Part shown: one piece after another, positions 1-64,000 of the stretch | Layout of the letters: each line of letters opens with the position of its first letter | Numbering within the stretch: the stretch's first letter is position 1 | Assembly (NCBI GenBank): GCA_021162785.1 | Contig: JAGGYA010000010.1 | Coordinates: forward strand, 1,017-65,016 | Length of the DNA stretch: 64,000 bases | Source of the DNA: Candidatus Calescamantes bacterium | Lineage (GTDB): Bacteria > CAIJMQ01 > JAADFP01 | Direction of reading: 5' to 3' | The notes under the pieces: generated by a model | The model's database searches: none | What the model saw: the letters and a program-made list of their open reading frames with translations, nothing else | What the model was told of the DNA's origin: nothing | Position numbers and translations under genes: made by a program

Positions 1-201
1 GAGGAGGAATGGAAGAAACGAGACCCTATTTTAACTTTTTCTAATAAATTATTAAATGCCGGGATTATTACTCCTGAGGAACTAAAAAAACTTAAGGAAG
101 ATGTAGAAAAAGAAATTGCTGAGGCAGAAGAATTTGCCCTTTCCAGTCCCTACCCTCCTCTGGAAGAACTGGAAAGAGATGTATATGTGGAAGGAGAGTA
201 A
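1..201 (+). CDS. pdhA: pyruvate/2-oxoacid dehydrogenase E1 component alpha subunit, C-terminal fragment (5' end outside window)
   Basis: Frame 1 is open from position 1 to TAA at 199-201 and is immediately followed by the E1 beta ATG at 202. The tail ...ELERDVYVEGE is typical of E1 alpha C-termini, and the alpha-beta gene order fits. Confidence 0.6.
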   Translation, partial: EEEWKKRDPILTFSNKLLNAGIITPEELKKLKEDVEKEIAEAEEFALSSPYPPLEELERDVYVEGE

Positions 202-1173
202 ATGAGGGTAATTACTTACCGAGAAGCCCTGCGTGAAGCCTTGATAGAAGAAATGAAAAGAGATGAAAGAGTATTCATTCTGGGGGAAGATGTAGGAATA
301 TATGGTGGTGCTTATAAGGTAACAGAAGGTCTTTTAAAAATGTTTGGTGAGGAAAGGGTAAGAGATACACCTATATCAGAAGCTGCCATTGCAGGAATGG
401 CTACAGGTGCTGCCCTTACAGGAATGAGACCAGTAGCAGAAATAATGTACATTGACTTCATAACTCAAGCAATGGACCAAATAGTCAATCAGGCTGCCAA
501 GATGAGATACATGTTTGGTGGAAAAAGCAAAGTGCCACTGGTAATCAGAACTCAGGGAGGTGCAGGAAGGGGGATTGCTGCTCATCATTCTCAGAGTTTA
601 GAAGCCTGGTTTGTCCATGTCCCAGGGCTTTATGTGGTGATGCCTGCCACTCCTTACGATGCTAAAGGGCTTCTCAAGTCTTCTATACGCAACGATAACC
701 CGGTGATGTTTATCGAGCATAAACTCCTTTATGGAATAAAGGGAGAGGTTCCTGAGGAAGAGTATCTTGTCCCCCTTGGGAAGGCGGATATAAAGAGGGA
801 AGGAGAAGATGTCACCCTTATTGCTTACTCTTATATGTTGCATATTGCTTTAACGGCAGCCCAAGAACTGGAGAAGGAAGGAGTATCCTGTGAAGTGGTA
901 GACCTCCGGACTCTCAAGCCTCTGGATAAAGAGACAATTTTGGAATCGGTCAGGAAAACCAACCGTGCAGTGGTTATCTCTGAAGGTTATCCTTACTGTG
1001 GAATGGGAGGAGAGATAGCCTATCAGATTATGGAGGGGGCATTTGATTATCTTGATGCCCCGGTTATAAGAGTAACCCCACCCGATGCTCCTATCCCCAT
1101 GAGTCCACCTCTGGAGGAATCAGCCATCCCTTCTCCTGAGAAAATCATCCAAGCGGTCAAAAAGATACTTTAA
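202..1173 (+). CDS. pdhB: pyruvate/acetoin/2-oxoacid dehydrogenase E1 component beta subunit (transketolase-like)
   Basis: 323 aa. N-terminus MRVITYREALREAL..ERVFILGEDVGIYGGAYKVTEGL and the C-terminal transketolase domain are the canonical E1 beta signature. Confidence 0.9.
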   Translation: MRVITYREALREALIEEMKRDERVFILGEDVGIYGGAYKVTEGLLKMFGEERVRDTPISEAAIAGMATGAALTGMRPVAEIMYIDFITQAMDQIVNQAAKMRYMFGGKSKVPLVIRTQGGAGRGIAAHHSQSLEAWFVHVPGLYVVMPATPYDAKGLLKSSIRNDNPVMFIEHKLLYGIKGEVPEEEYLVPLGKADIKREGEDVTLIAYSYMLHIALTAAQELEKEGVSCEVVDLRTLKPLDKETILESVRKTNRAVVISEGYPYCGMGGEIAYQIMEGAFDYLDAPVIRVTPPDAPIPMSPPLEESAIPSPEKIIQAVKKIL

Positions 1174-1447
1174 TAGGTGAAAGCAGGGGTGAAACTCAAG
1201 CTGGAGTAAGGGAGTGTTTTTTTCACCTCAAAGTATTCGGGATTCTTCTATCCAATCAGTTTACTCAGTTGAACCTTCCATGTAAAATATTCGCTCCTAT
1301 ATATGCGGGAGATAAAAATTCTGCGTTCTAAAAGATACGAGGGTGAGCTCTCCATAGAGAATGAGTCCCTCCTTAAATGGAAGGAGGAGCTGTCAGGAAA
1401 TGAACTACCTTAAGGACATCCTTCAATCCCTTGATTGATTCTCTTTG

Positions 1448-1519
1448 CTGCCCGGCGAGGACTCGAACCTCGACGCCTGGCTCCAAAGGCCAGTGTGCTA
1501 CCAATTACACCACCGGGCA
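1448..1519 (-). tRNA. tRNA-Gln (anticodon UUG)
   Basis: 72-nt cloverleaf on the minus strand. 7-bp acceptor tgcccgg/ccgggca, anticodon loop cuUUGga, T-arm gaggttcgagtcctc. No encoded CCA. Confidence 0.8.
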
Positions 1520-1541
1520 ATTCAATTATTATTTTAACATA

Positions 1542-2216
1542 TTACTCTTCCAATTCCGATTTAGCCTTTTGCAGAAGTTCTTTAACCTTAGGCTGATGGG
1601 GGGAGAGTTGAAGAGATTTTTCCCATTCTTTTATTGCCCTCTTCTTTTCGTTCATCGCATAATAGACCATACCTAAATTGTAATGAGTAAAAGGATTCTC
1701 AGGGTTAATTTTCAATGCTTCCTTAAAACATTTTTCTGCCTCTCTATATTGACCAGTGGAATAAAGTAAAGTCCCCAAATTATTATAGGCTAAATCAAAA
1801 TCCGATTTTAACTCGATTGCCTTACGATAAGCCTCTTCAGCTGACTTGGGGAGATTAAGCTCGCTTAATATATTTCCTAAATTATTGTATGCTTCTGCGT
1901 ATTCCGGGTTAAGCTGAATGGCTTTCTCACAAGACTCTCGAGCAAGTTCAAGTTTGCCTAAGTTTTCATAGGCATGCCCCAAATTATTATAGGCCACAGC
2001 AAATTGAGGGTTCAAAGAAACAGCCCTTTTAAAAAATTTAATTGATTTCTTATACTTTCCAATCCTAAGATATAAACGACCTAAATAATTAACAAATTCA
2101 CAGTTCTTTTTAAATTTATGGAGATTTTTCTCTAAAAACCTTATAGCTTCTCTAAACCTTCCTTCTTTCTCTAATCTTTTGACCTCCTCAATCCACTCCA
2201 CCCACCATTTTAACAT
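1542..2216 (-). CDS. TPR-repeat protein
   Basis: 224 aa with repeated ...AxxYNNLGxxYxxxGxxxxAxxxxxKAxxLNP... units (6+ TPRs). Confidence 0.8.
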   Translation of the reverse strand: MLKWWVEWIEEVKRLEKEGRFREAIRFLEKNLHKFKKNCEFVNYLGRLYLRIGKYKKSIKFFKRAVSLNPQFAVAYNNLGHAYENLGKLELARESCEKAIQLNPEYAEAYNNLGNILSELNLPKSAEEAYRKAIELKSDFDLAYNNLGTLLYSTGQYREAEKCFKEALKINPENPFTHYNLGMVYYAMNEKKRAIKEWEKSLQLSPHQPKVKELLQKAKSELEE

Positions 2217-2246
2217 ATGGATTTTTTGTGTTAAAATTTACTACCT

Positions 2247-3353
2247 ATGATTTCATATGAAGACCTGGTTTCCCTTCTCGCTTACTCCAGCAACCAAACC
2301 CAAGTAATTAGTCTTTATTTAAATGTAAAAAGGGAAAGAGTAAACGAAAACCAACATGTTACTGCTTTTAAAGACTTAGTGAAAAAAATCCCTGAAAATA
2401 AAAGAGAGAAAAATAAAGAAATACTGGATAAAATAACCTATTTTCTAAAATACCAATTCCGGCGGGATAACAAAAACGGTTTGGCTTTATTTGCCTCCCC
2501 TTCACCTCCTTTATGGAAAGTTCTTCTCCTCCCGGAAGCAGTTCGGGATCTTTTAGTCATAGAAACCCATCCCTACACTAAACCCCTTTTTGCAGTGGTA
2601 GACCGATATCGAAGATTCGCTGTGGTTCTTTTAGACCAGACCAAAACAAGGATTTTAGAAGTCTTTATGGGAGATATTGAAGAAAAAATCGAGATCAAAA
2701 GCGAAGTCCCTCATGAAGTAAAAACCTCTGGATGGAAAGGATACGGAGAAAGAATTCACAATCACATTTATAACGAAAGATTGAGGCATTTCCATATAGT
2801 TGCCCAAGAAGTAGTCTCGGTTTGGCGGAGGACACATTTTGACTATTTAATTCTTGGGGGTGTAGAAGAAAACTTGGTTCCTTTTATATCCTTCCTCCCT
2901 ACCTTTCTACAAGAAAAAGTAATAGGGAAACTTTCCCTACCAATTAATGCCCCCCTATCCGAGATTATTAAGAAGGCTGTAGAAATGGAGAAAAGGGAGA
3001 AAGAGGTCAGAATACAGAAATTAATTGAACTTATAATGGAAGACAAATCAAGGGAGGGCTTAGCTGCTATAGGTCTTTCATCCGTTCTTAAAGCTTTAAA
3101 TTACTATGCAGTAAGAGAGTTAGTGGTAGAAGAGGGATTCACAGAGCCAGGTTATATTTGCAGAGGATGTGGATTTTTATCTATAGAGAAAGAAATTTGT
3201 CCCTATTGCAGAAAAAAAATGGAATCAAAAGAGGATATAGTGGAAGAAGCTGTAGAAAAAGCTATTGCCCAGGATGCTTTGGTAGAATATGGTAGGGAAG
3301 GTATACTTAAAGATGTAAAAATTTTGGGCCTTTTAAGATTTAAAGTTCCCTAA
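2247..3353 (+). CDS. bacterial eRF1/Pelota-like protein (baeRF-type) with C-terminal zinc ribbon insert
   Basis: 368 aa. The central RFAVVLLDQTKTRILEV block looks like eRF1 domain 2. The C-terminal GLAAIGLSSVLKALNYYAVRELVV block matches the eRF1/Pelota domain-3 motif. It is followed by a CRGCG..(14)..CPYC zinc ribbon. Confidence 0.5.
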   Translation: MISYEDLVSLLAYSSNQTQVISLYLNVKRERVNENQHVTAFKDLVKKIPENKREKNKEILDKITYFLKYQFRRDNKNGLALFASPSPPLWKVLLLPEAVRDLLVIETHPYTKPLFAVVDRYRRFAVVLLDQTKTRILEVFMGDIEEKIEIKSEVPHEVKTSGWKGYGERIHNHIYNERLRHFHIVAQEVVSVWRRTHFDYLILGGVEENLVPFISFLPTFLQEKVIGKLSLPINAPLSEIIKKAVEMEKREKEVRIQKLIELIMEDKSREGLAAIGLSSVLKALNYYAVRELVVEEGFTEPGYICRGCGFLSIEKEICPYCRKKMESKEDIVEEAVEKAIAQDALVEYGREGILKDVKILGLLRFKVP

Positions 3354-4204
3354 TGGTTAATTTTAATTTTTTTGACCTTTTCTGGTTATTTTTTATTTTC
3401 TCCGCTTTGCAACCTCTTCTTAAGCAGAGATTATTAGAAGGAGCGAGAGTCAAATTGATAACCTCCATTGAGAAAAAGAGAAAATCCCGAGTAATAACTC
3501 TTATTCATCGTCAGGAAACTATGAGTCTCCTCGGCTTCCCTATCCTGCGGTATATCGATATAAATGATTCGGAGGAGATATTAAGAGCTATTCGCCTTAC
3601 TCCATCGGATATGCCTATAGATTTTATCCTCCATACCCCTGGAGGGCTGGTACTTGCTTCTCTCCAAATAGCCTTTGCTTTAAAAAAACACCCTGGTAAA
3701 GTAACAGTATTTGTGCCTCACTACGCCATGTCAGGGGGCACCTTTATCGCTCTTGCTGCTGACGAGATAATAATGGATCCCCATGCTGTTCTTGGCCCAG
3801 TAGATCCCCAATTGGGTGAATATCCTGCTGTCTCTATACTTAAAGTTCTGGAAGAAAAAGATAAAAACGAAATTGATGATAGAACCCTTATAATGGCAGA
3901 TATCGCCAAAAAAGCTATTCATCAAGTGGAAGAAGCGGTTTATAAAATCCTTGAAGGCCGATATTCACCGGAAAAAGCTAAGGAACTTGCCCACCTTCTA
4001 TCCTCAGGAAAATGGACACATGATCACCCTATCACCTTTGAAGAAGCAAAAAGCCTGGGACTCCCAGTTAACGAAAACATGCCTGAGGAAATTTATCAAT
4101 TAATGAGCCTTTATCCTCAACCTGTAAGACGACAACCTTCTGTAGAATATATACCTATTCCTTACCGTCCCCATCGTTTACCCCGAAGTAAAGGAGAGAT
4201 TTAG
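3353..4204 (+). CDS. membrane-anchored ClpP-fold serine protease, SDH (Ser-Asp-His) / S49-like family
   Basis: 283 aa. N-terminal TM helix ([18 protein letters not shown]), then a ClpP/crotonase-like core with HTPGGLV...[30 protein letters not shown]. The start ATG overlaps the upstream stop (TAATG). Confidence 0.55.
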
Positions 4205-4206
4205 CC

Positions 4207-4917
4207 ATGCCCAAATTAGGAGTAAATATTGACCATGTAGCCACCTTAAGGGAAGCACGTAAAGTCTCTTATCCTGATCCGGTTCAGGCAGCGGTTATCT
4301 GTGAACAAGCAGGTGCTCATGGTATCGTAGCTCATTTACGCGAAGATCGGCGTCATGTAAAAGAAAGGGATATTTTTCTCCTTAAAGAAATAATTAATAT
4401 AAAATTTAACTTAGAAATGGCTCCCACTCAGGAAATCAGGGAAATAGCTTTAAAACTCAAACCTGACCAAGTTACCCTGGTGCCGGAAAGGAGGCAGGAA
4501 CTCACCACGGAAGGAGGATTGGATGTTGTCTCCTTAAAAGATTTTCTAAAGGAATATATCAAACCTTTTAAAGATGCTGGTATTATCGTCTCCCTTTTCA
4601 TAGACCCTGAAACTTCTCAGATAGAAGCAGCTAAAGAAACAGGCGCTCAAAGTATAGAAATCCATACCGGAGAATATGCAAATCTAAAAGGCTTAGAAAG
4701 AGAAAAAGAACTTGAGAAAATCATTGAGATGAGCGAATTTGCTCATAAACTGGGATTCCATGTCCACGCAGGGCATGGACTCAATTACTGGAATGTAAAA
4801 CCCATAGCTAAAATTCCGGTAATCGAAGAACTTAACATAGGGCATTCCATTATTTCCCGTGCGGTCTATGTGGGGTTGGAAAGAGCAGTTAGAGAAATGC
4901 TCCAGCTAATAAGATGA
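4207..4917 (+). CDS. pdxJ: pyridoxine 5'-phosphate synthase
   Basis: 236 aa. [18 protein letters not shown]...HLREDRRH... and later ...GHGLNY motifs are the PdxJ signature. Confidence 0.9.
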
Positions 4918-6470
4918 AAGTCGTCACTTCTTCCCAAATGCGAGAAATCGACCGAAGAACAATTGAGGGAATAGGCATCCCCTCCTTGGTCCTCATGGAA
5001 AATGCTGGCAGGAAAGTAGCAGAAGCTATACACAAATATTTCCCAGAAGTTAAAAATATAATCCTCCTTTGCGGTCCAGGGAATAATGGGGGAGATGGAC
5101 TGGTATGTGCACGCCATTTAAGACTCCATTATGGGAAAAAGGTTTTAGTTTACTTAGCCAGAAGGGACAGCCTTTCCCCCGATGCAGAAAGAAATCTTAG
5201 AATCCTTGAGAATTTAAATTTCCAAATTTTTGAATGGATGAATCCACCCTCAATTGAAGAAAGCGATCTTTTAGTGGATGCCTTACTTGGGACAGGGATA
5301 AAAGGAAAACCGGAAGGAAAAATTGCAGACATGATTCGGTGGATCAATGCTTCCTCTCTTCCAGTGGTCTCAGTAGATACCCCATCAGGTTTATCTGGAG
5401 ATTTTCCACCCCACCCAGATTACACAGTGAAAGCCTTAATTACAGTAACTATGGCCTTACCCAAAAAGGAACAAGTAGTATTTCCAGGAGCTGAATATGT
5501 GGGGAAATTGATAGTTGCAGACATTGGCTTTCCCCCTCCCCTTTTAGAAAGTGAGGAATGGAAAATAGAAATAATGGAAGGGGAAAAATTAAAGCAGTGG
5601 ATTAAACCACGGAGACCTGATACCCATAAGGGGACATATGGTCATACTTTAATTCTTTCAGGTTCCCAGGGATTCACGGGAGCTCCCCTTTTAACTGCAA
5701 AGGGAGCCCTTCGCTCAGGAGTGGGACTCATAACCTTAGGTATCCCAGAAACAATTTATTCAATTGTGGCAGGAAAAATTCCTGAAATCATACCTTTTCC
5801 TCTCCCTGCAAAGGAAGGGGGGTTTACTCTCAGTGCTTGGCAAAAAATAAAAAATTGGGGCCGAAAAATCACCTCCCTTGTTATAGGACCGGGAATATCC
5901 CTTGCTTCACCAGTAAAAGAATTCGTCAAAAAAGTGATTGAGGAAAACCAACTGCCTATGGTGGTAGACGCAGACGCATTAACTATTATTTCCGAAGACA
6001 CTTCCATACTAAAAAAGGCTAAATCTCCTCTAATCCTAACCCCTCATCCTGGAGAAATGGCCAGATTAATAGGAAAAAGCATTGATTATGTTCTTAATCA
6101 CCGTATAGAAGTTGCCTTATCTTTTGCCAGAGAATTCAATTTAATCTTGATTTTAAAGGGAGCAAGAACAGTGATTGCCACTCCAGAGGAGAAGGTCTTC
6201 ATAAATCCCACCGGAAACCCGGGAATGGCTACTGGTGGAATGGGCGATGTGTTAACCGGACTTATTGGAGGACTTTTGGCTCAAGGTTACACTCCCTTAG
6301 AAAGTGCCCTTATAGGTGTATTTATCCATGGAGCCAGTGGAGATATCCTCTGGGAAGAAAGGAAGACAACTTCTCTAAGTGCTACGGAAGTAGCGGAAAA
6401 TATACCTTTTACCTTTTCCCGCCTAAGGGAAGGGTATCTTGACGAGTTAAATTTTTATGATAAAATTTAA
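4914..6470 (+). CDS. nnr: bifunctional NAD(P)H-hydrate repair enzyme Nnr (YjeF-N epimerase / YjeF-C ADP-dependent dehydratase)
   Basis: 518 aa. N-terminal YjeF_N domain ([11 protein letters not shown]...[11 protein letters not shown]) and C-terminal carbohydrate-kinase-like domain (GPGIS...[16 protein letters not shown]). ATGA overlap with pdxJ. Confidence 0.9.
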
Positions 6471-6479
6471 TGTAAAATT

Positions 6480-6554
6480 GCCGGCGTAGCTCAATGGTAG
6501 AGCGCCTCACTTGTAATGAGGGGGTTGGGGGTTCGAGTCCTCCCGTCGGCTCCA
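6480..6554 (+). tRNA. tRNA-Thr (anticodon UGU)
   Basis: Acceptor gccggcg/cgtcggc, anticodon loop cuUGUaa, T-loop ggttcgagtcc, encoded CCA. Confidence 0.85.
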
Positions 6555-6574
6555 AAGTTTAAAAGATGATAAGA

Positions 6575-6657
6575 GGAGGGGTACCCAAGTGGCCAAAGGG
6601 GGCAGACTGTAAATCTGCTGGCGTAAGCCTTCGGAGGTTCGAATCCTCCCCCCTCCA
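6575..6657 (+). tRNA. tRNA-Tyr (anticodon GUA), long variable arm
   Basis: Acceptor ggagggg/cccctcc, anticodon loop cuGUAaa, long variable arm ctggcgtaagccttcgg, T-arm ggaggttcgaatcctcc. Confidence 0.85.
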
Positions 6658-6658
6658 C

Positions 6659-6733
6659 GCGGGAATAGCTCAATGGTAGAGCATCGGCCTTCCAAGCCGA
6701 GGGTTGCGGGTTCGAGTCCCGTTTCCCGCTCCA
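6659..6733 (+). tRNA. tRNA-Gly (anticodon UCC)
   Basis: GCGGGAATAGCTCAATGGTAGAGC start, anticodon loop cuUCCaa, encoded CCA. Confidence 0.85.
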
Positions 6734-6741
6734 GATTTTTA

Positions 6742-6815
6742 GCCCATGTGGCTCAGGCGGTTAGAGCGCGTCCTTGGTAAGGACGAGGTCGGCGGTTCGA
6801 GTCCGCCCATGGGCT
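6742..6815 (+). tRNA. tRNA-Thr (anticodon GGU)
   Basis: Acceptor gcccatg/catgggc, anticodon loop uuGGUaa, T-arm ggcggttcgagtccgcc. No CCA. Confidence 0.85.
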
Positions 6816-6831
6816 CAAGGAGTAGAAGAAA

Positions 6832-6978
6832 ATGAGAGAGGTAGTTCATCTTGCTTGCACGGAATGTAAGAGGAGGAATTACACTACCACAAAAAGGAAG
6901 GATAAAAGAGAGAAACTCCAGCTCCGGAAGTATTGTAAGTATTGTAGGAAACACACCCTTCACAGGGAAACTAAGTAA
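6832..6978 (+). CDS. rpmG: 50S ribosomal protein L33 (Zn-ribbon C+ form)
   Basis: 48-aa ORF missed by the ORF track: [48 protein letters not shown] with CxxC..CxxC. RBS aggag 8 nt upstream. Canonical position before tRNA-Trp/secE/nusG. Confidence 0.9.
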
Positions 6979-7006
6979 TTTGAATTTTTCCGTTTTGTGG
7001 TATAAT
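6979..7006 (+). promoter_or_regulatory. candidate sigma70-type promoter with extended -10 (TTTGAA/TTGAAT ...15-16 nt... TGgTATAAT) upstream of tRNA-Trp-secE-nusG
   Basis: Sequence tttgaatttttccgttttgtggtataat sits ~20 nt upstream of the tRNA-Trp 5' end. Confidence 0.4.
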
Positions 7007-7026
7007 TAAATGGGAGGTATTTTTGT

Positions 7027-7101
7027 AGGCCTGTAGCTCCAACTGGATAGAGCGCCGGACTCCAAATCCGGTGGTTGGGGGTTCGAATCCTCCCAGGCCT
7101 G
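7027..7101 (+). tRNA. tRNA-Trp (anticodon CCA)
   Basis: Acceptor aggcctg/caggcct, anticodon loop cuCCAaa, T-arm ggttcgaatcc. Confidence 0.85.
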
Positions 7102-7121
7102 CAATTTTTTTAGGTTTAATT

Positions 7122-7307
7122 ATGTTTGGAAGATTAAAAAAGTATTTTCAGGAAGTAAAAGGAGAGATGAGAAGAGTAGCCTGGTCTGAAAAAAGGGTCT
7201 TGTGGACTTCTACCTTTTTAGTAATAGTTGTAAGTCTTTTAATTGCTTTATATCTGGGGGTGGTGGATCTATTAATTAATCGTCTGATAACCACAATCAT
7301 CAGGTAA
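7122..7307 (+). CDS. secE: preprotein translocase subunit SecE
   Basis: 61 aa from the internal ATG: MFGRLKKYFQEVKGEMRRVAWSEKRVLWTSTFLVIVVSLLIALYLGVVDLLI. Single TM helix, in the conserved secE-nusG position. The longer 7071 ORF overlaps tRNA-Trp. Confidence 0.85.
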   Translation: MFGRLKKYFQEVKGEMRRVAWSEKRVLWTSTFLVIVVSLLIALYLGVVDLLINRLITTIIR

Positions 7308-7317
7308 AAAAGCTATC

Positions 7318-7863
7318 TTGAAAAAAATGAGTAAAAAGTGGTATAGTCTGCACATTCTCACCGGACAGGAAGAAAAGGTGAGGAAGGAAATATTAAATAA
7401 ATTGAAATTGGAAGGAATGGAAGACTTAGTTGAGGATATCCTAATCCCTATGGAAGATGTTAAAGAGATTAGAAAGGGTAAGAGCCAGGTAAAAACTCAA
7501 GCTATTTATAAAGGATATATATTTATAAAAATGGAAGACCCCTTAGAGAACAAAAAATTGTGGTATCTCATCCGAAGAACCCCTGGAGTTACTGGATTTG
7601 TGGGAGGAAGAGAACCTCTGGAAGTCCCGGAAGAAGAAATTGAGAGAATTAAAAGATTAGTGGAAGAAAGAAAAGCAAAACCGCGTCCCAGAGTGGTTTT
7701 AGAAGTGGGAGAAAATGTAAAGATTACCGATGGCCCTTTTGCCAATTTTACTGGATACATTGATGAGGTGGATGTGGACAAAGGGAGAGTGAAGGTTATG
7801 GTTTCCATTTTTGGACGGTCTACACCTGTAGAACTGGAATACTGGCAAGTGGAGAAGATTTAA
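7318..7863 (+). CDS. nusG: transcription termination/antitermination factor NusG
   Basis: N-terminal domain (NGN) ([14 protein letters not shown]) plus KOW ([22 protein letters not shown]). Start is TTG at 7318 or ATG at 7327. Confidence 0.9.
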
Positions 7864-7864
7864 A

Positions 7865-8290
7865 ATGCCTAAGAAGGTAGTAGCTCAAATTAAATTACAG
7901 ATACCTGCTGGACAGGCAAGTCCTGCTCCACCTGTAGGCCCTGCTCTGGGTCAGCATGGTGTAAATATAATGGAATTCTGCAGACAATTTAATGAAGCAA
8001 CCAAAAATCAAGAAGGAATGATAATACCTGTGGTAATCACGGTATATGAAGACCGAAGTTTTACTTTTATAACCAAGTCACCTCCTGCATCTGTCCTCCT
8101 TAAAAGAGCGGTAGGCCTGGCTAAAGCATCGGGTGAACCAAATCGGGTAAAAGTGGGCAAAATTCCCCGAGAAAAATTAAAAGAGATTGCGGAATTAAAA
8201 ATGAAAGACCTGAATGCCAAAGATTTGGAAGGGGCAATGAGAATAATTGAAGGAACAGCAAGGAGTATGGGTATAGAAATAGAGGATTAA
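7865..8290 (+). CDS. rplK: 50S ribosomal protein L11
   Basis: 141 aa; [26 protein letters not shown] signature. Confidence 0.95.
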
Positions 8291-8291
8291 A

Positions 8292-8993
8292 ATGAAAAGA
8301 GGAAAAAGGTATAGAGCTCTGGAAAACTTAATAGATAAGAACAAACTCTATTCACCTCGAGAAGCTATTAGTCTGGTAAAGAAAATGGGGAATACAAAAT
8401 TTGATGAGACAGTAGAACTCTCAGTTAAACTTGGGGTGGACCCTAAGAGGTCTGATCATCAAGTAAGAGGCTCTACTCCTCTTCCCCATGGAACAGGTAA
8501 AAAAGTTAGAATCCTTGCCATTGCAGAGGGTGAAGCAGCCAAAGAAGCTCAAGAAGCTGGGGCTGACTTTGTGGGAGGGAAAGAAATGGTTAAAAAGATT
8601 GAGGAAGGGTGGTTAGATTTCGATGCAGTAGTAGCTCATCCCTCCTTCATGCGGGAATTGGGTAAGGTAGGGAAAATTCTTGGGCCAAGAGGTCTCATGC
8701 CCTCACCAAAAACAGGAACTGTAAGCGAAAAATTAGCTCCTGTAATTAAAGAACTTAAAGCAGGAAGAGTAGACTTTAAAATGGATAAAGGTGGGAACCT
8801 CCATATACCTATTGGTAAAGTTTCCTTTGATGAAAAGGCACTTGAAGAAAATTTAATAACGGTTGTAAGAGCAATTCTCAGGGCAAAACCGGCTTCTTCC
8901 AAAGGGGCTTATCTTCAGAAGGTTTATCTTTCAACTACTATGAGTCCATCTATAAAGGTGAACCCTAAGGAATTGATAGAAATGGCCAGATAA
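8292..8993 (+). CDS. rplA: 50S ribosomal protein L1
   Basis: 233 aa; DETVELSVKLGVDPKRSDHQVRG and the L1 fold motifs. Confidence 0.95.
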   Translation: MKRGKRYRALENLIDKNKLYSPREAISLVKKMGNTKFDETVELSVKLGVDPKRSDHQVRGSTPLPHGTGKKVRILAIAEGEAAKEAQEAGADFVGGKEMVKKIEEGWLDFDAVVAHPSFMRELGKVGKILGPRGLMPSPKTGTVSEKLAPVIKELKAGRVDFKMDKGGNLHIPIGKVSFDEKALEENLITVVRAILRAKPASSKGAYLQKVYLSTTMSPSIKVNPKELIEMAR

Positions 8994-8996
8994 AAA

Positions 8997-9536
8997 ATGG
9001 CGGTAAGTAAAGAAAAGAAAAAAGAGTGGATGGAATTGTGGAAGGAAAAACTTAACTCCTCCAGTGGAGTCTGGGTTACTGATTACATAAGCCTTACAGC
9101 TAATGAGATTAATGAAATAAGAAGAGCAATAAGAGAGACAGGTGCAGAATTACGCGTAGTGAAAAATCGACTCTTTAAAATGGTTTTGGAAGGCGAATGG
9201 GAAGGACTCTCCGAATTTATTGAAGGACCTACAGCAGTGATCTTTTGTCCAGATGATGGTATTGAAACTTTGAAGAAACTTAAAGACCTTTCTAAGGAGT
9301 ATCCCCCTCTTAAAATCCGAGGTGGTTATTTAGAAGGGAGAATTCTTAAAGATAAAGAACTTGACTATGTAGCTAAACTCCCCTCCAAAAATGTTCTATT
9401 TGCTCAAGTCATGGGTAGTTTACTTACACCTCTCTATAATATTCATTCTGCTTTAAAAGGATTGCTTTCCAGTTTGGCTTATATCCTTACTGAATTGAAG
9501 AGAAGAAAAGAAAAAGAGGAGGGTAATGATGGCTAA
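8997..9536 (+). CDS. rplJ: 50S ribosomal protein L10
   Basis: 179 aa; conserved position between rplA and rplL; L10-like sequence. Confidence 0.9.
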
Positions 9537-9927
9537 AAAAATGAGTAAAGAGGAAATTCTGGAAGGCATTAAAAATCTCACCGTATTGGAATTAGCTGAA
9601 TTGGTAAAAGCTATGGAAGAAGAATTTGGAATATCCGCTCAACCTCAAGTAGTTGCAGCACCAGTAGGTGTGGCTACTCCAGAAGCAGCAGGAGAATCTG
9701 CACCAGCTGAAGAAAAAACCGAATTCGATGTAATACTGGTAAGTGCAGGAGACAAAAAGATACAGGTAATTAAAGAAGTAAGGGCTATAACCAACCTTGG
9801 ATTAAAAGAGGCCAAGGAATTGGTGGATAATGCTCCACGACCAGTAAAAGAAAAGGTCTCTAAGGAGGAGGCTGAAGAGATAAAGAAAAAGTTAGAGGCT
9901 GCGGGTGCCACGGTGGAGATCAAATAA
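9526..9927 (+). CDS. rplL: 50S ribosomal protein L7/L12
   Basis: 133 aa; N-terminal dimerisation helix, Ala/Pro/Glu-rich hinge, C-terminal [35 protein letters not shown]. Confidence 0.95.
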
Positions 9928-9942
9928 AAAGGAGGGGTTAAA

Positions 9943-12900
9943 ATGCCAAGGCCGGTGGAAGTAAGAGATTTCACAAAAATTCCAAGTGTAATGGATCTTC
10001 CACCTTTAATAGATGTGCCTCGTGAATCTTACGAAAGGTTCTTTCAAAAGGATGTCCCGCATGAGAAAAGGGCGCCGGTTGGACTTAAAAAAGTTTTGGA
10101 TGAAATCTTTCCTATAGAAGGGAAAAATGGGAAAATTGAACTTCATCTTTTAAGTTATGAAGTAGAAGACCCCCCAACCACGGAAGAAGAATGCGTAAGA
10201 AAGGGGATAACTTATGCGGTTAAAGTAGCCTTAAATACCCGACTCTACATTTACAAAACCACAAAAAAGAAGGAAATATCCTCAATTCGAGAAGAACGGG
10301 TTTATCTTGGAGAATTTCCTTTAATGACTGAAAGAGGCACCTTTATCATAAATGGTGTGGAAAGAGTTGTAGTTTCACAGCTTCATCGTTCCCCTGGAAT
10401 TATATTCGAATCACTCGGGACAGTAAGAGGTAAAGAACTTTTCTCTGCACGTATAATACCTGATCGAGGTATTTGGCTGGAATTCACAACTGATACCTCT
10501 GATCTTATTTATGTCAGCATAGGTCGTCGAAGAAAAATGTTAGTTACTACTTTCCTAAGAGCCATAGGTTTCACCAGAGATAGTGATATAATCCGTGCAT
10601 TCTATAGTGTAGAAAATGTAGACATAACTAAGAAAGGAGCTCCTCAAAAAGTCCTGGGGAAAAGGTTAGCAGAAGATGTTTTGGATCCTGATAGTGGAGA
10701 AGTTCTCTTGGAATCCAAAAATGAAATAACCTTAGAACATCTCAAAATCTTCAGCATAAAAGGGGTTAAAAAAGTAAAGATAATAAAGGAAACCGCTCCC
10801 GAAGATTTAATGGTTCTCAACACATTAATAAAAGATGACCACAAAACAGAGGAAGGAGCTCTTTCCTTCGTCTACTCACGACTCCGGCCCGGGAATCCTT
10901 TTGAACCAGAGACTGCACGAGCTTATCTTTACAACTCCCTCTTTGATAAAGACAGATTTGACCTCTCGCGTATAGGGAGATATAGACTCAACCGCAGATT
11001 AGGATTGAATGTCCCATTAGAAGAAACCAGTTTAAGAATCCAAGACATTCTTGTAACCATTAAAGAGCTCATAAAAATTGCTAAAGGTGAGTCTGAGGTA
11101 GATGATGTGGACCATCTTGGAAATAGAAGAGTAAGAAGAGTTGGTGATTTAATGGAAAATCAAACCCGAGTAGCCCTTTTAAGAATGGCAAGAATGGCTC
11201 AGGAAAGAATGCTACTCGAAGATGAAGACGAACTCATGCCCCACGACTTAGTAAATCCCAGAATCATCAATACTACTCTTCATGAATTCTTTGCAAGGAG
11301 TCAGCTCTCCCAATTCCTTGATCAAACAAATCCTCTTTCTGAATTAACCCACAAAAGGAGATTAAGCTGTCTGGGGCCAGAGGGGCTTAGTAGAGAAAGA
11401 GCAGGTATAGAAGTTAGAGATGTTCATCCTACACATTATGGAAGAATATGTCCCATTGAGACTCCAGAAGGTCAGAACATAGGTTTAATAACCTCTTTAG
11501 CCACCTACGCTCGGGTTAATGAACTGGGACTCCTGGTTACCCCTTACCGCAAAGTAGAAAACGGTAGAGTTACCAACAAGATTGAATGGCTGGCAGCTGA
11601 TGAAGAAGACAATTTTGTGATAGCTCAAGCAAATGCTCCTGTTGACGAGGAAGGGAGATTTATAAATCCGGAGGTAATGGTTAGATTCAAAGGAGACTTC
11701 ATGCGTGTTCCTCCGGAAAAAGTGGATTATATGGATGTAACCCCTGTTCAGACGGTAAGTGTATCTTCCTCTCTAATCCCCTTCTTGGAACACGATGATT
11801 CTAACCGTGCTCTCATGGGTTCAAATATGCAGAGGCAAGCAGTCCCTCTACTCTTTACCGAACCACCTTTAATTCAGACAGGAATGGAGGGTAGAGCTGC
11901 CCGAGATTCCGGTGCAGTAGTTGTTTGCAAAGCAGATGGTGTAGTAATCGAAGTTAATTCTGAACTTATAGTGGTAAAACGAGATGATAGTGACAAATTA
12001 GGAGATTTTGATTATTATCCTTTGAAAAAATTTGCCCGAACAAATCAATCCACCTGTTTCCATCATCGTCCCAAGGTTAAGAAAGGGGATCGAGTGAAGA
12101 AAGGAGATGTCTTGGCAGATGGTCCCGCTACTCGAGACGGTAAACTTGCTTTAGGAAAAAATGTATTGGTTGCTTTCATGCCTTGGGAAGGGTATAACTT
12201 TGAAGATGCCATACTTATAAGCGAAAAACTGGTAAAAGAGGATGTTTATACCTCTGTCCACATAGAAGAATTTGAGATTGAATGTCGAGAAACCAAGCTC
12301 GGTAAAGAGGAAATTACCCGTGACCTCCCCAATGTTAGTGAAGAAGAACTTGCAGACCTGGATGAAGATGGAATTATAAGAATAGGTGCCTATGTAAAAC
12401 CCGGGGATATCCTGGTCGGGAAAGTTACCCCTAAGGGAGAAACAGTAACAACTTCGGAGGAAAAACTTCTCCGGGCCATTTTCGGTGAAAAAGCCAGTGA
12501 AGTTGTCAATAAATCTTTACGTGTCCCTCCCGGTGTAAGGGGTATTGTTATTGATGTAAAGGTCTATTCCCGCGAAAAAGAAGACATCGAGAAAGAGAAA
12601 AAGAATTCTCCCGAAGTTCAAATAATGAAAAGAAAATACCAAACTTTACGACGCTGTGTAGAAGAAGAAAGAGAAGAAATATTGAAATCCCTTCTCTTAG
12701 GTAAGAAGCTTTCCAAACCCCTCAAATCAAAGAAAAAAACCATTCTGGAGGCAGGAACAGTAATTACTGAAGAAATCTGGGAAAAGATAAAAGGAAGGAA
12801 CCTAAAAGAATTGAAAATTGGACAGCCACAGATAGAGTCTAAAATTGAGGCAATCGAAGAAGAATTTGCAGAAAAGATCAAAGAATTAAAAGAAAAAGAG

Positions 12901-15900
12901 GAGAACGAAATAAAAAGACTCATTGAAATTGAAGAGCTTCCTCCTGGAGTGATCAAAAAAGTGAAAGTTTATGTAGCCTCCAAAAGAAAAATTCAGGAAG
13001 GAGACAAACTATCTGGAAGACATGGGAATAAAGGAGTGGTGGCCCGTGTACTTCCAGAAGAAGATATGCCTTACCTCCCCGATGGTAGACCTGTAGAAAT
13101 AGTTTTAAACCCACTTGGTGTTCCCTCCCGCATGAACCTTGGGCAATTATTGGAAACTCACTTAGGATGGGCAGCAAAGGTCTTAGGCTGTGAAGTTATC
13201 ACCCCTGTATTCAATGGAGCTAAAGAAGAAGAAGTTTGGGAAATGCTTAAAGAAGCTGGCCTCCCTGAAGATGGAAAAACCATTGTTTATGATGGAAGAA
13301 CAGGCGAACCTTTCCATTCCCCAGTAGTGGTTGGATACATTTATATGATGAAACTTATCCATATGGTAGAGGACAAAATACACGCTCGAGCCACTGGACC
13401 TTACTCCCTTATTACACAGCAGCCCTTAGGTGGAAAGGCTCAATTTGGTGGCCAGAGATTTGGAGAAATGGAGGTATGGGCACTGGAAGCATATGGAGCA
13501 GCTTACACTCTTCAAGAAATGCTTACCGTAAAAAGTGACGATATCGAGGGAAGAAGCAGAATTTATGAAGCCATTGTGAAAGGTGAAAATACACTTATCC
13601 CTGGAACTCCAGAATCCTTCAATGTGCTGGTAAAAGAACTTCAGGGACTCTGTATAGATGTAAAAATTGAAAAAGCCAGACCTTCCTTAGATGAGAAAGG
13701 ATTGATTACACCAGAAAAAGGGAGGACTGAGGTAAGGAGTGTTACCTTAGGAATTGCTTCCCCACAACTCATAAGGTCGTGGTCTTACGGAGAAGTAAAG
13801 AAACCGGAAACCCTAAATTACCGAACCCTTAAACCCGAAAGAGACGGTCTCTTCTGTGAAAAAATCTTTGGGCCCACCCGAGATTGGGAGTGTTACTGCG
13901 GAAAGTATAAGAGAATTAAACATAAAGGTGTAATTTGTGAACGCTGTGGAGTAGAGGTTACTCAATCTAAAGTGAGAAGAGAAAGAATGGGGCATATAAA
14001 TCTGGTAACACCCGTAGCTCATATCTGGTTCTTCAAAGTAGTTCCTTCCGTAATGGGGACTCTTCTAAACATAACCCTGCCAAACCTTGAACGGGTTATC
14101 TACTATGACGCCTGGATTGTAATCGATCCGGGGAATACTCCATTGGAGAAGTGCCAGGTCTTAAGAGAACAAGAATACCAGGAAGCAAGAGAGAAATACG
14201 GTGATGCTTTCCGGGCAGGGATGGGTGCCCCTGCACTGAGAGAAATACTGCAGGAACTTGACTTAGATAAACTTGCAGAAGAACTAAGACAGCAAGAAAA
14301 AATGACCAAATCACGACAGCAGAAATGGAGAATTAACCGCAGACTCAAACTTGTAGAGGCTTTCAGAAAATCTGGCCAGAGACCTGAATGGATGATACTG
14401 GAAGTTATACCAGTAATTCCACCTAATCTCCGTCCTCTTGTGCCACTGGACAAAGGTGGTTTTGCCACCTCAGACCTAAACGACCTTTACCGCAGACTCA
14501 TCAACAGAAACAACCGTCTTAAGAAACTCATGGAAATGGGTGCTCCCGAAATCATACTCAGAAACGAAAAAAGAATGCTTCAGGAAGCAGTGGATGCTCT
14601 CTTTGATAACAGCCGTAAAGCCAGACCCGTAGTTGACCAGAACGGAAGGCCACTTAAATCCTTAGCAGATACTTTAGCAGGTAAACAAGGTAGGTTCCGA
14701 CAGAATCTCCTTGGTAAAAGAGTGGATTATTCTGGAAGATCAGTCATTGTAGTAGACCCCAAACTCAAACTTTATCAGTGTGGTTTACCAAAAGTAATGG
14801 CATTAGAACTCTTCCAGCCCTTCATTATAAGAAACTTGCGGGAGAAAGGGTATGTCCATACAATTCGTTCGGGTAAGAAACTAATTGAAAAAGGGACACC
14901 TGAAGTCTGGGAAGCATTAGAAGAAGTAATCAAGGGACACTTAGTTCTGCTTAACCGTGCACCTACCCTCCACCGTATAAGTATTCAAGCATTCCAGCCA
15001 GTTCTTCATGAATCCAAGACAATTCGAATACACCCCTTAGTCTGCCCTGCTTACAACGCAGACTTTGATGGAGACACAATGAGTGTATTTGTCCCTCTTT
15101 CTTTAGAATCCTTACTTGAAGCACGGTTACTCATGTTATCTTCCCACAACTTATTTGCACCAGCTGATGGCCGTCCAATAGTCACTCCTACTCAGGATAT
15201 TGTTCTGGGAGTATATTACCTCACCTTAATGGATCCCAAAAAGAAACCGGAGAAGAAGTTCTACTTCCCGGGTGAGGCTATTCAAGCTTATGAACTGGGG
15301 TATGTTAAACTTAACGATCCTATTTATCTATACAAAGGTGGAGAATTTATAGTTACTACACCCGGTAGATTAATCTTCAATTCTCTCTTACCCGAAGGAA
15401 TTCCCTTTGTTAATGAAGAAATAACCAAAAGTAAATTAGCTTCCTTAATCACCACCATTATAAATAAGAAAGGTAAAGATAGAATTGTGGAATTCTTAGA
15501 TGAACTGAAAGAACATGGTTTCCACTATGCAACTATTGGTGGTATTTCAATGGGTATGGCAGATGTTAAAGTGCCACCCAAAAAGTGGGATATCATAGAA
15601 GAAGCAAGAAAAGAAGCAGAAAAGATTGAAGAAGACTATCGCAAAGGAATAATTACCATGGGAGAACGATATAATCAGATTGTTGACCTCTGGACCAGAG
15701 TCTCCGATGAAATAGCTGATCTTATGCTTCAAGAACTCTCCAGTGATCCTTTCAACCCTGTTTACATGATGATGGCCTCTGAAGCAAGAGGAAGTGCACA
15801 ACAGATTCGGCAACTTGGTGGTATGCGAGGTTTAATCGCCAGACCGAGAAAGAAACTGGTAGGTGCAGTAGGTGAAATCATAGAGACACCAATTCTCACC

Positions 15901-17730
15901 AACTTCCGTGAAGGGCTGACTGTGCTGGAATACTTCATCTCCACTCATGGTGGAAGAAAAGGATTAGCCGATACCGCCTTAAAAACTGCTGAAGCTGGAT
16001 ATCTCACACGCAGACTTGTAGATGTGGCTCAGGATATCGTGGTAAGGGAAGAAGATTGTGGAACATTAAATGGAATTATTATGCGAGCACTGGAAATCGG
16101 AGGGAAAGTAATAATACCTCTCCGTGAAAGAATTGCCGGTAGAATAGCGCTGGAAGACATTCGTATTCCTTCATTGGGAGATGTAATAGTTAAGGCTGGT
16201 GAAGAAATCACTCCTGAGAAAGCTGAAATCATTGAGGAAGCAGGAGTAGAAGAAGTTCCTATTAGGTCTGTGCTCACCTGTGAAAACCGGATGGGTGTAT
16301 GTCAAAAATGCTACGGTAGAGATTTAGCCACTGGTGAAATGGTAGAAGTAGGACAAGCAGTAGGAATAATGGCTGCTCAAGCTATAGGTGAACCAGGCAC
16401 TCAGCTCACTTTAAGAACTTTCCACATTGGTGGAATGGCTACCCGAATTGTGGGAGAAAGCCAGTATCAAGCAATGAAGGGAGGTAGGGTTAAATTTGTT
16501 AACCTTAAAGCCATTGAGAAAAATGGCCAGAAATTGGTCCTTAACCGAAATGGTTGGATAATACTCTTGGATGAAGAAGGTAAAGAAGTGGAGAAATTCA
16601 AGATCCCTGTAGGGGCAATTATTAAAGTAGAGGAAGGAGTAGAAGTTAAGTCTGGGGAAGTTCTTGTAGAATGGGATCCTTATGTCAGACCTTTCCTCTC
16701 TGAGATTGATGGTAAAGTGGAATTTGAAGAAATCATACCTGACATTACAGTAAAGGAAGAAATAAATAGAGAGACTGGCCTTAAAGAAATGGTAATTATT
16801 GAACATCGTCCACAATTTCAGCCAGCCATAAGAGTCAAAAATGAAAAAACTGGAGAAGAAAGAATCTATCCCCTCCCCATAAATACCCATATTGTTGTAG
16901 AAAATGGTGCGGAAGTAAAAGCAGGGGATATGCTGGCAAAAACCATGAGGGAAGTAGTAAAAGCTACGGATATTACGGGTGGTTTACCTCGAGTTTCCGA
17001 ACTCTTTGAGGCAAGAAAACCGAAAGATCCTGCAGTAGTCACAGAGATCGATGGTGTGGTTAAGAAGATTGTAAGAGAAGAAAAAGAAAGGAAGATAATA
17101 ATTGAGGCGGATGATGGTGAAATAAGAGAATATAGAGTTCCACCTGGTAAACATATTGAAGTAGATGTGGGTGACCGGGTAGAAGCAGGGCAGAAACTCA
17201 CCGATGGTCCAGTAGTCCTTCAGGAAATCCTCAGAATTGAAGGTGAAAGAAGACTTCAGTACCATCTTCTCAATGAAATTCAGGAAGTTTACCGACTACA
17301 AGGAGTAAAGATTAACGATAAACATATAGAACTTATCATCCGTCAGATGCTGAAGAAAGTTCAGATTGAAGATCCAGGAGACACCAATTTCCTGTGGGGT
17401 GAACAAGTAGACAAATTCAAGTTCCAGGAAGAAAACGAAAGAGTAATTCGTGAAGGAGGAAGACCTGCTCAGGCACGACCTCTGGTTCTGGGTATCACTA
17501 AAGCTTCCCTTTCTTCAAGTAGTTTCATTGCTGCAGCTTCTTTCCAGGAAACCAGCAGAGTATTAACTCGTGCAGCGGTATATGCGCAAAGAGATGAATT
17601 GAAAGGGATTAAGGAGAATGTTATAATAGGCAACCTTATTCCTGCAGGAACGGGTTGGAGACAGTATAGAGAAGTGGAGGTTGTGAAAAGTGCCGACCTT
17701 GAATCAACTGGTACGGAAGGGCAGACATAA
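9943..17730 (+). CDS. rpoBC: fused DNA-directed RNA polymerase beta-beta' subunit (RpoB::RpoC single polypeptide, 2595 aa)
   Basis: One uninterrupted ORF. Residues ~1-1245 are RpoB (ends ...[21 protein letters not shown]). After a ~20-aa linker, canonical RpoC begins ([48 protein letters not shown]...NADFDGD...) and runs to the end. Confidence 0.9.
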
Positions 17731-18061
17731 ACCCACTTATAAATCAAAGAGCCCTGCTCTTAAAAAAGCTCCTCAACGGAGGGGAGTTTGTACTCGTGTA
17801 TATACTGTCACTCCTAAGAAACCTAACTCTGCTTTAAGAAAAGTTGCCCGAGTGAGACTCTCCACTGGTATTGAGATAACAGCTTATATTCCAGGTGAAG
17901 GACACAATCTGCAGGAACACTCACTCGTTTTGGTTAGAGGTGGAAGAGTTAAGGATTTACCCGGTGTTAGATACCATATCATCCGGGGAACCCTTGATGC
18001 TTCGGGTGTAGAGGGAAGGAAAAAGTCTCGTTCAAAATACGGGACAAGAGCAGAATCTTAA
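17690..18061 (+). CDS. rpsL: 30S ribosomal protein S12
   Basis: 123 aa; [12 protein letters not shown]...[16 protein letters not shown]. Start overlaps the rpoBC 3' end by 41 nt. Confidence 0.95.
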
Positions 18062-18077
18062 AACCTGGAGAGAAAAA

Positions 18078-18548
18078 ATGCGAAGAAGGAGAGCACCCAA
18101 GAGGGAAATTTTACCCGACCCAAAGTTCGGTAGCACGCTGGTAGCTAAGTTCATCAACAAGCTTATGTGGGATGGAAAAAAGAGCAAAGCTCAAAAAATC
18201 TTCTATGAAGCCTTGGATATCATCTCCCAGAGAATCAAAAATGAAGATCCTTTAGAAGTCTTCAAACAAGCCATCAACAATGTAAGGCCAATCCTGGAAG
18301 TGAGACCACGCCGAGTGGGAGGCGCCACCTATCAAATCCCAATGGAAGTAAGACCCGAACGTAGCATATCCTTGGCCATGAAATGGATAATTGAATTTGC
18401 TCGAGGAAGAAAAGGCGCCCCTATGTCTGAAAGATTAGCTCAAGAAATTATAGACGCCTATCGTGGTGAAGGGGCTTCCATAAAGAAGAAAGAAGACACC
18501 CATAAAATGGCGGAAGCAAACCGAGCCTTTGCTCATTACAGATGGTAA
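18078..18548 (+). CDS. rpsG: 30S ribosomal protein S7
   Basis: 156 aa; typical S7 sequence, ends ...AFAHYRW. Confidence 0.95.
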
Positions 18549-18580
18549 CACTTAATTCCACCCTTCTGGAAGAGGTAAAG

Positions 18581-20650
18581 ATGAAGGATATTTATCCACT
18601 GGAACTTATAAGAAATATTGGAATAATGGCACATATTGATGCAGGGAAGACCACCACCACCGAAAGAATACTTTTCTATACTGGGAAAATATATCGGATG
18701 GGGGAAGTCCATGAAGGAACTGCTACTATGGATTGGATGGATCAAGAAAAAGAGAGAGGAGTAACTATAACCGCTGCAGCAACCACCTGTTTTTGGAAAG
18801 AACACCGGATAAATATCATTGATACACCCGGCCATGTGGACTTTACTGCGGAAGTGGAAAGATCCTTACGTGTCTTAGACGGAGCAATTGCTATCTTCTG
18901 TGGAGTAGGTGGAGTAGAACCCCAATCAGAAACTGTCTGGCATCAAGCAGATAAATACCAAGTGCCACGCATTGCTTTTATAAATAAAATGGATAGAGTT
19001 GGAGCAGATTACTTTGCCACCATTGATGAAATGAAAGAAAAATTGGATGCTCAACCTTTAGTCCTTCAACTCCCACTTGGGGAAGGGGAGAATTTTCGTG
19101 GAATGATTGATTTGGTGAGAATGAAAGCAATTTTATATGAGAAAGATGAACTTGGCCAAGAATTTGAAGTGAGAGAACTTACTCCTGAGGAGAGAAGAGA
19201 AGCGGAAAAATGGCAGGAAAAATTGATAGAGCAATTGGGAGAAATAGAAGAAGAAATACTGGAAAAGTATTTGGAGGGTGAAGAAATAAGCCCTGAATTA
19301 ATGGAAAAAGCCATTAGAAAAGCCACTTTGGAAAAATTTTGGGTGCCGGTTCTTTGTGGTTCAGCCCTAAAAAATAAAGGTATCCAACCTTTATTAGATG
19401 CTATTGTCAAATTTCTCCCTTCCCCTATGGATATCCCTCCCATTAAAGGCATCCATCCCAAAACAGGAGAAGAAATTGAGAGAAAACCTTCCGTATCTGC
19501 ACCTTTTTCAGCATTAGCATTTAAGATTTCTACAGACCCTTTTGTGGGTAGACTTACTTATGCAAGAATTTATTCAGGAAAGATTAAACCGGGTGAAAAA
19601 GTCTTCAACGCCACCCGTGGCAAAGAAGAGAGAATTTCTAAAATTCTTTTACTTCACGCCAACAAAAAAGAAGAACGAAGGCAAGGGCATGCAGGAGAAA
19701 TTGTTGGATTAATTGGATTAAAAGAAACATTTACTGGGGACACCTTATGTGACCGCTCCCATCCCATAATCTTGGAGAAACCCAGATTTCCAGAACCTGT
19801 GGTCTCTCTGGCTATTGAACCAAGAAACAAAGATGAAGCAGAAAAGCTTACTGTAGCTTTAAGAAAATTGGAAGAAGAAGACCCAACATTCAAAGTAAAG
19901 TATGATCCTGAAACCGGGCAAACACTCCTCTCAGGGATGGGTGAACTCCATCTGGAAGTATTAGCTACAAGGCTAATCCGTGAATTCAAGGTTCAGGCAC
20001 GCTTAGGGAAACCTCAAGTCTCCTACCGGGAAGCAATTAGAAAGGAAGTTGTTCAGGAAGGGAAGTTTATTCGCCAAACAGGTGGAAGAGGCCACTATGG
20101 TCATGTAGTCTTAAAATTAGAACCTTCCGAAGATAAAGAATTTGAATTTATAAACGAAATAAAGGGAGGAGTAATACCTTCCCAGTATATCCCAGCTGTG
20201 GAAAAAGGGGTTAAAGAAGCCCTTGAAACAGGAGTCCTTGCAGGATATCCAGTAATAAGGATTAAAGTTCATCTAATTGATGGTTCTTATCACGAAGTAG
20301 ATTCTTCAGATTTGGCATTTTATACGGCAGCAAGTATTGCAGTAAGAGAAGGATTAAAAAAAGCTGAACCCTATTTACTCGAACCTATTATGCGGTTAGA
20401 AGTGGTGATCCCAGAAGAGTATTTAGGCCAAGTCTTAGGGGATTTAAATGCAAGAAATGGAGAAATTGAGGAAATAAAACATCGAGGAAAAACCACTATC
20501 ATTATTGCATATGTCCCCTTGAGAGAAATGTTTGGTTATGCTACAATCCTTCGCTCCCTCACCCAAGGACGAGGGAGTTATGTAATGGAATTCTCCAAAT
20601 TTATGGAGGTTCCAGAGGAATTGGCTAAGAAATTAATGGAAGAATATTAG
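18581..20650 (+). CDS. fusA: elongation factor G
   Basis: Likely start at [28 protein letters not shown] (RBS ggaagaggt upstream). G1-G5 motifs and EF-G domains II-V. The ORF-track start at 18542 is a 13-aa N-terminal over-extension. Confidence 0.95.
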
Positions 20651-20668
20651 TAAGGGAGGTGAAGGAAA

Positions 20669-21868
20669 ATGCCAAAGGAAAAGTTCGAAAGGAAGAAACC
20701 CCACCTTAATGTGGGAACCATTGGTCATGTTGACCATGGGAAGAGTACCCTTACCAGTGCCATAACCATGGTTCTTTCCAAGAAGGGATGGGCAGAATTC
20801 AAATCATTGGATGAAATAGATAAAGCACCAGAGGAAAAAGAAAGAGGTCTTACAATTCAAATAGCACATATTGAGTACGAGACAGAGAAAAGGCACTATG
20901 CTCACATTGACTGTCCAGGTCACGCAGATTACATCAAGAACATGATTACTGGTGCTGCCCAAATGGATGGAGCAATACTGGTGGTGAGTGCAGCTGATGG
21001 GCCAATGCCTCAAACCAGAGAACATATACTACTTTCCCGCCAGGTAAATGTCCCCGCGATGGTTGTTTTCCTGAACAAAATAGATCAAGTAGATGACGAG
21101 GAACTCTTAGAATTAGTAGAACTGGAAGTTCGTGAACTCCTCTCCAAGTATGAGTATCCAGGAGACGATATTCCAGTTATAAAGGGTAGTGCACTACAGG
21201 CACTGGAATGCGGGTGTGGAAAAGAAGAGTGTGAAAAATGTGGCAGAATTTGGGAACTCTTAAAAGCAGTAGATGAGTATATCCCTGAACCAGTTAGAGA
21301 AGTGGATAAACCTTTCCTTTTAGCAATTGAAGACATCTTCTCCATAACTGGAAGAGGAACTGTGGTAACAGGAAGAGTAGAAAGAGGGAGAATAAGACCT
21401 GGTGATGAAGTAGAAATAGTAGGACTTGGGGATACCAGAAAGACAGTAGCCACCTCTCTGGAAATGTTCCGGAAAGAACTGGATGAAGCAGTAGCTGGCG
21501 ACAATATTGGTATCCTTCTGAGAGGTATTGGAAAAGACGAGGTAGAAAGAGGAATGGTAGTAGCTGCTCCTGGTTCCATAACTCCTCACACCACTTTCAA
21601 AGCACAGGTTTATGTTCTTACCAAGGAAGAAGGTGGTAGACACACACCTTTCTTCAGCGGATATAAACCTCAGTTCTACATGAGAACCACTGATGTAACG
21701 GGCACGATAAAACTACCTGAAGGGGTAGAGATGGTAATGCCTGGTGATAACATTGAAATGGAAGTTGAACTGATAAAGCCTGTAGCAATAGAACCTGGGT
21801 TGCGGTTTGCTATCAGAGAGGGTGGTAAGACCGTTGGAGCAGGTGTGGTAACAGAAATAATTAAATAA
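20669..21868 (+). CDS. tuf: elongation factor Tu
   Basis: 399 aa; [23 protein letters not shown] motifs. Unusual Cys-rich insert [18 protein letters not shown]. Confidence 0.95.
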
Positions 21869-21925
21869 AATAACACCCTTAAATTACAAAAATTAGGGCA
21901 AAAGGAGGAAGGGGAGAGATTAATA

Positions 21926-22240
21926 ATGGCTGGAGAACAGCAAAAAATCAGGGTGAGACTTAAGGCTTATGACCACAGGATTCTTGATGCCTCCTGTCGG
22001 GAAATCATTCAAACTGCAGAAAGAACTGGTGCAAAGACGGTAGGGCCTATTCCCCTCCCTACAAAGATAGAAAGGTATACTGTCCCTCGCTCTCCCCATA
22101 TTGACAAGAGATCCATGGAAACTTTTGAAATAAAGACTCATAAAAGACTTCTGGAAATAATCGATCCCACACCCAAAACCATAGATGCTTTAATGAGGTT
22201 GAGCCTACCTGCTGGTGTCCATGTTGAAATAAAACTCTAA
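21926..22240 (+). CDS. rpsJ: 30S ribosomal protein S10
   Basis: 104 aa; [16 protein letters not shown]...RSPHIDKRS. Confidence 0.95.
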
Positions 22241-22242
22241 AA

Positions 22243-22869
22243 ATGGTGGGTCTAATAGGGAAAAAATTGGGTATGACACAAATATTTGGAGAGGAAGGGA
22301 GAGTTATTCCTGTGACGGTTATAAAAGCAGGCCCCTGTGTAGTTGTCCAGAAAAAAACCGAGGAAAAAGATGGATACTCTGCACTCCAATTGGGATTTGA
22401 AGAGATAAAAGAAAAAAAAGTAACTAAGCCACTTCTGGGACATTTCAGAAAACATGGAGTAAAACCTCAAAGAATCCTTCGAGAATTCCGTTGGGAAAAC
22501 TTGGATGAAGTGAAAGAAGGCGATGTGATCAAGGTGGATATTTTGGAAGGGTATAAATATGTGGATGTAGAAGGGATATCCAAAGGTAAAGGATTTCAAG
22601 GCGTTGTTAAAAGATGGGGATTTGGTGGTGGGCCAGCTTCTCATGGAACAAAACAATGGCATAGAAGACCTGGAGCAATAGGAGCCCATAGCTGGCCAGG
22701 AAGAGTATGGAAAGGTAAGAAGATGCCTGGGAGAACTGGTGGAGAAAGAGTAACGGTAAAGAATCTGGAAATTGTGGAAATAAGAAAGGACAGTAATCTC
22801 CTTTTAGTAAAGGGTGCGGTTCCTGGCCATAATGGAAGTTATGTAATTATAAAGAACCCTAAGAAATAG
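22243..22869 (+). CDS. rplC: 50S ribosomal protein L3
   Basis: 208 aa; [13 protein letters not shown]..., conserved order. Confidence 0.95.
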
Positions 22870-22871
22870 TC

Positions 22872-23495
22872 ATGGTGGAACTACCAGTTTACAATCCGGA
22901 AGGGAAAGAAGCGGGGAAAATAGAAGTAAAGGAGGAACTCTTTGCTTATCCTCCTCGACCCCATGTGGTTTGGGAGTATGTGAGAATGTATTTGGCCAAC
23001 CAGAGGCAGGGAACTGCTTCTACAAAGACAAGAGGAGAAGTAAGAGGTGGTGGCGCAAAACCCTGGCCCCAAAAACATACGGGAAGAGCAAGAGCGGGTT
23101 CTATCCGCTCTCCTTTATGGAGAGGTGGAGGAATAATCTTTGGACCCAAACCTCGGGATTATTACTACACCATACCCAAAAAGAAGAAAAGGATAGCCTT
23201 TTATTCAGTCCTCTCTTCATTAAGAGAGGAAGGAAGGATAAAAGTCCTGGAAGACCTCCCGGTAAAAGAGGGAAAAACAAAAGAAGTGGAGAAAGTGCTT
23301 AAGAATCTAAAAGTGGATGAAAAAGTGTTATTAGTTTTGGATAAAGCACCGGAAATTGTTAGGAGAGCAATAAAAAACTTAGAAAATGTAAGATTGCGAG
23401 ACCCAATTTGCCTAAATCCATATGACCTCTTAACCTGTGACTGGGCAGTATTCACAAAAGATGCTATTAAAAAACTGGAAGAGGTGAGAGTATGA
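22872..23495 (+). CDS. rplD: 50S ribosomal protein L4
   Basis: 207 aa; ...KTRGEVRGGGAKPWPQKHTGRARAGSIRSPLWRGGG. Confidence 0.95.
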   Translation: MVELPVYNPEGKEAGKIEVKEELFAYPPRPHVVWEYVRMYLANQRQGTASTKTRGEVRGGGAKPWPQKHTGRARAGSIRSPLWRGGGIIFGPKPRDYYYTIPKKKKRIAFYSVLSSLREEGRIKVLEDLPVKEGKTKEVEKVLKNLKVDEKVLLVLDKAPEIVRRAIKNLENVRLRDPICLNPYDLLTCDWAVFTKDAIKKLEEVRV

Positions 23496-23785
23496 GTGGG
23501 AAATTACCTACCCAGATAATCATAAAACCCTGGATTACGGAAAAAGCCATGATTGCCATGGAAAAAAACAATCAGTATTATTTCCAGGTAGCCACCGATG
23601 CTAACCGTCAACAGGTAAAAGAAGCGGTGGAGAAAATCTTTGGTGTAAAAGTGGAAAAGGTTAATATACTTAACCGAAAGGGGAAACCAAAAAGACTGAG
23701 ATACTGGGAGAAAGGGTATACTCCCAGGATAAAATTGGCTATTGTAAAACTCAAACCCGGGCATAAAATTGACATAATAGGTTAA
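23492..23785 (+). CDS. rplW: 50S ribosomal protein L23
   Basis: 97 aa; conserved position, L23-like. Confidence 0.9.
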   Translation: MSGKLPTQIIIKPWITEKAMIAMEKNNQYYFQVATDANRQQVKEAVEKIFGVKVEKVNILNRKGKPKRLRYWEKGYTPRIKLAIVKLKPGHKIDIIG

Positions 23786-23794
23786 AGGAAAAAA

Positions 23795-24613
23795 ATGGGT
23801 ACAAAAGCTTTAAAACCGGTAACCCCTTCTCAAAGGTTTAGGATTGCTTCCACTTTTGAGGAGATAACCAAAGATGAACCGGAGAAGAGTCTGGTAGTCC
23901 CTCTTCATAAAAAGGCAGGCAGATCCACCCAGCAAGGGAAGATTACGGTAAGAAGAAGAGGGGGTGGGCATAAACGACTTTACCGCATAATAGATTTCAA
24001 ACGGGATAAGGACGGAATTAGAGCTAAAGTCATTGCCATTGAATATGACCCTAATCGAAGTGCACGAATAGCTCTCCTTCAGTATGAAGATGGAGAAAAA
24101 AGATACATCATAGCACCTGAAGGATTAAAAGTGGGTGATGAAGTAATGAGTGGAGAGAATGCTCCTCCAAAAATAGGGAATGCTCTGCCTCTGGAGAAAA
24201 TTCCTGTGGGAGTGATGATCCACAATGTGGAGTTAACACCGGGTAAAGGTGGCCAGATGGCTCGTTCAGCAGGAAGTGCAGTTCAACTCTTGGCAAAAGA
24301 GGGAAAATACGCTATATTAAGGCTTCCTTCAGGAGAAATTAGAAAAGTTCTTTTGAAGTGCAAGGCTACCATTGGACAGGTAGGGAATTTAGACCATGAA
24401 ATGGTTACATTGGGAAAAGCAGGAAGAAGCAGATGGCTGGGCAGAAGACCAAAAGTTAGAGGAACTGCAATGAACCCCATAGATCATCCCTTAGGGGGTG
24501 GTGAAGGACGGTCTCATGGTGGAAGGCATCCATGTTCTCCTTGGGGTAAACCGGAAAGGAAAACTCGGAAGAAAAAGCCTTCTGACAAATTTATCATAAA
24601 GAGGAGGAAGTGA
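23795..24613 (+). CDS. rplB: 50S ribosomal protein L2
   Basis: 272 aa; ...[25 protein letters not shown]. Confidence 0.95.
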
Positions 24614-24614
24614 G

Positions 24615-24899
24615 ATGTCCAGGTCCAAGAAAAAAGGACCTTTTGTGGATCCAAAACTTTTGAAAAAGGTGAAGAAGGCAAAGGAAACCGGGGATAGGAA
24701 ACCTATTCGCACTTGGTCCCGAGCTTCCATGATCGTTCCCGAATTTGTTGGACACACCTTCTTAGTTCATAATGGGAGAACCTTTATAAGTGTCTATGTT
24801 ACAGAAAATATGGTTGGCCATCGCTTAGGTGAATTTGCCCCCACACGCACCTTCAAAGGGCACGGGGCACATACTGAACGATCCAGGGCTCCTAAGTAA
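24615..24899 (+). CDS. rpsS: 30S ribosomal protein S19
   Basis: 94 aa; [12 protein letters not shown]...[23 protein letters not shown]. Confidence 0.95.
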
Positions 24900-25241
24900 T
24901 TGAGGGAAAAAATGCTTGCCCGATTAAGATTTGTAAGAATATCGCCGAGAAAATTGAGACCAGTAGCTGAATTAATAAGGGGAAAACATGTAGATGAAGC
25001 TTTAAGCATCTTGAAATTTGTGCCAAAAAAAGGGGCAAGAATCTTAGAGAAAGTCCTTAAAAGTGCAATAGCCAACGCCATTGAAAACGATAAAAAAGAC
25101 CAAGATAACCTTTGGGTAAAAGAGGTGCGGGTAGATGAAGGTCCTCGCTGGAAAAGATTTAGACCGGTTGCTTATGGGAGGGCACATCCAATAAGAAAAC
25201 GGACATCCCATGTATTTATAAAACTGGAGGAGAAAGGGTAA
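24900..25241 (+). CDS. rplV: 50S ribosomal protein L22
   Basis: L22-like (ARLRFVRISPRKLR...). Start is TTG at 24900 or ATG at 24912. Confidence 0.9.
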   Translation: MREKMLARLRFVRISPRKLRPVAELIRGKHVDEALSILKFVPKKGARILEKVLKSAIANAIENDKKDQDNLWVKEVRVDEGPRWKRFRPVAYGRAHPIRKRTSHVFIKLEEKG

Positions 25242-25894
25242 TGGGCCAGAAGACTCATCCAATAGGTTTTAGGTTGGGAGTAAATAAGGAATGGTTCTCC
25301 CGTTGGTTTGCTCCTACAAAGGAAGAATTTGCCAAAAATTTGGTAGAGGATATGAAAATCCGTAAATATATAAAAGAAAACTTTGGTTATGCAGGTATCT
25401 CCAGAATAGAAATTAGCAGGACTGAAGATAGAATCACCATAGACCTCTATACCGCTCGTCCAGGGGTGGTAATAGGGAGAAGAGGTGCAGAAGTGGATCG
25501 TTTAAGAGCAGAGATACAAGAAATGACCGGGAAACAAGCAGAGATAAATATAAGAGAAGTGGAGAACCCTTATCTTGACGCTCAGTTAATTGCAGAAAAT
25601 GTTGCCCTCCAATTGGAAAGAAGAGCTAATTTCCGGCGGGCAATGAAACGAGCTGTCAGTCAAGCAATGGAAGCAGGTGCTAAAGGAGTGAAAATAAAAT
25701 GTTCTGGAAGACTGGGAGGAGCAGAAATAGCAAGAAGTGAATGGTATAAGGAAGGAAAGATACCTTTACAAACAATTCGAGCAGATGTAGATTATGGATT
25801 TGCTGAAGCCAGAACAAAATATGGAGTCATTGGAGTAAAGGTTTGGCTTTATAAAGGAGACACTATTTTAGATAAAGAAGAGGGAGCGGAATAA
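25241..25894 (+). CDS. rpsC: 30S ribosomal protein S3
   Basis: 217 aa; [18 protein letters not shown]...KH domain. Confidence 0.95.
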
Positions 25895-26322
25895 TGGGTT
25901 TAATACCTAAGAGAGTAAAATATCGAAAAATGCAAAGGGGAAGGCTGAAAGGTAAAGCTTCTCGTGCTACAACCCTTCAATTTGGTGAATATGGATTAAA
26001 AGTTATGGAACCTGCCTGGCTTACTACACGGCAGATTGAAGCAGCTCGTGTGGCAATTGTGCGTCATCTTAAACGGGGAGGAAAAATGTGGCTAAGGGTA
26101 GCCTGTTACAAATCTGTAACCAAAAAACCATTGGAAACACGAATGGGGAAAGGGAAAGGTAATGTTGAATTCTGGGTAGCACCTGTAAAACCTGGAACAA
26201 TAATTTTTGAAATAGGCGGGGTTGGGGAAACCGAGGCATTGGAGGCATTAAAACTTGCTGGAGACAAATTGCCTGTAAAAACAAGAATTGTAACTTATAA
26301 AGAGGTAATGGAGCTGGCATGA
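25894..26322 (+). CDS. rplP: 50S ribosomal protein L16
   Basis: 142 aa; ...[11 protein letters not shown]......G..WLRV. Confidence 0.95.
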
Positions 26323-26516
26323 AGGCAAAAGAATGGAGAGAATTTACTACGGAAGAACTTCAGCATAAGTTAGAAGAACTTTACCAGCAGTTGTTCAATC
26401 TTCGAACTCAGAAAGTTTTGGGGCAACTGGAAAATCCCCACAAAATAAAAGAGGTAAAGAAAGATATTGCCCGGATAAAAACCATATTGAGGGAAAGAGA
26501 ATTAAAGGTGAGATAA
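26319..26516 (+). CDS. rpmC: 50S ribosomal protein L29
   Basis: 65 aa; [38 protein letters not shown]. Confidence 0.9.
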
Positions 26517-26517
26517 G

Positions 26518-26766
26518 ATGAAAAAGACCTTAATTGGCAGAGTAGTAAGCGACAAAATGGATAAAACGGTGGTAGTATTGGTGGAGAGGAAAGTAGCTCA
26601 CCCACTTTATAAAAAGATCATCACCAAAAGGAAGAAATTCTATGCACATGACCCTGAAAACAAAGCAAAAGAAGGAGACTGGGTGAAAATTGAAGAAAGC
26701 AGACCATTAAGCAAATTGAAAAGATGGGTGGTTAAAGAGATTTTGAAAGAAGAAAAGGAAAAATGA
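26518..26766 (+). CDS. rpsQ: 30S ribosomal protein S17
   Basis: 82 aa; [18 protein letters not shown]...HPLYKK. Confidence 0.95.
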
Positions 26767-27131
26767 TCCAGATCTACACAAAACTCCAGGTGGCTGATAA
26801 TACTGGAGCCAAGGAAATCATGTGTATTCAGGTCTTAGGAGGAGCAAAAAAGAAGTATGCACGAATAGGAGACATTATAGTTGCATCTGTAAAAGATGCT
26901 ATCCCCCACAGTAATATCCAGAAAGGCGACAAAGTGAGGGCTGTGGTGGTAAGAACAAAGAAGGAAATGAGACGGAAAGACGGCACCTACATAAAATTCG
27001 ACCATAACGCAGCGGTAATTATAGATAAAGCAGGAAACCCTGTGGGAACAAGAATTTTTGGCCCTGTTCCAAGAGAGTTAAGGGAGAAAAATTTTGTTAA
27101 GATTATATCCTTAGCTCCTGAGGTGGTATAA
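26763..27131 (+). CDS. rplN: 50S ribosomal protein L14
   Basis: 122 aa; [17 protein letters not shown]... Confidence 0.95.
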
Positions 27132-27132
27132 A

Positions 27133-27459
27133 ATGCCAAAGTTTTCCATAAGAAGCGGGGACGAGGTGATTGTAATAAGGGGAAAAGATAAAGGGAAAAG
27201 AGGGAAAGTGAGGAGGGTATTCCCCAGAGAGGAAAAAGTCATAGTGGAAGGAGTAAATATTGCAAAGAAGGCTGTGAGACCTTCGCGAAGATATCCTCAG
27301 GGAGGGATTGTGGAAATAGAGATGCCTCTTCACATCTCCAAAGTCATGCTTTACTGTCCACGATGTGAAAGAGGGGTAAGAGTGGGAAGAAAATTTCTTG
27401 AAGATGGGACGAAGGTAAGATACTGCAAAAAATGTGGTGAAATTTTAGAGAAAACTTAA
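27133..27459 (+). CDS. rplX: 50S ribosomal protein L24 (variant with CxxC...CxxC zinc-ribbon-like C-terminal segment)
   Basis: 108 aa; KOW domain [19 protein letters not shown]-terminal part [32 protein letters not shown] carries four Cys. Confidence 0.9.
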
Positions 27460-27470
27460 AAAGATTAGCC

Positions 27471-28040
27471 ATGGGAAAAAACTACATTCCACGACTTAAA
27501 CAAAAATATTTCCAGGAAGTAGTACCGAAGCTGATGGAAAAATGGGGGTATAAGAATTTATTGGAAGTTCCTCGCTTAAAAAAAATTGTAGTTAATATGG
27601 GAGTGGGAGAAGCGGTTGCTGACCCAGGAGTAATCGACGAAGCTATGGAACAGCTGGCATTAATTACCGGACAAAAACCATTATTAAGGAAAGCAAGAAA
27701 ATCAATTGCTGCTTTCAAATTGAGAAAGGGGAGACCTATTGGTTGTAAAGTTACTTTAAGGGGTGACAGGATGTACGAGTTTCTTGACCGATTAATCACT
27801 TTTGCTTTACCCAGAGTGAGAGATTTCCGAGGTCTACCCCGCAACTCTTTTGATGGAAGAGGGAACTACTCCTTTGGGGTTTCTGAACAGTATATTTTCC
27901 CGGAAATAGAATATGACCAGGTAAAGCATGTTTTGGGTATGGATATAACTCTGGTTACCTCAGCGGAGACTGATGAGGAAGCCATGAGTCTCCTTGAAGA
28001 GTTGGGGTTTCCTTTTGAAAAAAGAAAGGAGGGTAAATGA
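27471..28040 (+). CDS. rplE: 50S ribosomal protein L5
   Basis: 189 aa; ...[18 protein letters not shown]... Confidence 0.95.
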
Positions 28041-28222
28041 CCCGAAAAGCATTAATGGTTAAAGCAATGAAGGAACCCAAATATAAGACACGCAAGTATA
28101 ACCGTTGTAAGTTGTGTGGAAGAGCAAGGGCATATTTCCGAAAATTTGGTGTCTGCCGAATATGCTTGAGGAAATTAGCTTTACAGGGAATGATCCCAGG
28201 AATGAGAAAAGCAAGTTGGTAA
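28037..28222 (+). CDS. rpsN: 30S ribosomal protein S14, zinc-binding short (Z) form
   Basis: 61 aa; [25 protein letters not shown]. Confidence 0.95.
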
Positions 28223-28233
28223 GGAGTGATATT

Positions 28234-28632
28234 ATGAGTGTAAGCGACCCCATAGCCGATTTTCTTAATCATTTAAAAACAAGTAGCATGGTGAAGAAAC
28301 CTTTTATAATTACCCAGCACTCCAAACTAAAAGAAGAAATAGCGAAAATTCTCCAAAGGGAAGGGTTCATAGAGTATTATTCCATAATTGAAGAAGGCCC
28401 TAAGAAGAAACTCCATATTCATTTAAAATATGGAGAAAACGGTGTGCCTGCTATAACTGGTGTAAAGAAGGTTTCCCGACCCGGTGCATTTATCTATGTT
28501 AAAAGGGATGAGATCCCCCGCGTGAAAAGTGGGTATGGAATAGCTATAATCTCCACCTCAAAGGGACTGAAAACTGATGAGGAATGCAGAAAAGAAGGAA
28601 TTGGAGGAAAAGTAATTTGTTATATTTGGTGA
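28234..28632 (+). CDS. rpsH: 30S ribosomal protein S8
   Basis: Starts at internal ATG (MSVSDPIADFLNHLKT...), 132 aa. The ORF-track 28114 start runs through rpsN in another frame. Confidence 0.9.
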   Translation: MSVSDPIADFLNHLKTSSMVKKPFIITQHSKLKEEIAKILQREGFIEYYSIIEEGPKKKLHIHLKYGENGVPAITGVKKVSRPGAFIYVKRDEIPRVKSGYGIAIISTSKGLKTDEECRKEGIGGKVICYIW

Positions 28633-28639
28633 GGGAAAA

Positions 28640-29188
28640 ATGTCACGAGTAGGTAAAAAGCCTATTCCTATCCCTTCCGGAGTAAATGTAGCAATAAAGG
28701 AAGGGGAGGTGGAAATTTCTGGCCCAAAAGGAAAATTATCCTTAGAAATCCCCTCCCCTATTCGAGTGATTACTGAAGATGGAAAAATTCGTGTGGAAAG
28801 GAGTTCAGATGAAAGAAAAGTAAAGGCTCTTCATGGACTTATTCGAAGCCTTTTAAATAATATGGTAATTGGAGTTACACAAGGTTATAAAAAAGAACTG
28901 GAAATAGTGGGCACAGGATATTCAGCCCGGATGGAAGGGAAGAAACTCATCTTACAGGTAGGATTTTCTCATCCAGTATTCTTCCAACCTCCTGAAGGTA
29001 TCACTTTAAGCGTCCGGAAAGAAAGAAACACTATTATTACTGTGGAGGGAATAGACAAACAAAAAGTGGGTGAGGTAGCTGCAGAAATAAGAAGGATTAA
29101 ACCGCCTGATCCTTATAAAGGGAAAGGGATAAGATACAAAGGGGAAATCGTTCATTTGAAACCCGGTAAGAAAGGAGCAAAAGCATAA
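28640..29188 (+). CDS. rplF: 50S ribosomal protein L6
   Basis: 182 aa; [15 protein letters not shown]... Confidence 0.95.
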
Positions 29189-29189
29189 A

Positions 29190-29552
29190 ATGGCACTTAC
29201 AAAAGAAGAAAGAAGGAAAAGGAGGCATAGACGGGTAAGAAAAAAGGTATACGGAACTGCGGAAAGACCGAGACTCTGTGTTTTTAGAAGTTTGAAACAT
29301 ATCTATGCTCAGATAATAAATGACGATGAAGGAAGAGTATTGGTAGCTGCTTCTTCCCTCTCCCCGGAATTTAAAGCAACAGGGAAAAAGGGGGGAAATG
29401 TAGAAGGAGCAAGGGAGGTAGGGAGAATTATTGGCCGAAAAGCCTTAGAAAAAGGTATAGAAAAAGTAGTTTTTGACCGAGCAGGATATAAATACCATGG
29501 GAGAGTGAAGGCACTTGCAGAAGGTGCTCGAGAAGCTGGACTTAAATTTTAA
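29190..29552 (+). CDS. rplR: 50S ribosomal protein L18
   Basis: 120 aa; ...[30 protein letters not shown]. Confidence 0.95.
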
Positions 29553-29558
29553 AGAGGG

Positions 29559-30110
29559 ATGGAAATGGAAAACCTTAACCAAGAAGAAGAAATCCAGTAT
29601 ATTGAACGAGTGGTTAGCATAAATCGGGTGGGGAAAGTCACTAAAGGAGGGAAAAAACTCGCCTTTTCTGCTTTAGTAGTTGTAGGCGATGGAAAAGGAA
29701 GAGTGGGGATGGCGCTGGGTAAAGCACAAGAAGTGCCAGACGCTATAAGAAAAGCTACTAACAAAGCCAAGAAAAATATGATAGAGGTTCCTATCAAAGG
29801 CACTACTATACCCCATGAAGTAACTGGCGAATTCTCCGCATCCAAGATAATCCTTAAACCTGCAGCTCCTGGGACTGGGGTAATTGCAGGTGGAGCTGCA
29901 AGAGCAGTTTTGGAAGCAGCAGGAATCCGCGATGTTTTAACCAAATCCTTAGGTTCCCATAATCCAGTGAATTTAGTGAAGGCAACCTTAGAAGGGTTAA
30001 AGGAAATAAAAAGGACTCTGGAAGCTTATAAAGTGAGGAAAAAGAAAGATGAAACTCCATCAGTTACATCCACCTCCGGGGAGCAAAAAGAAGAAGAAAA
30101 GAGTGGGTAG
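29559..30110 (+). CDS. rpsE: 30S ribosomal protein S5 (with ~20-aa acidic/Ser-rich C-terminal extension)
   Basis: 183 aa; [33 protein letters not shown]... The tail overlaps the rplO start by 62 nt. Confidence 0.9.
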
Positions 30111-30495
30111 AGGAACCTCTTCCGGCTGGGGGAAAACCTCAGGGAGAGGTAGTGAAGGAGCTAAACAACGCTCCGGTAGACCCCATTATCCTGGATTTGA
30201 AGGTGGTCAGATGCCTCTTTACCGCAGACTCCCTAAAAGAGGATTTCACAATCCCAGAAGAATTGAGTATCAAGAAATCAATTTGGAAAGGTTGAATGTC
30301 TTCCCTCCTCAGACGGAAATCACTCCTGAGATCCTGGAAGAGAAAGGCTGGGTGAAAAAAGACTGTCCAGTAAAAATCCTGGGTAAAGGTGAAATAAAAG
30401 TCCCCCTCGTAGTAAAAGCACATGCTTTTTCTTCTTCAGCTCGTAAGAAAATAGAAGAAGCGGGCGGTAAAGTAGAAATCATCCAAAACTCTTAA
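30049..30495 (+). CDS. rplO: 50S ribosomal protein L15
   Basis: 148 aa; [34 protein letters not shown]. No rpmD (L30) gene between rpsE and rplO. Confidence 0.9.
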
Positions 30496-30501
30496 ACTGT
30501 T

Positions 30502-31815
30502 ATGGTCTTAGACACTTTCCGTGATATTTTCCGGATACCTGAACTAAGAAGAAGAATTTTAGTCACTCTGGGATTATTAGCTGTCTATCGTGTAGGTGCT
30601 CATGTCCCAGTTCCCGGGATAGATTCCTCCGCATTAATTCAATTCTTTGACCAAATGAGAGGCACAATTTTTGGGATGATTGATCTCTTTGCAGGTGGTG
30701 CATTTCGCAGGATGTCCATCTTCGCCTTGGGCATAATGCCCTACATAACCGCTTCCATCATCATCCAACTGCTTATCCCTGTCTTCCCAAACTTAGAAAA
30801 ACTCCAAAGAGAAGAAGAAGGAAGAAGAAAAATTGTGCAGTATACACGAATTGGAACTATGTTCATAGCATTATTTCAATCTCTGGGTATTGCTATCTGG
30901 TTAGAGAATCCGGCAAATTTCCAGGGGAGGCTAATTGTTCCTTTCCCAGGCTGGTCTTTCCGACTCCTTACCATGATAACTGTCACTGCAGGAACTGCTT
31001 TTTTAATGTGGTTAGGTGAACAAATTACGGAAAAGGGTATTGGAAACGGAATTTCTCTAATAATATTTGCAGGGATAGTTGCACGATATCCTGTCTACTT
31101 CATGAGAACTTTAATATCTATCAGGAACCGCCAGTTTTCTCTTTTCTCATTCGCTATTTTGGTAGTATTTATGGTTCTTGTAGTTGCAGGAGTAGTGCTT
31201 ATTACCCAGGCTCAACGAAAAATCCCTGTCCAGTATGCACGAAGAGTAGTGGGAAGAAGAGTCTTCGGTGGTCAAACCACCTACTTACCATTAAGAGTAA
31301 ACCAAGCAGGTGTGATACCCATAATTTTTGCTATCTCCATCTTACAATTTCCTCAAACTATCACCTCATTTTTCGGTGCTTCCAATCCAGCCTTCAAACA
31401 ATTTGCCATGGTCTTCAGTACCTATCATCCAGTAGGGATGACCCTTTATGCAATTTTAATTGTCTTTTTCACCTATTTTTATACTGCAATCACCTTCAAC
31501 CCACAAGAAATAGCAGACAACATCAAAAGATATGGTGGATTTATTCCAGGCATCCGTCCAGGAAAAGCCACTGCTGAATATCTTGATAGAATAATGACTC
31601 GTATAGCTTTCCCTGGTGGTCTTTATCTGGCAGTCATTGCCTTACTGCCAATATTTTTAACAAAATGGCTTCATGTCCCCTTCTATTTTGGTGGAACTTC
31701 CCTGCTTATCGTGGTGGGAGTGGCTTTAGATACTCTTCAACAGATAGAATCGCATCTCCTTATGAGGCAATACGAAGGTTTTATCACTAAAGGTAGATTG
31801 AGAGGGAGGTTCTAA
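30502..31815 (+). CDS. secY: preprotein translocase subunit SecY
   Basis: 437 aa; 10 TM helices; IPELRRRILVTLGLLAVYRVGAHVPVPGID... Confidence 0.95.
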   Translation: MVLDTFRDIFRIPELRRRILVTLGLLAVYRVGAHVPVPGIDSSALIQFFDQMRGTIFGMIDLFAGGAFRRMSIFALGIMPYITASIIIQLLIPVFPNLEKLQREEEGRRKIVQYTRIGTMFIALFQSLGIAIWLENPANFQGRLIVPFPGWSFRLLTMITVTAGTAFLMWLGEQITEKGIGNGISLIIFAGIVARYPVYFMRTLISIRNRQFSLFSFAILVVFMVLVVAGVVLITQAQRKIPVQYARRVVGRRVFGGQTTYLPLRVNQAGVIPIIFAISILQFPQTITSFFGASNPAFKQFAMVFSTYHPVGMTLYAILIVFFTYFYTAITFNPQEIADNIKRYGGFIPGIRPGKATAEYLDRIMTRIAFPGGLYLAVIALLPIFLTKWLHVPFYFGGTSLLIVVGVALDTLQQIESHLLMRQYEGFITKGRLRGRF

Positions 31816-32471
31816 TGAACCTTAAACTAATCTTTTTGGGGCCTCCTGGTGCGGGTAAAGGCACACTTGCGGATATGTTTGAGGAAAGGAAAGGATGGAA
31901 ACATCTTTCCACAGGAGACCTCCTGCGAGAAGAAATTAAGAAAAAAAGTGAACTGGGGCTTAAAGCAAAAGAATACATGGATAAAGGTCTTCTTGTCCCG
32001 GATGAATTAGTGGTGGAATTGCTCAAAAACCATTTAGATGCTTCTAAAGGATTTATTTTGGATGGATTCCCAAGAAACTTAAGGCAAGCCCAAATCCTGG
32101 AAGAAGAAAGAATAGAGGTTGATCTGGCTATAAACTTCAAAGTCTCCGCAGAAACCATCATTTCCCGTCTTTCAGGTAGAAGAATATGCTCACGGTGTGG
32201 TAGAATATACCACCTCATTAACATACCCCCTAAGAAAGAGGGGATATGTGATGAATGCGGTGGTCCTCTCTATCAACGAGAGGACGATAAGGAAGAAGTT
32301 ATAAGAAAAAGATTAGAAGTTTATGAAAAGGAAATAGCAGAAGTTTTGAAATTTTATAAAGAGAGGAATAAACTAAAAGAGATAAGTGCGGAAGGCCAGG
32401 CGGAGGAGATTTATAAAAGGATAGAAAAGGTTATAGTGGATTATGGACAAGAAAGAGAAAATACAGGTTAA
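31815..32471 (+). CDS. adk: adenylate kinase (Zn-lid form)
   Basis: 218 aa; P-loop GPPGAGKGT and LID domain CSRCGRIYH...CDECGG. Confidence 0.95.
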
Positions 32472-32661
32472 GGGGAAAGTTGTGGAAGCTTTACCGAATG
32501 CCATGTTCAAGGTGGAACTTGAAAATGGCCATAAAGTCCTTGCCCATGTATCAGGCAAAATGAGAGTGCATTTCATTCGAATCTTACCCGGGGATACAGT
32601 AACAGTGGAACTTTCCCCTTACGATTTAACAAGAGGAAGAATAATTTACCGACATAAGTGA
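32443..32661 (+). CDS. infA: translation initiation factor IF-1
   Basis: 72 aa; [60 protein letters not shown]. Confidence 0.95.
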
Positions 32662-32669
32662 GGAGAAAA

Positions 32670-32783
32670 ATGAAAGTAAGAGCCTCTGTGAAAAAAATTT
32701 GTGGAAAGTGCAGGATAATAAGGAGGAAAGGAACGGTAAGGGTTATATGTTCCAATCCCAAGCATAAACAGAGGCAAAAATAA
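32670..32783 (+). CDS. rpmJ: 50S ribosomal protein L36
   Basis: 37-aa ORF missed by the track: [40 protein letters not shown] ggagaaaaa upstream. Confidence 0.9.
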
Positions 32784-32798
32784 TGGGAGAGGAGTAAA

Positions 32799-33206
32799 AT
32801 GGCAAGAATCTTGGGTGTAGAAATTCCGGATAATAAAAGAGTGGATATAGGGTTAACCTACATTTATGGCATTGGTATTTCCAGGGCAAACGAAGTTTTA
32901 AAAGCCACAGGTGTAGATAAAAACAAGAAAATAAAGGACCTCACACCTGACGAGCTTTCCCAGATTGCTTCCTTTATCCAGAGAAATTACAAGATTGAAG
33001 GTGCTCTCCGTCAAGAAGTGGCTCAAAATATAAAAAGATTGATTGATATCGGTTGTTATAGGGGGATAAGACACCGTTTGGGACTTCCTGTAAGAGGACA
33101 AAGAACCCGATGCAATGCCAGGACAAGAAAAGGGCCCAGGAAAACGGTAGGTGTATTGAGAAAGAAAGTTAAGGAGATGATGGCTAAGAAAAAGAAAAAG
33201 GAGTAA
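32799..33206 (+). CDS. rpsM: 30S ribosomal protein S13
   Basis: 135 aa; [26 protein letters not shown]... Confidence 0.95.
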
Positions 33207-33209
33207 AGA

Positions 33210-33599
33210 ATGGCTAAAAGGAAAAAAAGAAGAAGAAAAAAGATAACCCGCACAGTCCCGCGGGCAATAGCACATATAAAGGCCACCTTTAACAATACAA
33301 TCATCACCATTACTGATCCAGAAGGTAATACACTCTGCTGGGCTTCTGGAGGGACAGTGGGATACACAGGGACACGGAAAAGCACTCCTTTTGCAGCACA
33401 ATTAGCAGCTCAGCAAGCAGCCAGGAAAGCACAAGAGTATGGTGTAAAGGAAGTGGAAGTCCGGGTCAAGGGACCGGGCGCAGGAAGGGAAGCAGCAATA
33501 AGAGCACTCCAAACCGGGGGACTCAATGTGGTGATGATTAAGGATGTTACCCCTATCCCCCATGATGGATGTAGACCACCTAAGAGGAGAAGGGTATAG
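33210..33599 (+). CDS. rpsK: 30S ribosomal protein S11
   Basis: 129 aa; ...[20 protein letters not shown]... Confidence 0.95.
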
Positions 33600-33601
33600 C
33601 C

Positions 33602-34222
33602 ATGGGTAGATACACAGGTCCGGTTTGTCGTCTATGCAGGAGAGAAGGAGTAAAACTCTATCTTAAAGGAGAGAAATGTGATACTCCCAAATGTCCACTG
33701 GAAAGAAGACCGAAACCTCCCGGAATCCATGGTGACAGGCCCGTTAAACTCTCTGATTATGGTATGCGATTAAGAGAGAAACAAAAACTTAAAAGGATCT
33801 ATGGGATGAGAGAAGAACAATTTCGGAGATTTTTTGATCTGGCTCAAAGCAAAAAGGGAGTTACGGGAGAAGTTTTCTTAACCCTTTTGGAACGTAGATT
33901 GGATAATGTAATTTATCGGATGGGGTTTGCAGCCAGTAGACGACAGGCCAGACAGCTGGTGAACCATGGATTCTTCCAGGTAAACGGTAAAAAAGTAGAC
34001 ATACCTTCCTATTTAGTGAAAGAAGGAGATATTATTGAAGTAAGGGAAAACAAAAGGTCTCAGATGGAGAAAATTCTGGAAACAGTTCCTGAAAGACCTA
34101 TTCCTGAATGGCTAACCGTCAACCGCACAGGGATGATGGGAAGAGTTATCAGGTTCCCCACTCGAGAAGAAATAGACATTCCGGTGCAGGAACATCTGAT
34201 AGTGGAATTGTATTCCCGTTAA
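33602..34222 (+). CDS. rpsD: 30S ribosomal protein S4 (N-terminal Cys4 zinc form)
   Basis: 206 aa; [31 protein letters not shown]. Confidence 0.95.
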
Positions 34223-34241
34223 TGGAAAAGGGGGATGTGAA

Positions 34242-35198
34242 ATGTTAAAGGAACAGGTAGATTTTGTAATGCCAGAAAATTATACCTGGGAAAAGTTAAC
34301 TGCCACCTATGGGAAATTCGTGGTTTATCCTTTGGAGAGGGGATATGCTACAACCTTAGGAAACGCTTTGAGAAGAGTCCTCCTTTCTTCCATCCCAGGA
34401 TGCGCAATTACTGAAGTGAAAATTGAGGGAGCATTACATGAATTCTCAACTCTTCCTGGAGTGGTTGAAGATGTGCCACAAATTCTGAATAACCTTAAAC
34501 ATGTAATTGTGAAATTGAATACACCTGGCCCAGAAAAGCTCACATTAGAAGTGGAAGAAGAAGGCGAAGTAAGAGCTAACGACCTTAAAGGAAGTGAAAA
34601 TGTGGAAGTGTTAAACCCCCATCTTCATATTGCAACACTTTCAAAAGGTGGGAAATTAAAAATGGAATTAACAGTTAAATGGGGGAAAGGATTTGAACCA
34701 GCTGAGAGAAGAATTGAAGAAAAACCTCCCGTAGGTATTATCCCCTTAGATGCAATTTTCTCCCCAATAAAAAAGGTAAACTTCACTATGGAGAATGTCC
34801 GGGTAGGGAAACTAACCGATTATGAAAAACTAATAATGGAAGTCTGGACAGATGGAACAGTAACACCCCAGAACGCTGTTGAACAGGCATCTCGCATATT
34901 AATCGAACACTTTAATTTCTTATTAACTCCTGGAGTGCGTCCCAAAAAAGAGCCAAAAGAAACTCCATCTTCAAGCAGTGTCTCAGAAGAAATCTTAACT
35001 CGTTCAGTAGATGAATTTGACCTTTCAGAAAGGGTAATTAATGCTTTAAAGGCAGCAGATGTAACTACAATTGGGAAATTGATTCAATGTAGTGAAAAAG
35101 AGCTTTTGGGGAATAAAAATTTTGGGAAAAAATCTCTTGAGGAAGTTAAAAATCTCTTGAGTTCCTTAGGCCTTTCCTTAAAAGGTAAAGGGAAATGA
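34242..35198 (+). CDS. rpoA: DNA-directed RNA polymerase alpha subunit
   Basis: 318 aa; N-terminal domain (NTD) (..PLERGYATTLGNALRRVLLSSIPG) and C-terminal domain (CTD) helix-hairpin-helix region. Confidence 0.95.
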   Translation: MLKEQVDFVMPENYTWEKLTATYGKFVVYPLERGYATTLGNALRRVLLSSIPGCAITEVKIEGALHEFSTLPGVVEDVPQILNNLKHVIVKLNTPGPEKLTLEVEEEGEVRANDLKGSENVEVLNPHLHIATLSKGGKLKMELTVKWGKGFEPAERRIEEKPPVGIIPLDAIFSPIKKVNFTMENVRVGKLTDYEKLIMEVWTDGTVTPQNAVEQASRILIEHFNFLLTPGVRPKKEPKETPSSSSVSEEILTRSVDEFDLSERVINALKAADVTTIGKLIQCSEKELLGNKNFGKKSLEEVKNLLSSLGLSLKGKGK

Positions 35199-35560
35199 GG
35201 CATAGACAAAAGAAAATTAAATTGGGTTCGGATGCAGAACACACTCGAAGCATACTGAGAAACCTTTTCACCAGCTTAATAGAACACGAAAAAATCACCA
35301 CTACCTTTGCTAAAGCAAAAGCATTAAAACAAGTAGCTGATAGACTCATTGAAAAAGCTAAGAAAGGGGACCTTTCTTCTCGAAGAGAAGTATCCGTATG
35401 GTTAAAAAATAAAAATGCTTACAAAAAGTTTTTTCACCAATTACTTCCCCATTTATCTTCCCGCACGGGAGGACATGTTCGGATAATCCGGACAGGTTAT
35501 AGGAAAGGGGATGGAGCCCTCATGGCTCAGGTAGAACTCCTTAAAGAGGAAACCAAGTAA
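35195..35560 (+). CDS. rplQ: 50S ribosomal protein L17
   Basis: 121 aa; MRHRQKKIKLGSDAEHTRSILRNLFTSLIEHEKITTT. Confidence 0.95.
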   Translation: MRHRQKKIKLGSDAEHTRSILRNLFTSLIEHEKITTTFAKAKALKQVADRLIEKAKKGDLSSRREVSVWLKNKNAYKKFFHQLLPHLSSRTGGHVRIIRTGYRKGDGALMAQVELLKEETK

Positions 35561-35565
35561 TTTTC

Positions 35566-36750
35566 ATGGGTCTAAAAATCATCTTAGAGAAATGTAATGG
35601 ATGTGGTAGATGTGTTGTTGTTTGTCCTTTAAACGCTTTAAAACTGGAAGATAAAAAAGTAGTTGTCCTCCCCCATTGTAACCTTTGTGGAATCTGTATT
35701 GATGCATGTAAAAATCAAGCCATCGAAATGGAAATCAAAGAAATAAGAAAAGATGCAGAATATAGAGGAGTATGGGTGTATGTGGAAAAGAAAGAGGACG
35801 AAATTCATCCAGTCACCCTGGAACTTTTGGGTGTGGGTAGGAAACTGGCAGATAAACTTGGTGTGAATCTTGTAGGAGTATCCATTGGAGGTGATGATAG
35901 TCTTGCTGAAATACTTGGCAGTTACGGTGCAGACGAGGTATTAATAATAGACCACGAGAATCTTAAAGAAAGAGAACTGGGTTTCTATACCCAGGCTCTG
36001 GATGATGCACTTAAAAAGGAAAAACCAGAAATCTTCCTTATGGGCGCCACTTCTTGGGGAAGAACACTTGCACCAAGACTTGCAGCAAGACTCATGACGG
36101 GCTTAACTGCAGACTGCACAGATCTGGATGTTGATGTAGAAAAAAGACTACTCCTCCAGACAAGACCCGCTTTTGGAGGAAACATAATGGCTACAATTCT
36201 TACTCCTTATCACAGACCACAAATGGCTACAGTAAGACCTCATGTGATGAAAAAACCGGACAAAACATCCAAAGTGGCTAAAATTAGAAAATTCTCCCCT
36301 TCTCTCCAACCTTCCCACAGACTCACCTACCCAAAAGGGTTTCTCAAAGTGGAAGAAGATACAGTAGACCTCCAGGAAGCAGAAATAATAGTCTCAGGAG
36401 GTAGAGGATTGGGTAAAGCAGAGAATTTTGCACTTATACGAGAACTTGCTCATCTATTGGGAGGAGCAGTAGGGGCATCTCGAGCCACTGTTGATGCCGG
36501 CTGGATACCTTCTTACCATCAAGTGGGACAGACAGGAAAAACTGTCCAGCCAAAACTCTACATTGCTGTAGGTATCTCCGGAGCTATCCAACACTTGGTA
36601 GGAATGAAATCTTCTGAAATTATCGTGGCCATAAACAAAGACCCTGAAGCACCCATCTTTAATGTAGCTACTTACGGAATAGTAGGAGACCTTTTTGAGG
36701 TAGTTCCCCTTTTAATAAAAAAAATTAAAGAAATCAAAAAATCACTTTAA
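35566..36750 (+). CDS. etfA: electron transfer flavoprotein alpha subunit, FixB-type with N-terminal 2x[4Fe-4S] ferredoxin domain
   Basis: 394 aa. N-terminus [12 protein letters not shown]...[12 protein letters not shown], then EtfA domains and C-terminal FAD-binding region (...[33 protein letters not shown]). No etfB adjacent. Confidence 0.85.
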
Positions 36751-37125
36751 CTTAATGAACTTTTTCCCTTCCGGGAGCTTAGGGACAGTAACCTCCAGAG
36801 AACCACACTGAGGACATTTAGGTATTCCATAGTCAGGGGGAACCTCTTGACCTGGCTTTGGTGGCGGAGGAGGAGTATAAGGGAAAATAGCTCCACACTT
36901 CATACATTGATAAGCTGGATAGGCTGTTTTCTTCTTACTGTAAGGACTTTTTACAGGGAATTTTGTTCCTGGTTTTACTAAAGCTTTATAAAGAACCTTT
37001 GCTTCTGTATCAATCAAAACTGTCTCATAAGTATATTGCTTAGGCATAAGCTGTTTTACAATCACTCCTAATGCACCTACTATTATCAACAATAACACAA
37101 TTATCTGAACCTTTTTCCCTCCCAT
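36742..37125 (-). CDS. hypothetical membrane-anchored Pro-rich zinc-ribbon protein
   Basis: 127 aa; strong RBS (aaaggaggtgaaag-ATG). N-terminal TM helix, PPPPPKP tract, CMKCG...CPQCG Cys4. Confidence 0.55.
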   Translation of the reverse strand: MGGKKVQIIVLLLIIVGALGVIVKQLMPKQYTYETVLIDTEAKVLYKALVKPGTKFPVKSPYSKKKTAYPAYQCMKCGAIFPYTPPPPPKPGQEVPPDYGIPKCPQCGSLEVTVPKLPEGKKFIKLK

Positions 37126-37301
37126 CTTTCACCTCCTTTTGATTAGTAAACAAAAATTTTAAATTAAAGTCAAGCATTTTTTCCATCCACTTTGGAAGAG
37201 GGATTTGTGCCATTCTAAAAGGTGCTCTTACAAAGTCTGTGATTTAACCAGCCCCTTTCCCTATAAGCCAATGAACTCCCCTCTACTTATCCTCACTCAC
37301 C

Positions 37302-37417
37302 TTTGACACCCTGATTTCTAAAAAGGGTATGAATAAAGGGATTGGGAGATTAAGGGAGAGGTGTCATTACACGGAAGGATTCGGGAGGAAATCCTATTTT
37401 GAGTTCTGGAAAGGGCT
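37302..37417. repeat. direct repeat copy 1 (~116 bp; ~90% identical to 38449..38563)
   Basis: tttgacaccctgatttctaaaaagggtatgaataaagggattgggagattaagggagag... recurs 1.15 kb downstream in the same orientation. Confidence 0.8.
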
Positions 37418-37515
37418 CCTCCTCTATCCCTCCTTAATTTTCACCACACTTATTCTATCCCTTTTATTTCCTTGATTTTAAGAATTTTGAGAATTTTTAG
37501 CGGAAACTCTCAAAG

Positions 37516-37542
37516 TTGATCAAACATGTTTTAGGGTATAAT
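37516..37542 (+). promoter_or_regulatory. candidate promoter/operator of the mntA-hepT pair (TTGATCAA palindrome ... TATAAT)
   Basis: agTTGATCaaacatgttttagggTATAATat ends 9 nt before the mntA ATG. Confidence 0.3.
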
Positions 37543-37550
37543 ATTTTGCA

Positions 37551-37994
37551 ATGATACGAAAAAATTTGATAAGGCATAATTTAAATTCTCTTTTAAGTGA
37601 ATTAAAGGAAAGGTTGGAGAAGGAAAAAGATATTATATTTGCCTACATCATAGGAAGTTATGCTAAAGGGAAGAGGTGTCCTTTAAGTGATTTTGATATA
37701 GCAGTATATATTGAAAATAATCAGGAAATTTTTGATAGAAAAATTTCCTTGAATTCCCTTATAACAGATATTTTAAAAACAGATGAAGTGGATTTGATAA
37801 TTTTGAATGAAGCCTCCCCTTTATTTATCCATCATTCTTTGAGAAATGGAAAACTTTTATTCTCGAAAGATGAAAAAAAGAGGATTTCATTTCTTGTAAA
37901 GAATTTAAAGGAGTATTTTGACATGCAGTATTACTATGAAAGATTTAAAAAAGGTATTTTAAAAAGGATAGAAGAGGGTAAATATGGTATGTGA
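37551..37994 (+). CDS. mntA: nucleotidyltransferase-domain antitoxin (MntA-like, Pol-beta-type NTase)
   Basis: 147 aa; GSYAKGKRCPLSDFDIAVYI minimal NTase motif (GS...D.D). Confidence 0.8.
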   Translation: MIRKNLIRHNLNSLLSELKERLEKEKDIIFAYIIGSYAKGKRCPLSDFDIAVYIENNQEIFDRKISLNSLITDILKTDEVDLIILNEASPLFIHHSLRNGKLLFSKDEKKRISFLVKNLKEYFDMQYYYERFKKGILKRIEEGKYGM

Positions 37995-38421
37995 GGATAT
38001 AATAATCAAAAGACTTGAAAGACTTGAAGAAAGTATAAAACGATTGGAAAGTAAAAAAGGGGTTCCTTATAAAAAGTTTGAAAGAAGTTGGGAATTACAA
38101 AATGCTATTTTAAAAGAATTTGAAACAGGTATAGAGTGTATAATTGATATAAGTTCACATATTATTTCAGAAAAAGGTTGGAGATCACCGGAAAAAGCTT
38201 CAGATATAGCAAATATTTTAGAAGAAAAAGGTGTTATTTCTTCTGAATACAAAAATGTGTTGAAGAGAATGGTAGCTTTTAGAAACATAATAGTTCATGA
38301 ATATCTTTATCTTGATTTAAAAAAGGTTTACGAAAATTTGAAAAAACTTGATGATTTCAGAAAATTTGCTTTTTTCATAAAAAAATTTCTTGATAAAGAA
38401 AAGACTGAAAGTAAAAGGTAA
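37984..38421 (+). CDS. hepT: HEPN-domain toxin (HepT/DUF86-like RNase)
   Basis: 145 aa; C-terminal RNIIVHEY (R-x4-HxY HEPN motif). 11-nt overlap with mntA. Confidence 0.8.
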   Translation: MVCEDIIIKRLERLEESIKRLESKKGVPYKKFERSWELQNAILKEFETGIECIIDISSHIISEKGWRSPEKASDIANILEEKGVISSEYKNVLKRMVAFRNIIVHEYLYLDLKKVYENLKKLDDFRKFAFFIKKFLDKEKTESKR

Positions 38422-38448
38422 ATGATTTTAGGGTAGATTTAACTCAAG

Positions 38449-38563
38449 TTTGACACCCTGATTTCTGAAAAAGGCATGAATAAAGGGATTGGGAGATTAA
38501 GGGAGAGTGTCATTACAGGCAAGGATTCGGGGAGGAAACCTGTTTTGAGTTCTGGAAAGGGCT
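38449..38563. repeat. direct repeat copy 2 (~115 bp)
   Basis: Same element as 37302..37417 with ~10 substitutions and 1 indel. Confidence 0.8.
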
Positions 38564-38678
38564 TGCATAAAGAGGAAGGGATTTCTGTTTTTTCCTGAAA
38601 AAGGTTTTTTAGTTCTTCTTGCCCAATTATATCAAGCCTTTTAAGGTTTTTGATGTTTTTTATTGCGATTTTTGGGTT

Positions 38679-39632
38679 CTATCCACCGTGCTTTTTGAGA
38701 TACTCTAAAAGTTCGTTTATATTGGCTGTGGCAAGTGCCACATAGTTATCCGCTGCACCATAGTAGAGTTTCAATTCACCATCTTCCTCTAAAACTGCAC
38801 CTGTAGGGAAAACAACACCAGGCACAAATCCTATTTGTTCATATACTTTACTGGGTGCCAAGACCCAACCCGGAGTTCTTCTTACCACTTTCCAGGGTTC
38901 TTCCAAGTCCAGAAGAGCCATCCCTACTCGATAAAGATTTCCAGAAGCTGTCCTTCTAACACCGTGGTAAATTAAAAGCCAACCTTCTGGAGTTTCAATA
39001 GGGGGTGGACCCAATCCAACTTTATCCTGATCCCACCATCCTTGTCTGGCCGGCATTAGTATTTGGTGTTCTCCCCAATGAACAAGATCAGGAGAAAAAG
39101 AAAGCCAAATATGTGCTTCACCCCGGATTATAGGACGATGTATAAGGAGGAATCGATTTTTGATCATTCTGGGGAATAAAGAGGCATCTTTATCTTCAGG
39201 TGGGACCAATGGCCCCATCCTTCGGAAGTTCACAAAGTCTTTGGTAAGAGCAAGAGAAACTAAGGGGCCACCTATGGAGAAAGATACATAGGTAATTGCA
39301 TAGGCATTTTTTTCTTCCAGCCACACAATCCTTGGATCTTCAATTCCCCATCGTTCTTCATGATACCGAGGACTGGATTGGAAGGTGGGTGAGGGAGAAA
39401 TTTCCCAGTTAGTTTTACCATCTTTACTTTTTGCTAATGTAAGATGTGAAAATCCTCGATTATCTTCCACTCTTACCAGAAGTAAGACTTCACCGTTATG
39501 TTTTACTGCACCAGGATTGAAAACACTTGCTGCAGGATAGGGCCACTGGGCAGGAGTGAGTATAGGATTATGCTCGTATTTTCGAAAAAGTGGTAAATTT
39601 GTTTCCTCGTTTATCATTATTTTTTGCCTCAA
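38679..39632 (-). CDS. glycoside hydrolase family 130 glycoside phosphorylase (beta-mannoside phosphorylase-like)
   Basis: 317 aa; ...YEHNPILTP....VFNPGAVKHNGEVLLLVRVED... five-bladed beta-propeller GH130 signature. Confidence 0.75.
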   Translation of the reverse strand: MRQKIMINEETNLPLFRKYEHNPILTPAQWPYPAASVFNPGAVKHNGEVLLLVRVEDNRGFSHLTLAKSKDGKTNWEISPSPTFQSSPRYHEERWGIEDPRIVWLEEKNAYAITYVSFSIGGPLVSLALTKDFVNFRRMGPLVPPEDKDASLFPRMIKNRFLLIHRPIIRGEAHIWLSFSPDLVHWGEHQILMPARQGWWDQDKVGLGPPPIETPEGWLLIYHGVRRTASGNLYRVGMALLDLEEPWKVVRRTPGWVLAPSKVYEQIGFVPGVVFPTGAVLEEDGELKLYYGAADNYVALATANINELLEYLKKHGG

Positions 39633-40702
39633 TAACCGAAATCTGCTTTGACTCCTGGTTTAATTTCTCTTTCTTCCTTTATAAGAGATTTTGCTTCCTC
39701 ACTCATCCATTCAAACTTGTACCACCATGAATTAGCAGTTACTTTTGCCAGAGTCCTTATCTGTCTAATACGCGGTAGTGCAATTCTACAGAAGGATTCC
39801 TCTAAGGTATCCCAGTCTTTTGTTGCAGGATCAGTAAAAGCTTCTTTGAAATATGCCCTTCCACACATAGGGCCGGAAATAAGGTCACAGACAACTCCAT
39901 ACTGGACCGCATACTGTTCAAAATCAACAGCTGCACTGAGAAGAAGCATAGGACGTGGAGAGATTTTTTCCATTTCTACAGCAGTGTCTCTAATAACCTG
40001 GGGACTTGCTACTTTTATTATCTTCCCATCTTCTTCAACCCAGAGGACAGGTACCTGAGTTTTGTAAAAATGTCCCAAAGGACTGAAATCTTCCGTCATT
40101 TTAATTAATGCTTCAGGGAGTTTCTTTGCCTTATCCACCTTTGATTCACCCGGTTCCTGGAGCAAGAGAGTTTCGTTGAAAAGGGGTTTTCCAAGTTTCT
40201 TGCATCTTTCAAATACATCTGCAAGCCACTCCCGATTCTTTTCCCAGCTCTCCTTATGGTTAGGATTAAGGTAGATCAAGGTTTTGAAAGCATCAACCTT
40301 ATCTGCAATTTCCTCCGGTTGAACAGCCAGTCTTGCAAGTTTACCTCTTCCATCATCTACAGGTATAGCATTGGTGTCTTCCAGTCTTCCAATTAGCATT
40401 ACCTTATCTCCCAGAATTTCACGAAAACCAGGACTAAGATAGGCTAAATGATTAAACAAACCAGCGGTAGCTTCCCCAGCTAAGTGTTTAGCAAATCTCC
40501 TGCATACCTCCTTTACATCCTCATCTGTAGCAGTTTTGTTTACTCCAATATGTTTGTAGAAAGCATTTACCAGTTTTAAATAGGAATTATGCTGGTCAGA
40601 AGCAAATACATCCATAACCCCATCAGGAGAAAACTTGGCCAAAGTCTTAAATATACGGTCATCTACTTCTTCCCCGTCTTTATATCTTGCATAAACAGCC
40701 AT
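39629..40702 (-). CDS. class I aldolase of the LacD / tagatose-1,6-bisphosphate aldolase family
   Basis: 357 aa. DGVMDVFASDQHNSY parallels LacD DGVISALAFDQRG, and ...GVVCDLISGPMCGRAYFKE parallels LacD FNGVLCGRATW. 4-nt overlap with the GH130 gene. Confidence 0.5.
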   Translation of the reverse strand: MAVYARYKDGEEVDDRIFKTLAKFSPDGVMDVFASDQHNSYLKLVNAFYKHIGVNKTATDEDVKEVCRRFAKHLAGEATAGLFNHLAYLSPGFREILGDKVMLIGRLEDTNAIPVDDGRGKLARLAVQPEEIADKVDAFKTLIYLNPNHKESWEKNREWLADVFERCKKLGKPLFNETLLLQEPGESKVDKAKKLPEALIKMTEDFSPLGHFYKTQVPVLWVEEDGKIIKVASPQVIRDTAVEMEKISPRPMLLLSAAVDFEQYAVQYGVVCDLISGPMCGRAYFKEAFTDPATKDWDTLEESFCRIALPRIRQIRTLAKVTANSWWYKFEWMSEEAKSLIKEEREIKPGVKADFGY

Positions 40703-40798
40703 CTTTTCCCTCCTTTCTTTATGTTTTTTCCAAATCCCCTAATTAAATCTGGGAATTTTACTCTATTCTCCCCCCTTAGTCAACCAGGAACTCCTTAG

Positions 40799-40883
40799 TG
40801 CCGAGGGGGGGACTCGAACCCCCACGGGCTCTTAACCCACATGGTCCTGAGCCATGCGCGTCTACCAATTCCGCCACCTCGGC
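40799..40883 (-). tRNA. tRNA-Leu (anticodon CAG), long variable arm
   Basis: rc: gccgaggtggcggaattggtagacgcgcatggctCAGgaccatg + variable arm tgggttaagagcccgtg + T-arm ggggttcgagtcccc + cctcggc-a. Confidence 0.85.
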
Positions 40884-40960
40884 TTCAAAAAATTTTATCA
40901 TAAAATATTCCATAATTCCCAAAAATATGCTAAATTTTTTCAAGAAAGAGGAGGTAAAAA

Positions 40961-42226
40961 ATGAAAAGATTTGTGATTTTTTCCCTCTTGCTTTTTTTTC
41001 CTTTAATATTTCTTTACAGCGGAAGTTTTCAAGCACCTTCCATTGGAGCAAGAGCTACAGGTATGGGAGGAGCATACACAGCAGTGGCTAATGATCCTTT
41101 AGCCCTTTACTGGAATCCTGCGGGTATGGGATTGGTCAAGGGAAAAGTGTTGAGTGTAGGTGTTACCTCTGTTAAAGGACGAGCTAAATATGAAACAGTG
41201 GAAAATCTTCTTTTTTCCATTCCTGAAGGTGAAATTGAAAAAAATAAAGTGCCATGGGTTTTTATTCCCCACTCCGCTTTTGTTATGGAAATCTCTGATA
41301 AATTCTCTATGGGTGCAGGATTATTTACTCCTTATGGATTGAAACAGATTTGGGAGGAGAATTCTTATTACAAATACAGTGCCATTAGATCTGAAATATG
41401 GCTCAATATTTTGCAGGTAGGGGTTTCTTACAAACTTGGGGAGAAACTTTTTATCGGTGGTTGCTTGGGGAAAGGATACGCGACTATGCGAGCTAAACAG
41501 ACTGCACTTCTTTCTGCTATGGGATTCCCTGTAGAAACCAAGGCTAAACTTTTTTCTACCTCGGAGAGTTTAGTTGGTTCCGTAGGGATTTTGTGGAGTC
41601 CAGTAGAAAATTGGGATATTGGGGTAGTTTGGCATTCCTCATCTTCACAGAATTTCAAGGGAGAGGTGGATTTTTCTCCTCAGGGTATGGATTCCTTTGA
41701 AAGAGATATGGAGATGAAATTTACCTTCCCTCAGTCTGCTTCTCTGGGAGTGGCTTATAAGGGCTTTGAGAATTGGCTCTTTTCTTTCCAGATTGATTGG
41801 ACTGACTGGTCTGTCTTGGATACATTGGAGGAAAAATTGGATGAGTCTATTCCACTTTTTGATCCTGTGGTGGGGGTTAAGTATGTAGATGAGATAGAGA
41901 TTGAAAGAGATTGGAAAGACACTTTTTCATATCATTTTGGTGCTGAATATCTCTTAAATGATAAATTTTCTTTAAGATTTGGCTATATGTGGGATCCTTC
42001 ACCTGTACCGGAAGAAACCCTTGATCCTTTAATGTTCGATGTTAGTGTTCATCGATTTTCCTTAGGGATGGGTTATCGGGCAGAAAGTTGGTCATTGGAT
42101 TTAGCGTTTATGTATTCTCAGGGATTGTCCCGGGAAGTGGAAGATAGCGAAAATGCTTTCCCTACGGATGGCGAATACTGGGGAAGTTCAAAAATAGTGG
42201 AGTTGACATTTAATCGCTACTTTTAG
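40961..42226 (+). CDS. outer-membrane beta-barrel transporter, FadL/OmpP1/TodX family
   Basis: 421 aa; signal peptide, then GARATGMGGAYTAVANDPLALYWNPAGMG. Alternating beta-strand pattern, C-terminal aromatic residue. Confidence 0.75.
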   Translation: MKRFVIFSLLLFFPLIFLYSGSFQAPSIGARATGMGGAYTAVANDPLALYWNPAGMGLVKGKVLSVGVTSVKGRAKYETVENLLFSIPEGEIEKNKVPWVFIPHSAFVMEISDKFSMGAGLFTPYGLKQIWEENSYYKYSAIRSEIWLNILQVGVSYKLGEKLFIGGCLGKGYATMRAKQTALLSAMGFPVETKAKLFSTSESLVGSVGILWSPVENWDIGVVWHSSSSQNFKGEVDFSPQGMDSFERDMEMKFTFPQSASLGVAYKGFENWLFSFQIDWTDWSVLDTLEEKLDESIPLFDPVVGVKYVDEIEIERDWKDTFSYHFGAEYLLNDKFSLRFGYMWDPSPVPEETLDPLMFDVSVHRFSLGMGYRAESWSLDLAFMYSQGLSREVEDSENAFPTDGEYWGSSKIVELTFNRYF

Positions 42227-42244
42227 GAGAAAGGAGGGAAGGTT

Positions 42245-43948
42245 ATGCTTTCAGATCTACAGATTGCACAAAGAGCTAAATTGAGACCAATTGTAGAAAT
42301 TGCAAAAGAGTTAGGGATAAAGGAAGAGGAGTTAGAGCCTTATGGAAAGTATATTGCAAAGATTAACCTTTCCATATTAAATAGATTAAAAAATAATCCT
42401 TTGGGGAAACTTATTACTGTTACTGCTATTACTCCCACCCCCTTAGGAGAGGGTAAAACAGTTACTGCAATTGGATTGGGTCAGGCATTATATCGTTTGG
42501 GCAAGAAAGTTATAAATACCATGCGAGAACCTTCCAAGGGGCCTACTTTTGGAATCAAAGGAGGAGCGTGTGGAGGTGGTTATTCCCAGGCTTTACCTAT
42601 GGAAAGCATTAATCTCCATTTTACTGGAGATATTCATGCTGTAGAGACTGCCCATAATCTTTGTGCTTGTGCTATAGATGCTCATATCCTTCACAAAAAC
42701 AAATTGGGTATAGACCCCTTAAAAGTTACTTGGAGATACTGTATGGATCTTAATTCTCGGGCACTTAGGAATATTGTTGTGGGATTGGGTGGGAAAGCAA
42801 ATGGTTATCCTCGAGAAACTGGGTTTGATATCACCGTAGCTACTGAGACCGCTGCCATTCATGCACTTGCAACTGGATTACGGGATTTGAGGGAAAGGCT
42901 TTCCCGTGCGGTAATTGGGTTCACCTATGATGGGAAGCCAGTAACTTGCGAAGATCTTAAAGTAGCAGGTGCAATGTGTGTATTGATGAAAGATTCGATA
43001 AAACCAAATCTTGTTCAGTCTACGGAAAACCATCCCATAATAGTTCATGGGTTCCCCTTTGCTAATGTGGCTCATGGAAACAATTCTGTTCTTGCGGATA
43101 TGGTTGCCCTTAGATTAGCGGATTATGTGGTCACGGAAAGTGGGTTTGGTGCAGACTGTGGTTTTGAGAAAATGGTAGATGTTAAATGTAGACAGTCTGG
43201 ACTTAAAGTGGATTGTGGAGTAGTAGTGGCTTCAGTAAGGGCTTTAAAAATGCATGGAGGTGCATTCGTGTTTAAACCTGGAATCCCCTATGAAAAGATC
43301 AAGGCAGAAGTGGAAAGGGAGAACTTGGAGGCATTAGAAAGAGGGTGCGAAAATCTGGCAAAAAATATAGAAATTGTGAAGAAATTTGGAGTTCCTTGTG
43401 TGGTAGCGGTGAATAGATTTGCATCGGATACTCCAAGAGAGTTGGAACTGGTTTTGAAAAAAGCATTGGAAGCTGGTGCAGATGGTGCTGCCATTTCAGA
43501 ATGCTGGGCTAAGGGAGGGGAAGGTGCAATAGAGTTAGCTAAAGAAGTCCTTAAAGCAGTGGAGAAACCTCATGAAATGAGGTTTCTCTATCCGGATGAG
43601 CTTTCCATCAAAGAGAAAATAGAAATTATTGCCAAGGAGATCTATGGAGCAGATGGAGTGGATTACCTTCCCTTAGCTGAAGAGAAAATTAAACTCTATA
43701 CAAACCTGGGGTATGACCGTTTCCCCATTAATATGGCTAAGACACATCTGTCTCTTTCCCATGATCCCAACTTGAAAGGAGTCCCTAAGGGGTTCCGTAT
43801 TCCAGTAAGAGATATTCGTGTTTGTGTAGGTGCAGGATTTCTTTACCCACTCCTTGGCGAAATGCGGACTATGCCAGGTCTTCCTTCCCGACCTGCTTTT
43901 ATGGATGTGGATATAGATGAAGAAGGAAGAACAGTGGGACTCTTCTGA
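42245..43948 (+). CDS. fhs: formate--tetrahydrofolate ligase
   Basis: 567 aa; ITPTPLGEGKTVTAIGLGQAL. Confidence 0.9.
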   Translation: MLSDLQIAQRAKLRPIVEIAKELGIKEEELEPYGKYIAKINLSILNRLKNNPLGKLITVTAITPTPLGEGKTVTAIGLGQALYRLGKKVINTMREPSKGPTFGIKGGACGGGYSQALPMESINLHFTGDIHAVETAHNLCACAIDAHILHKNKLGIDPLKVTWRYCMDLNSRALRNIVVGLGGKANGYPRETGFDITVATETAAIHALATGLRDLRERLSRAVIGFTYDGKPVTCEDLKVAGAMCVLMKDSIKPNLVQSTENHPIIVHGFPFANVAHGNNSVLADMVALRLADYVVTESGFGADCGFEKMVDVKCRQSGLKVDCGVVVASVRALKMHGGAFVFKPGIPYEKIKAEVERENLEALERGCENLAKNIEIVKKFGVPCVVAVNRFASDTPRELELVLKKALEAGADGAAISECWAKGGEGAIELAKEVLKAVEKPHEMRFLYPDELSIKEKIEIIAKEIYGADGVDYLPLAEEKIKLYTNLGYDRFPINMAKTHLSLSHDPNLKGVPKGFRIPVRDIRVCVGAGFLYPLLGEMRTMPGLPSRPAFMDVDIDEEGRTVGLF

Positions 43949-44990
43949 AGTCTCCTGTATTTTTTGTGGGAAAAAAGGTCTTGTTTCTTTCCCTCTGGCT
44001 ACTTGTAAAGATTGTTTGAAGAAAGACGGGGAAGAGATAAAATTGCATATAGAGAAAGTCCATAGAAGGATTAGGGCTAAATTTTCCCTCCCCTATCTTC
44101 AAAAGGAAGAAGGAATAAGATGCAAAATATGTGCAAACAATTGCCTGATTCCGGAAGGTGAATGGGGTTTTTGTGGTATTCGCAAGAATGTAGGAGGTAA
44201 ATTAAGGTCATTTGCAGGGACTCCTTCCCGGGGTTGGCTTCATTACTATTTTGATCCTCATCCCACAAATTGTGTGGCAGAATGGGTTTGCCCGGAAAGG
44301 AATCATTATGGTTTTTACAATCTGGCAGTATTTTACAATGCCTGTAGTTTTAATTGTCTTTACTGTCAAAACTGGCATTTTCGGGAAGAAGAAAGGTTTA
44401 CTCCCCTTTATTCCTGGAGAGAAATGGTGGAAGTCCTTAACTCTCGAACTACCTGTATCTGCTTTTTTGGAGGTGACCCCACTCCCCAGCTTCCTCATGC
44501 ATTGAAGTTTTCCAAGGAAGCCTGGGAGAGATGGAGAGTGCGAATATGCTGGGAAACAAACGGAAGTATGAATCGAAAACTTCTGGAGAAAATGGCAGAG
44601 ATTTCTTTGGTTTCTGGAGGGATTATCAAATTTGACCTGAAAGCTTATACGGAAAGTATTCACATAGCTCTTACTGGAGTGAGTAATTCTCAAACCCTGG
44701 ATAACTTCAAATACTTAGCTGAAAATTGGTGGAGAGAAGACCCACCATCTGTTGTAGCTTCCACACTTCTGGTGCCAGGATATGTTGAGGAGGAAGAAGT
44801 AGAAGCAATTTCTCGTTTTATTGCTTCTCTAAACCCTGAAATCCCTTATTCATTGCTTGCTTTTTATCCCTGTTTTGAAATGCAGGATCTTCCCACTACT
44901 TCCAGGAAACTCGCCTATAATTGCTTAGAAATTGCAAAAAATGCTGGATTAAGGAGGGTTAAAATTGGAAACACCCATCTCCTCTCCTGA
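43917..44990 (+). CDS. radical SAM enzyme, AmmeMemoRadiSam-system type (AmrS/PflA-like)
   Basis: 357 aa; N-terminal Cys cluster (CIFCG..CKDC, CKICANNC...GFCGIR), then CSFNCLYCQNW (CxxxCxxC). Confidence 0.6.
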   Translation: MKKEEQWDSSEVSCIFCGKKGLVSFPLATCKDCLKKDGEEIKLHIEKVHRRIRAKFSLPYLQKEEGIRCKICANNCLIPEGEWGFCGIRKNVGGKLRSFAGTPSRGWLHYYFDPHPTNCVAEWVCPERNHYGFYNLAVFYNACSFNCLYCQNWHFREEERFTPLYSWREMVEVLNSRTTCICFFGGDPTPQLPHALKFSKEAWERWRVRICWETNGSMNRKLLEKMAEISLVSGGIIKFDLKAYTESIHIALTGVSNSQTLDNFKYLAENWWREDPPSVVASTLLVPGYVEEEEVEAISRFIASLNPEIPYSLLAFYPCFEMQDLPTTSRKLAYNCLEIAKNAGLRRVKIGNTHLLS

Positions 44991-45510
44991 AGTGGGAATA
45001 GTCCCTTTAGAGGATGTGGATATGGGGGTGGTGAGATTCTTGAAGAAAGAACTTTCAAATATTTTCAAATTAAAATTTACTGTGTTTTCTCCTTTACCAC
45101 TTCCTCCTTCTTCCTTTAATTCCTCTAAGAACCAGTATTTTTCTTCACCCATCCTTCAATTGCTTAAGGAGAAAACCAGCTTTTTCAAAGTTATTGGGAT
45201 AACTGACCGCGACCTTTATGTCCCTGGTTTGAATTTTATTTTTGGTCAGGCCGAACTGGGTGGTAGAGCAGCTATTGTCTCCATAGCCCGACTTAAAGAG
45301 AGTTTTTATGGAAAAGAGGAGGATTTAAGAAAACTGAAGATTCGAGCTCTGAAAGAGTGTCTTCATGAGTTAGGGCATACTTTTGGTCTGAGACATTGTA
45401 TTAGCCCGGGTTGTGTGATGAACTTTTCAAATTCAATTTATGAAGTGGATAGAAAAGGGATTACTTTCTGTGATTCTTGTTCTCGTTTTCTTCATAACTT
45501 GAAAAGGTGA
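44965..45510 (+). CDS. amzA: archaemetzincin-like zinc metallopeptidase (peptidase M54)
   Basis: 181 aa; HELGHTFGLRHCISPGCVM....C..C. 26-nt overlap with the upstream radical SAM gene. Confidence 0.75.
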   Translation: METPISSPEVGIVPLEDVDMGVVRFLKKELSNIFKLKFTVFSPLPLPPSSFNSSKNQYFSSPILQLLKEKTSFFKVIGITDRDLYVPGLNFIFGQAELGGRAAIVSIARLKESFYGKEEDLRKLKIRALKECLHELGHTFGLRHCISPGCVMNFSNSIYEVDRKGITFCDSCSRFLHNLKR

Positions 45511-45534
45511 AGTTTAACTGATAGATTAAAGGCT

Positions 45535-46824
45535 ATGAAGCCTATCCTTCAATTAGCCTTAGATTTTGTGGAGTTGAAAAGGGCAATCAAAGTTGCTCAC
45601 GAGGCTGTGGAAGGAGGAGTGGACTGGCTGGAAGCAGGAACACCACTTATAAAAAGTGAGGGATTGGATGCGGTGAGAAGATTGAGGGAAGAATTCCCTG
45701 ACCTCACCGTAGTGGCAGATATGAAAACTGCGGATACAGGAAGGTTGGAAGTAGAAATTGCAGCAAAAGCAGGTGCGGATATTGTATGTGTCTTAGGAGG
45801 AGTTTCTGAAGCTACTATTAAAGAATGTATAGAAGCAGGGAAAAATTACGGTGCAAGAATTATGGTGGATCTCTTGGAGGTTAAAGATATTGTAAAAAGA
45901 GCGAAAGAGGTAGTAAGTTGGGGAGCAGATTACATTTGCATTCATACCCCTATAGATGCACAGATGAGGGGAGAAAATCCCTTCCAAATTGTAAAGAGGG
46001 TAGCAAAGGAAATTAAAATTCCTATAGCGGTAGCAGGTGGAATAAATTCGGAGAATGCACCCCAAGCAGTGGAAGCAGGAGCCAGCATTGTGATTGTGGG
46101 AGGAGCAATTATTAAATCTCCCGATGCTGAAAAAGCAGCTAAGGAAATTAAAAAAGCAATAGTGGAAGGAGTTTCTATTCCTACTCTTCTCTATAAAAGG
46201 CTTACAGGTGAGAAGATAAGAGAGCTTCTCTCCATGGTTTCCACTCCCAATATATCCGATGCATTGCATAGAAAAGGGGTTTTAAAGGATATCAAGCCAG
46301 TAGTGCCAGGAGTGAAGATGGTGGGGAGAGCCTTTACGGTAAGGACTTATCCTGGGGATTGGGCAAAACCAGTAGAAGCAATTGACCTTGCTAAAAAGGG
46401 AGAAGTAATAGTTATTGATGCTGGAAGTGTTGGTCCAGCAGTTTGGGGAGAGTTAGCTACCTGGTCATCAAAAAATAAGGGGATTGCAGGAGTGGTTATT
46501 GATGGGGGGATAAGGGATGTGGGAGAGATAAGAAAACTGAGATTTCCTGCATTTGCAAAACTGATAACACCTCAAGCTGGTGAACCGAAAGGTTTTGGGG
46601 AAATTGGCATCCCCATAAAAGTAGGGGGAGAAACAGTAGAACCTGGGGATTGGGTGGTGGGAGATGAAGATGGAGTAGTGGTCATTCCAAAATCCCGTGT
46701 AGAGGAGGTGGCTAACCGAGCCATGGATGTTTTGGAGAAAGAAAATCGCATTAGAAAAGAAATAAAAGAGGGAGGGACACTTAGTTCAGTGATGGAACTA
46801 TTACGATGGGAAAAAAAGCGCTGA
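45535..46824 (+). CDS. fusion protein: 3-hexulose-6-phosphate synthase (HPS, OMPDC-suprafamily) + RraA-like (MenG/HMG-CHA aldolase family) domain
   Basis: 429 aa. Residues 1-~205 align closely with HPS (LQLALDF..GVDWLEAGTPLIK..VVADMKTADTG..GADIVCV..GADYICIHT..IAVAGGI). Residues ~215-429 are the RraA fold (MVGRAFTV..IVIDAG...VWGELATW...GIAGVVIDGGIRD...EPGDWVVGDEDGVVVIP). Confidence 0.75.
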   Translation: MKPILQLALDFVELKRAIKVAHEAVEGGVDWLEAGTPLIKSEGLDAVRRLREEFPDLTVVADMKTADTGRLEVEIAAKAGADIVCVLGGVSEATIKECIEAGKNYGARIMVDLLEVKDIVKRAKEVVSWGADYICIHTPIDAQMRGENPFQIVKRVAKEIKIPIAVAGGINSENAPQAVEAGASIVIVGGAIIKSPDAEKAAKEIKKAIVEGVSIPTLLYKRLTGEKIRELLSMVSTPNISDALHRKGVLKDIKPVVPGVKMVGRAFTVRTYPGDWAKPVEAIDLAKKGEVIVIDAGSVGPAVWGELATWSSKNKGIAGVVIDGGIRDVGEIRKLRFPAFAKLITPQAGEPKGFGEIGIPIKVGGETVEPGDWVVGDEDGVVVIPKSRVEEVANRAMDVLEKENRIRKEIKEGGTLSSVMELLRWEKKR

Positions 46825-49070
46825 TACTTTCATCCCTTTTACTTTTCTCCCTTTTACTTTCTCCTTCACAGAAAGATGACTGGGAATTTGCAGAAAGTCT
46901 TTTTGTAAGAGGGATGTATAAACTTGCTCTGGAGGAGTATCTAAAATATTGGAATAATTATCCCCAAGAGCGAGAAAAAGGGTTGCTTCTTTTAAGAATA
47001 GGGGAGTGCTATTTTCAAATTAAGGAATGGCAAAAAGCAAAGGAATATTTTTTAAAAACTGCAAAATTGGAAGAATTTTCTCCCCAGAGTATCTATCGTC
47101 TGGCAGAAATAAGTCTTATTGAAGGAAAAACTAAGGAAGCTAAAAATTTACTGGATAAACTTAATCCAGAGGAATTATCCACCACTCTAAGGGAAGGATA
47201 TTTAGCTCTTAGAGCGAGAATTGCTCTTAAAGAAAAAGATGGATTAAGGGCAAGGATGTGGAAAGATAAGTTGAGAGAAAAATATCCAGGAAGCAAACTT
47301 CTTCCATACATTGGTTATGAGTTAGGGAGACTATTTGTGGAAAAAGGGGATAGGGAAAAGGCAATGGAATGCTGGAGAGAAGCTTTATCTATCTCCCCAC
47401 CTTCCCTACAGGCTGAACTTCTTTACTCTCTGGGGAAAATCTCTCTGGAACTGGAAAGGTGGGAAGAAGCGGAGGAATCCTTTAAAGAGTTACTGGAGAA
47501 GTATCCCACTACCCCTTATTTTGACCAGGCAAAGCTTGGAGAGGCTATTTCCCTTTTTCATCTTGGGAGATTACGCCAATCTTTGAAAATTCTTGATTCA
47601 TTACCCTCAAAAGAGGGGCTTATAGATGCGGTTAATTTCTGGAAAGGGAAGGTGCTTATTGCCCTTGGAGAGGAGGAGGAAGGGGTGGGAAAACTTTTGG
47701 AGGTGAGTGCAAAAAGCTCCCTTTTTGAAGATGCCAGAGTTCTGGCAGGGGAAAATTTATGGAAAATAGGGAAGAAGGAAAGAGCTATTGAAGTATTAAA
47801 GGAGGTGGGAAAGTTAAAGGGAAGATACTCTTCCAGAATCCTTTTTCTTCTGGCGGATTATCTTTCCAAAGCAGGAAAAGAGAAGGAAGCCATCCACCTG
47901 CTTTCTCCTCTTTCCATTTACGCTGGTTCCCTTTATTATCCCCATCTTCTCTATCTTAAAGCTTCTCTTTTATTTCAAAAAGGAAAGTATGAGGAAGTCC
48001 TCTCACTTTATGAGGAGTTTAAGAAATTTTCGAGAAAAGAAAAAGAATTGACCACATCTTTTCTCTTTCTTCGTGCCCAGAGCAATTTTTATCTTTCTCG
48101 TTTGAAAGAAGCAGAAAAAGATTTCCAGAACCTATACAAAACTGATAAAAAAGGAGAATGGGGAGAAAAGAGCCTTTTTTTCTTAATAAAAATCTATCAT
48201 AAACTCGGTAAGGAGAAAAAAGCTATTGAATGCGTGGAGGAGTTCCAAAGGTATTTCCCTTCAAGTGACCTTTTACCGGAGATAATTCTTACGGGTGGAG
48301 TTATCAGTCGGGAGATGAGGGATAAGGAGAAAGCTGTTTCTTATTTTCATTACTTCCTAAAAAAGTTCCCTTCCCATCCCCTGGCTGGGAAATGCTACTA
48401 TTTCCTTTCCCAGGTTTATTTCATGGAAGAGGAAAAAGAGAAATGTGCTTCTACACTCCTTCAACTCTTAGAAAAATACCCTGAGTTTCCTTTAAAAGAA
48501 GAAACTTTAAGATGGTTAGGAGAATATCTCATTGAAGAAAGGAGATTTAGGTATGCCTACAAGGTTTATGATCTTTTAGAGAAGAAAACGAATTCTTTTA
48601 AGACCAAGGAAGAGGTGCAGGTGGAGAAAGGTAGAATTGAAATACTTTCAGGTAAGATAGAAAAAGGGCTGGAAAGGTTGAATAATTTTCTTAAAAACTA
48701 TCCTTCTTCTCCTTATCTCTTCCATGCTTACTATTACTTAGGTGAGGGCTATTTTCTAAAGGGAGATATCCAGAAAGCACTGGATTGCTGGGAGAAGGCT
48801 TCAGAAGGGGAAAACATTGCAGATAAAGCCCTTTTCAGAATGGGTGAGTACTGGTATTCTTGTGGTAAATATGGAAAAGCATATCGATACTACCTCAAAC
48901 TCGCCTATCTCTTTGAAGATTCACCACTCATTCCAAAAGCCCTTTATCGTGCAGGTGATTCACTGAGAAGATTGGGTAAAATGGAGGAGGCAAAAAAGAT
49001 TTGGGAAGAACTTCTTTATCGATTTCCTTCCAGTGAAGAAGCAAAAGAAGTAAGGAGTATAGAAAGATGA
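46806..49070 (+). CDS. large secreted TPR-repeat protein
   Basis: 754 aa; signal peptide (MGKKALILSSLLLFSLLLSPS), then >15 TPR-like repeats. Confidence 0.8.
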   Translation: MGKKALILSSLLLFSLLLSPSQKDDWEFAESLFVRGMYKLALEEYLKYWNNYPQEREKGLLLLRIGECYFQIKEWQKAKEYFLKTAKLEEFSPQSIYRLAEISLIEGKTKEAKNLLDKLNPEELSTTLREGYLALRARIALKEKDGLRARMWKDKLREKYPGSKLLPYIGYELGRLFVEKGDREKAMECWREALSISPPSLQAELLYSLGKISLELERWEEAEESFKELLEKYPTTPYFDQAKLGEAISLFHLGRLRQSLKILDSLPSKEGLIDAVNFWKGKVLIALGEEEEGVGKLLEVSAKSSLFEDARVLAGENLWKIGKKERAIEVLKEVGKLKGRYSSRILFLLADYLSKAGKEKEAIHLLSPLSIYAGSLYYPHLLYLKASLLFQKGKYEEVLSLYEEFKKFSRKEKELTTSFLFLRAQSNFYLSRLKEAEKDFQNLYKTDKKGEWGEKSLFFLIKIYHKLGKEKKAIECVEEFQRYFPSSDLLPEIILTGGVISREMRDKEKAVSYFHYFLKKFPSHPLAGKCYYFLSQVYFMEEEKEKCASTLLQLLEKYPEFPLKEETLRWLGEYLIEERRFRYAYKVYDLLEKKTNSFKTKEEVQVEKGRIEILSGKIEKGLERLNNFLKNYPSSPYLFHAYYYLGEGYFLKGDIQKALDCWEKASEGENIADKALFRMGEYWYSCGKYGKAYRYYLKLAYLFEDSPLIPKALYRAGDSLRRLGKMEEAKKIWEELLYRFPSSEEAKEVRSIER

Positions 49071-50779
49071 GTAAGAAAATCCTTTCCGGGAATGAGGCGG
49101 TAGCCTGGGGAGCTTATGTAGCAGGGGTTAAGATTGCCACTGCTTATCCGGGAACTCCTTCTACCGAGATTCTGGAGACACTGGCAAAATTTGATGAAGT
49201 AAATGCTCACTGGTGTACTAACGAGAAAGTAGCACTCGATGTTGCTTCTGGTGCTTCTTTTTGTGGGGTAAGGAGCCTTGTAGCCATGAAACATGTGGGA
49301 TTGAATGTTGCTTCCGATGCTTTAGTGACACTTGCCTATACAGGAGTGGAGGGAGGATTGGTTGTGGTTAGCTGTGATGACCCTTTTGCCCATTCTTCTC
49401 AGAATGAACAGGATAACCGCAATTATGCCAGACTGGCCAAATTACCACTTTTTGAACCTTCTGATTCTGAGGAAGCCTACAAGATGATCAAAGAAGCCTT
49501 TGAGCTATCCGAGGAGTTTTCCATTCCCGTGCTGGTGAGATTAACCACCCGTATCTCCCATGCAAAAGGAGTAGTAGATGTGGAGGGAAGGAAAGAAATA
49601 CTTAGAGAACCCCATTTTCCTCGTGATCCTTCTCGATGGGTGATGATTCCTGCACATGCCCGAAAAGCTCATGAGGTTTTGGAGAAAAAAATTTTAAAAC
49701 TTAAAGAATACTCGGAAAAGACTCCCTTCAATCAAATTCTTCCTGGGAGAGAAAACTGGGGAATAATTACATCTTCCATTGCTTATCAATATGTGAAGGA
49801 AGCATTCCCGGAAGCCTGGATACTGAAGATAGGATTTTCCTATCCTTTACCGGAAAAGAAAATAAAGAATTTTTCAGAAGGATTGGAAGAAGTTTGGGTG
49901 ATTGAGGAACTCGATCCCATTCTGGAAAAAGAGGTGAGGGCTCTGGGTATTTCAGTAAAAGCAAAACCACTTGACTTCTACACAGGTGAACTAAGTGTGG
50001 AAAAAGTTAGAAGGATCATAAAGGGGGATTGCGGAATTGGTGAGAGTAATCCCCAGATCCCTTCCCGACCACCCCTTCTCTGTGCTGGATGCCCACATCG
50101 GGGAATATTTTATGTGTTGAAAAAACTTGGATGTGTAGTTACAGGAGATATAGGTTGTTATACTCTTGCCTGTCTTCCTCCACTTTCTTCCATGGATACC
50201 TGTGTAGCAATGGGTTCAGGTGTGGGACATTTAGCAGGAATGGAGAGAGCAGGTGAGAAAGTTCCCAAAGTAGCAGTAATAGGAGATTCCACTTTTTTCC
50301 ATGCTGGTATTCCCCCTTTGATTGATCTCATTTACAATTTTACTCCTTCCACTGTTATTGTCTTGGATAACCGCACAACTGCAATGACTGGACATCAGGA
50401 TCATCCAGGGACGGGTATCACTTTGAAAGGTAGCAAAGGAAGAGCTGTTTCTATAAAAAAACTTGTGGAGGGTTTAGGGGTAAAAAATGTCCGGGAGGTT
50501 GATCCCTATGACTTAAAAGAAACAGAGAGAGTTATAAAGGAGGAGCTTGGGAAAAAAGATGTCTCTGTAATTATTTCTACTCGTCCCTGTGTTCTCCTAG
50601 AAAAGAGGGAATATACTCCCTTAAAGGTAATGGAGGAAAAATGCAAAAATTGTGGTAAGTGTTTAACACTTGGCTGTCCAGCTCTTTACAAAAAAGAGGG
50701 AAGAGTGATTATTGACCCCCTTCTCTGCACTGGATGTGGAATGTGTAAAGAGGTTTGTCCTTTCCAGGCTATTGAGTAG
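49067..50779 (+). CDS. iorA: indolepyruvate:ferredoxin oxidoreductase alpha subunit
   Basis: 570 aa; [36 protein letters not shown]; thiamine-diphosphate (TPP) domain; two C-terminal CxxCxxCxxxCP motifs. No iorB follows. Confidence 0.85.
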
Positions 50780-50792
50780 TATAATTTTTATT

Positions 50793-51065
50793 ATGGTGAG
50801 AGCTCATCTTATCATCTCAGGTATTGTGCAAGGGGTTTTCTTCCGATCCAGTATGAAAAGAATGGCGGATATTTTAAAAGTGAAGGGATGGGTTAAAAAC
50901 AGATGGGATGGTAAGGTAGAGGCAGTGGTTGAAGGAGAGGAAGAAGCAGTGAAGAAATTGATAGAATGGGCTCATAAAGGACCTCCCTATGCACGTGTGG
51001 ATAAAGTCGAGGTGGAATGGGAAGATTATACGGGAGAATTTGATAACTTCTCTATAAGATACTAA
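50793..51065 (+). CDS. acyP: acylphosphatase
   Basis: 90 aa from internal ATG; [62 protein letters not shown]. Confidence 0.85.
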
Positions 51066-51845
51066 ATGGAAAAGCTCATTTTCCTGGGCACGGGTGGGGC
51101 CCGTGTTGTTGTTTCCAAGCAGATAAGGGCTTCTGGTGGGGTATGGATTGAGAAAGGGGATACTCGCGTGTTGATGGATCCAGGGCCAGGATGTTTAATA
51201 AGGGTGCTGGATAAGAAGCTCAATCCTGCTAAGCTAAATGGAATAATTCTCTCTCACCGTCATCTGGACCATTCTGCAGATATAAATGTAATGATTGAGG
51301 CAATGACTGAAGGAGGGTTTAAAAAAAGAGGGGTAATTTTTGCTCCCCAAGATGCTTTGGAAGATGATCCAGTAATCTTAAGGTATGTGAGAGATTTTGT
51401 GGAGAAGATTGAAATATTGGAAGAAGGGAAAACTTATCAAATTGGAGAATTAGAGTTTGTTACCCCACTCCGCCATCAGCATGGGAATGCTGAGACATAT
51501 GGATTTATATTTAAATTTAACTCCTTCCCTCTTTCCTGGATCGTAGATACTCGTTTTTTCCCTTCACTTACTGAAGCCTACAATACTCCTGCAATGGTTA
51601 TACATATGGTGAGATTAACCCCTGCCCCTGTAGATCATTTAACCAAGGAGGATGTGGAAAAAATACTGAAAGAGGTGAAACCTCAATGGGTTATTCTTAC
51701 CCATTTTGGAATGACGGTTCTGAGAGCAAATCCCTGGAAAGTAGCCAAAGAGATGAGTGAAAATACGGGTGTCTATGTAACCGTGGCAAAGGATGGAATG
51801 GAGATAATATTAGAAGAAATTGCTGAAAGGTTCTTTAAAAGATGA
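51066..51845 (+). CDS. metallo-beta-lactamase (MBL) fold hydrolase
   Basis: 259 aa; HRHLDHSAD motif. Confidence 0.8.
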   Translation: MEKLIFLGTGGARVVVSKQIRASGGVWIEKGDTRVLMDPGPGCLIRVLDKKLNPAKLNGIILSHRHLDHSADINVMIEAMTEGGFKKRGVIFAPQDALEDDPVILRYVRDFVEKIEILEEGKTYQIGELEFVTPLRHQHGNAETYGFIFKFNSFPLSWIVDTRFFPSLTEAYNTPAMVIHMVRLTPAPVDHLTKEDVEKILKEVKPQWVILTHFGMTVLRANPWKVAKEMSENTGVYVTVAKDGMEIILEEIAERFFKR

Positions 51846-53551
51846 GAAAAATTCCCTATTTTCTTTGCTTTGTTGCTTTTGTTCTCCTCATTGTGGAATA
51901 TGGATTTTCTTGGACACAGATAAAAATAATGAAATTCCATATTGCAGAACTTCTACTGGCTTTATATTTTACTTTTCGCTATCTCTTAGAAGGTGCCCGA
52001 GAGAAATTCAGTAAAGTTTATTTAAAAGAAAATATTGGAGAAACAGTATTCCTCTCCCTTTTTTTTCTCTCCATAGTTTTACTCTCTATTCTTTTAAGAA
52101 ACCCTATCTTCCATAAATCTTACTCTCTCTTACCCCATTTTACACCCTGTACACCTTTTTTCCTTCCTTTACAGATATTTCTTTCTCTGGAAATTCTTCT
52201 TCATGTTAGCGATCTCCCCAGGTTATTTGTCCATCTTCCATTGAAACCCGGACAGTTGGTTGTGACCACTTATCTTTCCATTATAATTCTGGGTACACTT
52301 CTCTTATCTCTACCCCAGGCACAAAATGGAGGAGAAATTTCCTGGTTAGACAGGTTATTTACTGCTTCTTCTGCCACCTGTGTAACAGGTCTAACAGTAG
52401 TAGATATTTCCCAAGTCTTCACTCCCTATGGACAGAGTATAATCCTTCTTTTGATCCAAATAGGTGGCTTAGGACTGGTAACTTTCGTTACATTTTTTGC
52501 TTTACTCATGGGTAAAGGAATGGGGTTCCGGGAAAGGGCTTTTTTAAAAGATGTTTTAGATTATGAAGTAATAGGAGAAATGGGGAGATTGGTGATTACC
52601 ATTTTATTAGTTACTTTTGCCCTGGAAGGAATAGGAACACTTGTTTTATCCCGTATTTTCTCTCATTATCCTGAGGAAATACCTTCCCCCTTCTTCTTTG
52701 GCCTCTTTCATTCTGTATCTGCTTTCTGCAATGCGGGTTTCTCCCTTTTTAAAGACAGTCTTAGAGGATTTAAAGATTCCATAAGTATAAATTTAACTTT
52801 TGGAATTCTCATTATCATTGGTGGTCTTGGATTTCTTGTGATAAGGGATGTGCTTAGATTTTTGATAAGGAGGATAAGAAGAAAACCCTGTGTTCTTTCT
52901 CTCCATACCAGATTAGTTTTGATAACCACAGGTATTCTCCTCTTTTCTGGATTTTTTGGTTTTATGATTTTGTTGCCTTTAGGAATTTACTCTTTCAAGG
53001 AGAGGACCTTAATATCCTTTTTCCAGTCCGTGACTGCACGAACTGCGGGTTTCTCTACAATTGATATTTCCACTCTTCCTTCTCCCATACAATTACTGCT
53101 GATCTTTCTCATGTTCATTGGAGCTTCCCCAGGGTCAACGGGTGGAGGGATAAAAACTTCCACTTTTGCAGTAGTTTTGATAACTGTTCTTTCCTATCTC
53201 AAAGGGAAAGAAAGAGTGGAAGTTTTTGCAAGAACCATCCCCCCCTTATTGGTCCATCGTATAATAGCTATTGTTTCTTTTTCCCTTTTCTTGGTCTTTT
53301 TCTCTACAATTCTTTTAACCCTTACCGAAGATTATCCTTTTCTTTCTCTGCTTTTTGAAGCAGTATCTGCTTTTGGAACCGTGGGACTTTCTCATGGAAT
53401 AACCCCTTATCTTTCTCCCTGGGGGAAGATGACACTTATTGTTACCATGCTTATTGGAAGAATTGGTCCCCTTACCCTTGCCTTAGCCATGGGACCAAGG
53501 GTTAAAAGGGTAACTTATAAATATCCTGAAGAGCGGGTTTTGGTGGGATAA
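51842..53551 (+). CDS. trkH: TrkH/KtrB-family potassium transporter (N-terminally extended)
   Basis: 569 aa polytopic membrane protein; repeated pore-loop segments with GFSTID / GTVGLS selectivity-filter-like motifs. Confidence 0.75.
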   Translation: MRKIPYFLCFVAFVLLIVEYGFSWTQIKIMKFHIAELLLALYFTFRYLLEGAREKFSKVYLKENIGETVFLSLFFLSIVLLSILLRNPIFHKSYSLLPHFTPCTPFFLPLQIFLSLEILLHVSDLPRLFVHLPLKPGQLVVTTYLSIIILGTLLLSLPQAQNGGEISWLDRLFTASSATCVTGLTVVDISQVFTPYGQSIILLLIQIGGLGLVTFVTFFALLMGKGMGFRERAFLKDVLDYEVIGEMGRLVITILLVTFALEGIGTLVLSRIFSHYPEEIPSPFFFGLFHSVSAFCNAGFSLFKDSLRGFKDSISINLTFGILIIIGGLGFLVIRDVLRFLIRRIRRKPCVLSLHTRLVLITTGILLFSGFFGFMILLPLGIYSFKERTLISFFQSVTARTAGFSTIDISTLPSPIQLLLIFLMFIGASPGSTGGGIKTSTFAVVLITVLSYLKGKERVEVFARTIPPLLVHRIIAIVSFSLFLVFFSTILLTLTEDYPFLSLLFEAVSAFGTVGLSHGITPYLSPWGKMTLIVTMLIGRIGPLTLALAMGPRVKRVTYKYPEERVLVG

Positions 53552-53564
53552 AAAGGAGGTTGCA

Positions 53565-54629
53565 ATGATGAAGAAAGAGGCGATTGGTTTTCTAAGACAA
53601 ATTATAAATACCCCTTCACCTTCCGGATTTGAACAGCCTGTCCAGAAATTAATTAAGCAGGAATTAGAAAAATTTGCTGTGGAAGTAAAAGTAGATGTAA
53701 TGGGTAATGTAATGGGAGTAGTTAATAAAGGAGGGAAACCCAGGATAATGGTAGCCGGGCATTGTGATGAAATTGGGTTGATGGTTAAGTATATCGATGA
53801 AAATGGTTATATCTTTTTCACAACTATTGGGGGTGTGGATGCTCATCTTTTACCGGGTAGAAGAGTTTATATCTGGCATGGAGAGGAAAAGATTTGCGGG
53901 GTAATAGGAAGAAAACCCATTCACCTTTTGGAAGAGGAGGAGAGGAAAAAGGTTAGTAAAATTGAAGACATGTTCATTGATATTGGTGCTAAAGATCGCC
54001 AGGAAGCCGAGAGTCTCATATCCATAGGTGACCCCATTACTTTTAGTGAAGAATTCCTCCCTTTAAGGGGGGAAAAGGTAATTGGGAGAGGATTTGATGA
54101 TAGAATAGGCGCTTTTATCACTGTGGAAGTGTTGCGAGAACTTAGCAGGAGGGAATTAAATGCGGAAGTCTACGGTGTTTCTACTGTCCAGGAGGAGGTA
54201 GGGTTGAGAGGAGCACGAATCTCCACTTTTTCTATCCATCCGGATATAGGTTTATGTATTGAGGTTGGATTTGCTACAGATTTCCCAGGAGTGGAGAAGA
54301 AGAAAGTGGGTGAGGTAAAAGTGGGTAAAGGCCCTATTATTGCCCGGGGTCCTAATATAAATCCTGTGCTTTACCAAATCTTCCTTTCTGTGGCGGAGGA
54401 GAAAGGGATCCCTATACAAACCAGTGGAGAACCAAGGGGTACCCCCACCGATGCTAATGTAATGCAACTTTCAAGAGAGGGAGTAGCAACTGCACTGGTA
54501 AGTGTTCCCCTTAGATATATGCATACCCCTTCCGAACTAATTTCTTTGGAAGATGTAGAAAATACTATAAAACTGATAGTTGAAACTATCCTGAGAATAA
54601 CCCCGGATATTTCTTTTCTCCCTTTATAA
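53565..54629 (+). CDS. M42 family metallopeptidase (FrvX / glutamyl aminopeptidase-like)
   Basis: 354 aa; ...TPSPSGFEQPV...VMGNVMG...IMVAGHCDEIGLMV... Confidence 0.85.
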   Translation: MMKKEAIGFLRQIINTPSPSGFEQPVQKLIKQELEKFAVEVKVDVMGNVMGVVNKGGKPRIMVAGHCDEIGLMVKYIDENGYIFFTTIGGVDAHLLPGRRVYIWHGEEKICGVIGRKPIHLLEEEERKKVSKIEDMFIDIGAKDRQEAESLISIGDPITFSEEFLPLRGEKVIGRGFDDRIGAFITVEVLRELSRRELNAEVYGVSTVQEEVGLRGARISTFSIHPDIGLCIEVGFATDFPGVEKKKVGEVKVGKGPIIARGPNINPVLYQIFLSVAEEKGIPIQTSGEPRGTPTDANVMQLSREGVATALVSVPLRYMHTPSELISLEDVENTIKLIVETILRITPDISFLPL

Positions 54630-55461
54630 AACCGCTTATTTTCCTAAGTTCAAAGAATTTCTTCTTGAAAGAGGGGAGCAAGGAGGCATAAATATAAAAT
54701 TTTTTTCCTGCTTTAACAATATCTAAAGGGATAATTTCCAAAAATTTACTTCCTCCTTCCCATTTATACTCTATGACAATCCTTTCTCTATTTTCCACCC
54801 AGGGATTGAGGAAAGGGAGTTCTTCTTGAAGTTTTATGCCTGGAAGAAATCCATCTTTCAATTCAATAATATTTTTTTCCTGGATTAATTCTCTCAGTTT
54901 TTTCACCCCTGTTTTTTCCAAGACCCTTAAAAATATCTCTTTAACTGCTAAAGAATCTTCTACTGCCCTATGGAAGTGAAAATTTCTTTTTCTTCCCATC
55001 CCTTCTACCACCTTTTTCAAAGAAAGACCCTTTTCTACAGGCAAAAGGTGGCGGTAAGTTTTGATAATTTGATAGAGATCAATTACCGGGAGTGAGGGTG
55101 GTGAAATTCCATAATCGTAAAAAGCTTTTCCAAGAAAGGAAAGGTCAAACCAGGCATTATAAAAGATTACCAATGTATCCCAGTCTAAAAATTCTTTTAA
55201 AGAAACCAAAACTTTTCTTATATTTGGTTTTCCCTTTACATCTTCATCTGTGATACCATGAATACGGGAAACATGATGAGGGATAGGTATACCAGGATTT
55301 ACAAGAGAATGAAAATCCCCCCTTACTTCCTTAGTGGTAAATTTTATTCCCCCAATTTCAACTATTCTGTCTTCTACAGGGGATAGTCCAGTAGTTTCAA
55401 TATCTAAAGCAACAAAAATAATTTTTTCTATGGGAGCATTTAGCCATCGTTGGATATCCAT
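54586..55461 (-). CDS. DEDDh 3'-5' exonuclease (DnaQ/PolIII epsilon-like) with ~120-aa C-terminal extension
   Basis: From the internal start MDIQRWL..IIFVALDIETTGLSPVEDRIVEIGGIKF (Exo I), ...HRAVEDSLA (Exo III). The ORF-track start at 55554 is a 31-aa N-terminal over-extension. Confidence 0.75.
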   Translation of the reverse strand: MDIQRWLNAPIEKIIFVALDIETTGLSPVEDRIVEIGGIKFTTKEVRGDFHSLVNPGIPIPHHVSRIHGITDEDVKGKPNIRKVLVSLKEFLDWDTLVIFYNAWFDLSFLGKAFYDYGISPPSLPVIDLYQIIKTYRHLLPVEKGLSLKKVVEGMGRKRNFHFHRAVEDSLAVKEIFLRVLEKTGVKKLRELIQEKNIIELKDGFLPGIKLQEELPFLNPWVENRERIVIEYKWEGGSKFLEIIPLDIVKAGKKFYIYASLLPSFKKKFFELRKISGFIKGEKKYPGLFSG

Positions 55462-55489
55462 TTTATTTTGAGAAAATTTTACCAAAATA

Positions 55490-57436
55490 GTGATATACTC
55501 TAAAGACTTTATGATTAAATTAGACCCTTTCCAAGAAGAAGCAATAAAATACATAAAAGAAGGGTATTCTGTAATTGTTTCTGCACCTACAGGTGCAGGA
55601 AAGACCTTAATTGCTGAAAAGGTAATTGAGGAAAGTATTAAAGAAGGTAAAGGTGTTATTTATACTGCTCCCATTAAAGCACTCAGTAATCAAAAATTCA
55701 GAGATTTTTCTTCCCTCTTTCCTGGAAGGGTAGGAATAATCACAGGTGATGTAAGTGTTAATTCTCAGAATCCCGTTTTAATTATGACCACTGAGATATT
55801 CAGGAACTATATTTTAGAGAAGGAAGAAAAACTGGAAGATAAATCCTGGGTAATTTTTGATGAGATACATTATTTAGATGATGTGGAAAGAGGCACAGTA
55901 TGGGAAGAATCTTTAATTTTACTCCCTTCTCATATGCGATTTCTTGCTCTAAGTGCTACAATCCCAAATATAGATTCCCTTACCCGTTGGCTGGAAGAAA
56001 TACATCCTTTCCCAGTAAAAAAGGTGGTGGAAAAGGAGAGACCCGTGCCATTGAGAATGTATTTCCAATACCAAAATCAAATTATTCGCTCCCTGAGAAA
56101 ACTGGAAAAGTTACTTTTCCAATACGACCCTTGGAGCAGGGTAAAACCAAATCGAATAAAGGATTTAGTAAAACATCTAAAGGAAAATGATCGACTTCCC
56201 GCAATTTACTTCGTCTTTTCAAGAAAGAAATGTGAAGAACTTGCCTGGGAAATGATAGGGGAAGATTTCCTCAATTTTAAGGAAAAAGAGAAAGTTCTTT
56301 CTGATTTTAGAGAGCTGATAATAAAGCTTGGATTGGAGAACGAAAGATGGAGTAGTGAAGTGGAACCATTGATTGAAAAAGGTATTGCTTATCATCACGC
56401 AGGGATGTTACCTATGGCTAAGGAAGTAATTGAGAGGCTCTTTACTCAAGGGTTGATAAAACTGATTTTCACTACAGAAACTTTTGCTTTAGGAATAAAT
56501 ATGCCAGCCCGTTCGGTATGTTTTGATGATTTAATCAAGTCTACAGGAAGAGGTAAACGCCCCCTTAAGGTAAGAGAATTTTATCAAATGGCGGGTAGGG
56601 CTGGAAGGAGGGGGATTGACGAGGAAGGATTTGTTTATCTGAGGATAAACCCTCATCATTTGAACCCCTGGGAGGTAAGGAGGATTATCTACGGGAAACC
56701 AGAACCTGTAAGAAGTCAGTTTAATGCCTCTTATGGCACAATATTAAATCTCTACAGGAGGTTGAGGGAAGGACTGGTAGAGATTTACCCATTGAGTTTT
56801 CATTTTTATCAGCAGAAAAAGAGAGGGAGGAAAAGAGGAAAGGAACTTATTCAAAACAAATTAAAGTTATTGAAGGATTTGGGGTATATTACTTCCACAG
56901 GATTATCCCTTAAAGGAGAGTTTAGTTCCCATTTATTTGGCTATGAATTAATTTTTGGGGAATTATTTGAAGAGGGTTTCTTGGATAAACTCCCTCCCTT
57001 TGAACTTGCTTCCTTGGTTTGTGGAGTAGTAAGTGAGGTGAGAAGGGGAATGGAATTGCCTTCTTTTCCACCCCGGATAAGAGGTATCAAAAATAAGCTG
57101 GAAATATTGGTAGAATTTTTAAGAAAAAAAGAAAGGAAATACAAAGTTTACCCTTTGACAAAAAAACCCCAATTTCACTTGGTGCCAGGTCTTCTGGTCT
57201 GGATGAAGGAAGGGAATTTTGAGAAAGCTCAAAAATTGACTAAAATGGATGAAGGGGAGATTATAAGGAATTTCCGGTTATGCATCCAGGTTTTGAGAAA
57301 TATTAGCGAAGGGAAGGCAAGTAGCCAACTTCGAGATAATGCTAAGAAAGCATTGGAGATGATAAAATGGGGAATAGTAGATGCGGAAAAAGAGTTAATG
57401 CTGGAGTTAGGGAGAGGAGGGGAAGAAAATGCCTGA
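55490..57436 (+). CDS. Ski2/Hel308-like superfamily-2 DExH helicase with C-terminal DSHCT-like domain
   Basis: 648 aa; FQEEAI...SAPTGAGKT (I), DEIHY (II), SAT (III), HHAGM (IVa, Ski2-type), QMAGRAGRRG (VI); helical C-terminal domain. Confidence 0.8.
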   Translation: MIYSKDFMIKLDPFQEEAIKYIKEGYSVIVSAPTGAGKTLIAEKVIEESIKEGKGVIYTAPIKALSNQKFRDFSSLFPGRVGIITGDVSVNSQNPVLIMTTEIFRNYILEKEEKLEDKSWVIFDEIHYLDDVERGTVWEESLILLPSHMRFLALSATIPNIDSLTRWLEEIHPFPVKKVVEKERPVPLRMYFQYQNQIIRSLRKLEKLLFQYDPWSRVKPNRIKDLVKHLKENDRLPAIYFVFSRKKCEELAWEMIGEDFLNFKEKEKVLSDFRELIIKLGLENERWSSEVEPLIEKGIAYHHAGMLPMAKEVIERLFTQGLIKLIFTTETFALGINMPARSVCFDDLIKSTGRGKRPLKVREFYQMAGRAGRRGIDEEGFVYLRINPHHLNPWEVRRIIYGKPEPVRSQFNASYGTILNLYRRLREGLVEIYPLSFHFYQQKKRGRKRGKELIQNKLKLLKDLGYITSTGLSLKGEFSSHLFGYELIFGELFEEGFLDKLPPFELASLVCGVVSEVRRGMELPSFPPRIRGIKNKLEILVEFLRKKERKYKVYPLTKKPQFHLVPGLLVWMKEGNFEKAQKLTKMDEGEIIRNFRLCIQVLRNISEGKASSQLRDNAKKALEMIKWGIVDAEKELMLELGRGGEENA

Positions 57437-58247
57437 GATGCCTGAAGTGGAGACTATAAGAAAGGATATGGAAATGAGGATTGGAAATAAAAAAATTGTA
57501 AATGTTGAGGTTTTAGATAAGGCTTACTTTAAAGATACACCACCTGAGAAAATCAAAAAGGTTTTAATAGGACAAAATTTTGAAGAATATCTTAGAAGAG
57601 CTAAATACCTAATTCTTAAGCTCCCCCAGGGATATTTGATTTTTCATTTGGGACTTACAGGAGTCCTTCTTTATTACTCCAAAAAAACAGAACCATCCCC
57701 TTATACAAAGTTCCGCATAACTTTTGAAGATGGATCAGAACTACATTATGAAGACATGAGGAAACTGGGGCATATTTGGTGGGTGGAAGATTATAAAAAT
57801 CATCCTACAATTGCTGAGCTTGGTCCAGAACCTCTCAGTGAGAATTTTACCTTGGGGTGGTTTAAAGAAAATTTAAAAAAGAAGAGAAGAGCAAAGATTA
57901 AACCTTTACTTATGGATCAAACCTTTATTTCGGGTGTAGGTAATATTTATTCTAATGAGGCACTTTTCCGTGCAAGAATCCATCCGGAAAGGTTTGCGGG
58001 AAGTTTGAGTGATGAAGAAGTAGAGGAACTTTATAAGCAGATTAATGCGGTGATTGAGGAAGCTATTAAATTTAGAGGTAGTTCTGTGGATGCTTACCGA
58101 GACTTACAGGGAGAGAAGGGGAGATACGAAGAGAAGTTGCTTGTTTATGGAAAGGAAGGGGAACCCTGTCCCCGTTGTGGCAGAATCATAAAAAGTAAAA
58201 AATTGGCGGGGAGAGGGACTTATTTCTGCGAAAACTGCCAACATTAA
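57429..58247 (+). CDS. mutM: formamidopyrimidine-DNA glycosylase
   Basis: 272 aa; MPEMPEVETIRK (cf. E. coli MPELPEVET), H2TH domain, C-terminal CPRCG...CENCQ zinc finger. 8-nt overlap with the helicase gene. Confidence 0.9.
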   Translation: MPEMPEVETIRKDMEMRIGNKKIVNVEVLDKAYFKDTPPEKIKKVLIGQNFEEYLRRAKYLILKLPQGYLIFHLGLTGVLLYYSKKTEPSPYTKFRITFEDGSELHYEDMRKLGHIWWVEDYKNHPTIAELGPEPLSENFTLGWFKENLKKKRRAKIKPLLMDQTFISGVGNIYSNEALFRARIHPERFAGSLSDEEVEELYKQINAVIEEAIKFRGSSVDAYRDLQGEKGRYEEKLLVYGKEGEPCPRCGRIIKSKKLAGRGTYFCENCQH

Positions 58248-58326
58248 TTTCCATGCATCTTCTATCTTTACACCCTGAAATATTTGGGGAAGATGAAATA
58301 ATCCTTCCCTCCTAAACAGCAGAATA

Positions 58327-60162
58327 ATGATAGCAGATATATTACTTCCTTTTGGAGTATTCAGTTATAGATACTCCACTCCTCAAGAAGAAGTAAGGAT
58401 TGGGAAAAGAGTGGAAGTTGAGGTTAAAGGTAAGCCTTTTATAGGGTTTGTTATTAATAAAAGAGAAGGCAAAGAAAGAAACCTTAAACCCATAAAGAGA
58501 GTAATAGACTCCTCTCCCGTAATACTTCCCCTTCAAGCCAGATTTTCCACAGCCATAAGTGATCATTACCTTTTACCCCTTTACCAAGTGATGGAAGAAT
58601 TCATCCCCACAAAATTAAAGAAAAAAGGATTGCGTGAAGCCCTCCCCTCACAGGAAAATCAAACTAACCAATCCTTTTCTATCTGGTTGTGTTTGTCTCC
58701 CCATGAGGAATCTCGCTGGAAGAGTTTTATGGGAGAAATTAGGAAGACCCTAAAAAATGATGGAACAGTTTTAATTATATTCCCCCAATATGTGCCTTAT
58801 CTTCATCTATTTGACCGATTGAGTTTTGAATTTAAAGAATATTTTTGTTTTTATTCTTCAGAGATTCCAGTTTCTCAACAATATAAAATTTGGAAATCAG
58901 TGTATAAAGGAGAAAAAAAGATCATTGCTGGCACCTGGAAGGCTCTTTTCCTCCCCTTTAGCCATTTAAAACTAATAATAGTTGAGTCTATGCATTCTCC
59001 AGTGTATAAAACTAAGAGATATCCTTATTTTTGGGCTCCCTTCTTGGCCGAGCTTTTAAGTAAAGAAGGAAAAGCAAACCTAATTCTTTCTTCTCCAGTT
59101 CCCCCCTTAGAATACTTGTATCGATGGAAACAAAAGGAAATTAAATTATATGAAACTCATGGAGAAAACTCACCTCCCAAAGTAGTGGTTGTAAACATGA
59201 GGAGAGAGAAAAAAATTAATAAACAGTCAGGTATTTCTTCCTATCTAAGAGAAAGAATTGAAGAAAAAATTTCCCAAGGGGAGAAAGTAGCTATTCTTTC
59301 TATTCGCAAAGGTTATGCAGGTTATAGAATCTGTAAAAGATGCAGGTATGTGCAGAGATGTAAACAATGTGGGATTCCCCTTGCTTATCACAAACCCAAT
59401 AAAATGGTCTGTCATCAATGTGGAAGAGAAGAGGAACCGGAGGAGATTTGTCCCCGCTGCCAGGGAGCATATACTCGCGAAAAATCTCCCGGCACCCAGA
59501 AAATAATGGAACGGTTAAAAATACTCTTTCCTCAGACAACGATCCTTAAATTGGATAAGGACTCTTCCCTTACTTCTGAGGGGAATTCTTTTTCCATAGT
59601 TGTGGGGACTATTTATTTGGAGAGGATTATCCGAAAATTTAACTTTAGTTTATTTGGATTGACAAACGCGGATACCTATCTTTACCGATCCCATTATCTT
59701 TCCCATGAACGAACATTTCAACTAATAGGGGAATGGATTTCTCATTTTTATGATGAAGAGAAGGAAGTAGTAATACAGACTTATCATCCTGAGAATGCTT
59801 TTATAAAATATGCTGTTTCTCTTGATATTGAAGGATTTTACTCAGAGGAAATTAAAATTCGAAAAGAGCTTGGCTATCCACCTTTTTCCAGCGTAGTGAA
59901 CATCCTTATTAAGGGTGCACATCCGGTAAAGGTGGAAAGAAGTGCATTGGTTATAAAAGAGTATTTAAAAAATAAGGAACTGGAAATCTTAGGCCCAGCT
60001 CTTCTTAAAAGGGAGAAGAACAGATTTTCCACTTTTATTTTGCTTAAGTCTCCTTTTCAGGAGAAATTAAGGAAAATCCTTAAAGACTTCCTCTCTAACC
60101 AATCCCATTTAGTGGAAAAAAATGTTATGTGCCTATTAGATTTCCATCCACAAATTTGTTGA
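58327..60162 (+). CDS. priA: PriA-like primosomal protein with degenerate (inactive) helicase motifs
   Basis: 611 aa. N-terminal 3'-DNA-binding domain, PriA Cys-rich region (CKRCRYVQRCKQCG...CHQCG...CPRCQ) and PriA C-terminal domain are present. Walker A is replaced by LSPHEESR, motif II DEEH by ESMH, and motif VI has no Arg. Confidence 0.7.
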   Translation: MIADILLPFGVFSYRYSTPQEEVRIGKRVEVEVKGKPFIGFVINKREGKERNLKPIKRVIDSSPVILPLQARFSTAISDHYLLPLYQVMEEFIPTKLKKKGLREALPSQENQTNQSFSIWLCLSPHEESRWKSFMGEIRKTLKNDGTVLIIFPQYVPYLHLFDRLSFEFKEYFCFYSSEIPVSQQYKIWKSVYKGEKKIIAGTWKALFLPFSHLKLIIVESMHSPVYKTKRYPYFWAPFLAELLSKEGKANLILSSPVPPLEYLYRWKQKEIKLYETHGENSPPKVVVVNMRREKKINKQSGISSYLRERIEEKISQGEKVAILSIRKGYAGYRICKRCRYVQRCKQCGIPLAYHKPNKMVCHQCGREEEPEEICPRCQGAYTREKSPGTQKIMERLKILFPQTTILKLDKDSSLTSEGNSFSIVVGTIYLERIIRKFNFSLFGLTNADTYLYRSHYLSHERTFQLIGEWISHFYDEEKEVVIQTYHPENAFIKYAVSLDIEGFYSEEIKIRKELGYPPFSSVVNILIKGAHPVKVERSALVIKEYLKNKELEILGPALLKREKNRFSTFILLKSPFQEKLRKILKDFLSNQSHLVEKNVMCLLDFHPQIC

Positions 60163-60194
60163 CTTTACCCCCCTTTTTGGAGTATAAGTATTCC

Positions 60195-61724
60195 ATGGCA
60201 AGATATAAGGATGTTCTTTTAATTGACTTAGGAAATTCTGGAATTAAGATTATCGAAGTTCGAGGTAAACAGATTATTAATTATGCTTATAGAGAAGTTG
60301 ATCCTTCCCTGGAAGGAGAAGAAAAGAAGATAGCTTTCCGCCAGGCAATAAGGGGAATATTAGAAAATCATCGATTCAGAACAAAATTAGCTCTTTTAGT
60401 GATTTCTTCCCCTCGTATTTACATACGTTCCTTGGTTTACCCCCCTATACCTAAGGAAGATTTGTGGATTGTAATGGAGAGAGACGCACAGGTGCATCTC
60501 CCCCCTACTCAAGGAAAAGTTTTGCTTGATTTTTTCCTCCAAGAGGAAAAGGAAGGTGAAAGGAGATATAAAGTAGTTTTCTGTGATGAAGCAGAAGTTG
60601 ATGATAGGGTTGGTCTATTGGAAGAGGTAGGATGGAGAGTTTTTCAAGTTGTCCCTTCTCCTTACTCCGCAATAAATGCTCTCCCGGAAGAAAAGAAAAG
60701 AGGAGTTAGAGCAGTTTTGGACATTGGAGCTAAAGGGAGCATACTTTCTATTGCAAAAGAAGGTAAATTTGAAATGTTATTAACCATCCCTGTGGGAGGA
60801 AATAATTTTACAGGTGTAATTTCTAATGCTTTAAATGTCTCTTTCCTTCAAGCTGAGGAACTAAAGAAAAAAGAGAATTTTCTTTCCCCCTCATCTCGAG
60901 TAGCTGAAACTTTAAGGAACCTCATTCTTCAATTGGCAGAAGAAGTAAAACTTGGTTTTCAGTTGTTTTCCAGAGAATCCAGAGGAGAAGGAGTGGAGGA
61001 GTTAATACTTACAGGAGGAGGTAGTAAATTAAGGGATTTGAAAAAAGTAATGGAAGAACATTTAGGAATAAAGATTAGCGAAGTAGATCTCTTACAGGAA
61101 TTTGATTTATCTTTACTTTCCTTAGAAAGAAAAGAATATCTTAAAGGATTGGCTCCCCTTTTCTGGAGTGTTTTAGGTGCTTGGGAATACGAAAAACTTC
61201 CTAATCTGGTTAGGAGAAAACACGAAAAGAAAAGGAGAGAAGAAAGGAAAAGAGCAGCACTTTTAACATATTTCATGGGGCTTATAATGGTTAGTGTTTT
61301 GGCAATTTCTCCTCAACTTATAAGAGGCTATCGATGGCGTTCAGAAATAGATTCAAACGCTAAAATTATTGAGAAACTTTTACCATTGATGGAAGAAGTA
61401 AATAAAATGGAGAAAGAGAAAAAGATTATTGAGGAAAAAATAAACTTTATTAGAGAATTTTATGAAAGAGGAGAAGCCCCTTGGAAGGAATTTTTCCGCA
61501 CCCTAAGTCTCACCATACCTCCAGATGTTTGGATCAATCGTATAGAGTATAGTGGTGGAAATAAAGTAAGTATTCGAGGTTCTGCACTATCTGGGGAAGA
61601 GATGAGCAAATGGATACAAGAATGGAAGAAATCACCAGCAGTGGAGGAAATAAGTATTCTGGCTGTAGAAGGAACAGAAGGAGGAAGAAGAGATTTTCAG
61701 TTAGAGGTAAAGATAAAGAGGTGA
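60195..61724 (+). CDS. pilMN: type IV pilus assembly protein PilM fused to PilN
   Basis: N-terminal actin-like ATPase fold (LLIDLGNSGIKIIEV...), TM helix (LLTYFMGLIMVSVLAI), periplasmic PilN-like domain. Start taken at MARYKD (60195). The ORF-track 60129 start overlaps priA. Confidence 0.65.
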   Translation: MARYKDVLLIDLGNSGIKIIEVRGKQIINYAYREVDPSLEGEEKKIAFRQAIRGILENHRFRTKLALLVISSPRIYIRSLVYPPIPKEDLWIVMERDAQVHLPPTQGKVLLDFFLQEEKEGERRYKVVFCDEAEVDDRVGLLEEVGWRVFQVVPSPYSAINALPEEKKRGVRAVLDIGAKGSILSIAKEGKFEMLLTIPVGGNNFTGVISNALNVSFLQAEELKKKENFLSPSSRVAETLRNLILQLAEEVKLGFQLFSRESRGEGVEELILTGGGSKLRDLKKVMEEHLGIKISEVDLLQEFDLSLLSLERKEYLKGLAPLFWSVLGAWEYEKLPNLVRRKHEKKRREERKRAALLTYFMGLIMVSVLAISPQLIRGYRWRSEIDSNAKIIEKLLPLMEEVNKMEKEKKIIEEKINFIREFYERGEAPWKEFFRTLSLTIPPDVWINRIEYSGGNKVSIRGSALSGEEMSKWIQEWKKSPAVEEISILAVEGTEGGRRDFQLEVKIKR

Positions 61725-61728
61725 AGGA

Positions 61729-62250
61729 GTGGATAGGAGAAAAGTAATTATAGTCACTCTCACCTTAATTTATGCTGGAATTTTCTATAAATTTGCCTTT
61801 AGACCCATCCATCTTAAAACTCGTAAACTCCATGAAAAACTCTTAAGTGTAAAAATGCAGGTATTAGAAATGAAAAAAGCAGTGAAGAAATTAGCTGATT
61901 TAGAAAGAGAAGTCCATAAGGTAAAGGAAACTTTGGAAAAAGAAGAAAAAAAGCTTTATACTCGAGAGGAAGTAAATGACTTTGTTTCTTCGCTGGCTGG
62001 TTTGCTTCATGAAAAGGGTTTAGATGTGGTTTCTATTAACCTGGCGGGTGAAAAAGAAGGGGCTCCTTATCCTGCTATTAAATTGGAGCTTTTTATCCGG
62101 GGTGATTTCCGAAGTATGGCTTCTTTTATAGCAGATTTAGAGAAAATAGAAAAAATGGCTCAGATAACTTTCTTTTCCATGGAAAGGGTTTCATTATCTC
62201 CTATTGTAATTCTAAACAGGTTATCTTTGGAATTAAGAGTTAAAGAATGA
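61729..62250 (+). CDS. pilO: type IV pilus assembly protein PilO-like
   Basis: 173 aa; N-terminal TM helix, coiled coil, C-terminal ferredoxin-like region. Position after pilMN. Confidence 0.45.
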   Translation: MDRRKVIIVTLTLIYAGIFYKFAFRPIHLKTRKLHEKLLSVKMQVLEMKKAVKKLADLEREVHKVKETLEKEEKKLYTREEVNDFVSSLAGLLHEKGLDVVSINLAGEKEGAPYPAIKLELFIRGDFRSMASFIADLEKIEKMAQITFFSMERVSLSPIVILNRLSLELRVKE

Positions 62251-62573
62251 AGATTTTTCTTTTAATAATTTTATTAACCTTTTCTATCATTATGGTGGGG
62301 GAGGATAAATGGGGTAGAGATCCCTTTCAGCCTCCGGAAGAGGAGAATATCCCGCCTCCCGAAATTCAACAACCTGAAGAAGTCTTGTCCACTGATGAAT
62401 TAGTGCTTTATGGAACACTGGTAGGTGCTGAGGGTGCAGTAGCAATCATAAACGGCAAAATTGTTAAAGAAGGAGAAAAAATTGGACAATATCAAGTGCT
62501 TTCTATAAAGAGAAAAAAAGTAATATTGGATAAGGAAGGCAAAAGATATGTTCTTTATTTAATGAGCCGTTGA
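62247..62573 (+). CDS. PilP-like small periplasmic/lipoprotein
   Basis: 108 aa; signal/TM segment, DPFQPP motif, then beta-rich domain (LYGTLVGAEGAVAIINGKIVKEGEKIGQYQVLSI). Confidence 0.35.
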   Translation: MKIFLLIILLTFSIIMVGEDKWGRDPFQPPEEENIPPPEIQQPEEVLSTDELVLYGTLVGAEGAVAIINGKIVKEGEKIGQYQVLSIKRKKVILDKEGKRYVLYLMSR

Positions 62574-63988
62574 AAAAAATTTCAATTCTTCAAATTTTCC
62601 CTGTTTTTCTTCTCTTAATCCTTCCCCTTATAATATTTCCTTATTTAAACCCAGAGGTCCTCAAACCACTTATAGGTGAAATAGCTGTCCTCCTGCTTTT
62701 AATCCTTCAACTTTTCTTTTTTTTGAAGAAAAAAGAGATTAACTTCCCTTCTTTATTTCATCCCTTTTTGCTCCCCTTTGCCTTTGTTTATTTCTTACTT
62801 ATGGGTCTTAAAGGCGTTTCCATATTTGCTCATCCAGAGGGATATTTGCCCCTTTTTTATATCTTATTTTTGGGTCTTAATCCCAAGATTCCTACTTGCT
62901 GTAAAGAAGGAATAATAATAATTAGTGGTGTAGTGGCAATTATTGGAATAATAGAAAAGATATATTCTCTTCCAGGAGAATGGAAATTAAAATTTCCTGA
63001 AGGTATTGTCTCCACTTTAGGGAATCCCAATACACTGGGAGGATATTTAGCCTGTTTTTTACCCTTAAGCTTTTCCGTAGTTTTGAAAAGAAAGATCTAC
63101 TTTTTAATAAGTTTAGCCATGGTTTTGGCTCTTTTCTTTTCAAAATCTGAAGGAGCTTTCTTGGCACTTTTTACTGGCTTCTGGATAAACTGGTTAACGA
63201 TAAGTAAGAAAAAGAAGAAACCCTTCCTAATAGGTGTTTTCTTTATTTTCCTGCTATTTCTCTATTTTAAATATCGTTTGCCTCCTATTTCTTATTGGTG
63301 GAGAATCTTTCACTGGAAGGTGGGTTGGAGAATGTTTTGTGAAAAACCCCTTTTTGGGTGGGGATTGGGTAAGACTCTGTTTATATACCCTCTCTATCAA
63401 AAAGAAATTCGGAACTCTTTCCCTTATCCTCCTCCTATAATTCGGGAAAGATATCTTCACAACGATTATCTTCAGATTTTAGTGGAGACGGGAATTTTAG
63501 GCTGGTGTCTATGGATGGGAGTTTTAGTTGGTTTGTTTTATTCTATAAAAACCAATAAGAAAAATTTTTTGGAATTAGTCTCTCTCTCCACTTGGATGGC
63601 CTTAGGCATTATTAGTTTCCCTGTTTATAATCCTTCTTTGACTTTTCCTCTTTTGCTTTACTTCTCTTCTTCCTTTAGAGAAAAAAAGGTAAAGTTGAAA
63701 AAATGGTATCTCCCAATTATTATTCTCTTTATACTTTTCTCCCTTTCTACTTTAAGTATATGCAAAGTATTATTCTCGCAATACTACTATCTTAAAGGAA
63801 TACACCTATTGGAGAGAAACGAAAAAGAATTAGGGGAGTCACTCCTTTTAAAATCTATAAAAATTAATCCCTCTTCTCCCTATCCCTACCATGCCCTTTA
63901 CATCCTCTATAAAGAAAGGCACAACGATGAGAAGGCTCAGTTTTTTAAAAAAGAAGCAGAGAGCAGGGGTATTTTTTACCAAAAATAG
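62570..63988 (+). CDS. O-antigen ligase-like (Wzy_C) polytopic membrane protein with C-terminal TPR
   Basis: 472 aa; >10 TM helices; Wzy_C motif around ...RYLHNDYLQILVETGILG...; C-terminal TPR-like helices. Confidence 0.65.
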   Translation: MKKISILQIFPVFLLLILPLIIFPYLNPEVLKPLIGEIAVLLLLILQLFFFLKKKEINFPSLFHPFLLPFAFVYFLLMGLKGVSIFAHPEGYLPLFYILFLGLNPKIPTCCKEGIIIISGVVAIIGIIEKIYSLPGEWKLKFPEGIVSTLGNPNTLGGYLACFLPLSFSVVLKRKIYFLISLAMVLALFFSKSEGAFLALFTGFWINWLTISKKKKKPFLIGVFFIFLLFLYFKYRLPPISYWWRIFHWKVGWRMFCEKPLFGWGLGKTLFIYPLYQKEIRNSFPYPPPIIRERYLHNDYLQILVETGILGWCLWMGVLVGLFYSIKTNKKNFLELVSLSTWMALGIISFPVYNPSLTFPLLLYFSSSFREKKVKLKKWYLPIIILFILFSLSTLSICKVLFSQYYYLKGIHLLERNEKELGESLLLKSIKINPSSPYPYHALYILYKERHNDEKAQFFKKEAESRGIFYQK

Positions 63989-64000
63989 TAAAATAATGTA

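Follow-up and report, generated by a model that had tools for sequence, protein, structure and literature searches.

A Balon-like protein of baeRF family 10 encoded in an apparent operon with an SDH-family membrane protease

This work describes two overlapping genes, ORF1 and ORF2, within a 64,000-nucleotide stretch of DNA (referred to here as the window) from a bacterium of hot environments. ORF1 encodes an eRF1/Pelota-fold protein of the baeRF group, and ORF2 encodes a ClpP-fold serine protease of the SDH family. In the reading that we favor, to which we assign a probability of roughly 55%, ORF1 would act as a Balon-type, noncatalytic A-site factor that is co-expressed with a membrane proteostasis protease from a stress-related operon, the two proteins forming no obligate machine. 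The original prediction, which had the genes overlapping as TAATG directly upstream of pdxJ-nnr in an apparent operon, was confirmed in its coordinates. The features of the locus are as follows.

1542 to 2216, minus strand: gene for a TPR-repeat protein of 224 aa, with five repeats (Pfam TPR_1/TPR_2), divergent from ORF1
2207 to 2237, no strand assigned: palindromic promoter-like element ATTTTAACA-N14-TGTTAAAAT, with a -35 box TTAACA at 2210 to 2215 and an extended -10 box TGTTAAAAT at 2229 to 2237 (plus strand)
2247 to 3353, plus strand: ORF1, 368 aa, three-domain aeRF1 fold, Pfam baeRF_family10, Balon-like
2724 to 2759, plus strand: middle-domain tip loop of ORF1, TSGWKGYGERIH (aa 160 to 171), glutamine-free and placed where aRF1/eRF1 carry their GGQ loop
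3159 to 3209, plus strand: insert in the C-terminal (Pelota/eRF1_3) domain of ORF1, a zinc ribbon with four Cys, C305xxC308-x9-C318xxC321
3351 to 3355, plus strand: TAATG stop/start overlap of ORF1 and ORF2, with no Shine-Dalgarno sequence before ORF2
3353 to 4204, plus strand: ORF2, 283 aa, SDH-family ClpP-fold serine protease
3368 to 3421, plus strand: conserved N-terminal hydrophobic helix of ORF2 (aa 6 to 23)
3722 to 3742, plus strand: YAMSGGT of ORF2, with candidate nucleophile S127
4207 to 4917, plus strand: pdxJ, pyridoxine 5'-phosphate synthase (PF03740, E value of 3e-104), third gene of the apparent operon, 2 nt after ORF2
4914 to 6470, plus strand: nnr, bifunctional NAD(P)H-hydrate repair enzyme (YjeF_N and Carb_kinase), fourth gene, overlapping pdxJ by 4 nt

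In a Pfam profile search, ORF1 matched PF18854 (baeRF_family10) with an E value of 1e-25 and 91.1 bits, against a gathering threshold of 27.1. The match spans residues 109 to 248 (positions 1 to 142 of the 143 in the profile) and covers the middle, RNase-H-like release-factor domain; weak profile matches to eRF1_3, aRF1, and pelota were also obtained. The AF2 model of ORF1 (pLDDT of 88) has a three-domain architecture, consisting of an N domain, the RNase-H-like middle domain, and a Pelota/eRF1_3 C domain. A Foldseek search with this model gave the Balon Msmeg1130 as the top match (8v9l_z; E value of 7e-23, TM score of 0.74), and the other top matches were Balon from P. urativorans, Rv2629, aRF1, eRF1, and Pelota. 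E values ranged from 1e-16 to 1e-23 for aRF1, eRF1, and Balon and from 1e-8 to 1e-11 for Pelota, and the solved Balons, at TM scores of 0.61 to 0.74, were the best structural matches. Msmeg1130 and Rv2629 were retrieved by sequence search with ORF1 as well, reaching an E value of 1e-35 with the family profile. The family match and the structure search bear out the predicted eRF1/Pelota-like baeRF identity, and ORF1 is a member of this known family. Two finer placements also held: the central block assigned to an eRF1-like middle domain, RFAVVLLDQTKTRILEV (aa 123 to 139), falls in the first strands of that domain, and the C-terminal block likened to domain 3, GLAAIGLSSVLKALNYYAVRELVV (aa 271 to 294), aligns with GLVAYGLKEVEEAVNYGAVETLLV of Pelota. 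The accompanying statement that bacterial eRF1-like families have no defined function is outdated, as Balon-type hibernation factors were recognized in 2024 (PMC10901736) and a Balon is the best match of the ORF1 model.

Scanning the whole 368-aa sequence of ORF1 for NIKS, GGQ, GGW, and SQ returned none of these, and neither the GGQ-like nor the NIKS-like motif raised in the original prediction is present. The SNIKS region of aRF1 aligns to unconserved residues of the family-10 profile. ORF1 carries H108-P109, of which P109 is invariant in family 10; in a comparison with the HP motif by which the Balon N domain contacts the decoding center, made without Balon residue numbers, GPF..HPL of Msmeg1130 aligned to HPY..KPL of ORF1. 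In the middle domain, the GGWSQ of the family-10 profile aligns onto GGQS of aRF1, and where family 10 has GGWSQ, ORF1 has SGWKGYGERIH, within the tip loop that is the lowest-confidence part of the AF2 model (pLDDT of 64 to 68). The loop SGWKGYGE(R/K)IH, with no Gln in it, is common to ORF1 and its four closest relatives (P0002 to P0005), and the nearest 50%-identity cluster representatives (31 to 38% identical to ORF1) mostly carry GGWxGYEExRIxRH, which is also Gln-free. Since GGxSQ is found in only 43 of 183 relatives, the glutamine is a feature of a subfamily and not of the whole family. A G[WF]xG[YTN] loop like that of ORF1 occurs in 36 of the 183, and the conserved Gln is absent from all SDH-linked baeRFs. 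Counted at E values of 1e-30 or lower, the large branch of family 10 that includes ORF1 comprises 191 or more clusters defined by 50% identity.

The C domain of ORF1 contains the four-Cys zinc ribbon that the original prediction recognized, although its cysteine pairs are spaced as CxxC-9-CxxC and not, as had been given, CxxC-14-CxxC. This ribbon aligns to the Cys-less C-domain insert of Msmeg1130, VGTVGADGSLYADGEIAPHSH, and 152 of the 183 relatives carry two CxxC motifs; the reading of the insert site as a ZnR or degenerate ZnR follows PMC6514570. When ORF1 was compared with Balon's EF-Tu-binding beta-hairpin, without residue numbers for the hairpin, its zinc-ribbon insert was located at the Msmeg1130 insert site.

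ORF2 is clearly an SDH-family ClpP-fold serine protease, belonging to a widespread known family in which identity is ∼70% across many phyla. It gave a full-length match to PF01972 (E value of 1e-127; 425 bits against 31.3) and a match to the NCBIfam equivalog NF047768 (444.6 bits against a cutoff of 250), and its AF2 model (pLDDT of 79.5) had SppA and ClpP as top Foldseek matches, with E values of about 1e-6. Together with the conserved N-terminal hydrophobic helix, these results agree with the membrane-anchored SDH/ClpP-fold protease that had been predicted. H94, S127, D151, H223, and D224 are invariant across 30 homologues. On this conservation, S127, D151, and H223 are put forward as a candidate catalytic triad, with D224 and H94 as further candidates. 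Of the protease motifs originally proposed, YAMSGGT stands with its invariant S127, whereas DPH (aa 142 to 144) is not conserved, varying among SDH proteases (MDRQ, MSPH, MDEN) where D151 and H223 do not. Positively charged residues follow the hydrophobic helix, which by the positive-inside rule suggests that the catalytic domain faces the cytoplasm, from where it could reach ribosomes. The literature searched on the SDH protease (PF01972, DUF114) gave incidental mentions only, with no solved structure or biochemistry, and a further search turned up no relevant account of a rhomboid/ClpP-like pairing.

The promoter-like element upstream of ORF1 is the best-scoring site between positions 1500 and 7000, with 10 of 12 matches including TG, and is to be read as a consensus match only. 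Both ATTTTAACAT and TGnTAAAAT are kept in two related loci, L066 and L067. The extended -10 box ends 9 nt upstream of the ORF1 ATG. Since no Shine-Dalgarno sequence lies between the element and this ATG, transcripts of ORF1 probably start without a leader or with a very short one of a few nucleotides. While pdxJ has a strong Shine-Dalgarno sequence of its own, AAGGAGAG, ORF2 lacks a ribosome-binding site, and its translation therefore probably depends on that of ORF1. The overlap between the two genes is 1 nt in the window and 8 nt, ATGCCTAA, between their homologues in L066 and L067. Downstream, nnr likewise follows in L154 and in L157 to L160, although the latter four are same-species contigs (93 to 94% identical DNA) and provide no independent evidence. 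GC content is 0.34 to 0.42 across ORF1-ORF2 and about 0.37 to 0.47 in the flanks, with no sharp composition break, and mobile-element genes are lacking near the pair. Ribosomal-protein and rpoBC clusters adjoin the locus. The window contains no CIRCE heat-shock operator and no genes for rhomboid, ClpB, Hsp20, a rubrerythrin-like protein, HPF, or any chaperone.

Comparison with other genomes showed the baeRF-SDH pairing to be facultative, and by itself it defines no new system. In all four other members of the ORF1 clade, the order TPR (minus strand), baeRF, and pdxJ is retained; the TPR protein is upstream of ORF1 in every clade member, being 49 to 63% identical at the same position in L066, L067, L154, and L156, and pdxJ follows baeRF or baeRF-SDH in all clade relatives. 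An SDH gene lies between baeRF and pdxJ in L066 and L067 and is absent from this site in L154 and L156. Around SDH genes, a baeRF10 gene was found at only 2 of 80 loci, where it is convergent; the immediate upstream neighbor is instead a rhomboid gene at 56 of these loci, with Hsp20 near 12 and ClpB near 6. The description of the pair as “hard-wired” thus does not hold, and co-conservation as neighbors is partial, being seen in L066 and L067 and more loosely elsewhere. Among genome loci with baeRF10, SDH lay within 6 kb of that gene at 6 of 65, representing three lineages and always among chaperone genes, which exceeds random placement (Poisson P of about 1e-6). ClpB, Hsp20, DnaK, DnaJ, or Usp genes lay within 6 kb of 17 of the 65. 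In Thermaceae, Fraserbacteria, and Bipolaricaulota, both baeRF10 and SDH occur in ClpB neighborhoods, with DnaK and Hsp20 also present in Thermaceae; the order in Thermus is dnaK-...-MerR-clpB-rubrerythrin-like-baeRF10-hsp20...SDH-rhomboid, and a Thermus relative (L058) has grpE and dnaJ too. The baeRF10 and SDH genes each associate independently with the same chaperone genes, and the operon survey in PMC10901736 agrees with the stress context of baeRF10 loci.

Several other explanations were weighed against these data. Burroughs and Aravind singled out family 10 for its retained catalytic-type Gln (GGxSQ) and suggested from it a hydrolase role (PMC6514570), by which ORF1 would be an active alternative release factor, that is, a peptidyl-tRNA hydrolase. 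The 43 relatives whose GGxSQ is profile-aligned to the GGQ of aRF1 fit this suggestion, but we rejected it for ORF1 because the glutamine is absent; the Gln-free loops of the four closest relatives and of most nearest cluster representatives also speak against it, as does the lack of a NIKS-like codon-reading motif. We regard release activity as very improbable, and from its sequence ORF1 is probably not a hydrolase. Still less credible is the anti-phage or inter-genomic conflict system that had been proposed as one option. It draws on the argument in PMC6514570 that baeRF-1 clades spread laterally and may answer ribosome-targeting effectors, yet PADLOC defense models gave only a 14-bit chance match for ORF1 and none for ORF2. 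With no above-chance match and with housekeeping flanks, including the adjacent ribosomal-protein and rpoBC clusters, this reading was dropped; the absence of nearby mobile-element genes and of a composition break, and the slow evolution of the protease implied by ∼70% identity across phyla, point the same way.

Two further readings concern the link between the genes. ORF1 might recognize stalled, possibly membrane-bound, ribosomes and ORF2 degrade the nascent chain or remove ORF1 to wake the ribosome, making the pair a dedicated ribosome-associated quality-control module. The stop/start overlap kept in the window, L066, and L067, the SD-less ORF2, the proximity of SDH and baeRF10 in three lineages, and the likely cytoplasmic side of the catalytic domain are all compatible with such a module. 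It is nevertheless rather improbable, given that L154 and L156 keep baeRF-pdxJ without SDH there, that baeRF10 is found at so few SDH loci and convergently, that rhomboid is the regular SDH partner, and that pdxJ and nnr are packed equally tightly in the same operon; moreover, ClpB or Hsp20 separates baeRF10 from SDH in other phyla, so a shared regulon explains their proximity. Alternatively, SDH may have landed between baeRF and pdxJ by accident in a compact thermophile genome and persisted by descent with no functional relation to its neighbor. Here, the TPR-baeRF-(SDH)-pdxJ block is syntenic at 49 to 80% identity, which makes the tight adjacency one evolutionary event, and the variable presence of SDH at the site and the unrelated housekeeping genes pdxJ and nnr in the operon are what such an accident would leave. 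We consider this unlikely, though worth keeping in view: proximity arose independently in Thermaceae and in Fraserbacteria/Bipolaricaulota beyond random expectation, both genes associate with the same chaperone genes, and the loss of ORF2's own Shine-Dalgarno sequence implies selection for coupled expression.

Under the favored reading of a Balon-type factor co-expressed with a proteostasis protease, ORF1, which belongs to the large glutamine-less, zinc-ribbon branch of baeRF family 10, would, by analogy with the solved Balon complexes, occupy the ribosomal A site during stress. Its N domain would contact the decoding center and its middle-domain loop the peptidyl-transferase region, the C-domain insert possibly contacting EF-Tu, and the peptide would not be released. 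ORF2 would serve membrane or general proteostasis as a membrane-anchored protease, a role to which the company that SDH genes keep with rhomboid, Hsp20, and ClpB points. Both genes would be co-transcribed with pdxJ-nnr from the promoter abutting the ORF1 start codon, and their link would consist of shared stress-linked expression in one operon. Counting against this reading, the conserved stop/start overlap and SD-less ORF2 also fit a real physical partnership, and the 6-of-65 proximity of SDH and baeRF10 is above random; ORF1 also falls far below the NCBIfam Balon cutoffs and is only 17 to 18% identical to the solved Balons, and the window is devoid of CIRCE and of chaperone, rhomboid, and HPF genes.

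That the Balon-like factor and the membrane-tethered protease act together in membrane quality control is, in our estimation, a long shot. If they did, heat stress could see the factor park in the A site of ribosomes engaged in membrane-protein insertion while the cytoplasm-facing protease clears the arrested nascent chains, or the protease could destroy the factor so that translation restarts; rhomboid-SDH and ClpB-SDH pairs would then be variants of the same pathway. Independently of this, the placement of the widespread SDH protease in a chaperone-linked neighborhood (Hsp20/ClpB in a minority) gives a starting point for testing what this protease does. The ORF1 branch, which has lost the family glutamine and kept the ancestral zinc ribbon where Msmeg1130 has a Cys-less insert, is a useful comparison for the conversion of aeRF1 proteins into hibernation factors.

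Among known systems, the Balons (P. urativorans Balon, M. smegmatis Msmeg1130, and M. tuberculosis Rv2629; PMC10901736; PDB entries 8rd8, 8v9j/l, and 8v9k) share with ORF1 the three-domain aeRF1 fold, the absence of NIKS and GGQ, a C-domain insertion at a common site, and relatives housed in chaperone/stress operons, and the Rv2629 loop AGWNGYGD resembles SGWKGYGE of ORF1. The likeness is one of fold and motifs, from which we infer ribosome binding by ORF1. Identity to the solved Balons is only 17 to 18%, and ORF1 scores far under the NCBIfam Balon hibernation-factor cutoffs (AOC03_06830, 62.2 against 330 bits; MSMEG_1130, 60.6 against 480; Rv2629, 39.7 against 320). The Pfam family differs as well, a fragment of Rv2629 being assigned to baeRF_family2 and ORF1 to family 10; the ORF1 insert is an intact four-Cys ribbon, in contrast to the Cys-less one of Msmeg1130, and ORF1, unlike the Balons, has no RaiA/HPF neighbor. 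With baeRF family 10 (PF18854; Burroughs and Aravind 2019, PMC6514570), ORF1 shares the full three-domain architecture and zinc ribbon, but its branch is missing the catalytic-type glutamine (GGxSQ). Fold and domain order are common to aRF1/eRF1, Pelota/Dom34, and ORF1; aRF1 likewise has a zinc ribbon in its C domain, and Pelota likewise has no catalytic Gln. ORF1 differs from aRF1/eRF1 in lacking the stop-codon-reading motifs NIKS or YxCxxxF and GGQ, and in that its host is a bacterium with its own RF1/RF2 system. ORF2 has the ClpP/SppA fold of SppA and NfeD/1510-N, membrane proteases whose structures have been characterized. SppA and 1510-N use a Ser-Lys dyad, whereas the candidate triad of ORF2 is S127/D151/H223. 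In keeping with the SDH family (PF01972/NF047768, formerly DUF114), ORF2 has its Ser in a G-x-S-x-G-like MSGGT and an N-terminal membrane helix, and it departs from the family in its upstream partner, which is a baeRF gene in place of the usual rhomboid.

ORF1 and ORF2 have exactly the coordinates and lengths of the original prediction, and gene calls and sequence bear out both the TAATG overlap and the pdxJ-nnr pair downstream. The source is a metagenome-assembled genome, and the ORF1 product is identical to NCBI protein J7K56_01525. The features considered here are as follows:

1447..1519, - strand: tRNA-Gln, downstream of the TPR-repeat gene
2207..2249: promoter-like site, on the + strand TTAACA-16-TGTTAAAAT, the best in the region searched, with the -10 ending 9 nt short of the ORF1 ATG
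2247..3353, + strand: ORF1, baeRF10 (eRF1/Pelota-like) protein, 368 aa
3351-3355, + strand: ORF1/ORF2 junction, TAATG; the ORF1 stop TAA shares bases with the ORF2 ATG
3353..4204, + strand: ORF2, SDH-family ClpP-fold protease, 283 aa
6480..7102, + strand: tRNA genes, five in all (Thr-Tyr-Gly-Thr, then Trp), with nnr on one side and the secE-nusG-rplKAJL-rpoBC block on the other

A divergent TPR-repeat gene starts 30 nt upstream of ORF1, pdxJ begins 2 nt past ORF2, and nnr and pdxJ overlap by 4 nt. Given the tRNA genes and the secE-nusG-rplKAJL-rpoBC block, the ORF1 operon lies directly beside the main translation/transcription gene cluster. A single 2595-aa ORF at 9943..17730 (+) of the window holds the full set of RpoB (Rpb2) domains and, after them, the full RpoC (Rpb1) set, and is thus an rpoB-rpoC gene fusion, an arrangement known from Helicobacter and Wolbachia. 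Chaperone, rhomboid, and HPF genes were not found in the window, nor was a CIRCE element.

The promoter-like element forms an inverted repeat with perfect 9-nt arms (ATTTTAACA-N14-TGTTAAAAT), with a -35/-10 pair readable on both strands, and is kept in the Caldisericota-like relatives L066 and L067; bidirectional overlapping promoters are suggested. No Shine-Dalgarno sequence precedes ORF1 or ORF2, and pdxJ has one (AAGGAGAG). Since the predicted -10 ends so close to the ATG and a Shine-Dalgarno is missing, the simplest reading is that ORF1 would be leaderless or near-leaderless and that ORF2 would rely on termination-reinitiation for its translation.

Each of the two proteins adds a new member to a known family. 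ORF1 belongs to baeRF_family10 by Pfam (PF18854; E 1e-25; 91 bits, gathering score 27). Its full-length NCBIfam matches, to three Balon hibernation-factor models, aRF1, and pelota, are weak and far under the cutoffs. A PDB sequence search retrieved Pelota (3j15; 1e-7) and the Balon homologues Msmeg1130 and Rv2629 (about 1e-5). The AlphaFold2 model, built with 26 homologues as input, is confident (mean pLDDT 88); its best Foldseek match is ribosome-bound Balon from M. smegmatis (8v9l_z; E 7e-23; TM 0.74), followed in order by aRF1 (4af1), P. urativorans Balon, Rv2629, eRF1, and Pelota. This ranking confirms the predicted eRF1/Pelota fold and identifies Balon hibernation factors as the closest solved relatives. 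The earlier view of bacterial eRF1-like proteins as lacking a defined function is outdated.

The SDH-family ClpP-fold assignment of ORF2 likewise stands: it matches PF01972 (E 1e-127), scores above the cutoff of the NCBIfam equivalog "SDH family Clp fold serine proteinase," and yields a model (pLDDT 79.5, with a long helix at the start) closest among solved folds to the membrane protease SppA and to ClpP (E about 1e-6). The family is very large (at least 8000 matches in a homologue search) and slow-evolving, with about 70% identity between proteins of many phyla. Across 30 homologues, the invariant residues are H52, H94, S127 (YAMSGGT), D151 (GPVDPQ), K169, K187, H223, and D224 (WTHD); the "DPH" at aa 142-144, previously taken as a motif, is not among them. 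Conservation extends to the N-terminal hydrophobic segment (aa 6-23), and since several basic residues follow it and none precede it, the positive-inside rule suggests a cytoplasm-facing catalytic domain.

The pair is co-conserved only in part. Of the 65 baeRF10 genome loci recovered, just two, in the Caldisericota-like MAGs L001 and L002, have SDH as the next gene downstream. By gene calls with Pfam marks, both have the order TPR(-), baeRF10, SDH, PdxJ and differ from the window further downstream; their baeRF/SDH overlap is 8 nt (ATGCCTAA). Their identities to the window proteins are 49-59% (TPR), 51-52% (baeRF), 79-80% (SDH), and 70-71% (PdxJ). Two further clade members, P0002 (L154) and P0004 (L156), have TPR(-), baeRF10, and PdxJ with no SDH gene between. 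Thus, across the five clade members the TPR gene and pdxJ are the constant neighbors of ORF1, and the protease gene is variable (3/5, window included). From the SDH side, only 2 of 80 metagenome loci (L074-L153) carry a baeRF10 gene within 7 kb, convergent in both. Loci L157-L160 come from the window's own species (93-94% DNA identity) and add no independent evidence. Two of these independent assemblies break in the last 66 nt of ORF1, at the junction with ORF2 (L157:1-67 and L158:1-66), while L159 and L160 run across it; strain-level variation in ORF1 may explain the breaks, as may an assembly accident.

The clear regular partner of the SDH protease is instead a rhomboid protease (Pfam Rhomboid), whose gene directly precedes that of SDH on the same strand in 56/80 loci (median gap, 13 nt; e.g., L147:89-4375, L078:2454-4031, and L107:1574-3959). 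Hsp20 occurs in 12/80 SDH loci and ClpB in 6/80, and the rhomboid-SDH pair is often adjoined by a gene for Hsp20, ClpB, or a MerR-type regulator. No description of this pair was found in the literature searched. For an uncharacterized protease, a clear rhomboid partner, with chaperone neighbors in some loci, is one of the two main values of this analysis.

SDH and baeRF10 also meet at a distance: SDH lies within 6 kb in 6/65 baeRF10 loci, in three lineages only, against about 0.3 expected for a single-copy gene placed at random (Poisson p about 1e-6). In L028 and L032 (Fraserbacteria and Bipolaricaulota), the order is Rubrerythrin-VIT1, baeRF10, ClpB-like AAA+, SDH. The last two genes overlap, and the SDH protease could thus have an AAA+ unfoldase as its working partner; the 887-aa ClpB/ClpC-like double-AAA+ protein (L028:7179-10696 and L032:7174-10388), whose gene overlaps the SDH start, has an N-terminal extension containing CxxC. 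In Thermaceae (L048 and L058), the order is dnaK-grpE-dnaJ-MerR-clpB-rubrerythrin-like-baeRF10; L048 has hsp20 after the baeRF gene and SDH-rhomboid about 4 kb further, and L058 has SDH under 1 kb downstream. A rubrerythrin-like or ferritin-like gene immediately precedes baeRF10 in five loci of three phyla (L028:4830-5921, L032:4854-5945, L048:5566-5946, L049, and L058), fused to a VIT1 iron-transporter domain in two. Chaperone or Usp genes near 17/65 baeRF10 loci agree with published Balon genes, which are found in stress operons alongside Hsp20, DnaK, and DnaJ (PMC10901736). No protease partner is named in the text of PMC10901736 or of PMC6514570.

A dedicated factor-plus-protease quality-control machine would account for the apparent translational coupling of ORF1 and ORF2 and for the recurrence of SDH near baeRF10, but two facts weigh against it: the protease gene is not always there, and its regular partner is a different one, rhomboid. 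The conflict or defense role raised originally finds no support: there are no PADLOC matches, the flanks are housekeeping genes, and composition shows no sharp break. The data best fit a non-catalytic A-site factor of Balon type whose gene is co-expressed with that of a membrane proteostasis protease. Across several phyla the two genes occur in a common stress-related neighborhood; in one lineage they came to lie side by side, an arrangement that its members do not always retain.

Sequence motifs bear on the non-catalytic part of this reading. Much of family 10 carries K-x-GGWSQ-x-RYQRH, and its profile places the GGWSQ loop on GGQS of archaeal aRF1 (E 4e-34); given the loop glutamine, Burroughs and Aravind proposed that the family may still hydrolyze peptidyl-tRNA (PMC6514570). 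ORF1 contains no NIKS, GGQ, GGW, or SQ; in it and the four relatives nearest to it (51-53% identity), TSGWKGYGE(R/K)IH replaces the loop. Among 183 relatives classed at the GGQ position, 36 have the ORF1-like G[WF]xG[YTN], 43 GGxSQ, 4 GGQ, and 100 other, variable loops; almost all of the closest cluster representatives (31-38% identity) lack the glutamine, with loops like GGWxGYEExRIxRH. Across L001-L065, this loop differs widely in both length and sequence, with GGWSQ at one extreme and 20-residue glycine-rich inserts (L028 and L032) at the other, and the Thermoplasmata archaeal locus L065 encodes a true GGQ aRF1. A large glutamine-less, zinc-ribbon-bearing branch of family 10 is the other main value of this work.

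Known hibernation factors offer the closest comparison. AGWNGYGD, the loop of the proven A-site binder Rv2629, is similar to SGWKGYGE of ORF1; together with the glutamine-less loops of ORF1 and its nearest relatives, this predicts that ORF1 is not a hydrolase. The ORF1 zinc ribbon is C305xxC308-x9-C318xxC321, correcting the 14-residue spacing first proposed, and aligns with a Cys-less insert, VGTVGADGSLYADGEIAPHSH, in the Msmeg1130 C domain. Two-strand inserts at this site are degenerate zinc ribbons according to Burroughs and Aravind (PMC6514570), and in the same domain of Balon a beta-hairpin insertion contacts EF-Tu (PMC10901736).

What the first reader, a model, noticed from the sequence alone, without database searches (positions are those of the whole stretch)
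9943..17730. In-frame rpoB-rpoC gene fusion (2595-aa beta::beta' polypeptide)
RpoB sequence runs to ...[21 protein letters not shown] at ~nt 13680. After a ~20-aa linker ([19 protein letters not shown]) the canonical RpoC N-terminus starts ([42 protein letters not shown]) with no stop codon or frameshift. Fused beta-beta' is known from only a few lineages (e.g. Helicobacter, Wolbachia). Here it occurs in a thermophile-like genome with otherwise standard rplKAJL-rpoBC-rpsL synteny. The rpsL start also overlaps the fused gene's 3' end by 41 nt.
Basis: seen in the sequence. Interest (0 to 1): 0.6.

Follow-up and report, generated by a model that had tools for sequence, protein, structure and literature searches.

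The report
Natural rpoB–rpoC gene fusion, lineage-wide
The two largest subunits of the bacterial RNA polymerase are encoded here as one 2595-residue protein; the fusion is real and shared by all the closest uncultivated relatives, so it is a further, independently evolved case of a known oddity and not a new kind of system.

Summary
Window 9943..17730 (+) is one ORF of 2595 codons with no stop or frameshift. It holds a complete RpoB (aa 1-1244), a ~20-aa linker and a complete RpoC (aa 1265-2595). The rpsL GTG start at 17690 overlaps its end by 41 nt.

It is not an artefact. A separately assembled metagenome scaffold (99.6% identical) has the same junction. Every closer homolog found (81, 78 and 63-66% identity) is fused, and four were checked at DNA level in the same secE-nusG-rplKAJL-rpoBC-rpsL-rpsG-fusA context.

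In NJ trees the window sits in an all-fused clade of 9 (100% bootstrap), 12 (98%) and 19 (82%) sequences. These carry Calescamantes/'Caldiserica', Omnitrophota and Ratteibacteria labels. The clade is separate from the Helicobacter and Wolbachia fusions.

Typical Omnitrophota have unfused genes that abut (TGA-A-ATG) or overlap (ATGA), so one small indel could fuse them. The linker is about as long as the old β tail plus the β' leader. It evolves fast and is predicted disordered.

Most likely it yields a single-chain, tethered β::β' core subunit, as in Helicobacter. Expression as one polypeptide is inferred, not shown.

Verdict: new member of a known kind, of moderate interest.

The parts
9930..9935 (+). 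Shine-Dalgarno AGGAGG, with a 7-nt spacer to the ATG of the fused gene. rplL ends at 9927, so only 15 nt separate the two genes.
9943..17730 (+). Fused rpoB::rpoC ORF, 2595 aa plus stop.
9943..13674 (+). β (RpoB) part, aa 1-1244, all Rpb2 domains. It includes a K/E-rich lineage insertion of about 130 aa (roughly aa 880-1010) inside Rpb2 domain 6.
   Evidence: TIGR02013 over aa 6-1242
13675..13734 (+). Linker [20 protein letters not shown] (aa 1245-1264): the former β C-terminal tail plus the β' N-terminal leader. It is only 40% identical to the ortholog P0121, against 91-93% in the flanks. It is predicted disordered.
13720..13725 (+). GGGAGG inside the linker, followed after 6 nt by GTA, which is not a start codon. 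It may be a relic of the old rpoC ribosome-binding site. No usable in-frame start follows it.
   Evidence: inference
13735..17727 (+). β' (RpoC) part, aa 1265-2595, all Rpb1 domains. It has a zinc motif at 13891..13947 and the catalytic NADFDGD at 15055..15075. An insertion of about 270 aa lies in the trigger-loop region (Rpb1 domain 5 spans aa 1991-2524).
   Evidence: TIGR02386 over aa 1267-2577
17690..18061 (+). rpsL (S12), GTG start, GGAGG at 17676. It overlaps the 3' end of the fused gene by 41 nt. The overlap is kept in relatives: L081 47 nt, L086 41 nt, L085 14 nt.

Best explanation
This is a genuine, evolutionarily fixed in-frame fusion of rpoB and rpoC. The gene is translated from the single strong ribosome-binding site at 9930 into one polypeptide of about 290 kDa. 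In it the complete β subunit is tethered to the complete β' subunit by a flexible linker of about 20 residues. In bacterial RNA polymerase the β C-terminus and the β' N-terminus lie close together. That they can be joined without loss of activity was shown for E. coli and H. pylori (Severinov 1997 and Zakharova 1998, cited in PMC1750930). The tether should therefore leave the enzyme unchanged. It enforces 1:1 stoichiometry and makes β-β' association intramolecular, which should help assembly and stability, plausibly at high temperature. The fusion most likely arose when a small indel removed the rpoB stop at an abutting or overlapping stop/start junction of the kind still seen in unfused Omnitrophota. 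The linker is what remains of the β tail and the β' leader. It arose independently of the Helicobacter/Wolinella and Wolbachia fusions and is shared by the window's whole clade. Shown here: ORF continuity, complete domains, conservation in orthologs, separate phylogenetic origin, and the junction geometry in unfused relatives. Inferred: expression as one chain, function of the tether, and the mutational path.
For: The ORF has no stop, both halves are complete and the catalytic motifs are intact. A separately assembled scaffold, L082 (ENA ERZ23499525), is 99.6% identical over 11.5 kb. It differs by 19 mismatches, a 10-N gap and a 23-nt indel elsewhere, and its junction is identical. All closest full-length homologs are fused, with lengths of 2595-2655 aa at 81, 78 and 63-66% identity. 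Four of them have zero in-frame TAA/TAG/TGA at DNA level and the same gene neighbourhood. When the RpoC part alone is the query, no unfused β' is closer than 63%. NJ trees place the window in all-fused clades of 9 (100%), 12 (98%) and 19 (82%). Wolbachia groups with unfused Alphaproteobacteria (96%) and Helicobacter forms its own clade. The scores lie below the cutoffs of both fused-type NCBIfam equivalogs. Unfused Omnitrophota have TGA-A-ATG (L088) or an ATGA overlap (L089), and their β tail plus β' leader sum to about 26 aa, against a 20-aa linker here. Linker length is kept at 20, 20 and 21 aa in the three closest sequences, while linker sequence is 40% identical against 91-93% in the flanks. 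The AF2 model of aa 1001-1640 gives pLDDT below 50 and no secondary structure for aa 1248-1262, between two confident strands. No credible internal start exists: the only in-frame start-like codon in the linker is TTG 13702, with no spaced SD. Literature: fused E. coli β-β' assembles into active enzyme and H. pylori makes a fused chain (PMC1750930). Splitting it sensitises H. pylori to urea (PMC3927596, citing Dailidiene 2007).
Against: There are no protein-level or transcript-level data for this organism, so a single 290-kDa chain is inferred by analogy. The AF2 model is of modest quality (mean pLDDT 64, a fragment out of context), so 'disordered linker' is only weakly supported. The trees are NJ on sampled sequences (50 bootstraps), and the sampling of fused and unfused forms came from differently biased searches. 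Whether L082 comes from a truly independent sample relative to the window's source is unknown. A benefit for stability or thermal tolerance is speculative: many thermophiles have separate genes, and many fused relatives are labelled as ordinary-temperature Omnitrophota.
Confidence: 0.9

Rival explanations
1. Assembly or sequencing artefact: a collapsed stop codon or a 1-2 nt indel error at an abutting rpoB/rpoC junction falsely merges two genes.
For: In unfused relatives the genes are separated by one base or overlap by four, so a single-base error could create a false fusion. Some singleton 'fused' database proteins may be such errors.
Against: A different assembly has an identical junction. 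Orthologs with very different DNA (about 72% nucleotide identity to L081) keep the frame and nearly the same linker length. Every sequence in the window's clade is fused.
Confidence: 0.02
2. The ORF is continuous, but the cell still makes separate subunits. This could happen by internal translation initiation near the old rpoC ribosome-binding site (GGGAGG at 13720) or by proteolytic cleavage of the linker.
For: An SD-like GGGAGG lies in the linker. The linker is predicted exposed and disordered, so a protease could reach it. In database clusters the same DNA is sometimes annotated as a separate β' with an internal start (Ca. Magnetobacterium).
Against: No ATG or GTG follows the GGGAGG in frame: the codon at the expected spacing is GTA. 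The only start-like codon is TTG 13702, which has no spacer to its purine run. SD-like motifs and start codons are not conserved in L081 or L086. No intein or protease domain was found. In Helicobacter the fused chain itself is the enzyme subunit (PMC1750930).
Confidence: 0.06
3. The fused gene was acquired by horizontal transfer from a lineage already known to have it (Helicobacteraceae or Wolbachia), rather than arising in this lineage.
For: The architecture is the same, and the whole-protein search retrieves Helicobacter and Wolbachia fused proteins.
Against: Identity to them is only 44-50%, against 58-63% to unfused Omnitrophota β'. The trees separate the groups, with Wolbachia grouping with unfused Alphaproteobacteria at 96%. 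Scores are far below the NF007172 and NF011417 cutoffs. The local synteny is native.
Confidence: 0.01

Closest known systems
Helicobacter/Wolinella fused rpoB-rpoC (β::β' of about 2890 aa; Zakharova 1998 and 1999, cited in PMC1750930 and PMC1557499; NCBIfam NF007172)
   Same: It is a single ORF with β then β', complete domains, a short non-conserved tether (about 20-25 aa by my split) and the same position in the rplKAJL-rpoBC-rpsL cluster. Related unfused lineages have overlapping or abutting genes, as the title of Zakharova 1999 indicates for Campylobacter and as seen here for Omnitrophota.
   Different: Identity is only 44-48%. The window protein scores 2782 bits against a cutoff of 5372. 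It is about 290 aa shorter because the lineage insertions differ. It forms a separate clade in the trees. The host is an uncultivated, apparently thermophilic bacterium rather than an epsilonproteobacterium.
Wolbachia fused β/β' (NCBIfam NF011417)
   Same: It has the same architecture and also arose on its own within a phylum whose other members have separate genes.
   Different: Identity is about 50% over 57% of the length. The window protein scores 2638 bits against a cutoff of 4632. Wolbachia groups with unfused Alphaproteobacteria at 96% bootstrap.
Engineered tethered E. coli β-β' (Severinov et al. 1997, cited in PMC1750930)
   Same: It shows that joining the β C-terminus to the β' N-terminus is compatible with assembly and activity. 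That is the mechanistic basis for reading this gene as functional.
   Different: It is artificial and was not fixed by evolution.
Unannotated or mislabelled fused RpoBC of uncultivated lineages in public databases (NOZ64685.1 'Caldiserica bacterium'; MBU0534540.1 and MBN1871690.1 'Candidatus Omnitrophica'; MFA5645091.1 'Candidatus Ratteibacteria'; WP_200873705.1 Ca. Magnetobacterium casensis)
   Same: The first four belong to the same broad group as the window protein (55-81% identity), with the same architecture and synteny.
   Different: Most are named 'subunit beta' or 'subunit beta'', although JGI labels some 'beta-beta''. I found no paper that describes them. The Omnitrophota survey PMC10066038 does not contain the words RNA polymerase, rpoB, rpoC, fused or fusion. 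Ca. Magnetobacterium (Nitrospirota) lies outside the window's clade.

Membership tests
Naturally fused β::β' RNA polymerase subunit (RpoBC architecture) | One uninterrupted ORF spans rpoB and rpoC, with no stop or frameshift. | tested here: met
   The same holds in L081, L085, L086 and L087.
Naturally fused β::β' RNA polymerase subunit (RpoBC architecture) | A complete β comes first and a complete β' follows, with intact catalytic and zinc motifs. | tested here: met
   (TIGR02013 over aa 6-1242; TIGR02386 over aa 1267-2577; NADFDGD at 1705-1711; CYCG..CERC at 1317-1335)
Naturally fused β::β' RNA polymerase subunit (RpoBC architecture) | The fusion is fixed in the lineage, that is, conserved in orthologs rather than a one-off. 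| tested here: met
   all-fused clades of 9, 12 and 19 sequences with 100, 98 and 82% bootstrap.
Naturally fused β::β' RNA polymerase subunit (RpoBC architecture) | The product exists in the cell as a single polypeptide of about 290 kDa that assembles into active core enzyme. | not testable with these tools
   This needs proteomics, a western blot or purification. It is inferred from Helicobacter and E. coli work cited in PMC1750930.
NCBIfam NF007172 (PRK09603, Helicobacter-type β/β' equivalog) | Whole-protein score at or above the curated cutoff of 5372 bits. | tested here: not met
   2782 bits
NCBIfam NF011417 (PRK14844, Wolbachia-type β/β' equivalog) | Whole-protein score at or above the curated cutoff of 4632 bits. 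| tested here: not met
   2637.7 bits
Bacterial RpoB (TIGR02013) and RpoC (TIGR02386) | Scores above the equivalog cutoffs for each half. | tested here: met
   1744.6 bits against 801.15, and 1712.8 bits against 963.5

The most novel reading that the evidence does not exclude
The fusion may be an ancient rare genomic change that unites the window's thermophilic lineage (labelled Calescamantes or 'Caldiserica'), one branch of 'Omnitrophota' and the Ratteibacteria. Separate gains or losses would then be scattered through the rest of Omnitrophota and at least five other phyla. On this reading β-β' tethering is a recurrent, selectable state of bacterial RNA polymerase, perhaps favoured where assembly or stability is limiting (high temperature, very small cells), rather than a curiosity of two host-associated genera.
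Probability: 0.4. Interest if true: 0.5.

Novelty: new member of a known kind. Interest (0 to 1): 0.33.

Why it matters
The finding bears on four things.

- **Spread of the fusion.** It adds a free-living, apparently thermophilic lineage to the organisms whose RNA polymerase catalytic core is a single chain. With its relatives, it shows that the fusion is much more widespread than the Helicobacter and Wolinella cases named in the papers I could search.
- **Phylogenetic marker.** The fused state could serve as a rare-genomic-change marker for relationships among Omnitrophota-like candidate phyla.
- **Annotation and marker-gene pipelines.** These treat rpoB and rpoC as separate genes, and fused forms are currently labelled 'beta' or 'beta'' more or less arbitrarily.
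- **Structural work.** A naturally tethered, probably thermostable β::β' could be a convenient source for recombinant expression and structure determination.

It does not reveal a new mechanism.

Tried and rejected
- **Genome scan with the junction protein.** It returned 80 unrelated genomes at no more than 63% identity and none of the window's relatives. The loci still served as an outgroup set. All 80 happened to have rpoB and rpoC in the same frame, which is a selection bias of the search. Only L061 (Paceibacterota) and L066 (Helicobacter muridarum) were fused.
- **Junction-only protein search.** It returned short, mostly singleton fragments that span the junction, including obvious oddities labelled E. 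coli, Lupinus and Golovinomyces. It was not informative about lineage.
- **Exact look-up of the 2595-aa protein.** The protein is not on record.
- **Search of 50%-identity representatives with the RpoC part.** The window's own cluster is represented by a fragment (P0289). Of the 150 best representatives, 11 were fused and 135 unfused. That sampling is too coarse to resolve the clade.
- **Exact 36-nt junction in JGI metagenome contigs.** No match.
- **PDB search.** No naturally fused chain appeared among the best 60 hits, so no structural template for a natural linker was found.
- **Internal start for β'.** Considered and rejected. There is no ATG or GTG, and no SD-like sequence at a workable distance from a start-like codon.
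- **Alternative genetic code.** Considered and rejected. The conserved Trp residues in the linkers of P0123-P0128 could have been read-through TGA, but the DNA of L085 shows TGG and no in-frame TGA.
- **Rfam on the window.** It found only tRNAs, with no leader or attenuator near the gene.
- **Zakharova 1999 (PMC93870).** The paper is not held, so it is cited only through PMC1557499.
Full report

Yes. The ORF list gives one ORF at 9943..17730 on the + strand, 2595 aa. Its translation shows no internal stop. The junction DNA was read codon by codon. It gives ...[49 protein letters not shown]... in one frame, while the other two frames are full of stops.

Pfam finds Rpb2 domains 1, 2, 3, 45, 6 and 7, followed by Rpb1 domains 1 to 5. 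NCBIfam matches the rpoB equivalog TIGR02013 over aa 6-1242 and the rpoC equivalog TIGR02386 over aa 1267-2577, both far above their cutoffs. The catalytic NADFDGD and the β' zinc motif are present. The start codon has a strong AGGAGG seven bases upstream, and only 15 nt separate it from rplL.

The rpsL ORF begins at GTG 17690 and gives the canonical S12 N-terminus. It overlaps the fused gene by 41 nt. Pfam confirms the neighbourhood rpmG-secE-nusG-rplKAJL-rpoBC-rpsL-rpsG-fusA-tuf-rpsJ. Amino-acid composition fits a thermophile: the IVYWREL fraction is 0.454, a rough optimal-growth estimate of about 90 C.

**2. Is it an artefact?**

No. An exact look-up of the window's S12 protein retrieved the ENA scaffold L082. 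That scaffold aligns to window 10941..22435 at 99.6% identity. It differs by 19 substitutions, a 10-N scaffold gap at 12349-12359 and a 23-nt indel in tuf, so it is a different assembly, and its junction is identical.

A whole-protein search found that the closest homologs are all single proteins of 2595-2655 aa. They lie at 81% (P0121, NCBI NOZ64685.1, labelled 'Caldiserica bacterium'), at 78% (P0122) and at 63-66% (P0123-P0128, Omnitrophica/Omnitrophota labels). Dozens more follow at 55-58%.

I fetched the DNA for four of them (L081, L085, L086, L087). Each has zero in-frame TAA, TAG or TGA. The tryptophans in some linkers are TGG, so alternative-code read-through is excluded. Each has the same gene order, and three of the four keep an rpsL overlap. 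L081 is only about 72% identical to the window at nucleotide level, yet it keeps the frame and a 20-aa linker.

**3. How far does the fusion extend, and is it related to the known fusions?**

With the RpoC part alone as query, the only hits closer than 63% are fragments of fused genes and one N-terminally truncated fragment, P0289, whose junction state cannot be read (85% identity, labelled 'Candidatus Calescamantes'). Below that come more than 100 unfused β' proteins of 1323-1415 aa from Omnitrophota, at 58-63%. Typical Omnitrophota therefore have separate genes.

Two NJ trees were built: concatenated β+β' (110 taxa, 2146 columns) and β' alone (98 taxa, 1313 columns), each with 50 bootstraps.

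| Clade containing the window | Bootstrap, β+β' | Bootstrap, β' alone | Unfused members |
|---|---|---|---|
| Window + P0121 + P0122 | 100% | 100% | none |
| plus P0123-P0128 (9 sequences) | 100% | 100% | none |
| plus P0132, P0134, P0138 (12 sequences) | 98% | 88% | none |
| plus the P0159-P0171 group, one member's cluster labelled Ratteibacteria (19 in β+β', 18 in β' alone) | 82% | 58% | none |

The main Omnitrophota clade (100%) is mostly unfused, with a few fused sequences nested inside it: P0133, P0136/P0140, P0148 and P0151/P0152.

Other fusions sit elsewhere in the tree.
- Wolbachia groups with unfused Alphaproteobacteria (96%).
- Helicobacter forms its own clade.
- P0174 lies inside Burkholderiales (100%).
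- P0154 lies inside Verrucomicrobia (100%).
- An Acidobacteriota group (P0164-P0176) is sister to an unfused Thermoanaerobaculia sequence (100%).
- Ca. Magnetobacterium (Nitrospirota) lies outside the window's clade.
- The Paceibacterota MAG L061 is sister to an unfused Saccharibacteria sequence (90%).

The window protein also scores far below the cutoffs of both fused-type NCBIfam equivalogs. The fusion here is therefore independent of the two known cases, and rpoB-rpoC fusion has happened repeatedly. These are NJ trees on biased samples. They are good enough to separate the groups but not to count events.

**4. How did it arise, and what is the linker?**

In two unfused Omnitrophota loci the genes are tightly coupled. 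L088 reads ...KEKRKV-TGA-A-ATG-MAKGTILKEKTKLREEGSLLFDAITIKIAS, with a one-base spacer. L089 has an ATGA overlap. Deleting one base of the TGA in L088 would join the frames.

The β tail after the last conserved strand (6 aa) plus the β' leader before the conserved '...I.IASP' strand (20 aa) sum to 26 aa. That is close to the 20-25 aa linkers of the window's clade. The linker is thus best read as the two former termini (inference).

Linker length ranges from 5 to 85 aa across fused proteins, and its sequence is poorly conserved. Between the window and P0121 the linker is 40% identical, against 91-93% in the 100 residues on either side.

An AlphaFold2 model of aa 1001-1640, built with 45 fused homologs as the alignment, is only moderate overall (mean pLDDT 64). 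It gives pLDDT below 50 and no secondary structure for aa 1248-1262, between two modelled strands. A GGGAGG at 13720 may be a relic of the old rpoC ribosome-binding site, but it is followed by GTA, not a start codon. The only in-frame start-like codon in the linker, TTG 13702, has no usable spacing. Such motifs are not conserved in relatives.

**5. How it most likely works.**

The gene is translated from one start into a single β::β' chain. The tether links two termini that must lie close enough together in the assembled core to be joined. Established work supports this, here cited through papers I could read. [quoted passage not shown] The fusion is shared by Helicobacter and Wolinella (PMC1557499, PMC9696931). 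Splitting the H. pylori gene leaves cells sensitive to urea (PMC3927596, citing Dailidiene 2007).

By analogy, the tether guarantees equal amounts of the two subunits and turns a bimolecular assembly step into an intramolecular one. That may stabilise the enzyme under denaturing conditions such as high temperature. This last step is inference. It is weakened by the many thermophiles with separate genes, and by fused relatives with no sign of thermophily.

**6. Comparison with what is known, and novelty.**

The architecture is that of the Helicobacter/Wolinella and Wolbachia RpoBC. Membership of those two specific equivalog families was tested and not met. Membership of the general architecture is met on every sequence-level criterion, while the protein-level criterion cannot be tested here.

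Searches of the held literature found no description of fused rpoBC in Omnitrophota, Calescamantes, Ratteibacteria or Ca. Magnetobacterium. The sequences are nevertheless already public, some of them labelled 'beta-beta'' by JGI. The finding is therefore a new member of a known kind: real, tidy and of moderate interest. The broader pattern, a large all-fused clade plus repeated independent fusions, is the more interesting lead.

Noticed in passing
window 17599-17627 (+): A strong sigma-70-like promoter match (TTGAAA, 17 nt, TATAAT, with an extended -10 TG; 11 of 12) lies inside the 3' end of the rpoC part. It ends 63 nt upstream of the rpsL GTG start and could be an internal promoter for the rpsL-rpsG-fusA-tuf genes.
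   Followed up: no
window 2247-4204 (+): A gene for a bacterial archaeo-eukaryotic release-factor-like protein (baeRF_family10, PF18854) is followed by an SDH-type ClpP-like serine protease (PF01972). The stop of the first and the start of the second share a base. This may be a functional pair.
   Followed up: no
window 37551-38421 (+): This is a nucleotidyltransferase (Polbeta/MNT) plus HepT (HEPN ribonuclease) toxin-antitoxin-type gene pair. The two ORFs overlap by 11 nt.
   Followed up: no
window 6480-7102 (+): A tRNA cluster (Thr(TGT), Tyr, Gly(TCC), Thr(GGT), then rpmG at 6832-6978, then Trp) precedes secE-nusG. It is the classic arrangement, but no tuf copy follows tRNA-Thr(GGT).
   Followed up: partly
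window about 12580-12970 (β aa about 880-1010) and about 16660-17500 (β' aa about 2240-2520): Two lineage-specific insertions were seen. One is a K/E-rich insert of about 130 aa inside Rpb2 domain 6. The other is an insert of about 270 aa in the β' trigger-loop region; this region also gives weak apocytochrome-f-C and Peptidase_M23 Pfam hits in the window protein.
   Followed up: no
proteins P0123-P0128; L085 linker region: In the sister group of fused proteins the 25-aa linker carries a conserved [ND]-W-x-W-L-x-K motif encoded by TGG codons. In that group the tether may not be a purely passive spacer.
   Followed up: partly
L061 (DATJQA010000074.1, Candidatus Paceibacterota MAG), ORF 162-7014: A compact 2284-aa fused rpoBC occurs in a CPR bacterium. 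In the NJ tree it is sister to an unfused Saccharibacteria sequence. It may be another independent fusion or an assembly error.
   Followed up: partly
database clusters of P0156 (Ca. Magnetobacterium casensis) and P0164 (Bryobacterales/Acidobacteriia-labelled): The same 90%-identity clusters hold both fused proteins (2710 and 2937 aa) and separate β' entries (about 1400-1450 aa). Annotation of these fusions is inconsistent, and the names ('subunit beta', 'subunit beta'') hide them.
   Followed up: partly
window 21830-21852 versus L082 10889: The near-identical scaffold L082 lacks 23 nt near the 3' end of tuf, so its EF-Tu is called at 390 aa instead of 399 aa. This is a strain difference or an assembly error in one of the two.
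   Followed up: no
L001-L080: In many of the unrelated genomes retrieved, rpoC follows rpoB in the same frame with only the stop codon between the two stop-to-stop ORFs. This set was selected by a same-frame search bias. Even so, it shows that a single stop-codon substitution would fuse the genes in many bacteria.
   Followed up: partly
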